Source of the DNA: Phoronis australis
Taxonomy: Eukaryota > Animalia > Phoronida
Assembly (NCBI GenBank): GCA_002633005.1
Contig: NMRA01000146.1
Coordinates: 307,981 to 371,980, forward strand
Reading direction: 5' to 3'
DNA length: 64,000 bases
In this document: piece by piece, positions 1-64,000 of the stretch
Position numbering within the stretch: the first letter of the stretch is position 1
Layout: each line of letters starts with the position of its first letter
Position numbers and translations under genes: made by a program
The notes under the pieces: model-generated
What the model was told of the DNA's origin: nothing
Database searches by the model: none
What the model saw: the letters and a program-made list of their open reading frames with translations, nothing else

Positions 1-58
1 AGCACAAAACAAAAGTAGAATAGAACAGATTCGCACGGTAAAGTCAACGCAAAACCAA

Positions 59-217
59 GTGGCGGGAAACGCTTGCCTCCTAAAACGTCACTTCCGGAGT
101 AGCGGACGAGTAATTAATAAAATTACGAAAAGCTGTAATTAAGTGGAAAATATGTCTAGGATAACCAACCAACCTTATTTTAGCTCAAAACGACATGGAA
201 AAGGGTTGCCTTCGCCT
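59..217 (-). mobile_element. DNA transposon terminus (Kolobok-like), copy 1
   Basis: Near-identical to 9795-9952. Both copies end GGTTGCCTTCGCCT followed by TTAA, where the homology stops. Confidence 0.6.
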
Positions 218-2196
218 TTAAATCACGTTGCATACCAATAGAAAGCTCAATCATTCCCCTTTACAACAATACCACATTCTGTCAATAAATTGATGATATG
301 CTCAATGACTTAGCTGCCAAAAATTGTTTTGCCTTAAAGTTAATGATACAAATTTCCCTGTTTTGTCAAGGAACATAGTCGAGGAAAGAAAGACTGTGAA
401 TACGGATAAGAGAAAATTCAAGAGTACATCACCTAATTATCAGTGCATGGCTTACTCTTAGAGGACCATGGCTAGGATATTGTTGTTAGGGTCTCCGTTT
501 GTGCAACATACATGTAGGTCGTCTAAACGCACTTGAAAATGTGCACTTAATAATTTTTACATGTATTTCCAAAATTCGAGAAAATTTCAAATTTAGTGCG
601 ACAATTTTGCGTATGCAAAACTATTTTTTCCAGAGACTTCTCTCAGGAAAGATATAACGGAAACAACTCTCGCTCTGTGATTTGTTTTCTTGAAATTAAA
701 TATCACTTGAGAAATGTTGATGACCTAACAGATACACTGTAACACCTACTGCAGCGCATTTCCTGATCTTTGAAAGCAACTATTTTTGATATTTAGGGGC
801 CCAGCCCTTGAATGGAGCCATTGATGATATTAAAGTGACCACCATTTTCGTGTTTTTATTGACAAATTGTTAAGGGACAGCTCACGGAGAGAGGACCCAA
901 TATTGGAATCGATTATTTTTATTTTCCTATGTCAATCGTGCAACCGGCTTTAATGTTGAGGGAGTTCTCTACTTGCAGGGTCGAACGACGATGGAATGAA
1001 CTGTGACTCTTTTCCAAGCTTAATGATGTTTATGCCTTCATTTTAAAGTGTCCCATTTAGGGCGGGACGCTTTGTGGGTGGGGAGGTTCGGGGGAATTGT
1101 CCTTTGGTCCCTCTATACATGTACATGAAAATCCGACACTGTCAAGTATTCACGAGGAGAAGTTGAAATTCCAAATTCTCCAAAGGCAAAACGTTCGTGC
1201 ACAGCACAGCAGCATCAAGACATTCGACCCAAACTTCCAAAAACGTGAGAAATACAAAAGGACTGACCGCACTCAAAAAGGTGAAATTTTGAAGAACGTG
1301 GAAACCACTATTTGTGAATTACACAAAAATAACCATTTCTGATGATTATTTATAAACTAATGTAACTTCTTTCCCATAGTATCAAAAGAATAGTGTTTCT
1401 TTTTAAGATCGTTACTAGGAGTTGTTTGTAAGGAATTCGCACAAGTCGAAAAGACTGTCGAGTCTACGATTTGTGAAGACCGGGTACATATACATTGTAC
1501 ATGTACATGTTGAATGGGGGTTCTCAAAACATTCGCATTCATAAACAAAGAATTCAGCGTTTTTGGAGTCCAAGTTTGACTCGTGAGCCGTTATAGGTAC
1601 ACTGTACGTATAAAATGAGCAAAATTATAACTTAATACGAATTCCCAATCTCCCGTGTTCCCCGGCTACCCATCAAAAATCTGTAAGCATTCCTGCAGAA
1701 ATTGCTTTTAATATACCGTTACAATAAACAAAAAACGAAATAATTAAATGTGTAATAATAAACTCATTGCTTATTAACCTTGAAAGGTTGTCGTTGCACT
1801 TCTTTGATGTTTTTAGTTTCTAGTAGAATTGCGCAATGAATTTTTGTTCTTCAGCATTGAATCGTTGGCTTTCCATTCACAGACGGAATGCGTCACGACT
1901 GACGCACCTTCGTTAAAAATAAGGTATTACCAAGCAGTAGGTCTGCGCAGAATCTGAGTGATCCACGAGAACTGAATTTGAACTGCAAGCTTTGAAGTAT
2001 GTACATTTTGTGACACACTCTGTACCATTTTCCCAGCCACCAGTACATGTGTACAATGTAATTGAACTACCCGCCGTGTTTCAAAAAGGAACTTGAAAAG
2101 CCCCAAAGGCACTATACTAGGGACCTCGGTATTTCACCTTTTTAAAAAAATCCTTTTCCCGAAACTGGGTCTTTATAAAATTAATCTACATAAGCC

Positions 2197-2545
2197 TTAG
2201 AGCCAGCACAGACGGATAGGTACGAGGTAAGCTGCCTGTATCGAGTGAATCATAGCCGAGCTTTTAGTTCATCGAATTTCGTATCTCAGCTACAGTTACA
2301 TGTACTTAAGACAGCTCCCAGCTATACCCGTCAGTGCGCTGGGCCTGGGCCCATTCTTACTGTCAGTCAAACTTAACTGATTCACGGGTTACTCAAATCC
2401 TGATGGCTGCATCACTGGTATGTCGGCATCGGGAAAACGGGGGGAGGTCATGGCCATAACAAGGAAGGGGGAGAGGTAGTTTGTCGAAGTCGAATTGGTT
2501 TGTGCCCCCCCCCCCTCCCAATAATGTTTGCCTTCCTACGGAGCT
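2197..2545 (+). repeat. Dispersed repeat, related copy at about 56515-56890
   Basis: Shared blocks TTAGAGCC..GACGGA, GTGAATCATAGC, GTCAGTGC.CTGG..CT.GGCCCAT.CTTAC, CCTGATGGCTGCATC and GAAGTCGAA.TGGTTTGTGCCCCCC. Confidence 0.65.
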
Positions 2546-3014
2546 GAACTTCAATACTCCAACTGAGTACGCAACATTCACTTTGAGACCAAACCCTGTT
2601 TGGCAACAAAGTTACTAAATTCAATAATCATTTATTGGCGGAATGTGATATTTTTGGAAAGGGGAATGACTGGAATTTTTCATTTGTATACAGTAGGATT
2701 TAAGTAATAAAAACACCGGCGACTGAATACAAATTTCCAAACTTTTGCTGAGGTGTTGATTTGCATGCTCCTGACTATGCCAATCAACATGTACACTATA
2801 TAGCAGTTGTGTAACTAAACAGCAATGCTATCTGCACACAAAACTCGTTCTTAAAAAAATTAACAATTTTCAACGTTCCTCATATTACTATCGTCGCTAT
2901 AGGTTGCGTTTCTGCACCATTTTGACCGAGCAATCACTGAGATACGGAATTAACGTGCAAGTTCGTCTTGAAACAGAAACAAAAATAGGTACATGTACTC
3001 ATACATACGGTAAA

Positions 3015-3400
3015 ATTTCATTAACTTCGACTGGTTCGAGCTAATCATTTATTAATCTCGACCGTACGTTCACAAGTCAACTCAAACAAAACGTCCGACA
3101 TAATGTCTGTTCTACATGTATGTAGACAGAGCTGCGAAGCCTTGACTTGTGATGAACTCTTCAGTCACATTTAACAACCGACTCTCTATTGACAAACGCT
3201 GTAACTGCTGAATCCCTAGCTGCAACACAACTCAACTCTAACTCAACTTCAACATCAATTGGCTCACAGTTCTCTTGGTATTTTTAGCTTCTTAGAATGT
3301 CCTGGAACATTTCACCAGCAAACAAACACATTCTGGAACTTCTCATCAACCCACTCTAGAAGTTTGCGGGTTTTTCTAAACATAAACAAGGCGCTAAAGT
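3015..3400 (-). repeat. Dispersed LTR-like repeat, inverted copy of about 40470-40920
   Basis: CTCAAACAAAACGTCCGAC and GCGAAGCCTTGACTTGTGATGAACT are reverse complements of 40775-40852. Confidence 0.65.
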
Positions 3401-3741
3401 ATTCCAAACTATGGTTTTATTTTTTAATTAATAATGTGATGGAATGTCCTCTTGTTTTCGATTGTAAACAACTCACATCATCACTTGCCTGACCATATGG
3501 GTCATCCTCGTGGAATGTTCTCTAGTATTCTATTGCAAACAAATCGCCTGGAAGCCTGGTCCATGGTTTACGTCAATCAAGTGATATCTGCTACTACAAA
3601 ATAAGACTTATAGACCAAACCTAGTGTCTCCCTACTCCTAACAACATGGACTTTCATTGAAAGCAGAAGCACTGCAGGTTTCTGTGCGTCTCCGCAATAC
3701 ATTGGAAAAGCACTAGACTCATTGTTACGTCGTCTCCATAG

Positions 3742-4001
3742 GGGGCTATTACGTGTACTTGGAAACGACAAACGTAAAGCACAGATCGATGGCGAGACTG
3801 TATTCATGTAACTACACTCACAATGGGTCGACGGAACTGCAGTTCTGGTACCACATGAAGGGTGTATTCTTGGGCAGTCTCAATGTTTACGAAATGGTGG
3901 TTACCAACGCGACGGAAAAGCTGGTGTGGTCAAAGAGCGACGAGCAGGCTGACGACTGGATCGAGGCTCGGATCAACCTAACTACTTCAGGGCCCTTCCA
4001 G
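3742..4001 (+). CDS. MAM-domain membrane protein, internal exon (central MAM domain)
   Basis: ccatag| acceptor and CAG|gtttgt donor. Translates GYYVYLETT...ARLYS...LQFWYHMKGVFLGSLNVY...LVWSKSDEQADDWIEARINL...PFQ, the typical MAM pattern (GxYxYxE, FWYHMxG, LxVY, W..W). Confidence 0.9.
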
Positions 4002-4779
4002 GTTTGTGGAAGCGTCCCATGTTAGTTTAAGCTTGTAACAACTGTTTGACAAGCTAACCGCGCATTATATTTCATTTAGAGAGACCTTATCTTACGTTAC
4101 ACGGCGTTCGGCGTATTTTTACAAGGACCAATTGCTGGGGCCGATCGAATGTTCACGTTCCATTAAGACTTTGATGGATGATGTCTATTGATCAGTTAAA
4201 AGTGATTTTGTTTTAAATACAGCATGCGTTATACACTTCTTTTAAATAGACATTTTCCAACTTGCTTCAGTGGTCACACCTGTTTTCACTGTAGCGACTG
4301 TCGGGATACCTTCGAGTGACGAACTAATATCGTGATCCATAGCGTTGTTATTTTGTTGCATAATTAAAAGCGATTGCTTTCATATAATTCGTGCCTCAGA
4401 AACACATCCCAGATTCACATTCAGTGTAAGGTAAGGTTTCTAAGACATGTGAAAGTTTTAGTCTATCGTTATGTTGTTCCCTCGGTGCTCTCGCCGTGAC
4501 GTAATGTGCTGTAAAAACGCTAATCAATGTGTGATTTGACGTTCATGCCGCGTTTACTTGTGCAATTATTCTTGTCTTCGTGAATTGCTTAAACATTACT
4601 TCCTTCGTAGCTATAACATAACGAAAATGCTTAAGAAGGAAGGCTTTATTGTGGCCTGGTTATTCTAAGCAATAGATCCTCAGTACACATAAAATTACAC
4701 GATTAGATTGGGTTAAAACTTTAATAGCTTCTGGTTTTTACTAAACAAGTGAAATCACACATGGCGCGTCGTTTTCCAG

Positions 4780-4915
4780 ATTTTGTTCGAGGCAACGGTT
4801 GGCTCGTGGTTTTCAGACATCGCAATTGACGACATAGCAGTCATCCTTAAAGGTCTGCACGAGACGTCAACGAAAGACTCTCATGGTGATGTCGGAACGA
4901 CACAAAGCGAGCCTG
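4780..4915 (+). CDS. MAM-domain membrane protein, exon with MAM C-terminus and linker
   Basis: ttttccag| acceptor and G|gtaag donor; phase 0 join to the previous exon. Translates ILFEATVGSWFSDIAIDDIAVI..., containing the hallmark MAM IAIDDI motif. Not in the ORF track. Confidence 0.9.
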
Positions 4916-5528
4916 GTAAGCTTTTATTCCGCTACATGCTGATATAGCCGCAAGTACGACTGTATGTAAGTATATGTTTGTGAATTTGTTTACCTGCAAT
5001 AAAATTAAGCCGTATCTCGAAAGCACGTTGTTCAACATCGAGGAGTGTTCGCACAGGTCTATGAACTGAAATCCATGCTACTTTCGTTTATTAAAAGCCC
5101 GTGCTTCTTCAAATAATTTAAGAACTCTGGATTTAGAGCCTCTCCCCTGTGAAATTAGCCTCACTTTGTTCCTTACTTAATTGAGAAGTGATTTCTTGTG
5201 TTGGACACTACTTGGCACATAAAAACACCAGTCGTGGCAACCTAATTTTTTGGAATTTCAGCTAGGTAATTACAAATTGTTACTTCTTACACGAACGACA
5301 GACATCACCCCTAATTCGACACAGTAATGTCTTGAGGTCAATATCATAATGACGTGTGGCCAAATGTTTCGGATCAAAGTACGAAACTATTTATTTGACC
5401 GTCACCACTAAGATAGGTTCTCACTTTTGTCGATATCGATCGGTAATTTTAGTCAAACTCATATTGTATAGTTTGACACTTGCTACACGTTACACATGTA
5501 ACTGATAATTGTATCAAACTGTTTTCAG

Positions 5529-5908
5529 AATCAACAAACAGAAGAACAGAGAGGACAACAAAACCATTCCATCATAAGACCACTTCAGCCACAAACATTG
5601 AACATACATCACAGAGCACAATCTCCTCGAGAACTATTTATAGGTTCATCACCAAGACTGGGTTGTCGTCAGAAGAAATCGTGTTTGTTTCCATTGGGAT
5701 TGCTGTGTCCTTTTGTTTCTGGTCGGCAATATTTGTGCTGGTTATTTGGTACGTCAGGACTCACCCACGTTCTAAGTGGGAGATGATGAATATTAGTCAC
5801 CAGCTCCCCCTGACTGACTCCAACGGAGGCTTCGCCCCGGAAAAGGCCGAAGAAACATTTACAGATACATATTCAAACATCTCCTTTTCAGTTGAAACAG
5901 CTGCATAG
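5529..5908 (+). CDS. MAM-domain membrane protein, terminal exon (Thr/Ser stalk, TM helix, short tail)
   Basis: ttttcag| acceptor with phase 1 join. T/S-rich stalk, hydrophobic IVFVSIGIAVSFCFWSAIFVLVIWYV, tail ending DTYSNISFSVETAA-stop. Confidence 0.8.
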
Positions 5909-6284
5909 ATTTATACATGTACATTCGCTCTCTGTCAAATAATTGTCAAGCAGTGCAAATCTACATTCTCTTGTCCTCGGACTCTGACTAAATTTTTCAA
6001 TCAAGAAGATGTTCTTTCAATGCTCTATTTTACGAATTATTGGGACTTGATGTTGAATGTTCTGGTAGGTTGACTTAGGTACCCTGTGAAGTACAATATC
6101 TGGTCAGAATAATTGCACAGTCTGAAGCAAAATACAGATACACGTATTTCTTTAGTAGGCCGTTACTAACTTAAGTCTGGTGTGAGCTGATCGCCGACGT
6201 AAATTGCGAAGTTAATTGGACCGTTCATGTAGACCACTTAATGTATGAATGAGGTACCAACATCTGACCATAGGTGCACTTAGA

Positions 6285-6935
6285 TGTTACCTCAGTACTG
6301 TGTATATACAGAAGTTGACGTCTGCCATTGTCTGCACTCTGGGTGAGACTCTTTGGGACCTTACAAGGGGGTCAAAATGGGCTAGATTATATATTCGAGG
6401 TACCGGCCAAATCTGATTTAAAGCGGACAATAGTACTCCATATAATATTGAATGACCCATGACAGACAAATTGCACTCTGGAATGGGTCCGGCAGAAACC
6501 AAAATAGGCCGCCCCAAAATGGACTAGCTCATACATCTGAGGCACCACAAAAAACAATTCCACGTCCTTCAATACATACCACTGATCACAAAATGCCGCA
6601 TGACTGACAAAATACTCTTTCGTTGTGCCCTCCAGTAACCCCCGAACATCGGTCAACCACCGTACGCCATATTGGGAACTTGAGCTAAATTAAATAATCG
6701 ATGTAACACCCAAAACTAATTTAAAACGATCAATAGTATCGCACTGAACACCGGATGACCCATGACCGATAAATTGCACTCTGTTAAATAGTCTAATATG
6801 CATTTTAAATCAGTTTTGACCGGTACTTCGAATATTTAGCGTAGGTCATATTTAGCGCCATTGAAAGGTCCCCAGGGGTCACACCCAAAGTGCAGACAAA
6901 AGCAGATGGCCATTTTTGTATATGCTGAGGTGGAC
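6285..6935. mobile_element. MITE-like element with long imperfect inverted repeats
   Basis: 6285-6425 (ACCTCAG..TGTCTGCACTCTGGGTG..TTCGAGGTACCGGCCAAATCTGATTTAAA) is the inverse of 6803-6932 (TTTAAATCAG..ACCGGTACTTCGAA..CACCCAAAGTGCAGACA..CTGAGGT). Confidence 0.6.
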
Positions 6936-7501
6936 TTTATACGCTCCTGTGGTCAGTTTTAGGTTTCTCGTTCATCAACGCTTTGGGGTTGTCAGTTTAA
7001 TACCAGCTTCGGTAGTTACCGGCATCGATGTAAACGATTGGTGACGTAGTTGTCATCGAAATAATCGCAAAGTAATGCTAATGCCAGCCTCGAACCAAGC
7101 CTCAAGAATGCGGTTATCGGTTTAGCCATTTGAGGCTTGGTTATGAGAAATGAAGTATGTCGGAATTCTAACCCTTTTTTTCGGAAATCGCCGGAAGTTG
7201 CTTCAACTTTGCAGTATAATATAAAATGTAAACTAACGGTATATTGCAGCAATTAAGGTCTTAATTATTGCAAAACTGTTGTAATTTGATTGGAAAATAG
7301 ATTAATTCCTATGATACTATTAATAAAAAAATGTAAATAAGTACGCCAACAAACTTTATTTCAAAAAAAAGAAAAACAGTGACTTCTGCTTCATGAATGG
7401 CAGCAACAACGTCTATGAAAATAATTATAATCTACCTTTGTTCTAATGACGTCAATGCAGCGGCCAAACATTGAGCAGAAAATAATCCCAATAACCTGCC
7501 T

Positions 7502-7804
7502 CCCGTTCAGTTACTATAGGACCTCGCTAAAAAGCAAGACTTCGCGAGATTACGTGAGATATTGCCGTGCAATTTAAATGAGAACACGTGACTTTGACTA
7601 GGTTTTAGCTAGGTCCGAGCGTAGGTCCTAGCGTCTACTGAACGCACGCCAGCCCCCCGTTCAGTAACGCTAGGACCTCGCTAAAAGCAAAACTTCGCGA
7701 GATTACGTGAGATATTGCCGTGCATTTTAAATAAGAGCACGTGACTTTGTCTAGGTTTTAGCTAGGTCCTAGCGTAGGTTCCAGCGTCTACTGAACGCAC
7801 GCCA
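7502..7804. repeat. Tandem pair of ~150-bp palindromic MITE-like units
   Basis: Two near-identical units CCCGTTCAGT..TAGGACCTCGCTAAAA...AGCGTCTACTGAACGCACGCCA, each with terminal inverted repeats. Confidence 0.75.
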
Positions 7805-9438
7805 CGCACGTTTAACTGGGTAAACCGATCAGTGCCATCTTGAGGCATGGGGGCGAGGCTGCGCTGATGGATCCCGTCCACGCAAAGATTTTTTTAATGT
7901 GACAATCTGAGAATATTTACTTGTGCAAATTGACATTAAATTTATTTCTAGTTTGATTTTAGATTATTCTAGGAAAATATATGAAATAGCAACGACAATA
8001 CACCTTAATTGTTCACGATAGCAGTGTCCCCTCGCGATAATTTCGTTGAGACCGAAGTTGACTGTTTGTACTGCACCGCAGCGTCGACACTCTGCTGTTA
8101 AATCCATCAGTCCTCTGTACTGCCCTGTTATCCGGCGCTGTTCACTTGAGTCCTGTTTTTTGGATGATTTTCGAGGTTTGTCCAGTACTTTAAATTGTCA
8201 AAAGGGGCCACTTGTTTTCAATTGGAAATTTGACGTGTCTAATGTTCAATATATCATTGAAACAACATAGTTTCAAATTTCTCGTTGATGACTAGTGGCA
8301 TTACTTGTTCGTGTGTATCCATTTAAAATGTGACTTTGACAGGCTGAGTGAGATTGAATGTACATGCAGAGGGATAACGAATCAGCGCATGCAAAGAGCT
8401 ACAATGTACGAGCTGACCAGGGCCCGGTCTCCAATCTCCGTATTCAGACTCAAATCATACTCAAACTCACCCTTCATACTCAACTCGAGCACAGACTCAG
8501 CTTTGGTGTTTTCAATTTCATACTCTGTACTCGAAACTTCGAGAACGTACTCATTTTTCGAATATACTCGAAGCGAAGTGTATTTCATCTATATTTCGAG
8601 TACGATTTTGAGTAAAAATTCCGAGTACATGCTCCAAATTTCAAGTTTGGTTTGGCAGTGCGCTTGAAATCGTACTCAAAAATAAATACATGTACAGCAG
8701 AGTTGAGGCACCGACAAATTATTCCAAAACCGAAAAAAGAAAATATCGCAAAACCACTGAGAGACACAGCAAATGTTTGGCAAATTTAACTCCTCATACC
8801 ATATTTAAGGGCTTGAGACAATAGTTTTCATTATAAATCTTCTTTACTTTGACCCGTCGAATCACAGCACTTCATTGCCGCCAACTTGTGATTTTCTTAC
8901 TACTATTCCTGGTAACTGGCGAATTATAATCCCAGGTCGACCATTCATTACAATTTATGTCAAACTCATCTGTGAGGAAGTGATTTCCTTGGTTGAAGTG
9001 CGTATGCAACGGTTTGTACGTTCCTAAAGACGAGGAAAGTTAAAAAAAAAACATTTTGCTTCCCTTTCAGGTACATTTCACATCATACTTTAGTCATCGA
9101 TAATTCCTCAATCCCAGAATGATATTCCAGATTTTCTTTGCCGATTTATACACTGTAAGTAGACGTCTCGTCCCGTTCTCTGATGAACTCTGAATGCTTG
9201 TACACGTAGTGTTTTTTAACTCACGCGCCAAATGTCAGCTAACTTGATACATCCCGGTAGGCCTAACATACAAAGATACAGTAGGCCATAACAATATTTT
9301 GACATCAGCGTAGGCCTACACGGCATTGGGTTCTATGCAAGAGAGAACAGGGGTTGACAAGGAACCAAACAACTGCGGCCCAAAAATGTCGACTGGAGTT
9401 TTGAGCTGACGTGGGCAACCGGCTTACAAGAGAAGAAC

Positions 9439-9687
9439 TCAACCGCTGGCAATTAAAGNTTCAGCGTACAAATCCCTTTCGTAATCGGACGGCAGAAAGT
9501 GCTTGCCACACACACGGTAATTCTCCACTGCTTTGTACGTTGCGTGGACGGGTAACGCTGCGTTCTTCACACGAACGAGCCAAGTACGGCGAAGTGTGTC
9601 ATCCATCGGAAAGCGATGCAAAGGCACTCCCAAAGCGCGCGTGAGCCGATAATTACTACATCCCGGTACGCAGCAACAGTGTGGCAT
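9439..9687 (-). pseudogene. THAP zinc-finger domain (transposon-derived, truncated)
   Basis: MPHCCCVPGCSN...LHRFP...RRTWL...RVCGKHFLPSDY matches the C2CH THAP signature (CxVxGC, FP, W, CxxHF). Confidence 0.85.
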
Positions 9688-9952
9688 GTTGACTGACTAG
9701 TAAATGAAAGCGAACGACGACGGAACTTAACACAACCGAGGTAGAACAATGACTGACTCGGCAGCTCTCACAGTCAGACTATGTGAAAAGAAATTGGCGG
9801 GAAGCGCTTGCCTCCTAAAACGTCACTTCTGGAAAAGCGGACGAATAATTAATATAATTACGAAAAGCTGTAATTAAGTGAAAAATACGTCTAGGATAAC
9901 CAACCAACCTTATTTTAGCTCAAAATGACATGGAAAAAGGTTGCCTTCGCCT
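9439..9952 (-). mobile_element. Kolobok-like DNA transposon end carrying a THAP-domain ORF
   Basis: Minus strand starts TTAA|AGGCGAAGGCAACC, and a THAP ORF begins about 265 bp inside. TTAA target, RR terminus and THAP domain are Kolobok traits. Other end not found. Confidence 0.6.
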
Positions 9953-11315
9953 TTAAAGCACATCCAAACTTTTGAAATTCGACCTCCCGTCAAAAAATAT
10001 GTGCAATTCGAACTCTCCCCTAAAAATGTTGGTTGCAGGCCTGTGATATGGTACCTGATGCCCGGGTCACCGGCCGACCGCTGTATATACATGTATCACT
10101 GAGAAAGAAAATTTTATTCGTTGGTGTGACCATGCCAAGTTTAGAAGTAAATGAGTCAAGCGTGGAAAATGAACTCATTTTCCCCCTGGCTAAATCAGGC
10201 ACTGAGATTATGGCCGCTCCGGTCCGGCCGACTGACTTTCGTTAATGTGATAAGATGTTATAAGACTATTGTATTGAAACTGAAAAAATGAATAACAGTT
10301 ACACAACACTCAGCATTCCACGTAATACGCTTGTAGTTGTAGTGACAGCACACGTTAATTAACGTTACATTAATGTAGGTGCTAGGGTAGTCTATGCGAA
10401 TAGGGAGCGCTGAATCAGCGCGACTTAGCGTGGTTTTGCATTTCACATCATAAAGAGCTCCATAGCAACGCAAGTACGATTATCAGATTTTGAGTACGTT
10501 TGGAGTCTACTCAAAATGCGACACTAAATACGCTTTTGTGAGTACGACTCCAGTGAGCACGATTTTAAGTGTGAAATCTCGAGTTTGAGTATGAGTCTGA
10601 GTACCGAGATTGGAAGCCGCGTCCTGGTTGCCAGAAGTGAGCGATAGCTCAGTGACCTGGCACCTCCCAAGGAGTAAAAATACGGTATCATTTTGACTGA
10701 ACTAGCCATCAGATCTCATAAAAACGAGACACTCCCTATTTCGCTCGATTGTTTTCCACATAACGTATGCTGACAGCGCAGCTATAGTTCACTCATGAGA
10801 CAGCAAGCTCATCTGGTATCGCTCCCTCTGTGCTGGCTCTCGTAAACGAGAGAGATGATATTCGCTAGGTGGTGCTTATGGAAAATGGATCCTATTTTAT
10901 TCATCAAGAGTGATTTCAACTCAATTGGGAGTGTGGATAACATCAAGGGGGCGCTTATGGACAAAGTGACCCATGTGGTAACCAAGTTAAACCTGGAGCT
11001 GGACTCACTAGTACCTTCGAAAGAATTTTACACACCACTAAAAATCTCGATTTCAGTAAGTGAAACATTGATTGTTAAATGTAATTGTGTAGCCTGACGT
11101 TGAGAATGGACGTTGTATTTTACCCTGCCATTAGGTCTCTACAATGATGCATTTGTCAAATATCGATGAGGCCCGCCAAATGACCGCAGTACAAGGGTCA
11201 CCGCAGGCAGGTGCATTAGAACCGAGCAACTGCCTCAAGCGACAGATATCTGAGCCCATGACAGGTCACGCCAAGGCGTGATAATGCGACAACAGTAGAA
11301 TAAACTGGTCGCTAA

Positions 11316-11472
11316 TGTAATAGATTATGTATTGCGACCGCTAGATGGCGTGTTGTTTGAGGTACGCTCTCTATTGTCTGAAAAATGGATATCAAGTGAC
11401 TTCCTCAAAAATGGCTGTTGTTTGTCATTGAAGAACTGACTCGAATCGAATCTGGGATCATCAACGTTAACA
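11316..11472 (+). repeat. 5' LTR
   Basis: TGTAATAGATT...CGTTAACA; about 8 mismatches to 15548-15704. Confidence 0.95.
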
Positions 11473-11492
11473 GTTGGCGACGAGGTCGAAAA

Positions 11493-14400
11493 ATGTCGTC
11501 TTTAATTGGATCAATATCTCCATTAACAGAATCAACTAACTTTGATTCACACATCGAACGATTGGAGGCGTATTTCGAGGCAAATGATTTGCCCTCCGGA
11601 AAACATGTTAGTTGTTATTTAACCGTTGTCGGTGAAACTGCTTATGATCTGTTGAAATCATTGCTGTCTCCGACAGCCCCTAAGGACAAAAGTTTCAACA
11701 ATGCGTCGCTGCGCTGAAAGAACATTACTCCCCAAAACCGGTGGTGATTATGGAACGTTTCCGATTCATGAAAAAGATACAAAAGCCCACAGAGTCAATC
11801 CGTGATTATATTGCGGCTTTGAAAACCCTAAGTTTTCACTGTGATTTTAAAACTACGCTTGAGGAGCGTCTGAGAGACCATTTGGTTATGGGCCTTTACT
11901 CAGATTAATTGCAACAACGTCTCTTACGAGAGAAAGATTTGAGGTTTCAAGATGCCGTTGACGTTGTGGTTGCTATGGAAGCGGCGATGAAGGACTCTAA
12001 AGAAATTCGCCCAGCACCGCAAGATGTTCACAAAGTAGCTGGAGCTGCAGGTGGGGTGAAACCCAAGCCCAACCCTGCACCTCGTAGAACTCGTAGAAAT
12101 AGATCCACACCGTCAAACTTCAATGGATCATGGTGGCGTTGCAAAGGCAAGCACAAGGCTCGTGAGTGCCGGTTCATAAACGCCACATGTTACAAGTGTA
12201 GTAAGATAGGGCACATTAAAAGGCGTGTCATTCAACCCACCATGTATCTGTGTGTGCAGGCTCTCAGGAAACGTCTCAAGCGGACACTCAGGAGGTGGAT
12301 GCCTGTGGTGTGTATCACATAAATGAAACTATCGGTGATGAGCCAGACAGGTTGACATTGACTCTTAATGGAATACCTGTTACCATGGAGGTTGACAATG
12401 GTTCCGGTCGTTCACTTATGTCTCGTGAAACATTTTTCGAGACATGGAGTGATGATTGGCGTCCAGAACTCGTCAGAAAAGAGTTGCCATTGCGTACGTA
12501 CACTAAGGAACCGATACCGGTTGCCGGTTCGTGCATTTTTTCTGTGAAATACCGAGGTTGTGTACAGGATCTGAAGTTGTGGATTGTGGAGAGTGCAGGT
12601 CCAACGTTGTTGGGTCGCAGTTGGATGCGCGAGTTCAACATGCAAGGAACATCAGATGTGTCTAAAAATGTGTTGGATGAATTTCCAACTTTGTTCGAAC
12701 CGGGTTTAGGTACCTTGCGCGATGTGAAGGCCAAAATTCATGTGGACCCTGACGTCACACCACGGTTCTTCAAAGCTCGCTCTGTGCCTCATGCAATGCA
12801 TCTTAGAATAGAAGAGGAGTTGGATCGTTTGCGGGGGCTTGACATCATTAAAGCAGTTGAGTTCAGTAATTGGGCTGGGCCCATTGTGCCAGTTATCAAG
12901 GCTGATGGTCAGTCATTGCGTATCTGTGGTGACTACAAATTAACTGTGAACAAAGTCTCTCAGTTACACCGCTATCCGATTCCGCGTATGGATGATTTGT
13001 TTGCGTCATTAGCCGGTGGACAGAAGTTCACGAAGTTGGACATGTCGAACGCTTACAACCAACTTGAGTTGGACGAGCAGTCCAAAATGTATATCACTAT
13101 TAGCACACACCGCGGATTGTTTGTCTACAAGAGGTGTCCGTTTGGTCTTAAGTCAATACCCGGTCTGTTTCAACGCCATATGGAAACATTGTTGAAAGGT
13201 ATCCCACACGTAGTTGTGTACCTTGATGACGTGCTTGTTACTGGCGTTGATTATAAGGAACACTTAAACAATCTGCGTGAAGTACTGCCTCGTTTCTCAG
13301 AATCCGGTCTTAAGCTCCGTAAACACAAGTGTTCACTGATGCAGTCAGAAGTTGTGTACAATGTATTTGGGTCGTCGCGTCACCTCTGAAGGACTTCACC
13401 CTATTCAGGATCGTGTTAAAGCTATCTTGAATGCTCCCGTACCGTCAAATGTCTCTGAACTCAAAGCTTTTTTGGGTATGCTAAACCATTATGGATCTTT
13501 TCTGTGTGATTTGAGTACATCACTTGAACCTCTTCATCAGTTGTTGAGGCGTAATCAAACTTGGTTTTGGTCGGCAGAGTGTCAGAGGGCATTTGATAGT
13601 GCGAAGAAACTGTTGTGTTCATCTCCATTGTTAGTTCATTATGACCCTAATAAACCAATACTACTGTCGTGTGATGCGACTTCGTATGGTTGAGGTTGCA
13701 CTTTGTCTCACATAAACCCTGATGGAACTGAATCGCCTATTGCACATGCATCGAGATCTTTGAACAGGCCGAACGAAACTATGCTATGGTTGACAAGGAG
13801 GGTCTAGCTTGTGTTTTCGCTGTTAAGAAAATGCACCAGTATGTTTGGGGTTGTAAATTCACACTAGAAACAGATCACAAACCCATTTTAACCCTTTTAC
13901 GTGAGACAAAATCTATACGCCCTATGGCGTCAGCCAGAATGCAGCGTTGGGCCTTGACGTTGTCCGGTTATGATTACTGTATTCGTTATCGTAAGGGATC
14001 AACCAATTGTGTTGTAGATGCTCTCAGTAGATTGTCATTGCCGTTTCAGGAGGTAAACACTCCTACCCCTGGTGATGTGGTTTTGTTGATGCAGACATTG
14101 CAAAAGAGTGAATCTCCTGTATCTGCATCGCAATTGAGACTTTGGACAAGTCGTGACCCTGTGTTATCTACTGTTAAGTCATGTATTATGTCAAGTAGTT
14201 GGGATAAGTTACCATCTGTCTTACTTGATGATTTGACACCATGTGTAAGCAGGAAGCTTGGACTAAGTGTACAAGTAAACTTAGTTTTGTGGGGATCACG
14301 TGTGATTATTCCCCCGCAAGGTCGTGTTAAGATTTTAGATGAGTTACATGATGCACATCCTGGTATTTGTGCTATGAAATCTTTGAGTAGAAACTATGTT

Positions 14401-15498
14401 TGGTGGCCTGGTTTAGATTAAGCATTGAGTGATGTTGTTAAGAAATATAAAACTTGTCAAATGTTGAGTAAGAAACCTGCTGAGGCACCATTGAGCATGT
14501 GGCAGTTCCCTACCGCATCTTGGGAAACGCTTCATATTGATTTTGTTGGACCATTTCTCGGTACATATTTTCACATAGCTATTGATGCCTACTCTAAATG
14601 GATTGAGTCATGTAACATGAGCAGCATTACTGCTGAGTTAACCATTGAGAAATTACGTCATATTTTTGCAACCCATGGTTTGCCTGATACCATTGTTTCA
14701 GATAATGGTAGTGCATTTATTAGTCAGACATTCCAAGAGTTTCTTGCAAAAAACGGTATTAAGCATGTCACTAGTGTGCCATTTAAGCCTGCATTGAACG
14801 GCGCTGCAGAAAGGGCAGTGCAGATTACCAAGAACGGTTTGAAGCGTGTCACTGAAGTTTCGCTCGAAACACGTTTGTCACGGGTTTTACTGAGCTACAG
14901 GACACGACCACATTCTGTGACAGGAGTTACACCCGCAGAGTTGCTTATGAATCGTACATTAACGACTGCTTTAAGCAGAGTGGAACCTGATTTCACTAGC
15001 CGAGTCAAAACTAAACAAGCTGTTCAATGTGAAAATCACAAATCTGGTAAATTACATGTACGTGTATTTGAGATTTGTGATAAGGTTCTGTTTCAAAACT
15101 TTGGTGGTGGCCCTAATAAGTTGCCAGGTATCATTATGGAAAGTTTAGGGTCTCGCATGTATTTGGTGAAATCTGACCATGACAAATATTATAGACATCA
15201 TGTTGACCAGATGCAGCTAGATTGTACATCTCCCAGTTTGCATGATAGAAGTGTAGAAGTAACTGATCATTCGTCTTCTTGTAATGATATTGTTAACATT
15301 GAACCTGTGCCTAATGTTAACGAGCCTGATTCAGCGACAAGCCCTGATGATATGTTGAGTTCACCCATTGTTCCCGAATCTAACAGGGATGTTGTGGAAT
15401 CACCCTCAGCATCTGTGCCTGTTCCGGAAGCTCCGCCAGTACCGGCTTCTAGACGTTCGCTCAGAAATTTTAAGCCCCCGGACAGGTTGAACTTGTAA
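11493..15498 (+). pseudogene. Disrupted gag-pol polyprotein
   Basis: Gag (ERLEAYFEAN; zinc knuckles incl. CYKCSKIGH), protease (MEVDNGS), RT (RICGDYK, YLDD), RNase H (CDATSYG, TDHKPI), integrase (HDAHPG, LHIDFVGP, SDNG, AERAV). Broken by frameshifts and in-frame stops at ~13691 and ~14419. Confidence 0.93.
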
Positions 15499-15547
15499 AA
15501 CTGTTTGTTGTTCCTGTAGTTAAGTTTTCCAAGCTTGAGGGGAAGGG

Positions 15548-15704
15548 TGTAATAAATTATGTATTGCGACCGCTAGATGGCGTGTTGTCTGAGGTACGCT
15601 CCCTATTTTTTAAAAAATGGATATCAAGTGACTTCCTCAAAACTGGCTGTTGTTTGTCTTTGAAGAACTGACTCGAATCGAATCTGGGATCATCAACGTT
15701 AACA
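15548..15704 (+). repeat. 3' LTR
   Basis: TGTAATAAATT...CGTTAACA directly after the polypurine tract. Confidence 0.95.
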
Positions 15705-16940
15705 GCTCATTCACTCGTTCGTACATTGTCATCACACCAATCGTTGAATTTAGGCTCGCGGCTCAGTACGCACGTTTCCGTCTACTGTGGTCTTAACTAC
15801 TAAAACATGGACTTCCTCGGAGATTGTAGTTAAAAGCGCACATTTGTCATTTAATTTTGTTTTTTCAGGACAGTCCACCTTAGTAAAGAGTGTGGAGGGG
15901 TCGTCAGGCACAGCCAAACTGTGTGCTAAAGTTGTGTCATGCAAATTAATTTCGATACATCAGCTTTAGGGGAGGCTGGTAACCCGTTAGATATCACTTG
16001 GAAAACACGTGAATTTCTGTGGCAGCCTCCGTAAGGGAAGGTTTGCCAGAGTTTTCTACGTCAACGGCTGTCAAATTCCCCAAAACATCACCAAACTCCA
16101 AGCTCATGCTCTTGTGTTTTCAAACAAGAATGTGTTAGTTGACGTTTAGTCTACCCCGAGTAGGATAAAGATTTCTATCTTTTGGCTTCAAGTCGTATAC
16201 CGATTTTCTTAGATTTGTAGCCGCAGCCCTAGTGAGTGGAACAGGCTCAGTTATGGTTACACAGATTTTTAGACAAAAGATAAGAGTTTCTTTAGTTGAC
16301 GAACATCCCTCTCCCCCTTCCGTGTTGGGTTAAGGTGCGTTCACACAGGCAAACTCCACCAAACGTTTGCTCCTCACAATGTCTAAAGTTTTGATAAGTT
16401 TGGAAACCAGTTCATGCTAGCAGAAAATAAGGAGGATGCCATTTTGGTTATAATTCACCAAAATTCACCAGTGTTCAAATTAATGTGCATGACCAAACTT
16501 CAGCACGCTAATAGATCGTGTCTTCAACCCATCCAGACAGGAAACTTTTGCTTGCAGACTTGACCAAAATCAGGGTTGGATATTTTGCAAAGTTTACACA
16601 AAATGCCGACCTGGACCTGTCTTTCAAATCAATCGTGCGCATATGATGATGTATGATTTTGGAAATGTTGTGTTATAGAAAGGATAGAGGCCTTTTGAAA
16701 CTTCTTCAGTAAGTCCACACTCCGGCCGTACCTACCACTTACCTCAGTTTTGTTCATTTCGCTAGTAGTATGAATTTTCAACGTCGCGAGCTTACACACG
16801 AAACTCTAGTGTGACCTCGCTATTCACTGCCGTGACTTTCCTCAAGATTGCAAGAAACTAGCTTCACGGAACACGACACTCATATGCGCACCCTGTTAGA
16901 TGTTGGAACTTTGACGCAATTATTTGAATATACATGTACA

Positions 16941-18205
16941 TCACTTTTTGTCCACTGGTGTGGGCCTGTCTACAGACATGTGACTGTAGGGCAAAACCCT
17001 AGCTGTTCCGAGCTTATGACTATTGACGGAACTAGACCACTGCTTCCTTGATATCGACGACGACTTTCGGCACCCAAAAATGATAAGCTGTTGCTCCAAA
17101 TTTGCTGGAGAGACGGGACCACTCACTTTACTCAGTTTGTATGTTGCCGTGGCGTGAGCCCAAGCATAGAAGTAGTAGACGCTATTACTTGACGTTTTCA
17201 CGTCCTTGTGGTTGTAATGACCCAGTATTTCTAGAGCCCGTGCTGCTATGGTCAGATGTAGATTTTCAACGTTAAAATTTCTTAACCTCGATTGGAAATC
17301 GTGGCCTTCATAACACTGCTGGAGACAACTGACCCAGTCTTTTGTTTTCCCTTCGTTCACTCCAAGAATCAGCAATGCTGCAACTAAAGTGTCGTGTATT
17401 GATCGAGTTGGAAATCTGTATCGTTGTAGCTCAGCAACACGCTGCCTGCTTATTGTCATCAACATTTTCGTGTAGCGATTCATAGTTCTAATGTGATTCA
17501 GCCTGTCGGTGGCCGCTTTGAAATCGTCTAACACATCAAATAATCCCTGCCGGGCAACCACGGTGAGCATTCGTTTCATTCCCGCGTGATCCTTGGTTTT
17601 CTCCATGCCTTGAATTGTAGACTTAAGCGTAAGCGCCATTATCAATTGCTGAGATTGTCGGATCAGCTCCACGTCTTCATCCAGCTGTTCCCGTTTCATA
17701 TGAGCTGCTGTTTTATTGTAGTTTGTCAGAGCCGCTTGGATTTTCTCGCGGTCTTTAGTTCCTTGACTTAACGTCAACGTTATTTTGTTGAGTTCGTGCT
17801 TCAGGCAATTGATATCGCCTAGTTTCTTCGGAGGTTCAACCTGCTGCCTGACCTTTTCGCTTTTCTTATCGGCAACATCGGGGCACGTGGACAGGAAACG
17901 TCCAAGCATGGTTCCACTGTCTATCACATGGAGTGCATTGGGAATTAGAGCGTGCTGTGTTATGTGCCTTGCAATCTTACCACGGGGTTTCTTCTTTTCC
18001 TCTAGCATCTGTAGCAACTTGGCTACAACGTTGTCGAACTCTACTTCTCCTTCAATTATTTGTCGTTTCGTCTCTGCCAAGTAAGCATTGCGCATGTGCC
18101 ACACGCAAATGAAGACGAATGTCACGCAGCAGATAACCAGGACCAATGTAGTCAATGTCTTTGACTCCGTAATGTCGACGACATGAGTCCAAAGGTACTC
18201 GTGCA
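16941..18205 (-). CDS. Terminal exon: TM helix, helical region and dynein stalk MTBD-like domain
   Basis: Open frame of ~420 codons. Acceptor ttttgattgattgtag| in phase 1 matches the TSP1 exon donor. TM is LTTLVLVICCVTFVFICVW; MTBD-like stretch ISRQRVAELQRY.FP...LLILG...KDW...DFQSRLRNFN...VKTSS...FYAWA. Confidence 0.85.
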
Positions 18206-19156
18206 CTACAATCAATCAAAATCCTGTACAGGCTCTTGATATGCGAAACTTTTAAAAGTATTTCGAATAGCTTATTGCTTAAGTTTTCGTGGCGACATTT
18301 TAGGTCTACTAGTTTCGACGCCCCTACTGAAAAATGTTCTTCAAATATCCACCAAAACCCGCAATTTTATGTGTCATTCAGATGAAAATTTCGTGAAATG
18401 TTTTCAAAATGTCACATTTTCGACATTTCATAAAATCACGTAGGGATAGTAACTGAGTACTTGAGTGGTATACAACTTAGGTAGGTCACGTGACCGTATC
18501 CTCGATAAGTGGGCGTGTGCACGAGCATGAATGAACTTTCATGCCCGAAAACTTAATTATTATTTATTTTAGTCACACCTTCCGACTGACGAAGTTCATC
18601 GTGTACATGTATTCTAATTTGGTGAATGTAAAATAAAGAATATCTTTACAAATGTCTAAATGAAACTTCAGCAGCGCAGTTTCCGTCAAGTTTGTCATTC
18701 TGCCAATCTGGGCTGAGTACCATACACGCAAGAATCTTGCGAGTAATGGTAGGGTGATCACGTTCTTCCCTTGTATGGCAAACTCTTGCGAAGTCTTATT
18801 TGATATTACGTTTTTGTGACGTTATTGCGTATACGGAAGGCACGCCTGGACACTATTGTCTTTCGTCGTTCAGTCGTTTTGACTATATTTTTACCCTTTG
18901 TGTAACGAAAGTCTGTGACAAGCTCATTTCATTTGAGAGTCACCAGTTTTGCAACCCCACAAACCACTTATCATCGCAACGGAAAAAAGTGAGATTGTAC
19001 TGTGAACATCTACATGTACCTACATGTACATGTACACGTCAAATGTCGTATTTTGAAGAATTTGCAGTTATGACAATTTGTGGTCAAACAACGTCTAGTT
19101 ACATGAATCCAGTTACATGTAGTTGGCCTTGGTCGTTATTTTGAATTTCTACTCAC

Positions 19157-19345
19157 TTTCGTGATATGGGTCGCATGGGAATTCGTCTTTGCAGGCTGCA
19201 AAATGTCTGTGCGAATCCGGGCAGTCGTCGCCCCCATTCTCCGACGGTGACGGGTTGGTGCAGGTTCGTTCCCTGCGTCGAATTCCCTTACCACAAGTTG
19301 TACTGCAGCCGCCCCATTCAAGCCAATCTGACCATACACCATGAA
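19157..19345 (-). CDS. Thrombospondin type-1 (TSP1) repeat exon
   Basis: ttcttgaag| ... A|gtgagt; 189 nt, phase 1-1. Translates [57 protein letters not shown] (WxxWxxW, CSxTCG, RxRxC). The ORF track shows the wrong frame here. Confidence 0.95.
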
Positions 19346-21099
19346 CTTCAAGAAATGAGAGTGAACGTGTTACCGCCTTTCAATTCATCTGCAGATAAAG
19401 TTTTTGCGTGCACGATGTGTCATGTTTGAAGACTGAGGTTTGCAAAGCTTCTTGAACCTGACTCCTGCTAAACAACACTAGAGATTTTTACCGTCTCAAA
19501 CCCGTTCTCACAGCGTCCCATACTCATTTTGAAAGTCATTTCTGGGCCTGTTGACCAATATGTGTAATCGAAATCGAACACGAAATTACTTTTTGTATTT
19601 TTCGATCCGTTATTCTTTTGTGCGATCTCCACGTTAGTGTTATTATTATGTATAATCTATTACATTATGATTTTTGCCGGTGAGTCTCTCATTCGCGTGT
19701 GACGACACCAGCATTCAAGTTTTAACCTGAGTTCGACACTGAACTCGAAATCTCCAGTCTTCAGCTCGTATTTAGTGCCGCCGTTCTTCTAATGCAAACT
19801 TGGAATATAAATTAATGAGCGATAATCAAAATGTATTCAAGCTCGGGATAGTAGGCACTGATAGTCTGGGACCAAATGCTGTTTTTTACTTAACCGGGAT
19901 TTGTCGGATAAAGTTTTTTTTCCTTGCTGTTTCATGTAGCCTAGGCATAGTTAACCCTTGATCATTTTTAAAATATGCAAATTAAGGTCGCCATTATGCA
20001 AAATTCTATTTTTGCTTATAATTTGCTTACCAAACACTGCAGGCAGAAAATTTTGACGTTTTTACCCATGTTTCCATGAATTTAATACTACAAGTTTTTG
20101 GTGAATATATTGTCAATTTGCATAATTTGGGCAAATTAAGGCGGCCATCATTATGCAAAATTCTATTTTTGCTTATAATTTCCTTACCAAGCACTGACGG
20201 CAGGTTATTTTGAAGTTTTACCCATGTTTCTATGGTCAACGAGTTGAGTAATGGAATTTTTTGGGTGGATACAACGTCAATTTGCATAAATCATTTTACT
20301 TGTTCTAATAGCCATGGTACCAATCATCACAGGGGAATTATCATGGAATTTGTACCTATGTTTCTATGGTCAATTAGTTTAATGAGATCATGCATGTTGT
20401 TGTATGATAAATTTGCATAATTAATGCAAATTAAGGTCACCATTATTCAAAATTATATTTTGCTTAAAACGCCTTTACCAAGCAGTTCAGACAGGTTACT
20501 TTAATGTTTTCACCTGCGCTTCCATGGTCAGTGAATTTAATGGACCTCGTTTACTGGTGGATACATTATGAATTTGCATAATAAGTGTATATGCAAATTA
20601 GGGCCGCCATTATTCAAAATTCTACTTTTGCTTATAGCTGAAGTACTAGGCTCCCCAATTAAACTATTTTAACGTCTTTACCCAATGTTCCTGTGAAATC
20701 AGTAGGTAAGTTGTTGCATGATGAATTTTCATAATTTATACAAATAAAGGACACCAGTATTCCAAATACTGTTACTGCTCATAATTTCCTTCCGGGCTTT
20801 ACATATAGATTATTTTCAAATTCATCTCATGTGTTCATGAATTTGCAATAATTTATACTTTACACAAATTACAGCTGTCATATTCAAAATTCTACTTGTG
20901 CTTATAACTGCTGCATCAGACACCTGAGGTTAGTTATAAATATTTGCACCAATGTTTCTGTGGTAGATGAGTTTAATGAAATCTGTTTGCAGGTTGTAGC
21001 ATGATAAATTTGCAGAATCTCCTTCTTGATGTTGAAGTAATGAAATACTTGGTGTAGCGTGTGTTCTGCAGTTTGAGACTTTAACTTTGGGCACATTTG

Positions 21100-22180
21100 C
21101 CATTTGTCGAACAAGATTGAAACACATCTGGGAGAGATGGAGAGCGGTCAACATTAGATCTTGTACTAGAACCTATCACACGGAAGAAAGTAAGCCATGT
21201 TTTGATGCACATGCCCAGGATATTGCACGAATCTGTCAAATGTAGATACCAGCATCGATCTATTAGATACCAAGGTCCATCCCAAAGACGTAGTAGTGAA
21301 CATTAGCATGACAGGATTACTACTCCAACAGTTAATGTAGGCCTACATGAAACAAGCATTGGACAGGTAATGTTATCAGACTTTGAGAAAGGCTAGCAGT
21401 ATGTTAGGAACACAAGTAGGCAATCACTGACGAAGATCCTTGTCCCTCAATACAGTACAAGGACATTGGAGATCGAGACATCCCATGAAGAAGCTAGCTC
21501 CATTATTGTCCAACAAGACGTGAAATGTGCCTATGAACAAATTTTAGGTTGTATCGGATGACAAAATGTATTTGTATTTGTCCTTGTCTGCGTTACTAAG
21601 ACAAGGGACAGCTTCAAATACCACAACCATGAAATCACCTTCAGTGTAGTAAGCGTAGAACAGTCGTAGACATAAAGTTAATACTGGAAACATGTAGCGA
21701 TATTGTGAAGGTCTCCTGCCCATGCGCTTTAGGGTTGTAACGTGGAGTTGGAAAGGGATCCATTGTTAAAATACTGAAGGCTGGACATGACTTGTCTGGC
21801 ATCGGCACTTTTAATGCACATTTTCTGATGTCATGAAACAGGCAAATAAATGTATGCGTGCCTGCTATGGAATGAAGAGAACCAAGAAAATGCCAGGAAC
21901 CAGACTACTGGTACGGGGAAGAGAAATGGCAAGAAATATATGTCCGCCTCCAAACTGTCACCGACAACAGAGGCATTCACAGAGAATATAAACGCAAACA
22001 GAGCCCATTACCAGTCAGCCACGTGGTGGAATGTCTCTAGCATTAGATCCAGAGGACTATGGATGGAAGAAATACGCCATGAACAAATCTCTCTCCACAT
22101 TCTTAATTCCGCATGGTGTTCAATTCGCTCCTGTTGCATACTGTTGATGATTTGGTGTGACTGCAAAGGTCAGATTTCAT
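21100..22180 (+). pseudogene. Academ-type transposase relic (XPG/PIN-like region and Cys-rich end)
   Basis: Frameshifted motifs SHEEASSIIVQQ, SDD.NVF, HAL*GC, SPTTEAF...RAHYQSATW, DPEDYGW and CDCK. Confidence 0.65.
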
Positions 22181-23161
22181 AAATTGCAGTGTCAATTTTC
22201 TACCCCGCACATTTTACGCACGTTATACTGTAGTGTGCTCACGTTCCGAGTGTCAACTTATCATTTGAAACGTCTTGTGACTGGTCTCTATTAGATAGAT
22301 TATGTCCTGGGTTTATGCAGTTAAAAAATTTGGTCATCTACTACATACACTGTATAACCTGGGTATCAGACAAAACTAAAATGTATAATGCTGTGAAATG
22401 AATTACATATCATTTTTTATGTAATGACAGATTACCTAAAATTCATCTGTAAAAATACCAAAATAATCTACATGTAGTGCCCCCAGTTAGAGAGTTACGG
22501 GCTGAAATAGAATTTTTATTAATGATCGCATTCACTTTCATAAATTATGCTAATTTATCATGCAACTTGCAAAGTGATTTCATTAACCTAATTGACCATG
22601 GGAACATATGTTCAAATATCATGAGAGTTTAGCAGCGGTACGTGGTACCACAGATATGAGCACACTTTGAATTTTGAATAATGGCGCCCTTAATTTGCAT
22701 TAGTTATGCAAATTTGCATTAATTACTAAACTAATTGACCAAAAGAATATAGGTGCAAAATTCATGATAGTTCATCTGTGGTGCCTGGTACTGTAGCTAT
22801 AAGCACAAGACGGATTTTGAATAAAGGCGGCTTTAATTTGCATAAATTATGCAAATTGGCAATGTATTCACCAAAAAAACTTCCACTAATATATTCGTTG
22901 ACCATGGAAACATCGGTGAAAGCATCAAAATAACCTGCCTGCAGTACTTGGTAAGTAAATTATAAGCAAAAGTTTACTTTTGCATAATGATGACCTTAAT
23001 TTACATAAATTATGCAAATTGACAATGTAGTCACCAAAAAACTTGCACTATTAAATTCAAGGACCATGGACATATGAATAAAAACGTCAACATTATCTGG
23101 CTGCAGTGCTTGGTAAGGAAATTCTAAGCAAAAATAGAATTTTGCATAATGGCGACCTTAA

Positions 23162-26100
23162 GTATTATTCCACGGATCCACCGGCCACTGTACCGCCAAC
23201 AAGCGGCAAGGTGGGGAGTCAGCCATTCAGATCCATGTTTAGTCTAATAAATCGAATTGGGTATGCGATAAATTGGGTGAAGTATGACACCACAAAGTTT
23301 GGTGGCTTAGGAGATACAAGTTAAGTCTTCTGGGGGAGAATGGGGCAAATTTTCTACTCCAGTTTCTGCTTCAAACAGAATCTTTTCTGAACATTTTTGA
23401 TATCACATGATAGGTTCTTGACCAATGTAAGTAAAAACGACACCGAAGCTGAAATATCGGTTACCATGGTAACGCTGGAGCTGTTTCCGTGGAGGTACAC
23501 TTAATGCTTGTTAAAAATCAGCAGTAACCTGTACCCTTATAGCGAAGCAGCCCCCACGAGAAACTAAAACTAATAACACGGACATGTAAAAGATCCGTGC
23601 CCTTGAAATTAATACAAAAAAAAACTTTATCAGCCCTTCAGGCAGGCTTGGTAATAGGTGTCTGAATTTGACTATTTTCAGACAGCGTATGTGTATTTTT
23701 CGTGTTAAACCAGTCGTTAGTTGTGTGTCGTTTTTACGCATTAAAATGCCGTGGTATGCATGCAATACAACAGTTAAAATAATTGGTTTGCTTAAATGTT
23801 CTTAATTAATTTTAAGGACACAAGCATTTTCCACTAAAATATGAACTTATACTACATTTGTTCATCCAACTCATTGAATACCAAACTAACGCATACAATG
23901 CGTTAGTTGAATGATGGCTGATATAAAGTGCGGGTTTGCGAATTTATCTATTTATTTGGCACTGTCAGTCGCATCAAATATATTTTTACAAATTGTTGAG
24001 AGAAACAACTTTGGAAACTCTGGGTAAAAGCACAAGGAATTGAGCGAGACATTTGAGAACCTTAAAAGTGAGAGGAGCTGATGTGGAGGTGGAACGTGTC
24101 ATCCTGAGAAGTAGTCTCTCGCAGTGTCTGCCTCGGAGGCAGGTGTGCAGCAGGAGCTACATAATCTACCGTAGTAGATTCACTTGCCCGAATCATCGTT
24201 TCAACCCTCGACATATATTGGCGTCGGCAAAGACACTTGGTACATCCACTGCACACTAGAAGAGAATTCTGATAGAGGTCTGAAAAATGACCAAAGACGT
24301 CAAGGTTCAACATCCTGCTTCGTGTAAGCTCAGGTAGCAATTACCAAACTCCAGGGTCTGACCCTGATGAATATTTTAGGAGCCCATCATTCGTGCAAAA
24401 ATACTTTTATTGACACACCGTGATTGCTTATAACTTTGACCTTATTGCTTAATCATATCTTATTTCAAATGTGTTGATGTATATGCAGTGTATATACATT
24501 GGCATAGGAAATAGGTAGTGATATTAACTTTTCATAATAACCACCAAATGTGTTACAATACTTCTGCCCATGACTTACTTTTAGAGACTAGGGAGTATGT
24601 TATGTCTGCCAATGGATTTCTGCGACTTAATGTGAAATTAATTAAACATGCTTAAGCCGTCAAAAATATTTGGTATTTCTCAAAAAAAATCATTGGTCGA
24701 TTGTTTTATGTTTCAATGTTATGAAGAAAAAATATAATGCGCAACTCATTCATTTCACAATCAACGCTGATGCGTAGGTAGTGTGGATAATTCATATCGG
24801 TCTCAATATTTTCTACATGTATTGAGCCATACTTCTGTTTTATACCTTTGTCGTACTGTCATGTACATAGAAATTCATTTTGTAAATTTTTATAATCAAA
24901 TCCGAATGCCTTAATTGTGAAGCCTTCACTTTAGTTTGGCATTCATATTCTCTGAGCCGAAATGGCCACATTAAATTTTAATGTTTAATTTTTTCATTGA
25001 TACAATTTTAGGAATCAGGAAAGGCTTATGCTGAAGAAGTGGCTTCAGCTGAAGTTGGAGACCTGCCGATTATTAGTAAAGGTTGGGTATGGAAAAGTTC
25101 AAAACCAGCAAAAAGGTACCCTTCTGAATAACTAAGTGAGGGGGCTAGAGAGTGGCCGAAATGTCTACTCCCAGAAGATGTGTCAACGAGAATTTGTAGC
25201 TTTAGACACGAGTTGGGGAAAAGTATTTGCCCAAGACTACTGGCTTATAACACAAGAGGTCCAACGCAATTTGCTGAGATAGGTAAATGTGGGGAAACTG
25301 GGACAGTTGAAGGTTGGATATATGACAGAGGAAGTGGAGTATACATTGGAACGAGACAATCTGTGCTCTAAGATTGTCAATGATGTAGCATTATAAAAAT
25401 TCAAAGGCAGGAAACAGTACAGTGACTGGACCTGTAAATACTCTGGCTGATCTGCTAAACCCAGTGATGGCATTATTATGTCAGCACAGTTGAGTAGGGA
25501 AGTAGGCTTGTGTGTTTTTACAAGCATTGTTTGCACCGGAACTGCTGTGTGAACAGCACAAATCTAAAATTACCTGGATTGAAGTTTTGTACATGCACCG
25601 ATCATGACCCCGGGCCACTGGATTAAGTTGGTACATCCACATGGTAATGGTACATGATTGTTCTTTTTGTTTAGCCACCGGATTTTTTGGTTTGACAGGA
25701 TTTCTCAGTGTGGCCATCACATTTAGATGATTCCTGACCACTGTACTGTTTCGTTTCCTTGAAACTGCGTAAATGATCTGAATTTATGTTTTCGCATTTT
25801 ATTTACCATTATAAATTTTTGTTTGTAAAAGGGTATTTATTGCTGAAATTTGAGCCCCTGTTGCAGTTAGGAAGGTTTGTTCACTTATCTTTCTGCCTGG
25901 GTTGTAAACCCACATTCTGTCCAGGAGGTAAAGTTTTGGTTTAGACTATTTACCTCTATAAACTTTGCTCAATTTGTTCCTTATCCAGATGGGAAGTGAT
26001 TTCTAGAACTGCAGGGAATTGACAGTTTGCTATTCCTCGAGACCATGGTGTGTGTACAAAATCAAACACTATTAGACTGATCTCTAGCAGTTGCATATTG

Positions 26101-28664
26101 CCAGATCTTTCAAAATTCTGAAATTGCTCAAAAGTGACCTGGAAATAATTCCTATTTCATGATGGTAAAATGTCTAAACTAAAAGTTGTTTTATGTGATT
26201 TTAGGCGAGTTTATGTCCACTTCAAATGAGTTTTTGTTGCAGTACTGAAAAACATTGGCACATTAGCTCTGGTGGCTCCTTGATTTTTGGCAAATTGACC
26301 ATTTTATGGTTCCCATGGGTAATTTTGGTACTGGTCTATTATGTATGTACAACTGTAATCGTACGGCAATTGTAATGCGAACCATGTTGCAAATGTATTT
26401 TTCCATGATCATTTTATTGTAAAAATGCTGTCTAATTGGAACCGATAAGTCATTTTTTCATTTTGTGGTGGTTATTTTTGATAACAACATTGATGTGGTA
26501 CATACAGCTACCTCAAGTTGTGAAAAAGAAATTTCCAGTGTTGTCAGCGACATTGCAAAATCACTTTTTTGCAGTGAGACTACATCACCTTAAATGTAAT
26601 TCCCTGACTTTATGGGTTTTGTGTGGTTGACTCTGTCCTGTAACAATTGGAGTGTTGGAAACATCTAGAAGACAATTTTTTATTAGAGTCATAACATTTG
26701 CACTTTTGACTGTACAATTATCTTTGTATTCTATTATGAAAACATAATTTGTAGTATACAAGTCTCTGGTTGGTGTTTTACATTTTTAACAAGGGATATT
26801 TTCAACTTAGATGAGTTGTCTGGTACAGTAGGTAGACAACTTTCAAATAAGATAAGGAATAAAATTGTCAAACATTGTTTTATTTTTTAGATGTGTGATC
26901 TTCCAATAAGTGATTACTTTTAAAAAACCAGTGCGTGCAGAATTTGATTTTTACTCTTCATTTTAAGGAGAATAAATCCATAAACCTACATTGTCTAGAA
27001 ATTTTACTGAAACTAAGGTTGGGGATTGGAATCTTAATGCAACGGAGTCTGAACCCGTACTATGAGCAATACAACACAATACATGGATAGAAAAATTTGG
27101 TGTTCGGGTTACACGCATAGGATTCGCGTGCGCGGTAATAGTTACTGAGGTGCGTGGTCATTGTTTGTGGATACTTTGGGATTCCTCGTCTGTGGTCAAC
27201 CACGGGAAACCTGGTGGCATAGAGTACAATAGATTAGCATCTACATTGTTCCCGTTGTTATAATAAAGATAATGACAAGCATTTATCGACAACGGTCCGA
27301 GGTACGCAAGGTGCTACATCCATGCGACCAGTGTTGTTATATCCAACAATGACACAACAAAGGAAAACAATGATAGGACCGACGGGCGATATACATGCAA
27401 CGAGTTGCCACGGGCAGTGGAGTCTTGTCATTCGCATGCGCGCACCCAGCCTTCAATATTGGGGGCTTGAATTCCTGAAGTTGTGGACCTATTGGTAACA
27501 AAAAACCGGCGGACTAAGAAAAAGATGACACCAATGTGAATTGCGCGTTTATGCTTGTTTAGTGTACTTTTGTCTCATTTTCTCAGACTTCTTGTTTCTC
27601 AGAGGCGGACCTTTTTGCCCATTTCGCCAAACGGGGGGCTCGCCCCCCCCCCCCTTGGGTGCGCGCATGGTCATTCGAATGTTTTTTAGAGAAATGCAAA
27701 CCCGGTATTCCGTCAGGAAAATTTCTGCGGTCTTTTGTTTTAATCGTGGGAAAAACCGTGGTCATGCCACCAAACTTATCATTCATTTGGTATTACAATG
27801 CATTGTGTGAACATTTGATCAACAGAAAATCTGACTTGAGTATGTTTGAAGAAATACCCATGAGAAAATTGCAAAGCATAAGAACTGTAAATCAAAATAA
27901 CCTACATTTGTCGAGTTCATGTGTAATCCTGTTCACTGTAGATGATGTAATCGGCTTTTTGTCAAAATGGAGCCATTTATGGTATCTAAGAGTACTATAG
28001 CCTTAGGTGGTAAGTAGAAAAACATTCAAAACACTCAGGAGGAACAAATTCGTTGCAAAATATCGATAAAACTTGAAGGACAATCTGATTTTCCGTGCTC
28101 ACGTATCGATCTCAGATATTTGAAAATTTCTCATTTTAGTACATTTGAGGTGCCAAAATGTATAACTAATCAACTGGCTGACAAAGTTTTTATTTTATGC
28201 AATGAAAGTAACATGTTTTGACAACACTTTGGCAAAGTTTCATCCTCATAGCAGTGGGGCAGATTTGGCACAGCAGGGTACTGAACATAACCTCAAAATG
28301 GCATAACGGGGGGCAGTGTAGTGAAAATACTAAATGAGGGTGGTAAGTCGGATTAATCTTTTTTCAAGACATCTGTGTAACAATCTTTAGGCACCACTAA
28401 ACAATGCCAAGTGAATAATAGTTCAATAGCTTTCATTCAAGAAAAAATATAAACAGTTAAACCTGGGCAGTTTTTGTACTGTGAAAACATGGCTGCGAAG
28501 CCGTAAAATGTGTATGAGCCTATAACTTTGGTAAAACGTAATATTTTGAGGAATAGTTTACCAATGTTTTTAGATCCTATAGGACTACCAATATGCCGAA
28601 TTTGGTAAACATTGGTTGACCCCCACCTTGCCGCTGAATGGCTGGTGCTCTCGTGGACTGGTAC
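23162..28664 (+). mobile_element. Nested DNA transposon flanked by TTAA (superfamily uncertain; Sola3- or Kolobok-like)
   Basis: TTAA at 23158-61 and 28665-68. Imperfect TIRs GTA...TCCACG...GCGGCAAGGTGGGG.GTCA.CCA. Removing it restores the host's inverted repeat. Coding relics at ~24050-24340 and ~25020-25300. Confidence 0.7.
27435..27669. mobile_element. hAT-like MITE
   Basis: TIR CATGCGCGCACCCA/TGGGTGCGCGCATG with a perfect 8-bp TSD GTCATTCG (27427-34 and 27670-77). Confidence 0.85.
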
Positions 28665-29380
28665 TTAATTTGCATATTTAAAAAAATGCTCAAGGGCTGC
28701 GAACGGTCAACCCCCTAAATCATGGTTACTTAACCATAAGCTAAATGAAACAGCAAAGAAAAACTTTATCCGACAAAACCATGTTGAACCCCCCGGCTCC
28801 CGGGCTATAACGCGGATTCAACTCAAAAGTACAACGGAAATTGTGAAAAAATTGGAAATCACTTTTGAGTACGAAGATTAGATTCTAGACCCTGAGGTAG
28901 GGAAAACAGACAGTCCAAATGACCAACATGGTCCAGTGGACTTCAAGAGATCGATTTCTTTCAAGCAGTAACGAACTGCAACTAGCAAGCCAGTAGAGTA
29001 TTTATCTATCTTATGTGAATATAACGTTAAGTTGTCAGAGAAAGACTAATCGGAGACATGTCAAGATTTCCAGTTTCACATTTCATCATTTTCTCTCTGT
29101 GGGAGATTGGCATGTTTATACGTCAGGTTACCGTGTCATATACCACCAATTTCGACTTAGCATCTACAATTTAAGGCACGCTGAAGTTCTAGAGTATGCT
29201 GTGGCAGTAATTTAGTAAGCGACTGATAAGGCGATTGTAACCGAATAATAAATTTGGTTACCTTCACAATTTTACACATTTACAGTATAGGCAAAGACTT
29301 AAATGCCATAATTAAAATTATATGAAAGCCCTTTGATAAACTATGGATGATGGTGTAGAACATTTACTGTAACTTATTAC

Positions 29381-29704
29381 CCACAACTTTTAGAGTCGCC
29401 GAAACCGAAGCCGTGAAGGAAGGCTCTCGACTGTTCGTCGCAGAACACGTGAAAACTTCGTCAGCATGGTTCATGTACCTCGTGAATGACAACACCTTTT
29501 CTATATATGTCCCTCCGACTCGTCGTGCGATGACCGCTGGTGCTGTTGAAATAGCAAAATTGGAAGAAAAATTTGCCCGTCCGCCTGGGTTTATTTTTCC
29601 CTGGCAGCGAATGGTTGCCTTTGTACCGTTGTTAACGATCACCTTGCCGTTAACAACACGTGACACGGGGTCGTCGCTTTGAATGGACATGTCGTATGGT
29701 CCAG
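29381..29704 (-). CDS. Ig-like exon (class F, membrane-proximal)
   Basis: tttctctgcag| GPYDMSI...ATIRCQG...FTCSATN...LKVV G|gtaat; 324 nt, phase 1-1. Confidence 0.85.
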
Positions 29705-30019
29705 CTGCAGAGAAAAAAAGAGTATTGGTGGCTTGCTGCGGTACAAGCGCAAGTCACACAATCCATGCTTGCAAAGTTTCTTGGAAATAATTGAATAGAG
29801 AATAGAAAGTATAAAGATTTGTATGGATACACGGGAACATGGTGTCAATACTAGCAAAACACATTGCATCCCCTCCCGGGTGAGAATTTGACACGTTTGA
29901 CAAGCTCTAAAAACGTGGAGTATTTGAAGGCCCTAAAAGCCTGTCGAACGTGTAAAATATAGCGTGTCAAACGTGTCAAGAACGTGTCAAAAACGTGTAA
30001 TTTTCGTTCCAATACTTCA

Positions 30020-31045
30020 CGTTTGACACGCTTAGCGTGTCAAACATGTCGATAGGCGCGTAAAACATGGCGATAGCGTGTCGAACGTGGCGTGCCAAAT
30101 TGTGGCAAAAACGTGGCACTTTTGACACGCTAGCGTGTCGAACGTGGTGATAAGCGTGTCGAACGTGGCGTGCCAAAACGTGGCAAAAACGTGGCACTTT
30201 TGACACGCTAGCGTGTCGAACGTGGTGATAAGCGTGTTAAACGTGGCGATAAGCGTGTAAAACGTGGCGATAGCGTGTCGAACGTGGCGTGCCAAAACGT
30301 GGAAAAAACGTGGCACTTTTGACACGCTAGAGTGTCGAACGTGGTGAAAAGCGTGTAAAACGTGGCGATAAGCGTGTAAAACGTGGCGATCGCGTGTCGA
30401 ACNNNNNNNNNNNNNNNNNNNNNNNNNNNNNNNNNNNNNNNNNNNNNNNNNNNNNNNNNNNNNNNNNNNNNNNNNNNNNNNNNNNNNNNNNNNNNNNNNN
30501 NNNNNNNNNNNNNNNNNNNNNNNNNNNNNNNNNNNNNNNNNNNNNNNNNNNNNNNNNNNNNNNNNNNNNNNNNNNNNNNNNNNNNNNNNNNNNNNNNNNN
30601 NNNNNNNNNNNNNNNNNNNNNNNNNNNNNNNNNNNNNNNNNNNNNNNNNNNNNNNGTGGCGATAGCGTGTCGAACGTGGCGTACCAAAATGTGGCAAAAC
30701 CTGGCACTTTTGACACGCTAGCGTGTCGAACGTGGTGATAAGCGTGTAAAAGGTGGCGATAGCGTGTCGAACGTGGCGTGCCAAAACGTGGAAAAAACGA
30801 GGCACTTTTTACACGCTAACGTGTCGTACGTGGTGATAAGCGTGTAAAACGTGGCGATAGCGTGTCGAACGTGGCGTGCCAAAACGTGGCAACAACGTGG
30901 AACTTTTGACACGCTAGCATGTCGAACGTGGTGATAAACGTGTAAAACGTGGCGATAGCGTGTCGAACGTGGCGTGCCAAAACGTGGAAAAAACGTGGCA
31001 CTTTTGTCCCCCTAGCGTGTCAAACGTGGCTCTTTTGATACGCTA
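30020..31045. repeat. Satellite array (AACGTGGC/GCGTGTCG subunits, higher-order unit) spanning an N gap
   Basis: Repeating GCGTGTCGAACGTGGCGTGCCAAAACGTGG..AAAACGTGGCACTTTTGACACGCTA; gap at 30403-30655. Confidence 0.9.
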
Positions 31046-31914
31046 GTCTGTAATCTGTGTCATTGCCATGGTAGCGACCCCACATTTAGCCTGAGGCCGA
31101 GTACAAGCCATAATGTTCTTGTTTAAAGCAGCTCACCATCCACCATGGGAATCCATACTGAGAGCAAATGTATAAAGGGATTTCTTCTTTAAGTCACAGT
31201 TTATTGTTACTGTTGATGTAAATAATCCAAAATGTGATAATGATATAGAATCATTAAAAGGATAATGTAACTATCCAATTCTTACCACATAGTGTTGTCA
31301 TTAAATTTAATTACATATAAAATAACATTAACACAGAAATAAGAAAATGGTTCAACATACAAGTTTGAAGTGCTTAAGCTGCTATATGTATATCCATATA
31401 AGTTAACTTTTGAGTCGGGCCAGTTGCTTAAAGACATTTTATGAAGTAAAGAACAGACGCACTTTGTACCATCTATTCGGAATTACCAAGAGTGATTCAA
31501 CGTTTGTCATAACTTCATATATTACCAGCATAGTCAACAGTTTCTAATGACTCTTGTTTTCTGTTACAATCAAACTTACCTGTTAAAAGAAGGACTATTT
31601 GCAAGAAAAGTTTATCAAGCCACTGTCAACTAGTGTATGTACATACCAAACTTTTGTTAGAGCTGCACCACACTCGAAAACCATACTTCATAAGTGCTCT
31701 CCTGACACAACTGCACTCTGTGACAGCTAAACCGACTCTAACTCAGTATTTGGATATTTGAATAGGCAGTGAAAAGTTTTGTTGCAAATTCGTTGATGTT
31801 ATTAAGAGAACAAGTTTAGTCATTCAAATTGGGTGATTACCTCCCAGTGGCCTTTTCAGAACTGCCAAGCCTATTTAAATTGTGTCTTTATTGAAGAGTT
31901 TTATCATATTTTGC

Positions 31915-32310
31915 AAGTTCGACACGCTAGCGTGTCACATTTTACACGTTTGATATGCTAGCGTGTCAAACTTTACACGTTTGACACGCTAGCGTGTCAA
32001 ATTTGACAAGTTTGACACGTTAACGTGGCAAATTTTACTCGTTTGACACGCTAACGTGGCAAATTGTACACGTTTGACACGCTAACGTGGCAAATTTTAC
32101 ACGTTTGAAACGCTAGCGTGTCAAATTTTACACGCTTGAGACGTTAAGGTGGCAAATTTTACACGTTCGACACGTTAACATGGCAAATGTTACACGTTTG
32201 ACACGCTTGCGTGTCATGTTTTTACACGTTAACGTGGCAATTTTGACACGTATTACACGTTCTTTACACGTTTGAGACGTTTGACACGCTCAACAGCGTG
32301 TCAAACGTGT
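31915..32310. repeat. Tandem repeat, ~31-bp unit TTTACACGTTTGACACGCTAACGTGGCAAAT
   Basis: About a dozen direct copies next to the right TIR. Confidence 0.9.
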
Positions 32311-34087
32311 AAAATTCTCACCCGGGCTGTCACAGAACTGCAAGGGTCGGTTGCACAAACGTAATGCGTTATAAACAATGTAACAACAACGACGTCGAAT
32401 CATGACGCGTTGAGTTGTCATTGTTGAACATAGTATTTCAGTGACGTCATACAACGATCAAAACTTGCCATCTGATAACTGAGTAAGTTCAAAAGGTTAC
32501 GCAATCCAACCTTGGAGATTAACGATAAAATAGACATTCAAATCAGTCGAATAGAAATCCTTGAGTGTGCATTATCGAAAAACTTTCAGCGATAGAAGAA
32601 AACGGGATCCGTGAGATATTTTACTATGCGAAGTATTAATGTAAGCTGCAGGAAAAGTAACAGCAGTTCTTGTTATTTAAAACCTAAGAGAACAAAGATC
32701 TCAAGGGAAGGCCATGGAGTATGACGAACTCAATAACTATCCTTACATGGTTCGAATTACCCCGTGAGTGGCGCAATATACTCCAATCACTGAACTCAAC
32801 CAAAATGCAAACGACGTGTCTTGAAATTTAGTACGACATCCATAAACCAACAGGTGAAGGATTTTCGTCGTTGAACGTTATTAAAACAGCTTGTTATGTC
32901 CTTTTAATCTTTTAACATGTACAAAAATTTATGTTCGTGATCGTTAAAAACGTTTTTTCTACAGTAAAGTATAGAATGCTGCTGACTAAACTAATAAGTG
33001 ACATCAAGTAAAAAATTAAAGGCCACCTAACGATGTTCGTTGGTCAGAAACGTCAGGAGCGATGGGCTTTCCTCACTGAAGGAGTAGTGAAGAAAAAATT
33101 CTGACGACTCACAACGAAGCAGAACAATACATGAGGTATCAATAGATGAACTAGATGACTGTCAAGCCATGTACATGTACATGTATAGACTACATGACTG
33201 AACTTGAAATGGTAAGAACACCAGTGACACCTCTGGGAAGAAAAAAAGTTTTGCCTCGGGTCAGAAAATACTTTTTTACAGACATAATGCGGGTTTTATT
33301 CCAGCACTCGCAAAATTGACAACATTCGAGAATGAAAACTTGAGGAAAAGATCTAACATGGTTCACAGGACGTCCGAATTTGCCCACAGGCTTGAGGACG
33401 GGTGGTTCAATTTATCAACATGCACGTTTTTCTGAAATGATCCCTGCATCTGTGGCCTATACTAATCACAGTGCTTTACTTAGGTCGAGGAGGAAACACG
33501 TGCACGGATTTCGTCTCACTCGAGAACGTCCTAACGGTGTTGTTTTCGAAGAAGGCTAAGAGGCGCGGGACAATAAGGCTATGTTGCGTAGGAAAGTACA
33601 ATATGCCAGCGTGTCAGAAAGTGGTACATGTTAATGCTGTAGCGACACTGTGGGATTGTGAAGCAGTGAGTAATTACGCGACCGTGTTTCCAGCACGACC
33701 GCAGAGTCAATTCCCCATGCTGAGACGGTGCCACAAAAGTCACGGATTGTCATATGGGCTACGTATACTCGTCTTCTCAAACATTTTACTCAAGTACGGA
33801 ATTGCACCACGTGCGTTCTAAGTAAATTTGGGACTTAAACAACAATTAATCAACTAGATTATATTCTATATGTAACTCTCGTTCACAGCATTTCAGACTA
33901 CGTTTCGAAGTCAACCAGTTGAAGACAGGTGGTGTCACGATTGGCTACACGTGAAACATACCTGACCTATCATACCAGTAGGCTATGTCGGTAATGTGGC
34001 ATGAATGTTATCGATGACATCGGTAGACAGCATCATGATAACTCACTGGTGCCTCTTTGCATTTAGTAAGCAGTGTCCAATATTTAC

Positions 34088-34435
34088 CGGTGACATCCAA
34101 TGTTCTTGATTTGGACGCTTTGATGTCAGGTGCACGTGAATTGCTAGCGACACACTCTATGGTGCCCGAGTGATATTCATAAGTAATAAATGCTGACGAT
34201 GTTGCTTCGTTCATGTTGTCGAAGGCACGAAGGTCACGTGTTTGCAGATGACTCACTGCTCCGTCCACCGTGACCAGCCTTATGTCAATGTCCGAGCCGA
34301 TGTTGGCGACCCCTGACGTGCATGTCACGTTTAGCCTTGTGCCGTTGGTAACTACCACATCCTCATCCTCGCTGACTTCACAGTATCGTCCGCGTAGTAA
34401 TAAGTCAACCGTGTGCGGTCCTTTAGGGGGACCCG
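34088..34435 (-). CDS. Ig-like exon (class E)
   Basis: tttgtag| GPPKGP...LNVTCTSG...IECVASN...LDVT G|gtaaat; 348 nt, phase 1-1. Confidence 0.85.
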
Positions 34436-37400
34436 CTACAAATCGGGATACAGATTCATAAATACGATAGTGAAAATTCGGAAGTTTGTAATGATATTTC
34501 TTCCACCAGTGATTCGAGTTTGACTGAATCTTCTTAATCAGCCAACAGGAAGTGCTAAGCTGGTGGAATCCAAAAAAGCCTTTGCCGGAGCAGAGGTCTT
34601 TCGTCAATTCGTTTGGCAATAAAAAAACGTACAAACAATTTATCGGTGGAAACCTAAACGGAAACCCTTGGGTGGCACGATTTTTGTTGGTGTCAGAACC
34701 CTCCCGTCTTATAACATTATATCAATCATCATGATCAGAACGTTTTGAGAGAAAAAAAATTATTAATATACTAGAAGGACTAACGCATTCTAAAAATAAG
34801 TTAGATCTGGTTTCGTCTGATCAATGTCCGACTTTTGTCCACGACAACATAGCGTAAACAATAGTTACAGTTAAAAAAATTCGCGTGTCTTGCACAATCT
34901 TAAACTTAAGGTTGAATAACGTACAGTAAAGGCCTCAGCGAAGTCAACTGTTATCTGTAGGGAGATTAGAAATGTAAGATATTATGAAATAAAAATTAAA
35001 AATTTAAAGGTAATGTAATGTTTTCAGTACATAATATCAATATGATATCACATTTCAAGCTGTTCAATTTAGTTAAAAATCAATGACCCATTGATTTTGG
35101 ATGTGCTGATTATGGACAGTAGAAATACTGTAAATTTAGTTAATAGACAACTGGTAGAAGTCAAGAAGTAATTGTACGAGGAAGACAACCGTGAGCTAAA
35201 ATATATGATTTAGAGAATCCCGGATTATCAAAACAAAACGAGGTAATGGAATGAAGAAATGAATAACATCAGGCTCCTTCATCATACATGTACATGGGCT
35301 TATAGCGTGATGGATGCAAAATGGCGAATGTCTTCCAAAATTCTTTTTCAACTCAAGAGACCCGCCATTTTTCAGTGACTACGCACCGTGTTAAACTACA
35401 TAGTAGTACAGATGTCTCGGATCAAAGGACAAATCTTGAGAACACAAAATTTCAACGAGGGATGTGGAAGACTAAAAGCATGTTGACAAAATTCATCATC
35501 AAGACTTTTAGAACTGGTTACAAACAACTCCAATTAAAAAGGGAAAAACGTCATGTACGTAATGTTTGAGATTCAATTTTTACATTTTTGGAATGAATTT
35601 GGCTACTACCATCTGTTTCATGTGGAAAATGGAAAATGCTCAGTTCAAGCAACTATAATTATCAATTCAGCTAAAATTACGGAGCCCCAGAAGAGAAACA
35701 TTCTACGAGAAAAAAAATATCTCGTGGGAGCTTCCATGAGTTACGTACAGTAACTCGTTTTAACAAGATACTGTTTTGGGGGCGATATTTTTATTCCACG
35801 TCTCTTCGGTGGTCCTCGTCGGTTTGTGTGAGAGCATGCTGCTCTTTTGTTGCTTTTCTGTATGCTTCATTTAATAGTTATTTTTAAAAATTACACATTC
35901 ATCCTGGTTTGTCAAGCACTTTCTTAGATAATTACAAAGGATATATAAAAGTAAAGAGCGCACGACCAGGACAGCATGGTAATTGCATGTACGCACAAAA
36001 TACGTGGAGAACGCGATGGGATCAAAATATTGACCAGCAAGTACTGATCCAGATGACTGGGACTGTATTTCTTGAAAAAGTGGAATGAGTTTTGTAACAA
36101 ATTTTTAAAGCTTGATGCTTGGTATACATGTACTATCCTTTGAGTCGTTTCAAGAGCCAGTTTAGTTTTGAGTGCTGTTGAATTTTTTTCAAATAGAGCA
36201 AAGACAGAGTTTAACTGAAAATTCGAAGCATTCTGTACTTCTAATTCACGGGGTGGACAATAAAACCCAAAGCGAGGATCACTGTGATAAACAAAGCGGA
36301 AATTAACAGTGCGTGAGTTAAATGACTGGTCTTTCGGGTCCAACCTGGAGATTAAATATTAAGAATGTTTCAATAATTAACCACAGAGACGTATAAAAAT
36401 GCATTTAGAAAACCAGCCAATGAACCAAATAGTTGTCCATTTGGTTTTAATAATGCTTACATTTATTTCCTGACGAAAATAGCCCATCTCGTTTTAGAGC
36501 TTAATTTCAGTTAACAGATCAGAACAAGCATATGTTCCTTCAGGGGCCTCGTTCATCCGAGGGGAAAGGAGCCTGTGCCTTCTGAGAGGGAATTTTTTTC
36601 GCCTGTGAGGAGGAATTCTACCTCTCGATCACCATAAATACATGTAGCACCCCGCTCTGTTGCAAGGTCTCACTGGCTCTGTCTCAAGTAGAATTTTGTG
36701 CTCTTTCAACCTGTGTGGTTACAAGTGATTTAAACTTCGAATAGAAAATTTCAGTCAGTTTAGGGGAATTTTTAGGCCTCATGAGGGGAGTTTTCCGTGA
36801 TTTTTCAATAAACTGAGAGGACAATATGGTCAATAATCAGTTCCAAAATCGAGTAATTGAGGGTCTTCTCCTTTTTGGATACAAATATATCATGTTTCAG
36901 GCCGTGGTCATGAAAACACAGCCTGGCTGGACGAAGATTCACCGGTCGTTGCTATGATGCTCGGCAACCGATATGCGACTATAATCTGATCAAACTTTCG
37001 AAAACATCTAAATGTATAACTTTTACCTGAAATTGTTATCCTTCGTCGCGGCGTGTGGCAACGACCCAAAGCTTCGGAACCTTAACGTTCATGGTGATTG
37101 TAAAAAACAAAGACAGCTGAATGTCTGTATTTGTTCTATCTCTGTTCGGGCAATGCAGAACAAAACTATGCCGATTCGCCAATTAACTGAGCAATGGTAG
37201 TGAGCCTCGTTTTGGAGCGCTCTTCTTGTCTGCGCGAATTAGGCGTATGGTCAAAAGTGCTGGTTTCGCCTGTTTGCCCGTTTTCATTCCAATTCACAGA
37301 TTTTTAAGACAATTTCGCACCTCGCAAGAGCACATAACGTTCGGACGTGATGTATCGTCATGATACGGAGTCGGCAACATGAATTCAGTGAGTGACCTCC

Positions 37401-37703
37401 TACTAGTCGGAAACTTCTTAGACATAGCACCCTTTCGTAGAAACGTTTTCCCCAACACATCTTTTTATAAGAGTTTAAAACCCATCTGATTTTTATTTTT
37501 GATATGACACCAAACGTGAACCTTGTTTAAGGAATTTGACAGGGAAAGACTTCTCTTTCTGGAGAAGGGCACTAGTCCGTGAAAAAAAAATACTCATTCA
37601 TGTACATGTACGAGTGGCGACAAGTGCTCCCTTGTCGAGGGTTAGAGCAATGTCCTGGAAGCACGTTGACCTTGGGCAAGCTTTTTGTCGTGTATGAACT
37701 TAC

Positions 37704-38036
37704 GTATAAGAGCGACCCGCATTGATCGCAATGCGTGCATCGACTTGTTTTGACTGTTGCTTGCCCGACACCGAATGGTTGACTGGTCGTAATCTTTTGA
37801 TATGTCCATATCGTTCTTGCCCGAGTACATGAGCCCAGGCAGCCGTTCATTCGTAGCATTGACCACTTTCGTCTGGCCAGACCTAAACTGAATGTCGAAA
37901 TTGAAATCGACATTCTGGAATGACTTGTCCGACACACAATAGAGCGTTATCCTGCTGCCCAAGTGCGCCAGGCACGTGCCTTCTGGTCCACGTCGTCCAC
38001 CCATGCAATAAAACGCCGTTATTTTCTTCGGACCAA
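37704..38036 (-). CDS. Ig-like exon (class D)
   Basis: ttttcag| GPKKIT...ITLYCVSD...IRCRASN...VALI C|gtaagt; 333 nt, phase 1-1. Confidence 0.85.
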
Positions 38037-38185
38037 CTGAAAAATTATAAATTCCTTCCAAAATACTCCGTTTTTCCGACTCTGTTTTCTTTTACGACTT
38101 AATAAGCTTAACATTCTTTCATAGTTCAATCATGATTTGGTTTTGCTAAGTCTGGTGTCATAACGTGTTGCTAGACTGGACTCAC

Positions 38186-38521
38186 CGAGAACTTCAATTT
38201 TAGCAGACGATTTAGCTGACAAGTACTGTGTTCTTTTATTGGTTGCCTTGCATGTAATGATGATACCGTGGTTTTCCTTTGCAATGTTCAGCGTTACTGC
38301 TGTCGAAAAGATTCCTCTGTACGATTCAACAATCGCAATATGCGATAGGGGAGACGTTTGTCCTGATTTAGGATTGTACAAGGACACAGCCATGTCCACG
38401 CCCTCCTTGCAGTAATCTGTGGTACATGCTATCTCAACTGATGTGCCGTGTGTTGTGATGATGGAATTGTCGGGTCCCCAGCGACCACCGGTCTGGTTAA
38501 TTGTTATTAAGGTTGGGCCAA
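38186..38521 (-). CDS. Ig-like exon (class B)
   Basis: cttacag| GPTLITINQTGGRWGP...VEIACTTDYC...ITCKATN...EVL G|gtgagt; 336 nt, phase 1-1. Confidence 0.88.
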
Positions 38522-39642
38522 CTGTAAGTGTCCGCAGGCTGAGATCAAACGGTTGTAATAACAAAGAACACGAGACACAGACTCTTATATAGATTGATCT
38601 TAATTTAAGGGGCACAGAGGACGTGCTTTGACATGTGTACACCTTAGCTTACCGGGTGCGTGGGCGTCATTTGCAATAGGAAATCAATGCGCAGGTGCCT
38701 CACTTTTCATTTATTTGATATTTGTTCCTATAACTATTTGGAGTGAGCGACAACAAGGTCAAGTGGGGAGTAATGGGACTAAAAACTGTAAATCAAAACC
38801 TAAACGGTTAAAATACTTATATACACTGTAGTCGTTCCCCTGGGGAATGTTTGATCATACATCTACTAAGAGACCCCTCCATTTCTTGAATCCGCCTATG
38901 TACTGTATCACCCTATTGACACCCATGTTAAAATAACACTTCTTCAAAAATTGATCAGCTGTTTTGCATACTTCCCCAGAGTCCCATATTCCTGTAGGAC
39001 GCAAATGCTCTTATTCCAATAGATAACGGTGGGTTGACAACTCTCCAACGTCAACAGTGTGGCATGGCGTAGCAATATTTCAGTCACACGTTGTTTTGAA
39101 ACCTTGCTTCTGGTGTTTTAGTGGACGATACTCTTTAAAGCCTTTACATTCTCCAATTTGGAACACAGGGTGGATTTTTGTCGATCGACAAAACTTTGAA
39201 CATAACTTTCAGTCCAATGTTTGTTTGTCCTTTATTTTGCTATTAACTTTTAATTTGCCCGCATCATGAAAGCACAAAAGGTATAAAAACGCCATTACTC
39301 CCAGTAAATTAAAACCTCTCGCTTGCTTTAGAAAGGATCTGTAATTGGCGTTGAACGCCTGATCTGGATACGTGGCCATTATTTTCGAAACTGTGCAGAT
39401 TTCAATAACCTGCGACCTCGCCAGGACATCGCCAGAGAAGCAAAGACTTTGCGACATTACACCTCTGCCGTGTATATTAACCGAGAACATGAGATTATAG
39501 CTAGATTTTAAGTCGAATCGCGAGACAGATACTGAGCTCTGTTCAGATATTGAGCTCGGCGTTTAAGATGGGGAACGCCGGGTTGAGTTAGCAAAGCTAT
39601 GTTTACTCAGTTTAATGCAACTGTTAATTGAAAGGAATTTAC

Positions 39643-39978
39643 CTGAGACTTGCAAATTCACTGACACCGTATGTAGGATGTTTGGTCGAAGGCTGTTTTG
39701 AGCAATGCAATATACTTTTGTATTGTCATACTGCAGGGTAATATTTAGTTCGTAAGTAGCTTTGTATGTATACCCAAGGTGTGGTTCAATAGCTGGATAT
39801 ACTGTCCAGGATACTCTCTGCCTTTGAAACTTGTAGTCTATGTTTACCGCCGGTTGAACGTCATCAGTGATGCATTGAATTACGAAGACAGTTCCTGCCG
39901 GTACTACACATGATGGGTGGAGCTGAATTGAACAGTTGCGGATTCCGCCGAATTCAAACTTCAGCAACGTGGGTCCAT
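39643..39978 (-). CDS. Ig-like exon (class C)
   Basis: gttgcag| GPTLLK...IQCITDDVQPA...VYCIAQN...QVS G|gtaaat; 336 nt, phase 1-1. Confidence 0.88.
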
Positions 39979-40305
39979 CTGCAACATCGGCTTCATAACC
40001 TGACGCGTAGTTACAGTAGCCATTTCTGGTTGGACTGCCAAAATCATGTCACAACAAAAGTCTCGGCCGTTTAAGTGTCGTTATCGTGGTTCACCGTGGT
40101 GAATAAGAAATGGCAAAAAAGTGGTATTACTTTTGAACCTAACTACAAATGTGTCCATTTATTCAAGTAATGTTGAGTGCTCTCAGGCACAAGGCCGGAC
40201 ATAATTTCTTAAGTACTTGAAAAACGGAACATCATTAGTAGATTGTCAGAAAATAGACGGACACTGTTTTTGGTTGCATTATTTTGTTTTATTGTCCTGT
40301 TTAAT

Positions 40306-40950
40306 TGACATGACCCCTGAGTTAAGTACAATGATGATATAATTTGTTTACTACAGAATAGTGTGGAACTTTCTAGAAGACTGAGGTCTGTACAATGATG
40401 ATGTAATTTGTTTACTACAGTATAGTAGGAACTTTCTAGAAGACTCTCGCATGACAGTGATTAACACAGTCCGGAATATTCTGGAGATTAGTACATGTTT
40501 GTAGAATGATTGGGCAGATTCCGGAAAGTTCTAGAACGTGCTTGAACTGGTGAAAAGTTCTAGAACAATGCATTAGGCTATAAATACACCAGCACTGGTT
40601 TGTATTAGTCAGTTAATCAGCAGCTAATCAGCACCTAATCAGAAGAAAAGCAGTTGGAGTTACAGTTGAGTTGCAGTGAAGAGAATCAGCAGTTACAGTG
40701 ATAGTCAATAGAAATTCAGCTATAGGAACAGCAGGTTATTGAATCGACGAGTGTAACAGTTGCTGAACGTGTCTCAGAAGTTCATCACAAGTCAAGGCTT
40801 CGCAGCACTGGCTGGAGCATAAACAGACATTACGTCGGACGTTTTGTTTGAGTAGGCTTGTGAATGTACGGTAGGGATTAATAAAGGATTAAATCGAACC
40901 AGTTTTCAGTCAATCATCGCACCGAAAGTTATTAGCACTGGCCTGTAACA
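40306..40950 (+). repeat. Solo-LTR-like dispersed repeat
   Basis: TG...TGTAACA ends, internal CTATAAATA and AATAAA, an internal ~60-bp tandem duplication, and an inverted homologue at ~3015-3400. No TSD identified, so bounds are approximate. Confidence 0.45.
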
Positions 40951-41347
40951 ACCTGCGCCCACCCACACACGGGGAAAAAAGTGACATAGATTTTATAGGA
41001 AAACATGTTGGTGAGCATTTCGCGAAGAATGATTAGAAAACTGCAATCACATGATTAGCAAAATCTGGTGAAATTAGGCTCTACTCATAATAACATACTC
41101 TGATCATCCATTTAAAAAATGTCTAATTTTATCGTTTTAAAAATAGTATTTCTATACTCACTATAATGAATCCATGGTTTCGTTGCTTCGCATTGTGCAG
41201 ATTTTTGTGAATATTTACTTTTAGCGTTCCATATCGCCTGTTTTGCAATAGAAACTTTTGGTTAAGAATGTCCGAAATTATCAGAAAGCCTTGGTCAAAG
41301 GAGTTAACATTTATAATATTTTTCAATCGAAAATGAAAAGAGACAAA

Positions 41348-42113
41348 TATAGAGTTCACCTCAAACACGATAATGAAAACGCTGAGAATTCCTCGAGCTT
41401 GTCCCTATATTACATGTTGCACACGAGTGAATATCAAGATGAAGTTGGTCTGTTTCATTTTGGGAGCCTTTGCCTGGTGTCACGGAACAGTCCCAAATAG
41501 TTACTTTTTAGAACAAGAAATACAATGCAAGTCAAAGGTGAGTTCCTAATAAAGATAAAATGATAGAAAAATATTGGAGTTTTCTAAGTAAAGAACAGCA
41601 AAAATGCACAAAAGATTTCGGGAACTTAGNTGAAAGGAAATAAAATCGAATCAACCTACAAATACGAAGTGCGTGATATTACACCAGCGTAAAACTTTGT
41701 GTTGAATTAATGACGGCGTGGTAAAATCAAACGTTAAGTGATATCGCGGAAGCATAATTTCTAAATTTAGATATGAGACTTTTTATACAGTACATTTTGT
41801 ACAAAAACAAGCACGAAATTTGAAATTGACAGTATAGAGTTCACCTCAAACACGATAGTGAAAACGCTGAGAATTCCTCGAGCTTGTCCCTATATTACAT
41901 GTTGCACACGAGTGAATATCAAGATGAAGTTGGTCTGTTTCATTTTGGGAGCCTTTGCCTGGTGTCACGGAACAGTCCCAAATAGTTACTTTTTAGAACA
42001 AGAAATACAATGCAAGTCAAAGGTGAGTTCCTAATAAAGATAAAATGATAGAAAAATATTGGAGTTTTCTAAGAAAAGAACAGCAAAAATGCACAAAAGA
42101 TTTCGGGAACTTA
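41348..42113. repeat. Near-perfect ~280-bp direct duplication around a single-N contig join
   Basis: 41348-41628 matches 41834-42113, and the first copy ends exactly at the N. Confidence 0.8.
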
Positions 42114-43199
42114 GTAGAGTTCCTAATACGGACTGTTTCATGCAGCTGGTTTATCCGAATCACCCTATTTGCACATTTTCTATTACTCTGGGTAGTTCAG
42201 TTAACAAAAAGAATTATTTAGCAAGCTTATTTAATGCGGAGATTCTCTTAGTTATACTGAAAAAGTAACACCACGTGACTTGTAAGGTCCAATAAACCGA
42301 AAATTAGTTTAGACCAATTCATTGTCTCATTAACAAACTTTACCAATACTTGAACATTGACTTATTTTTTATCTTTTCACGTGAAATGGCTCTATTTTAT
42401 ATGAACATTGCGTTTTTACACCCGCCTGTTGGTTGGAAAGAAGAGATTACATGTAAGTAGGCCACAGTGCATTGGACTCTAGAGAGCCTAGAAAATCACT
42501 TCCGTTTCCAAATTGTTGGGGGCAAGATAATTTTGGTGTTTTTAAGGTCATTAAGTAGTATACTTTAAGAATCTGAAAAATTCCCAAGGTTTGACTTGCA
42601 CGTTTTCGAGAAATTTGACCTAAAAATCTGACTTTTTGCAAAAGTTGACACAGTAAACCAATTTTCAAAAACCCACAAAACTAGACAATAACTGCATGAT
42701 AACCTGATTGGGTTTTGTTCATTTGAAGTTATTGAACAAGAAAAGTGATAATTATTATGGCATTTAGAGGAATATTGCTCAAAAAAAGAGAAAAAGTAGA
42801 ATTTCAACAGCACCTCCTGTTGGCCAGAAAACATACTACTATATTCCGAACCATACTAAAAGAACTATACAAATTAACCATTTGGAACCTGATAAAGATG
42901 TGACATCACAACCTACATGTGAACACCATACGTTTCCAATGCTTCTGTAAAAAATTCTGTCATCAATTTCATTAATTGTCATAGTTAATTAACATTATCC
43001 CACATTGCAGTTCACTGTCAACTATCACAGGGAACGAAACACCCAGCAGTGTCAGTCATGAGCATGATAAAATGTTGTCCATATTTCCAATTAGGTTGAA
43101 AATTTAAAGTTCTTTAACAACATAACAAAACACTATCTTATTATGTTTCTTCATTCACTCCATCATCATTTATATCATCATTATTGTCATCAAAAGTAG

Positions 43200-43850
43200 T
43201 TTTTTGACTGAGACACCGTGTTCACACAGTCCGGACAGTCACACAACTTAGAACATGGCATGCCCGACTTCAAACAAGAGTACAGTTTTTACTACAACAA
43301 TTTCTTTTACAATTGCCATTAACATTTGTTCATGGCATTTTCTGGGGTTAAAGGCAGATTCATCCATTGGAGCATCAGACTACCCCGCTCCAAAAGCCAC
43401 CCATTACCAACTGGAGATGGTGCACTGACATGCTGTTGCAAGGCTCGTTTATGAATGGCACACTGGTAGTTTGCTCTTTTAGCACGTGACAGTAAACAAT
43501 CATGATGAGGAGGCAGATCACAGATTTCAACCTGAATATGTGGTAGCGTGGTTTAGTAGCTGTTGATGACTTGCATGCAAATGGTTCAATGTCTTCCATG
43601 TGTTAACCAGGAATCACAGAATTTGAGCCAAACTTTAATGGCAAAGACAAATTTAAAAAAAATATCTCTGCAAGCCTGCACCGTACCCAAAATAAAAAAA
43701 AAAGTTTTGACAGCCTGGATACCGTTTCATCTAAACACCTTGTTACAGTAACCCTATTTAAATGAAATAGATAACCAAAATACTCTTCACTTTGACACAG
43801 TATGACCAACAGCTAAATTTTGTTTGAGTGCTCAGCAAAATAAGCATTAA
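43200..43850 (-). pseudogene. Second Academ-type transposase C-terminal relic
   Basis: Minus strand reads LPPHHDCLLSRAKRANYQCAIHKRAL...PSPVGNGW...QWMNLP...SCLKSGMPCSKLCDCPDCVN followed by an acidic tail; same motif set as 21950-22170. Confidence 0.65.
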
Positions 43851-44566
43851 TAGAAATGAGCATCATTACTAGCATTGATTGCACTGTGTAGGTGTCTTCA
43901 AACAGTTTAAAACATAGAAACATTTTTATCATCCTTAATTAATACATTAATTCAGCCTTTGAAGAGGAATGGTCATGTTGGCGATAGTTTTTGTTTCAAA
44001 CTGAAAAGCGTCTTCTTCACCGTGTAGCTAAAATTTCATTTGACTATTCCTGTTATAAATACCACATAATTGGAAGAGTAAAAGTTTTCCTTTGCTAAGA
44101 ACTCCAATTCAAGAATCATTCGTCAAATGTGATACACTGAAATCTGCGAAACATTTGAATTTTTAAGATAAATAAATTACAGAACTCAATATTTCCATTT
44201 TATTTCTCAAATTCCGAACACTGCTCTTTACATAAAATGATCTCAAAATAGGCTTAGAAGTTAATAAAAAGCAGTGCTGATCACCCACATGTAAGTAAAA
44301 CTACTGCCAGTACATTTGAAATTGAGACTGCTATTACTAAAAATTCATCAAGCAATTTTTTTTTGTTCTGTGACCTTAACTAAAGATTATTTACAATATG
44401 AATGAAAACTTTTCAAATTATAAATAGGTAGGGGTATTTACAATTGAATGTTTGGAACTGAGATAGGTTTTCAACATTATTTCCACCGTCAGCTTGGACT
44501 TTTTCTTATTTAAGTGCTCTTTTAAGTTTTGTTACCACCGTTTAGTGTCTGTAACACTCCTTGAAG

Positions 44567-44807
44567 CAAGCGCGCACCAAACCTAAAAATGGGGGGCTCG
44601 ACATTTATTAAGATTCATGGGGGTACTTCAGAGCTACGAATTGTGCGTTCGTCAAATTTTGGTAGTTCCTACCTTTTTACTGAACTTTTATCTCGTTTTC
44701 TATCTTTTCTGAGTTTTTGTTTCTCTGAGGCAGACCTTTTTACCCTCTTTACCAACTGGGGGAGGCTCGTTCAAGCCGACGAGACACAACCCCTGGGTGC
44801 GCGCATG
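44567..44807. mobile_element. MITE related to 27435-27669
   Basis: CAAGCGCGCACCAA ... TGGGTGCGCGCATG ends and similar length; TSD not evident. Confidence 0.6.
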
Positions 44808-46124
44808 AAAGAGCTCTGTTTTTTCACAAAAAATTAAAAACTTATCAGCTATGGTACTTCTCTTGCACTCATGCAATGTTGATTCGTTTGTTTACAGTAG
44901 GGCTTAGACCAGGTAATATCTGAAAATTACATCTCAGAAATTTGAGCAGAAGCTGACACATGAATGAAACAAGGGGGAGACATCTTGCCAGTCTATCGAG
45001 AATTCGCACACTCGTTCAATAATTCATGGTTTCAGCAGAGTCCTAGCTGTCCCAAAACTGTTCTTTGCAAAACAAAACACAAAATGATTCAGGAATGTGC
45101 CAAGAATTGTTTCAGTACGATGACACTCGTGGCCGCTTCATTTGGCTTTCCTCAATTGCTAATTGTTGCCTGCTGGGATTGAGCCTTGGCCCTTGGTAAA
45201 TGCCTATTACTTGCTCACCCATCAAAGAATTAATACTTTCTAATGTACTCAGTACCAGTAAACAAGCTACCTAAGCCTGCAGGATAACATCAATTGACTG
45301 TCCTCTCATGAATGCAGACGGCTTTTGAAGGGGAAAGGTATGGACGCAATATTTTCGTGACCTTTGATTGGCTAATCTGATCATTTTGCACTGACACCTG
45401 GTGGCTAACATATTAGTTGAAATCATATTTTTCCATTGCCTCCAGAAAGTGGCCATGGAGGTGAAAGATAGGAGAGCTGGGACTATGGCCTAAAGAGGCC
45501 TGTTAAGATTGGCAGCAGGGTTGATCCGTGCGGGAGACGCGGAAATTAGCTGAGGAGAATAAATATACGTACACAAGAGGGAGTTACTTGCAAGAAAGAA
45601 GAAATTTCAACCTGAAACCATTTCATACATAATTCAGTTAAAAATCATAGTTTGCAATAGTGTCAAATACGCGACATTGGGACAATTTTCAACAAAATGG
45701 GGAAAAAACGATCGGAGAAATTTCATAAATTGGTTCACGCATGCAGGATTTTCTCCATTTAATTATCTTGCATTGTCCACATCTCTTCAAACTGACTTGC
45801 AGAATCACTAAAAAAAATAAGTGACATCTACTTGCAGTTGTTGAAAAAGATCTTTAAATTTGTCTACCGTGTCCCGTGAAAACTGATGCAAAGTTTTTCT
45901 AGCGATGTTATTGGTTGAGACCTTTTGTAACAATTTCTCATCCTCATGTATCCTTAATTTCGGCGTGAGCAATATACGTACTTCGTTTTGGCATGAGAAC
46001 TTGCTGTTTTCCAACCAAAAGTACAGCAGTGTTCATTTCGAATATTTAAAGATATATAGGACAACGATTAAGGGACGGACACGTGCACAATGAACAATGC
46101 TTTTATCCCAGCCATTACGTGTGC

Positions 46125-46350
46125 TCCGTACAGTATCATCTCAAGTGTGCTCCCAACTATACAGTGATATCTGAAGTACGCCCCCGACAGTTATATCTGA
46201 ACTCTGCACCATACAGCGACATCGGAAGTACGCTCCCTACAGTGATACCTGATTAATACTACCTACATTTTACAATGACGTCTGAAATACACATGTATGC
46301 TCTCTGCAGTGACATCTGAAGTATGCTCCCTTCAGCGACATCTGAAGTAT
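46125..46350. repeat. ~28-bp minisatellite (CAGTGATATCTGAAGTATGCTCCCTA) beside a class-A exon
   Basis: Degenerate direct copies; same family at 46810-46950, 54040-54290 and 62730-63200. Confidence 0.8.
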
Positions 46351-46460
46351 AATCCCGATAGTGGTATTTATTGCCTTTGCTTTTTCACGTGGGATCAGTG
46401 TTAGAATCTCAACGTGTGTCGTCACTGCACAAAAGTATAGTTCCATAAAACACAACTCAC

Positions 46461-46784
46461 ATAATACGATTGCGGTAAGATGTCTAGTAACAGTCTGTTG
46501 AGTCAAACTGTTTACAGCTGTGCAGTTAAGCTTCGTTCCAACCATGCTCCGGTCGACTGATAAAACCGAAGAGTAGTTTGTAGAGCCGTTGTATGTAAAC
46601 ACCACTCTTTTTGCTGCGTAGGAACTGATCAACTCAGACGACCAAACCACCGAAGCAGCAGGATACACGTGATCAGTAATGCAACTAATGCTACTGTTCT
46701 CAGCAATCGAGACAGTGTCTGCACTATCGTCAACGTAAGTGGGAAGTGGGCTTAAAATTTTAAAGCTCAGCTTTGTAGGTCCGA
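46461..46784 (-). CDS. Ig-like exon (class A, C2-set-like)
   Basis: ttccag| GPTKLSF...SISCITDHVYPAASVVW...LNCTAVN...IVL T|gtgagt; 324 nt, phase 1-1. Confidence 0.9.
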
Positions 46785-48516
46785 CTGGAATTAAGAACAA
46801 ATGTTGGGTGCATTGATATCTGAAGTATGTTCCGTACAGTGATATCTGATGTATGTTCCCAACAGCGAGTATTCTTCCTACAGTGACATCTGAAGTATAA
46901 GTTGTACAGTGATATCTGAAGTATAATTCTTACAGAGATACTTGAAGTGTGATCGAGACAGGTGTTTCTTTGTCTTTGCTTTTCACGTACAATAGGTCTG
47001 AACGTTTCCAATTTGTGAAAACTGCCAGCGCAACATGAATGACTTGACTGAAATATCGAATTGTGAGCGTGCTATCGTTGTCACGGAAATACATGTAGTT
47101 CCACGAGCGGCTAACTAAAGTTAAGGAGAGTACGTTAACGTGCATGGACAGATTTCCACAAGTTCATCATTTACTTGTTTACAATAAACTTCATGTAACG
47201 TTGAGATACTTATTCTTTCATAGTTTGTTTTATAATCTTTATTTACTGAAAAAGTTAGATATTCGTCGGTTCCTCGCACTCCCTCAAAAACGCTTGAATC
47301 TTCCATCCACTGAAAAGCAGACGATACGATATTACTTTGCCGGGAACAACATTTATAACACTGGTAGGTCTTCATTTGATTTGGTTTGGCAGCGTTGTTT
47401 CTGTCTTTGGCTATCTTGATTGCACAAAACAGAAAAAAGCGAGCCAAGCTCACAGTCAGGCTAGTTGGTCCTGCAAGGTAGCTGATGTTCTATATTCAGA
47501 TCAAGTCACGCTTGAGTAGATTGCCTCGAGGGGTTGTGGGCCGTGAGTGGAAGGGGTCCTTAGGTTGGTTCTAAAATTCGTCCTCTAGAGATCAAAACGT
47601 TTTGTTTTAAAATCGAGGTCCCCTAACGCAATGGTTATCGATGAGCCGAAGTTATCTGTTTTGTTGACCCGTGACGACCCAAAATCATTTTCTTCTGTCT
47701 GGCAATCTGATGTACACGTACATGTTAATGTAACTACCTTATGAAAATTGATTGATTCATCAATGATTTTGGAGTGCAGGCTAGAAGCTAATAAAACTAA
47801 AAGCAAATTTACGAAGCATTAGTGAACTTAAATGCAGACTGGAATTGGAAAGCATATTTTTTCCGATTCCAACCGCAAACTTCACGGAATGAGTTTTGAA
47901 GCCTCTAAGACAATGTCATTATCGTAAAAATTGACGTAGGTTCGTGAAATTCTGCCAAATGTATACGAGAGGGGGGCAGAGCAGCCACCTTAAAAGCGAG
48001 TCTGCAATAAAGGGAAATGTCTCCAAACTCCATGTTGGCCATAATGGAATGAAAGTTGACATTAGACTCTTGGTTTCTGATATTTTCGCTCATTCTAATT
48101 TCAAGGTGATGCAATTTCTCCTGATTTTGCTGCCTAACGTTACATTTACATCCCCTAAATAAGATTTGTGTCAGTAAATTACATCTTTTGGAAGAGTAAC
48201 AAAGTGGATTCCATAAAAACGTCTCCCTAAGGTTCAAAACCAAACACTTATCAAGTAAATGTGCTACTTAACCTGGTCCAAAATGACCCTCATTGGTGAA
48301 ATTTGTTGAAACATGAATGCGCAACCAATTGAACAGTCCGCAGCACTATTCCCAACCAGCAAAGTCAGCACGGGAGGGTGCGTCATTGGCGCCGGCCAGA
48401 AGCGGTGGTGTTGGCGAACTTGGTGGCTATAGGTGAATCTCATATTTTGGACAAAGTTGGGTTTTACGACCTAACAGTAGTGTCTATCGCACTACGGGAC
48501 CTCTTAAAGTACTCAC

Positions 48517-48843
48517 CGTACAAGCTTACGGTGACACGCCTTACAACAGTCTGTCCGCTAAAGCTATTTACAGCTGTACAGATTAGTGTTGATCCATGCA
48601 CGCTCCAGTCAACTGATACCACAGAAGAGAAGGTTTTAGAGCTGTTGTATGTGGTTACGTCTCTTCTTGTCGTGTAGGAAGTATTAGAGTTCGACGACGA
48701 CCAAGTAACCAAGGCATCAGGATACACATGGTCGGTTATGCAACTGATGTTATGGTTCTCATCAATCAAGGCTGTGTCATCCCCATCGTCAAGGTAGGTG
48801 AGTTGTGGTCCGAGGATTGCAAATTTCAAGTTTGTTGGTCCGG
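48517..48843 (-). CDS. Ig-like exon (class A', diverged)
   Basis: ttttcag| GPTNLKF...NISCITDHVYPDALVTW...LICTAVN...SLY G|gtgagt; 327 nt, phase 1-1. Confidence 0.9.
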
Positions 48844-49241
48844 CTGAAAATAAAGATACGCTGAATTTATTAAGAGGGCACTTTACAATGTTTCATTGAC
48901 GTTTATACACCTATAGCATTGGCGACGCAGCACTGAAAAAGGTGGGGGTCTATAGCCCCCTCAGCCCCCTATGGGGCGCCGCACTTATACACTGTATGGT
49001 GATGCTTGTCTTATGTGGTCTGAATGGCTTATATGATGTCCAAAATGTCATTTCAAACGTGACAAGGTAAACAAGAACGCAAGCTTAATGCTTAGAATGA
49101 TGTTTGAGACCATTTTTCTAGTAAAGCAAACAAAGCGTTTCTCTATATTCGAGGTATTTCAAGTCTTCATTCATAATTGGTTTTACCCCGTTGATACACG
49201 TATGTTATAACATGTCATACAATGTACTAGAATGGACTCAC

Positions 49242-49577
49242 CGGCTACGTAAATTGTAATAGATGATTTAGCGGAGAGGTTCTTTAGTATTTCATTGGAA
49301 GCCGTGCACGTAATGATGACACCGTTGCTCTCCTTCGTAATGTTTAGCTTCACCGTTGTCTCATACTCTCCTTTGTTCCGTTCAACAATTGAAGAATGCG
49401 GTAGAAGAGTCTTTTGGCCTGTCAGGGGATTGGACATTGACAAAGTCATATCCACGCGGTCACTGCAGTAATCAGTCCTACATGTTATCTCAACAGATGT
49501 GCCAAGCGTTGTGACGAGAGCTTGCTTGGGTGCTTTTCTACCTCCCATTTGGTTTAACGTAACCTCGCTTGGTCCTC
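49242..49577 (-). CDS. Ig-like exon (class B)
   Basis: cttacag| GPSEVTLNQMGG...VEITCRTDYC...ITCTASN...YVA G|gtgagt; 336 nt, phase 1-1. Confidence 0.88.
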
Positions 49578-52421
49578 CTGTAAGTGAGATAAAATCCGAT
49601 ACAAGAATGCAGCTGGTCGCACAGAGATAGTTTGATTAGCGGCACCGGCCATTGTTCCGTTGTTACCTGAATACCAAAGATAATGACAAGCATTTACAAG
49701 GCTCGCGCTAGAAACATTTTCCCGTGTGGATTGCATGACTACAGTTGTACGCTTTTATCAAGAATTGTTACAGGGATGAAAAGAAGATTACCTGAAACTT
49801 GCATAATGAATGATGTGCTAGCTTGTATATTTCCATCCTCGGAATTTTCAGCCCAGCACGTAAATTTCCCGTTGTTATAATCCGAGAGAGGATAAAACTC
49901 TGTGGTACCACTATATGTGTTCCCCACTGATGGTACAGGAGGCAGCTCTTCGCGCCACGCGTAAGCACCGGTAGTTAACTTGNAGCGTTGTGACGAGAGC
50001 TTGCTTGGGTGCCTTTCTACCTCCCATTTGGTTTAACGTAACCTCGCTTGGTCCTCCTGTAAGTGAGATCAAATCCGATACAAGAATGCAGCTGGTCGCA
50101 CAGAGATAGTTTGATTAGCGGCACCGGCCATTGCTCCGTTGTTACATGTAAACCAAAGATAATGACAAGCATTTACAAGGCTCGCGCTAACCGCTCGCCA
50201 GTTCGTCATTGGCGATTTCTGAGCGGAACTGACCATGGTACATTTAAGACCATTCGCTAACTTGACCGCTTTTTTGCTTGACAATAAGAATTCATTTCTG
50301 GAAACCTACTCGCGTGTCGGCTCAAGGTTCCCTCGAATAAAGTCGCGCCGCAAACGACATTTTTACTTCGATTCCCAGGTTTAAAATAGCGAACGAATGT
50401 CCCATGATCCGTGTTCGTCATTCCCCTGTGAATATCTCATTGGTCAGGTCTACTTCGACGGCGACCGAAAGAAAGCAATAAATTTTATATTCACTACTCT
50501 TCACGAGTTTTATTTCGCAAGCCACAAGTTATGCTAATGTTTTTGGACCTAAATGTCTTGCTCATCAAACTGCCTACGATGCCGGTGCATCTCTAATCAA
50601 ATTTTTAGGTCGAAATCAATGAAATGCGTAACCAGGAAATAGAGGTAACCACTATCCATTTTTTGGGTCAGCATCAATGAAATGCCCATGTGGCCGGAGT
50701 AACCCGGGGTTAGGGGGGACCTCTACCCATTTTGGTCAACATCGTGTCCATGTGGCAGGTATAAGCCCGCCGTAACCCGGGCATAAGGGGAAAGTGATTG
50801 GCTAATGATTTTTTGAAATTGGCTAAAGTTTTCAGAGGCTTTAGCCATTTTGGTTACTACCTTTAAACATCTAGCACGAGCCTAGACTTTATCGGAAGCC
50901 GTGTGATGTACACCCAAGGTATTATACCCATGCAACCTCTATCGTTGTATCCGGGAAAACGTAGGAAAACAATTAATGCGTCCAATAGGCGGGAACCATG
51001 CAATCAGCTTACATCTGCTGGAGCGTTCTCGCAATTTAAATTTAAAAATACTTTGCGACCTGCATAACACATCATCTGCCATGGGTGACAATACATATCA
51101 GCAGGAAATGCCTTCCTGATATAACGTATTTTCAATCACAACAGTATTTTATCAAGTGCTGCCACCTGGTTACTTATCTACATGAACTTCCCCGTGGTGT
51201 ACGTGCATCCCCAAAAATAACGATATACGAATCGGTGTGTTATTCATCAGGTGTCTGCGTATCTAGGACGGCAAGATGAGGCGATCACAAAGCGTACGTT
51301 TGCAATAGCTGAAAAACATCTATAACAAGCCCTTAAAACCTTTATCATCTTCTCATTGTGGCCCATTTACACGCATCATGCTGTTCCCTGTCGTACGACA
51401 CGCCCTCGTCTAAACTCAATGCGCCTTCGTCCGAAATAATAGTCGCCAAATTCGCTCAAGATTTCCACATACATCAACTTGTTCCAATTGTATTGAATAA
51501 TCAACAACATCTACGATTTTACGTGGAATGTCAAGTTTTACACAAGTGATGGTTTAAACAGGCGATCAGCGAGATTTTGTTGAAAAGGAAACCAAACGAT
51601 TCTAGTCCATATTCACTTCAAATAGAAATGATGGGTTAACTGCAAAATTTACACTCTAACAGCAATTCGGATGACTTCATGTTACCGTTGTTATCAAAGT
51701 GAATTCTGGGAAAGTTTTAACCTGTTGATCATCCTCTGACATCACTGAAAACTGCGGGTCACCTAATGTCATGCTTACCTTAAACGAGAGTTTAGCGAAT
51801 AAATATATTTGACCACGTTCTCCGACCATTCTAACAAAATTTTTTAAGGCACAAGAAATATACAAACGTATGCACCAAGGTTGGATCTTTTACGTGTAGA
51901 CCAACGGAAGTTACAATACGAAGTATAATGTCAAATATACATGCAAACTCGACGAATACACACACAAAACTTTCCGAGATATATCCAACATACATGTATG
52001 TTGCCGTGTTACTATATGACGTCATGTGTATACCAAGTACGTCACCCAAGTCGGGTAATCGACAAGACTAGGCTATCTGTGAGAGTGTTGAAGAACCAAT
52101 AACTTTTTATGTCGTAAGAAATTGATCAGAATTTTCAGTTTGTGAAATATGCAATTTAAAGCACTGAACAATTCAATAATGACAATGCTTTTGGGAATCT
52201 TAGGAACAATCGATTCGGCAATATAAACATTGTAACATTCCCTGAACAGTTGTGTAGCAGTGCGTCATTTTAGCTTCAATGGAATTCTAAGTATCTAGGT
52301 GTATTTTCGTGTCTTAGCTTCTGGACTGTAAATAGTAATAGAAACATTTTCCCGTGTGGATTGCATGACTACAGTTGTACGCTTTTATCAAGAATTGTTA
52401 CAGGGATGAAAAGAAGATTAC

Positions 52422-52757
52422 CTGAAACTTGCATAATGAATGATGTGCTAGCTTGTATATTTCCATCCTCGGAATTTTCAGCCCAGCACGTAAATTTCCC
52501 GTTGTTATAATCCGAGAGAGGATAAAACTCTGTGGTACCACTATATGTGTTCCCCACTGATGGTACAGGAGGCAGCTCTTCGCGCCACGCGTAAGCACCG
52601 GTAGTTAACTTGCAGGTTATGTTCGCACTCGGTTTAACTTCATCAGTGACGCAATGGATTGTGAAGTTGATTCCTTTCTGCACCACACAAATCGTGTCGT
52701 AGCCTGTAGAACAGTTGTATATTCCATCTAACTTACACTTCAGCAACCTAGGTCCAT
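52422..52757 (-). CDS. Ig-like exon (class C)
   Basis: attgcag| GPRLLK...IHCVTDEVKPSA...FTCWAEN...QVS G|gtaatc; 336 nt, phase 1-1. Confidence 0.88.
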
Positions 52758-53289
52758 CTGCAATATTAGTTTTATTTAGGCGAATGTCAAATCCTTTACG
52801 TAATACAAACTATTATGTTGCCAATTCGTCTCTTTTGGAACATTTAAACCTAGCTACACACTATGAGGACTTCAAAATCACCACTTGCTCTCTGTATTAC
52901 AATTACTTTCCTGCATAACGATTTTGAGACGTATGGCTGAGGGATTCTCAGAGAAATTTTCTTAATAGTTGTAGTTTGATCCCTCAGTTTTCTCATCAGG
53001 TTGTTAGAGTGTAGATTTAGATTAGGGTACCACGAGGTCTCTCAAAGCCAGTTGGGTGTCATTCATGCTTTTCTGAAGGAGGTTAAAAATGGGGTATATT
53101 TGGGTAAATGGAGACCGATCTCCTTGATAAATACTTCTAACAAAGGTATTACTGTGTATTTCCCGAGCTTATGATAGATTCGTCGACTAGCAAGATTCAA
53201 ACAGGTGTACTAAAGTCACAGTTCATACTTGCAAGACAAAAACTATTCATATTTTTATGCGTTACAATGACAGGTATAATGTTCCATGG

Positions 53290-53446
53290 GCTTGTTTCAT
53301 GAAAAAGTGACTTCAGTCTTAAACCAGAAATTTGATCTTACACTCTACACAACAACTCATGAAAATTGCAAAATTATTGGCACCACGTGTCTGATAGTTT
53401 GTCCAACACCACTCTTAACAATTCAAACATCAAAACCTAGGTCCAT
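53290..53446 (-). pseudogene. Decayed class-C Ig pseudo-exon
   Basis: tgcag|ATGGACCTAGG and the adjacent intron match the 52757 exon acceptor region, but TGA follows after DGPRF. Distal boundary approximate. Confidence 0.55.
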
Positions 53447-54039
53447 CTGCAGCATCAGTGTCATTAGGAGAAATGTTGAATCCTTCTTGTAATACCAGGC
53501 GCATAGTTAGCCATGTTTGGTTTGACCACACAAATCATATCACATTATTTGAAGTTGACGAAGTTAGGCGTTTATGTGTGGTTGCCGTGGTTCACCAAAA
53601 TGAGTGACATTGGTTGTATACCAAATGTGTCAAGTATTGCTTACACCTGAGTTCTGAGGCTTAAGGTGGAACTTGCACGATAATTCCATATCTCTTGTTT
53701 GGTCACATTTGTTAGAAGCACAGAGTATCGAGACGATGTGACTATGGGGTACGTTGAAATTTGCCAGATATATTTAAGAACGAGTTTCGTGTAGAAAATG
53801 ATCTGCCGTAAATTGTGCAACAATGTCCAGTAAATATTATTACGCAGTGTTTTGGAATAACACTGCATGACGCGGACTATGTGAACCCAAAGTACTACAT
53901 TTGTGCAAAGGTGCAGAATTTTTCGTTTTAAGATCTACAGGTACAACTGCAGTATGTTTAGCGTAGATGTACATATAGCTATGTGGTTTGGTTCGTGCTA
54001 AACGTTACCATGGTTAGGGGCATGCAAGTACTTTTACGA

Positions 54040-54290
54040 TACCTATAGTGATATGCGAAGAATGTTTCCTACAGTGGAAACAGAAGTACGCTCCCAAAAG
54101 TGACACCTGAAGTAAGCTCGCTAACGTGATATCTAAAGTACGTTCTCTAGAGACACATCTGAAGTTTATTCCCTGCAGTGATATCCGAAGTTTCTTCTCT
54201 ACAGTGATACCTGAAGAGTGCCCCCTGCAGAGAAATGTTAAGTGCGCTCTCTTCATTGTTACCTGAAGTACTCAATGATATCTGAACTAT
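54040..54290. repeat. ~28-bp minisatellite beside a class-A exon
   Basis: Repeats of CAGTGA(T/C)A(T/C)CTGAAGT. Confidence 0.8.
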
Positions 54291-54408
54291 GCCTTCGACT
54301 TTGGAATACATTGCCTTTGCTTTTCTCGTGGGATCAGTGTTAAAATCTCAACATGTGTAATAACTGTCACCACTGCACAAAAGTATAGTTTCATGAAAAC
54401 GTACTCAC

Positions 54409-54729
54409 AGAATACGGCTGCGGTAAGTTGTCTAGTAACAGTCTGTTGAGTCAAATTATTTACAGCAGTGCAGCTAAGGTTCGTTCCATCTATGCTCCGG
54501 TCTACTGATAAGACTGAAGAGTAGCTTGTAGAGCCGTTGATTGTGTAGGAAGTTGAGCGGTAGGCAGTAGTCAAATTGGACGACAACCAAGTCAAAGAAG
54601 CAGCAGGATACACGTGGTCGGTAATGCAACTGATGTTACTGTTCTCAGCAATCGACATTTTGTCCGTCCTATCGTTAATGTACGTGAGACTTGGGCTAAA
54701 AATTGCAAATGTCAATCTTGTAGGTCCAC
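54409..54729 (-). CDS. Ig-like exon (class A)
   Basis: ttttcag| GPTRLTF...NISCITDHVYPAASLTW...LSCTAVN...AVF T|gtgagt; 321 nt, phase 1-1. Confidence 0.9.
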
Positions 54730-56514
54730 CTGAAAATAAGGGGAAATGTTGCTTGCATCACCCTTATCTAAGAGGCTGCAATTTGTAATGAGACAAAATC
54801 AGAAATATACACACTTGACTTCGGAAGTGAAACAAGGCATGTTTTAATAGAAATTTGGTTTTTGCTCTGATAAAACTGCTATGTTAACGTTTTACAGGTT
54901 ATTGGGATTGGCCAGTATTAAAGCATTGCCTACAATTAGCCAATCGTAAGGCATTGCCTACGATTAGACAATCATAAAGCACGTGATCGCACGCCTTAGA
55001 ATGAACATTCATTACTTCCAAAATTACAGTGGCGGGATTAGGGTCCCGATTTTTTGAGAACGTACACTTTTTAACACAAAACAAACGTAGGAACAAAAAA
55101 GCATTGCACCGGTGGTCTCAACGGGGTCTGAGACCCCCACGTCTAACCACGCGCACGCACACAGAACTGTTAAATCCCGATCCTGTACTGCCGCATGTTA
55201 ATTACCGGGGTTAGTTAATAAACTCAATATTTCCTCACGCTCTTGCTGTATTATTTTTTGCGACAGCCAAAGGGCCCCTCCCCCCCGCCAATCCGCCTAC
55301 ACCGTCTTGATAAACAAACTCGTTGGTTTGTAATTTACATGTTTACGTATCTACGAAAACTGATAGATTCAAAGATGATTTTTTACAACTAGAACCTACT
55401 CTTGGACAATTTAATAATGTTTCAGAGAATTTAGTTGCAGCCTGAAGTTGGAAAGAATCTATAATTCGATCCCCAAATAGTAAAGTATGCGTAGACGGTT
55501 TTTACCTGTCTAAAATACCTCTCAAAGACATTGGTGAAATTTGGACAGCTCTCATTTACACACAATTCAAATGGCAAAAAGTTGCATTGGTTTTTGACTT
55601 GGGTACACGATTTGTCGTATAAACTTACAAAAAGGAGATCAAAAAGAGACTGTGCCATTAAATCAAGGTAACTGCATTGGTCAGGGAATCGATTGTTGAA
55701 TTCTGATTTACATATACAATGTATTTACGACAATCGATTGATCGATAGATGTTTTTGACCATTAGAAGCTAATGTTTTAAGAAATGACGATGTTTAAGAG
55801 AATTTAGTTGCAGGTTGACATTGGGAAAATTCGATCTATCACCAGATCCCGAAAGACCAAAATACACGAAACTATTTTCGTCTAGTATATGAAATAAGTC
55901 TCAAGGTTATTGGTGAATGTCGGAGAGCTCTATAAAGTGTCTAAAAATGTTCTCACAACTCAGATGACAATACATGTTTATTGACTTAGGAACTAGATTA
56001 GTGGTTTAAATTCACAAACCGTAGATTGAAAAAGAATTTTAACTCCTAAATAAACAAAATTAAAGTAACTCGTTGCTCATTAACTTGGAAAGGTTGCTGT
56101 CTTTAAACTTCCTCGATGTTATTGTTTTGAGCAGTGTTGCGCACTGATTTTTTGTTCTTCAAAACTGAATCGGTGGCGTGCCATTCCCGTGCTTACTGAA
56201 CAGATGAAGCACATCATGACTGACGCTTCCACGTTAGAAATAAAATGTTAACAGTGATCCGCTTGAACTGTATTTTAACTCAAAGCGTTCAGTGTCTACA
56301 TGTATATGTACATTTTGGGACTCACGCTGTATCATTCTCCCCAGCCACCAGAAACTGGAATACCGCACTTGTTTCAACAAGGGGTTTTGAAACAGTCCCA
56401 AAGGCACTAAAACAGGGACATGGGGACGTCACCTTTTCAAAGTAATCATTCAAAGAATGACCATAAAAAATGAAGTTTTACCGAGACTGGATCACAATAA
56501 ACAGAATATTGAAC

Positions 56515-56890
56515 TTAGAGCCTGCCCCGACGGACAGCTAAGAGCCAATTTGTCTGCCTCTTGTGAATCATAGCTGAGATAACCAGCGACTAGCTATAGT
56601 TCATCAAATTTCACATTTTCACTGTTAGTAGAGTTCAGCTACACTTACTTGAAGCTGCTGTAAACTACCGTCAGTGCCCTGGCTCTAGGCCCATACTTAC
56701 TCTCCGTGAAACTTTGTTGGTTCACGGTTAGTCAGCTCCTGATGGCTGCATCCCCGGGAGACTCGGTACAAATATCTCACGGCATGATAAGCACAGGGTC
56801 GGGGCTTGGGGGCTGGTGTGGTGTCGATAAAGGGGGGGGTAGTTTGGAGAAGTCGAACTGGTTTGTGCCCCCCAATACGTTTTGTCTTAC
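56515..56890 (+). repeat. Dispersed repeat, related copy at about 2197-2545
   Basis: Same conserved blocks in the same order as 2197-2545. Confidence 0.65.
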
Positions 56891-57379
56891 TTTGGGCCTG
56901 TATTATGTGAATAAAATCACAATTGGATTACACCTATAAAACGGGGTAATACCATCTTCTCTTATCAACAGACATATGTTTAAAGACAAACGTAAATCTC
57001 GTTACAATGTAAACATTCATCACGCATTATGCAAAACACACTGTGGGAAGAAAGCCGTACGCCGTGTTTTCATAGCGCTGGGCCGTGGTTGTGATCGAGT
57101 CCGTGAGCTTATTTCCATGTACATGTGAGCCAATCGCCTTCTGAGTGTGTAAGCCGTGCTGTTTGAATCGACTACATACGACTACACGCGCATGTGCAGG
57201 CGCATGGGCATGATAATTTATGCTGGTGCTGCATATGATGCGATGAATATGATCAAAGTGGTTTAACTTGAACTCAATAAATGAAGACTTTCAGTTGGAA
57301 CATGCAAAAACGGACGTAATGAAATGGTCGTATATGTCGCACTTGTTCAATATCTAACTTGCCTCAGTTTCTACTATGC

Positions 57380-57394
57380 ATATATATATATACA

Positions 57395-57432
<38 letters not shown>
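57380..57432. repeat. (TA)n microsatellite
   Basis: Direct TA run with a short interruption. Confidence 0.95.
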
Positions 57433-57434
<2 letters not shown>

Positions 57435-58164
57435 ATAGGTGTGGAATGGTTGTTTCTCGGAATAATGTAGGGTCGTATCAACAACTCTGTGCATCGAGTA
57501 ACATATCTACAAAAATATTGATTTGAACTCAGAAAAACAGACGGGTACTGTACATTTATGGCAAAAAACGGCTTCAACAGCATAGACAAAGGAGGCTTGA
57601 TATAATATTAAGAAAAGATATTGCGGTTTTCAAAATGATCATCATCTGTTCTTTGTTTGTGCAGCTTATTTTTTCATAAAAATCTTAGGAATCGTAATCT
57701 AATAGCTTCTCATGCAAAAGCGGGAGTATTTAAACAGCTTCTAACCTCGTTTTAAAGAACAGTTTAGCATGTGTAAGTTTTATGAGCATCCAAATAACGA
57801 TTTCTGAGACATAATGTTCACAATTTGGACATTGTTATAGGGTTCTGTATATAACTTATTTTGAGTTATGACCCAATATGCCCTGTATTAAATTCGAATT
57901 GTCCTAGTCATCCCTGATCTTAGCGGCTTTAGACGGTGTAAACTACCAGGGCCTCCAAGAACCAGCCCTCTTTTTTCTGTGTACAGTTTTGTAAAGAATA
58001 AACATTTCTCCCTCATTTGATCTCTGTTCTCCCTGCAACACCCTATCATCATTACACCCTGTCCACATATACTATGGAAATTTTCGCTTCTGAAATTTGT
58101 ATGTTCTGCAAGACTTGTCTCAGTTGGGGCAGAAGTTTGAAATTTGTTCCAGGGTTATACTCAC

Positions 58165-58500
58165 TTATTACTTGAATTGTAACTGAAGAGTTAGCGGACA
58201 GGTATTCTGTTCGCTTGTTGGAAGCCGTGCATATGATCTTGACATCGTGGTAGTCGTCTGTAATGTTGAGCGTCACCTTAGCGGTAAAGATTCCGCTGCT
58301 TCTTTCTTTCACTGCCGACTGTGCTAAGAGAAACCTTTGACCGAATATAGGATTGTACTTGGAAAAAGTCATATTCACGCCTTCCTTACAGTAGTCAGTA
58401 GTACATATTATCTCAACAGACTCGCCGACCTTTACGACGATAGACTTGCCAGGTCCCCAACGGCCTCCTGTCTGGTTGACTGTAGTCATGGTGGGCCCCA
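58165..58500 (-). CDS. Ig-like exon (class B)
   Basis: ctaacag| GPTMTTVNQTGGRWGP...VEIICTTDYC...IICTASN...QVI A|gtgagt; 336 nt, phase 1-1. Confidence 0.88.
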
Positions 58501-59199
58501 CTGTTAGTTTAGATATAATAGGATCAAGCTGTTTCTTCAGAAAATAATGCCACGCGTGTAACGTAGGGAATGATAAGCAGTTTCACCTAGGCCAAGGATC
58601 TGTCTACAACTTCTTATTTACCAAATGAAGAACAAACGTCACTTAAACACAGAAACAGAATCACGAGTGCTTCACTGTCTACTTATCTGAGTCAGGATAT
58701 CACGGAGTGACGATTACAACTACTCAAAGCGGAAAGGTTTAAAATGAACTCAAAGATATGATGAAATGTTATTCTTGTATCGTTTTGGAGCATATTTCAT
58801 CAAGGCACAGAGTCCCATGACAATCCGCCTATAATCCCTCATGACTAAATCCCAAAAATACGCATCACTGTTTCGCATAAGACGTTACAGATTACATGTA
58901 CATTGGCTGTTTTCATTTTGGCAGTGTTATTACTAGTTAAATTGATAGTGTTAGATTGAGTTTTCGTACATATACATATCGGTTTGCTTAAAAACAGGAA
59001 TCAAGCTTCACTTACATGTACATGTATACTCTGCTTTAAAATTATCTAATCATTTGGATTTGTTTGTAGGAGAAAGCAACTGAGTTTGGTGTCACTTCAA
59101 TTTGAAAAAAATTCTGGCCAATGAGAAATTATTTTGCTCAACGCCATGTTGGCTTTTTTGTCCTTTGAAATAGGGCCGTCCCGGATTACACGGTAACAC

Positions 59200-61700
59200 A
59201 AGAATGTCACTTTATTTACAAACAGTGCCGTAAGTATGTACATGTAAGTAAGTAAGTAAGTAAAACAAAAAAGAAAAGACCAGTGTACGCGCATTGCAAG
59301 AGGACCAGAAAGAGAAGGCCGAGATAAATATGATAATAAATAAATATAATTTTTCCTTACTTCAAAAATATTTTTGATGAAAATCGAAGTTTTTTCTTGT
59401 AACATCTTTTTGCATTATTGTAATTAATTTACTTTCACAGCTTTCTGCACGGAATCGTGGATATTTAATCTCAACTTGACAGTAAAAGGTGTTTCTGGCA
59501 TCTAAGACAAACGGACACTCAAACAGAAAATTTTGTTCAGTTTCGGCCTGACCAGTGTGACAAAGACAGCAAATTCTGTCATCAAATTCTAAAGATCGAA
59601 AACGCCCAACATCAACCAATAGATGTAAGGTTCCGGTCCTAATTTGAGCAAGAATTGACCTACTAGGCCGAGTTAAGTCTAAAAGCACGTAAGGCTCAAC
59701 TTCAAATACATTCTTCATCAAAACATATTAGGTTCTTAACTTTGGTTTCGAACGGCTTTCAAACAACCACCTATTACAGGCCAAATCATGCAAAATAGTC
59801 TTACAGTGAGACAGATTAACTCAACGTAATGTATAAAAATATTCCAAAATCCCTAATTCTTCAAAATGCTCAAAACGTCAGAAGACCAATTATTAGTACA
59901 AGTAGTGTAGTCCCACCAAAATATTCGGTGTGTTAGTCTATCATCCTTGAGATTAACAATACGATTCCACATTCTCAAAAGCTCAATTTTCCGCCTAACA
60001 CTGGGGAATTCCCACCCAATGTCACCCATAACACCATGATTTGGAGCGAATTTGTGAACGCCCAAGAAAAATCGCACGGCTCTATTCTGAATGACATCAT
60101 AATCCTGTAGACCAGAGCCGCCCCAGACACATACACAATAGTCTCTAACAGGCACAATACAAACATTGAATGATGTAGTGAACGTTCTGTACCTCGTATT
60201 TTTATTCTTTTTAAATTTATTAATTAAAGCGCCCAAAGCTCTTCGGATAGAGTTTTAGCAGTTTCAGAAAACTTCAAATCGTGATTTAAATTATTCCTAA
60301 ATATTTTTATTCGGGTACATATTCTAGGTCTAGTCGACCCAACCGAAATGGATATAAACTACGAGAGACATGCTTGGATATGAAGTGAATAATATTAGTT
60401 TTTTCCTGATTGACAATCAGCCTCCATTTAGAGCACCATTTATCAACCATATTCAATAAATCCTGTAAATTTTCTTCGCTCTCAGCAAGTACCACTATAT
60501 CATCAGCATAAAACAAAGATGAAACATTATCAGCACCGATAGGAATTCCTAAATTTGACTGTTTTAATTCCTTTGCCAAATCATTTATAAATAGTGCAAA
60601 AAGAGTAGGTGATAAAACATCTCCTTGTTTGACCCCACAACATGTAAGAAACCGTCCGTAAAGGTATTATTAATCTTAACACAGGATTGAGTTATGGCAT
60701 AAATATTTTTAACTGATTCATAAAAACTTTCCAACAATCATAACATCAACATTTTAAAAAGTAAACTATTTCTATATACACAGTCAAAAGCTTTTTGCAT
60801 ATCAATAAACATAAGTCGGAAACACTTGCTGCCTCGGTTTTGTGCTGGCCATTGGAGTTTCACAACTTCATTGTTGTCGACGTCTGATTTTTACGTCTGA
60901 TTCTTTACAAGTTTTTCTCTGTTGCAATCCAATAATCGTCCATCTAACGGTAATAAAATATTACTGCTGTGCTGAAAGCAAGAACTCTGACATGACGAAG
61001 TTTGATAAACTGGACAAATTCCCTTGGATGCGTGATGTGGAATTCTTCGCCTTCCCGACGAAAATGAGAGACTCGAAAACTTACTTGATTTCTAAAACGA
61101 GGCTTCTTATCTCCGGGACAGAGGAGAGTCTGTAATCCGTGACGACCCTATTACATGTCCGTGCACGTATACACAAATACAAAAGACGCCTTACAAAAGT
61201 TATGAGTTCTGCATTCGCAAGAATATCACGAGGGTATCAAGGATTGTAACGTGCTTTGCAGGTAATACATAGCATGGTCTTGCGTTTCCGAAATGTCCTC
61301 GAACCTTTAGAGTTCCTTGAAAGAAAAAGTGTGTCTGACTCGTACCAGGCGTAAAAGGTTAATAAACTTTATGATTTTCGTCCAAAATTAAGTCATAAAA
61401 ATAGCCAGTTCCGGAGTTTAAGTCACCCATCATGATGAAAAAGCATTGTTGGTGTTTATCCTCTAGTTTAGACAGTTTCTTATGAAGAAGTGTAACAATG
61501 CTTCTTTCTGACGTAGTTTCATAAGACACAGGCACTGTAGGTAGCATATGCATGTGGAGGAAGCGCATAATAATGTCTTCTCGACATGTAACAACTTTTG
61601 TCGAATTTAAAATCAACACCACTCGAGAACTGAATATTTATGTGCTTGAAGAAAGGTGATATCGAATGCTTTATAAAGAAATTGACGCCACCGACTACCT
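59200..61700 (-). mobile_element. Degenerate non-LTR retrotransposon (LINE)
   Basis: Endonuclease relic (IMMGDLNS), RT motifs (GVKQGDVLSPTLF, LFYADD), IQNRAVRFFLGV, C-terminal CCLC...HFLFEC-like knuckle and (TTAC)n near the 3' end. Many frameshifts. Confidence 0.85.
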
Positions 61701-62729
61701 GCCATACTTTCTGGCTTTCTTATTACAATTTTGTAGTTTCAGTGTTATGAGTATTCTATTAATATCAAGGTCACGTGCTCATTCACTTGACCTTGCACTG
61801 CGCTAAAAATACTGGTTGGAATTGTTTTGTAATCGTCTTTTTCTTGCACGCCAAGTTTTGTTGAAGTTATGATTCTGTGTCACAATAGGGCACCTATTTT
61901 TCTAAATTTTATGCATAAATTGTGCTTTCGGTATATGTTTTGTGATTATATGTACTTAGTAATGCTTTCTACTTCAGGGTGTATCAAAGCTGCAACAAAT
62001 TATGGAAAATGTTACTTGATTTACAGAAATATGTTACACTAGGATTATGAGATATGAAGCTCACTCAAACCATCTGCCACATATCTTCGTATATTTTTAT
62101 AGTCATGCTTGTCAAATTCTAGTTTTAGGAGCTGAAATGGTTTAATGGTAACAATTATGCATGTCCAGTTTACTACTTAACGTGATTTTGGATAACCCTG
62201 CTTAATGTGGATTCAGGTAAGTGGCGTCGCACAGTTCTTGGCATGCCTGATTTTTCTCAGAAAAGCCACAGTATTTAGGTGGTAATGGGTGACAAAGTAT
62301 AAGCATATCCACACTTTGCTGTAATTTTTCATGGAAGAAAATTAGAGGAATGTTTTGAATACAAATATTAGAAGCTCGCAGGAATGATTGAGAATTAAAC
62401 ACACATTCTTCTGCATTTTTGCCCAAAACCAGTTTTGGTATACGACAAAAAATTTATACCTAATATATCGACGTCCTTCACCTGGGGCAGAGTATTATGA
62501 TATCGCCCATGTCATATCTAAGTAAATTTTGTCCTTACCCTAGATTACCATTAAATCCGCCCTAATGGTCTAATATTCCCAGAAGCCTCACCCTACTTCT
62601 CGCGCCCAGGGGCTGCTGCACCACCTCCGCTAAGCCTACGAGGCACTTGTCAAATGTCGGGATACTCGAACAAATTTCGCAGTGATTGGCACTCCAAGGG
62701 TATCAAGAGGAGTACGACATACGCAACCT

Positions 62730-63200
62730 ACCGTGATATGAGAACTAGGCTCCCTATACATTCAGATCTGAAATTTGATTCCTACAACGACGTTTGACGT
62801 ATACTCCCGTACAGCGATATCTGAAATATGCTCTGTGCAGTTATCACTGAAATAAGCACCGTATAGTGAACCCTGAAATGTGCTCTCACTGTGATATCTG
62901 ACGTATGCTCCCTGCACTGACGTAGGAAGTATCCTCCGTACAGTGGTATTCGATGGATGCTCCCAACAGCGATACCTGTGGTATGCTACCTACCGTAAAA
63001 CCTAAACTACACTTCCTACAGTGACACATGAAGGAAGCTACCTAACGTAATATTTGAAGTACGCTCTCTAGAGACACATCTGAAGTTTATTCCCTACAGT
63101 GATATCCGAATTTCTTCACTACTATGATACCTGAAGTGCACCCCCTGCAGAGAAATATTAAGAGCGCTCCCTATATTGTTACGCAATGATATCTGAAGTA
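62730..63200. repeat. ~28-bp minisatellite beside a class-A exon
   Basis: Repeats of CAGTGATATCTGAAGTATGCTCC. Confidence 0.8.
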
Positions 63201-63320
63201 TGCCCTCGACTTTGGATATTATTGCCTTTGATGTTTGTCGTTGAATCAGTGTTAAAATCTCAACATGTGTAAAAACTGTCGTCGCTGCACAAAAGTCTAG
63301 TTCCACAAAAACGAACTCAC

Positions 63321-63641
63321 AGAATACGGTTGCGGTAAGTTGTCTAGTAACAGTCTGTTGAGTCAAATTATTTACAGCTGTGCAGCTAAGCTTCATTCCA
63401 TCTATGCTCCGGTCTACTGATAAGACTGAAGAGTAGCTTGTAGAGCCGTTGATTGTGTAGGAAGTTGACGGGTAGGAAGTAGTCAAATTGGACGAGAACC
63501 AAGTCACCGAAGCAGCAGGATACACGTGGTCCGTAATGCAACTGATGTTACTGTTCTCAGCAATCGACACTTTGTCCGCCTTATCGTTGATGTACGTGAG
63601 ACTTGGGCTAAAAATCGCAAATGCCAGTCTTGTAGGTCCAC
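63321..63641 (-). CDS. Ig-like exon (class A)
   Basis: tttccag| GPTRLAF...NISCITDHVYPAASVTW...LSCTAVN...TVF T|gtgagt; 321 nt, phase 1-1; ~94% identical to 54409-54729. Confidence 0.9.
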
Positions 63642-64000
63642 CTGGAAATAAGGTAAAACGTTGTATGCATAACCCTTATCTAAGAGGTTGCAATTAGTAA
63701 TGAAATATAATCAGAAATATACACACTTGATTGCGGAAGTGAAAAAAAAGACTTGTTTAAATAGAGGTTTGGTTGTTGCTCTGATAAAAGGCTTTACAGG
63801 TTATTGGGATTGTCCAATCCCAAAGCATTGCCATACGATTGGCCAATAGTAAAGCATTGCCTCCGGTTGGCCAATCGTAAAGCAGGTGATTGCACGTCAT
63901 GGAATGAACTGTCATTTCTTCCATGCATACAGTGGCGGATTTAGGGGCTCGAATTTCTGAGAACGTAAACCTTTCACTAAAAAGGAGGCCTAAAAAGCAC

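Follow-up and report, generated by a model that had tools for sequence, protein, structure and literature searches.

Ectodomains that combine Ig and TSP1 domains are found in the UNC5 netrin receptors and the hemicentins. The type I receptor UNC5 carries two Ig domains, two TSP1 domains, and a ZU5-UPA-death tail, and links to tubulin have been reported for it; hemicentin is secreted. To our knowledge, neither of them contains a domain derived from dynein. The microtubule-binding domain (MTBD) of the dynein heavy chain has, as far as we know, been studied almost only within the motor. PMC7042235 describes salt bridges of yeast dynein formed by K3117, E3122, and R3124 of H1, R3152 and R3159 of H3, and R3201 of H6, and presents those of H3 as conserved for high-affinity binding. 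A dynein MTBD also binds the light chain LC1 (6L4P).

The window analyzed here is a 64,000-nucleotide stretch of Phoronis australis DNA. It contains a gene on the minus strand that encodes an ectodomain of Ig and TSP1 domains, followed by a transmembrane helix and a tail with a dynein-MTBD-like domain. Unlike UNC5, the window has twelve Ig-like exons and one TSP1 exon, and no match to the ZU5 or death domains. The 5′ end of the gene, with its signal peptide, is expected past the window edge, 5′ of Ig-like exon 1 (63321..63641). This exon is of type A, has a phase-1 frame with AG/GT borders, and matches Pfam C2-set_2 with an E-value of 3e-4. Exon 2 (58165..58500, type B) is predicted from its phase-1 frame, and both exons lie outside the read mappings. 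Exon 3 (54409..54729, type A), which is also predicted, is 89% identical to exon 1 and has indirect support from four reads connecting some type-A exon to position 52757.

The remaining Ig-like exons are connected by RNA reads. Exon 4 (52422..52757, type C; Pfam Ig_3 E 0.044) is joined to 49576 by 3 + 4 reads, and exon 5 (49242..49577, type B; Ig_2 E 0.005) to 48843 by 6 + 9 reads. Exon 6 (48517..48843, type A; C2-set_2 E 2e-4) continues to 46784 with 3 + 4 reads. The joint from exon 7 (46461..46784, type A) to 39978 is covered by 5 + 5 reads and by a further 11 + 5 with allelic letters; the exon lacks a Pfam match and shares 56–70% identity with the remaining type-A exons. Exon 8 (39643..39978, type C; C2-set_2 E 3.5e-4) is joined to 38521 by 30 + 9 reads, and exon 9 (38186..38521, type B; Ig_2 E 4e-4) to 38036 by 33 + 26 reads. 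Exon 10 (37704..38036), which has no Pfam match and resembles type-B exons in tblastn (E ~1e-7), is joined to 34435 by 11 + 1 reads, to which 18 + 14 reads with allelic letters can be added. Exon 11 (34088..34435; Ig_2 E 2e-4) is connected from 34088 to 29704 through loose read ends on both sides, with 34 and 17 reads in two mappings. Exon 12 (29381..29704) lacks a Pfam Ig match and resembles exon 11 in tblastn (E 3e-4). Altogether, nine of the twelve Ig exons have weak Pfam Ig-set matches (E 2e-4 to 0.044), and the other three resemble sister exons. The assembly has a flaw among the Ig exons, consisting of a near-identical duplicate and an N at 49983.

The TSP1 exon (19157..19345; 189 nt, phase 1-1) is located in a reading frame spanning 19379–19149 and matches Pfam TSP_1 with an E-value of 7.7e-13. 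Reads support both of its joints. The joint 29381>19345, which connects it to Ig exon 12, is covered by 15 reads in X1 and 31 in X2. A minor donor inside exon 12 (29479>19345; 6 + 1 reads) shifts the frame and leads to a stop at 19320. The original prediction that the TSP1 exon splices in phase 1 to a long terminal exon is borne out by an intron at 19156–18206, which has GT..AG borders and phase 1, and by 23 reads across the joint 19157>18205 (15 in X1 and 8 in X2); X3 and X4 contained zero spliced reads at this joint. The RNA sample comprised approximately 18–19% of each of three stranded runs and one contig set, mapped to 16400–29900. A second mapping of reads covered the upstream Ig exons in the region 33100–53000, where joints connect the exons at 52757, 49577, 48843, 46784, 39978, 38521, 38036, and 34435. 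First mates map to the plus strand, as expected for RNA from the minus strand. The read depth of the terminal exon is 30–49 in X1 and X2, and 0 in X3. The X3 run has zero depth on the exons of the gene, yet it covers the repeats; the gene is thus either tissue- or state-specific, or missing from that individual.

Between 52757 and 18205, RNA reads connect nine Ig exons in frame with the TSP1 exon and, through it, with the terminal exon; they do so as pairwise joints of short reads rather than as one full-length transcript. Joining all fourteen exons by their coordinates gives a single open frame of 1,809 amino acids, which is the minimum length of the product. It has at least twelve Ig domains, one TSP1 domain, one predicted transmembrane helix, and a 386-residue tail. 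Its ectodomain of 1,404 residues contains 34 N-glycosylation sequons. The gene is spliced and transcribed, and its product is presumably a type I membrane protein. The proposed order of Ig, TSP1, transmembrane, and MTBD-like parts is thus that of the transcribed gene.

The terminal open reading frame (16941–18215, minus strand) encodes 424 residues, and its coding exon (16941..18205) is intronless and contains both the transmembrane helix and the entire tail. The single transmembrane helix that had been anticipated corresponds to the only hydrophobic segment of the frame (18099..18158, Kyte-Doolittle value 2.72), which is located about 200 residues ahead of the MTBD-like domain. Three short helices (17457..17672; AlphaFold2 helices 17–41, 45–58, and 65–88) precede the domain, and the last of them enters it where the CC1 stalk helix of dynein would. 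This segment aligns with a helical repeat of the family described below; it is too diverged to be recognized by the repeat profile (less than 8 bits), which detects the repeat in 83 of the 94 relatives. The motor-less MTBD-like domain itself occupies 17124..17453, and 17453 is also the start of the dynein-like motif noticed originally. The protein stops 60 residues past the domain, after a Ser-rich and basic C-terminal tail (16944..17123) with a net charge of +6 and one YxxM motif. A motif scan of the tail found no ITIM and two YxxM matches, which are too short to weigh. The AAA motor ring of dynein is absent, with no AAA Pfam match above the cut-off in the terminal frame. The long antiparallel CC1/CC2 stalk is also absent, since short helices precede the domain in the model and the chain stops soon after it.

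The relationship of the tail domain to dynein becomes visible only through a family profile and structure. A direct search of the terminal frame against Pfam, as had been proposed, did not match the MT family (PF12777, gathering score 24 bits), and a single-sequence phmmer search of the PDB did not match dynein. Word-based searches with the terminal frame among proteins of 210–671 and 672–2000 residues found no homologue, an orthologue included, which is weak evidence. An unindexed phmmer search of 1.84 billion representatives identified 94 proteins with E-values of at most 0.001, eight of them at most 1e-10; the best relative is 38% identical to the tail across 127 residues only. Alignment A1 contains the query and the 53 of these 94 relatives that are shorter than about 600 residues (54 sequences). 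In a search of the PDB with the A1 profile, the first 54 rows were all dynein heavy chains or their MTBDs, the best being the yeast MTBD with an E-value of 5.9e-13. A second alignment of 33 rows omitted members matching Pfam MT at E ≤0.001, with nine of the 33 rows matching it at E ≤0.05, and its profile still retrieved the dynein MTBD with an E-value of 3.9e-12. The family profile built without the query gave the tail 91.5 bits, compared with at most 3.0 bits for 300 shuffled sequences and 0 for the reversed one. The tail is 14–26% identical to the alignment members and keeps seven of seven family-conserved residues; these columns are partly biased, as the relatives were found using this query, and six of them are also common to yeast dynein. 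The fold-core residues E, P, G, W, S, and W have the same order and spacing as in yeast dynein. ESM Atlas leads point to clusters in which 25–34% of the members carry Pfam MT (scores of 0.94–0.96, with low recognition value), and the membrane-proximal 132 residues gave no leads there. One entry among the 54 PDB rows, 4,583 residues long, is labeled as a radial spoke protein and is a dynein by its length and position.

AlphaFold2 with alignment A1 predicted the tail domain with a pLDDT of 90.9 and a pTM of 0.82, whereas the prediction from the single sequence (pLDDT 42) was unusable. The proposed Foldseek comparison of the model placed dynein stalks at the top, with a best E-value of 7.8e-4. 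VIA-align was run against 48,161 chains; the leaders were 5AYH (Z 16.1, rmsd 5.9, 163 residues aligned), 3ERR (Z 16.0), and 8I3J (Z 13.8), and the chain 6L4P_B gave Z 13.0 with an rmsd of 2.6 over 124 residues, against a background of Z ~7 for unrelated helical folds. Overall, the model matches dynein MTBD structures with Z 12–16.6, and the rmsd is 5–6 Å to full stalks and 2.6–3.1 Å to isolated MTBDs. The tail domain is thus predicted to have the same helical fold as the MTBD of the dynein heavy chain (PF12777 core; 3ERR, 5AYH, 6KJN/6KJO, 6RZB). Because 6KJO (Z 13.4) and 6KJN (Z 12.4) are nearly tied, the model is not assigned to the high- or the low-affinity state. Based on the profile searches, the shuffle control, and the fold matches, the homology of the tail domain to the dynein MTBD is well supported, and the original prediction of a likeness to the dynein stalk tip holds at the level of both sequence and fold.

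Four non-dynein chains have the same fold, 7JTK_C (Z 11.4), 9YA2_L (Z 10.1), 9FQR_Xl (Z 9.9), and 9E5C_2e (Z 7.8), in a range of Z-scores that can be common among helical proteins. The chain 7JTK_C belongs to a radial spoke. Given this chain and the LC1-binding dynein MTBD, the fold can also serve protein-protein contacts. The chain 9YA2_L is a motor-less chain in a cryo-EM model of a microtubule and superimposes on the tail model with an rmsd of 3.0 over 125 residues. It has 162 modeled residues with numbering reaching at least 1457, and from this length and numbering it is probably the Toxoplasma intraconoidal microtubule protein ICMAP2. According to PMC12819142, ICMAP2 is 1,678 residues long, 10% resolved, and bound in dimeric form between protofilaments 3 and 4; the order of accessions in that paper disagrees with the PDB title about which microtubule 9YA2 represents. 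The term MTBD is absent from the main text of PMC12819142. Unlike the Ig-TSP1 protein, ICMAP2 has no membrane span described in the accessible part of that paper. Neither ICMAP2 nor 9YA2_L has a detectable sequence match to the family profiles. Motor-less MTBD folds therefore occur on microtubules, possibly with another binding mode, and in radial spokes.

The original prediction also mentioned stand-alone MTBD-like domains in invertebrate proteins, and the 94 motor-less relatives agree with this. They are 98–2,303 residues long, none is a dynein by length or Pfam content, and they carry the domain at or close to the C-terminus. Pfam MT is matched in nine of them at E ≤0.001, which is weak, and three exceed the gathering cut-off. 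Twenty of the 94 were looked up and fourteen could be named, as proteins from molluscs, annelids, a flatworm, amphioxus, and a tunicate. Their database labels include “uncharacterized”, “trichohyalin-like”, and “cytoplasmic dynein 2 heavy chain 1-like”. One third (33 of 94) are KY/hillarin-like, with an Ig-like_KY domain and often Transglut_core; CD20, CLCA/VWA, and CARD are partners in others, and the family also includes small proteins of a myristoyl type. The KY/hillarin transglutaminase-like core and Ig-like_KY are absent from the twelve Ig exons, the TSP1 exon, and the terminal frame of the Phoronis gene. Pfam Ig-set or TSP1 domains occur in none of the 94 relatives, many of which are fragments. 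Four dinoflagellate-type myosins, found by a profile search of 1051–3000-residue proteins, match the helical repeat and not the MTBD core; they were rejected as relatives because their score is confined to the repeat.

Many of the relatives are probably attached to membranes. An N-myristoylation pattern is present in 26 of 89 Met-starting relatives, compared with 7 of 1,268 internal Met positions, a control that is no proteome background; the 26 cases are not independent, as 19 are KY proteins and 7 belong to one clade. A hydropathy scan flagged eight of the 94, and after dropping P0061, a KY fragment, seven have transmembrane segments, giving a likely membrane anchor in 33 of 94. In amphioxus, the membrane proteins XP_078700756.1 (CLCA-like) and XP_066272931.1 (CD20-like) carry the MTBD-like domain in their tails as well. 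The amphioxus CLCA-like protein P0033 is type I, with VWA outside and the MTBD-like domain ending its tail, and is the nearest architectural parallel to the Ig-TSP1 protein. A quick tree was calculated from 95 domain rows and 135 columns, with two short domains omitted, and many of its forks are unresolved. The transmembrane label, to which P0017 was added by eye and in which P0081 was left unlabeled, changes six times on this tree, with at least four changes forced by strong branches. The membrane-anchored motor-less MTBD is thus recurrent and not unique to the Ig-TSP1 protein. With its membrane anchor and with the domain near the C-terminus, the Phoronis protein resembles the motor-less invertebrate family, but it differs in its Ig and TSP1 ectodomain and is among the most diverged copies. 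Its branch is among the longest (1.84 versus a median of 0.56), and it groups with P0002, P0081, and KY proteins with weak support (80).

The positions that contact microtubules in dynein are partly changed in the tail domain. The yeast positions were mapped onto the query by eye from the alignment of the profile with yeast dynein, and the six contact positions of the query read Arg, Glu, Gln, Val, Tyr, and Thr. Two of the six are kept, E3122 as Glu and K3117 as Arg, so that the domain shares with the dynein MTBD the H1 Glu and one basic contact of H1. The changes are R3124 to Gln, R3152 to Val, R3159 to Tyr, and R3201 to Thr, and both contacts in H3 are gone; basic residues are present one position off R3124 and R3201. 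The charge of H1 is +3, and that of H1, H3, and H6 together is +2, compared with a family median of +1. The H3 of the query has no Lys or Arg, which is the case in only 2 of 94 relatives. The glutamate that contacts α-tubulin (yeast E3122) is retained by the query and by 93 of the 95 family domains, and the position of R3124 is basic in 68 of 95. The position of R3201 is acidic in 39 of 95, and the family may therefore not bind as dynein does. The “PP” motif had been described as altered to FPT, with possible loss of binding. The second Pro is indeed lost, but the first, common to 92 of 95 family domains, is kept. The second varies across the family (61 of 95), and little can be read from its loss.

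A complex of the tail domain with an α/β-tubulin dimer, using α- and β-tubulin from metagenome loci, was predicted with a score of 0.49 (runs 0.17, 0.49, and 0.54), compared with 0.00 for the best control. The contacts agree by at least 95% between runs, and the partner pLDDT is at least 78. In the benchmark, 51 of the 78 solved pairs reach the mark, as do 2 of the 108 mismatched ones; scores of at most 0.60 include only 5 of the 78 solved pairs, yet all four passing mismatches. The prediction provides weak support, and because dynein-tubulin complexes have already been solved, the score may reflect memory of them.

Three other explanations have to be weighed against a microtubule tether. Selection may have maintained the MTBD fold while re-using it as a protein-interaction or dimerization signaling module under an adhesion or immune-type receptor, with tubulin binding lost. 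We consider this possible, at rather less than even chances. It fits the absence of basic residues from H3 and the change of four of six contacts next to an intact fold core of E, P, G, W, S, and W, as well as the long branch of the query. The near-invariant α-tubulin-contact Glu (93 of 95), the basic H1 (+3), and the repeated presence of the family at membranes speak for microtubules instead. The partners CARD, CLCA/VWA, CD20-like, and transglutaminase-like resemble those of a promiscuous signaling module, the fold is present in a radial-spoke chain and in the LC1-binding dynein tip, and expression in two of three RNA runs together with tandemly duplicated Ig exons would suit a recognition protein.

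It is improbable that the terminal exon is a captured KY/hillarin-like piece that supplied the transmembrane anchor, with the MTBD-like part as a decaying passenger. An intact frame of 1,265 nt, the retention of all seven family-conserved residues (in partly biased columns, six of which are common to yeast dynein), and a model that folds at pLDDT 91 argue against decay, whereas the single intronless exon, the best relative at 38% identity over 127 residues, the lack of a close relative in word-based searches, the weakly supported (80) KY proteins among the nearest tree rows, and the below-scoring helical repeat are in line with it. That the architecture is an artifact of assembly or splicing, or the dynein likeness a chance similarity of helical bundles, has been largely refuted and is very improbable: the assembly flaw among the Ig exons (the duplicate and the N at 49983) and the direct single-sequence Pfam and PDB searches without dynein could be read in this way, but RNA reads support the joints from 52757 to 18205, and the profile E-value of 6e-13 is accompanied by agreement at the motif level, with shuffled sequences at no more than 3 bits versus 91.5.

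We propose that the tail, which is predicted to be cytoplasmic, tethers the membrane to nearby microtubules through its homologue of the dynein MTBD, weakly and independently of ATP, a reading to which we give about an even chance. The ectodomain would form a long glycosylated rod that binds a ligand or a neighboring cell, and the MTBD-like domain would provide a static grip on cortical or ciliary microtubules. Since the AAA+ ring and the long stalk are absent, the grip would be static and not switched by ATP. Unlike in the dynein heavy chain, the domain ends a membrane protein, has no linker, and has lost the H3 contacts; because the basic residues of H3 are lost, a single copy would bind weakly. 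Avidity may be supplied by clustering of the receptor and by the basic C-terminal tail. The source of the module was probably the invertebrate family found mostly on KY/hillarin-like proteins, from which it would have been captured in the form of a single exon without introns.

The Ig-TSP1 receptor with an MTBD-like tail is a real and apparently undescribed architecture. Its Ig, TSP1, and dynein MTBD parts are already known, as are motor-less MTBD proteins under automatic database names. A literature search, with most subscription papers outside it, turned up neither an account of the family nor one of a receptor with an MTBD tail. Ciliated invertebrates may have an undescribed class of membrane-to-microtubule linkers, in which a motor-less dynein grip would be joined to myristoyl, CD20-like, CLCA-like, or Ig-TSP1 anchors. 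We speculate that the Ig-TSP1 receptor passes an adhesion or mechanical load to microtubules without an adaptor; we consider this reading somewhat less likely than not. A transcribed cell-surface protein that naturally carries the MTBD without its motor allows testing of the role of this domain without ATP control, and it suggests a simple route by which an adhesion receptor may grip cortical or ciliary microtubules. It also points to a wider family, 94 clusters of which came from one search and had been hidden by their database labels.

The MTBD fold was also matched by four non-dynein PDB chains (9YA2_L, 7JTK_C, 9FQR_Xl and 9E5C_2e), with Z scores of 7.8–11.4 in the comparison to the model of the receptor tail, a range that can be common for helical proteins. 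These chains come from microtubule, radial-spoke and axoneme structures. The likeness of 9YA2_L to the MTBD fold is unremarked in the main text of the Toxoplasma paper PMC12819142. Among the relatives, the KY-like protein P0001 from a pearl oyster (KAK3098481.1) contains three tandem, near-identical MTBD-like domains. In the dinoflagellate-type myosins P0095–P0098, rejected as relatives, a similar helical repeat occurs many times over; three of the four also have a sub-threshold ADP-ribosyltransferase-like match at the C-terminal end.

A minor donor at position 29479, within Ig exon 12, is joined to the TSP1 exon in seven of the 53 reads at acceptor 19345. This splicing shifts the frame and introduces a stop 164 nt ahead of the last joint, and the transcript would be a decay target or the source of a secreted Ig-only form.

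The receptor gene is bordered by a convergent neighbor on the + strand, with a MAM-domain exon (3717–4022, E 1e-15) and an exon encoding a Thr-rich stalk and TM segment (5477–5905). Because of this domain make-up, its product is predicted to be a further cell-surface protein. A Ty3/Gypsy-type LTR retrotransposon (11316–15705, + strand) lies about 1.2 kb past the receptor stop codon; its 158-nt LTRs are approximately 95% identical, and its reverse transcriptase and integrase frames are interrupted by stops and frameshifts. The THAP-domain frame at 9442–9696 (− strand, E 1e-12), which includes an N at 9459, probably originated from a DNA transposon.

Near-identical duplicated pieces (49505–50189 and 52339–52615), in a region with an N at 49983, give rise to a chimeric Ig exon, half type B and half type C. 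The chimera is probably an assembly flaw, although RNA reads also map to it. The Ig exon repeat pattern suggests that a type-C exon might be expected between Ig exons 1 and 2; none was found in that intron, which contains fragments of a LINE-type reverse transcriptase (59300–61640, − strand). A 1-kb duplication (54062–55071 and 62983–63974, 85% identical) takes in a type-A Ig exon with its flanks, which indicates that the receptor ectodomain has been enlarged by recent exon duplication.
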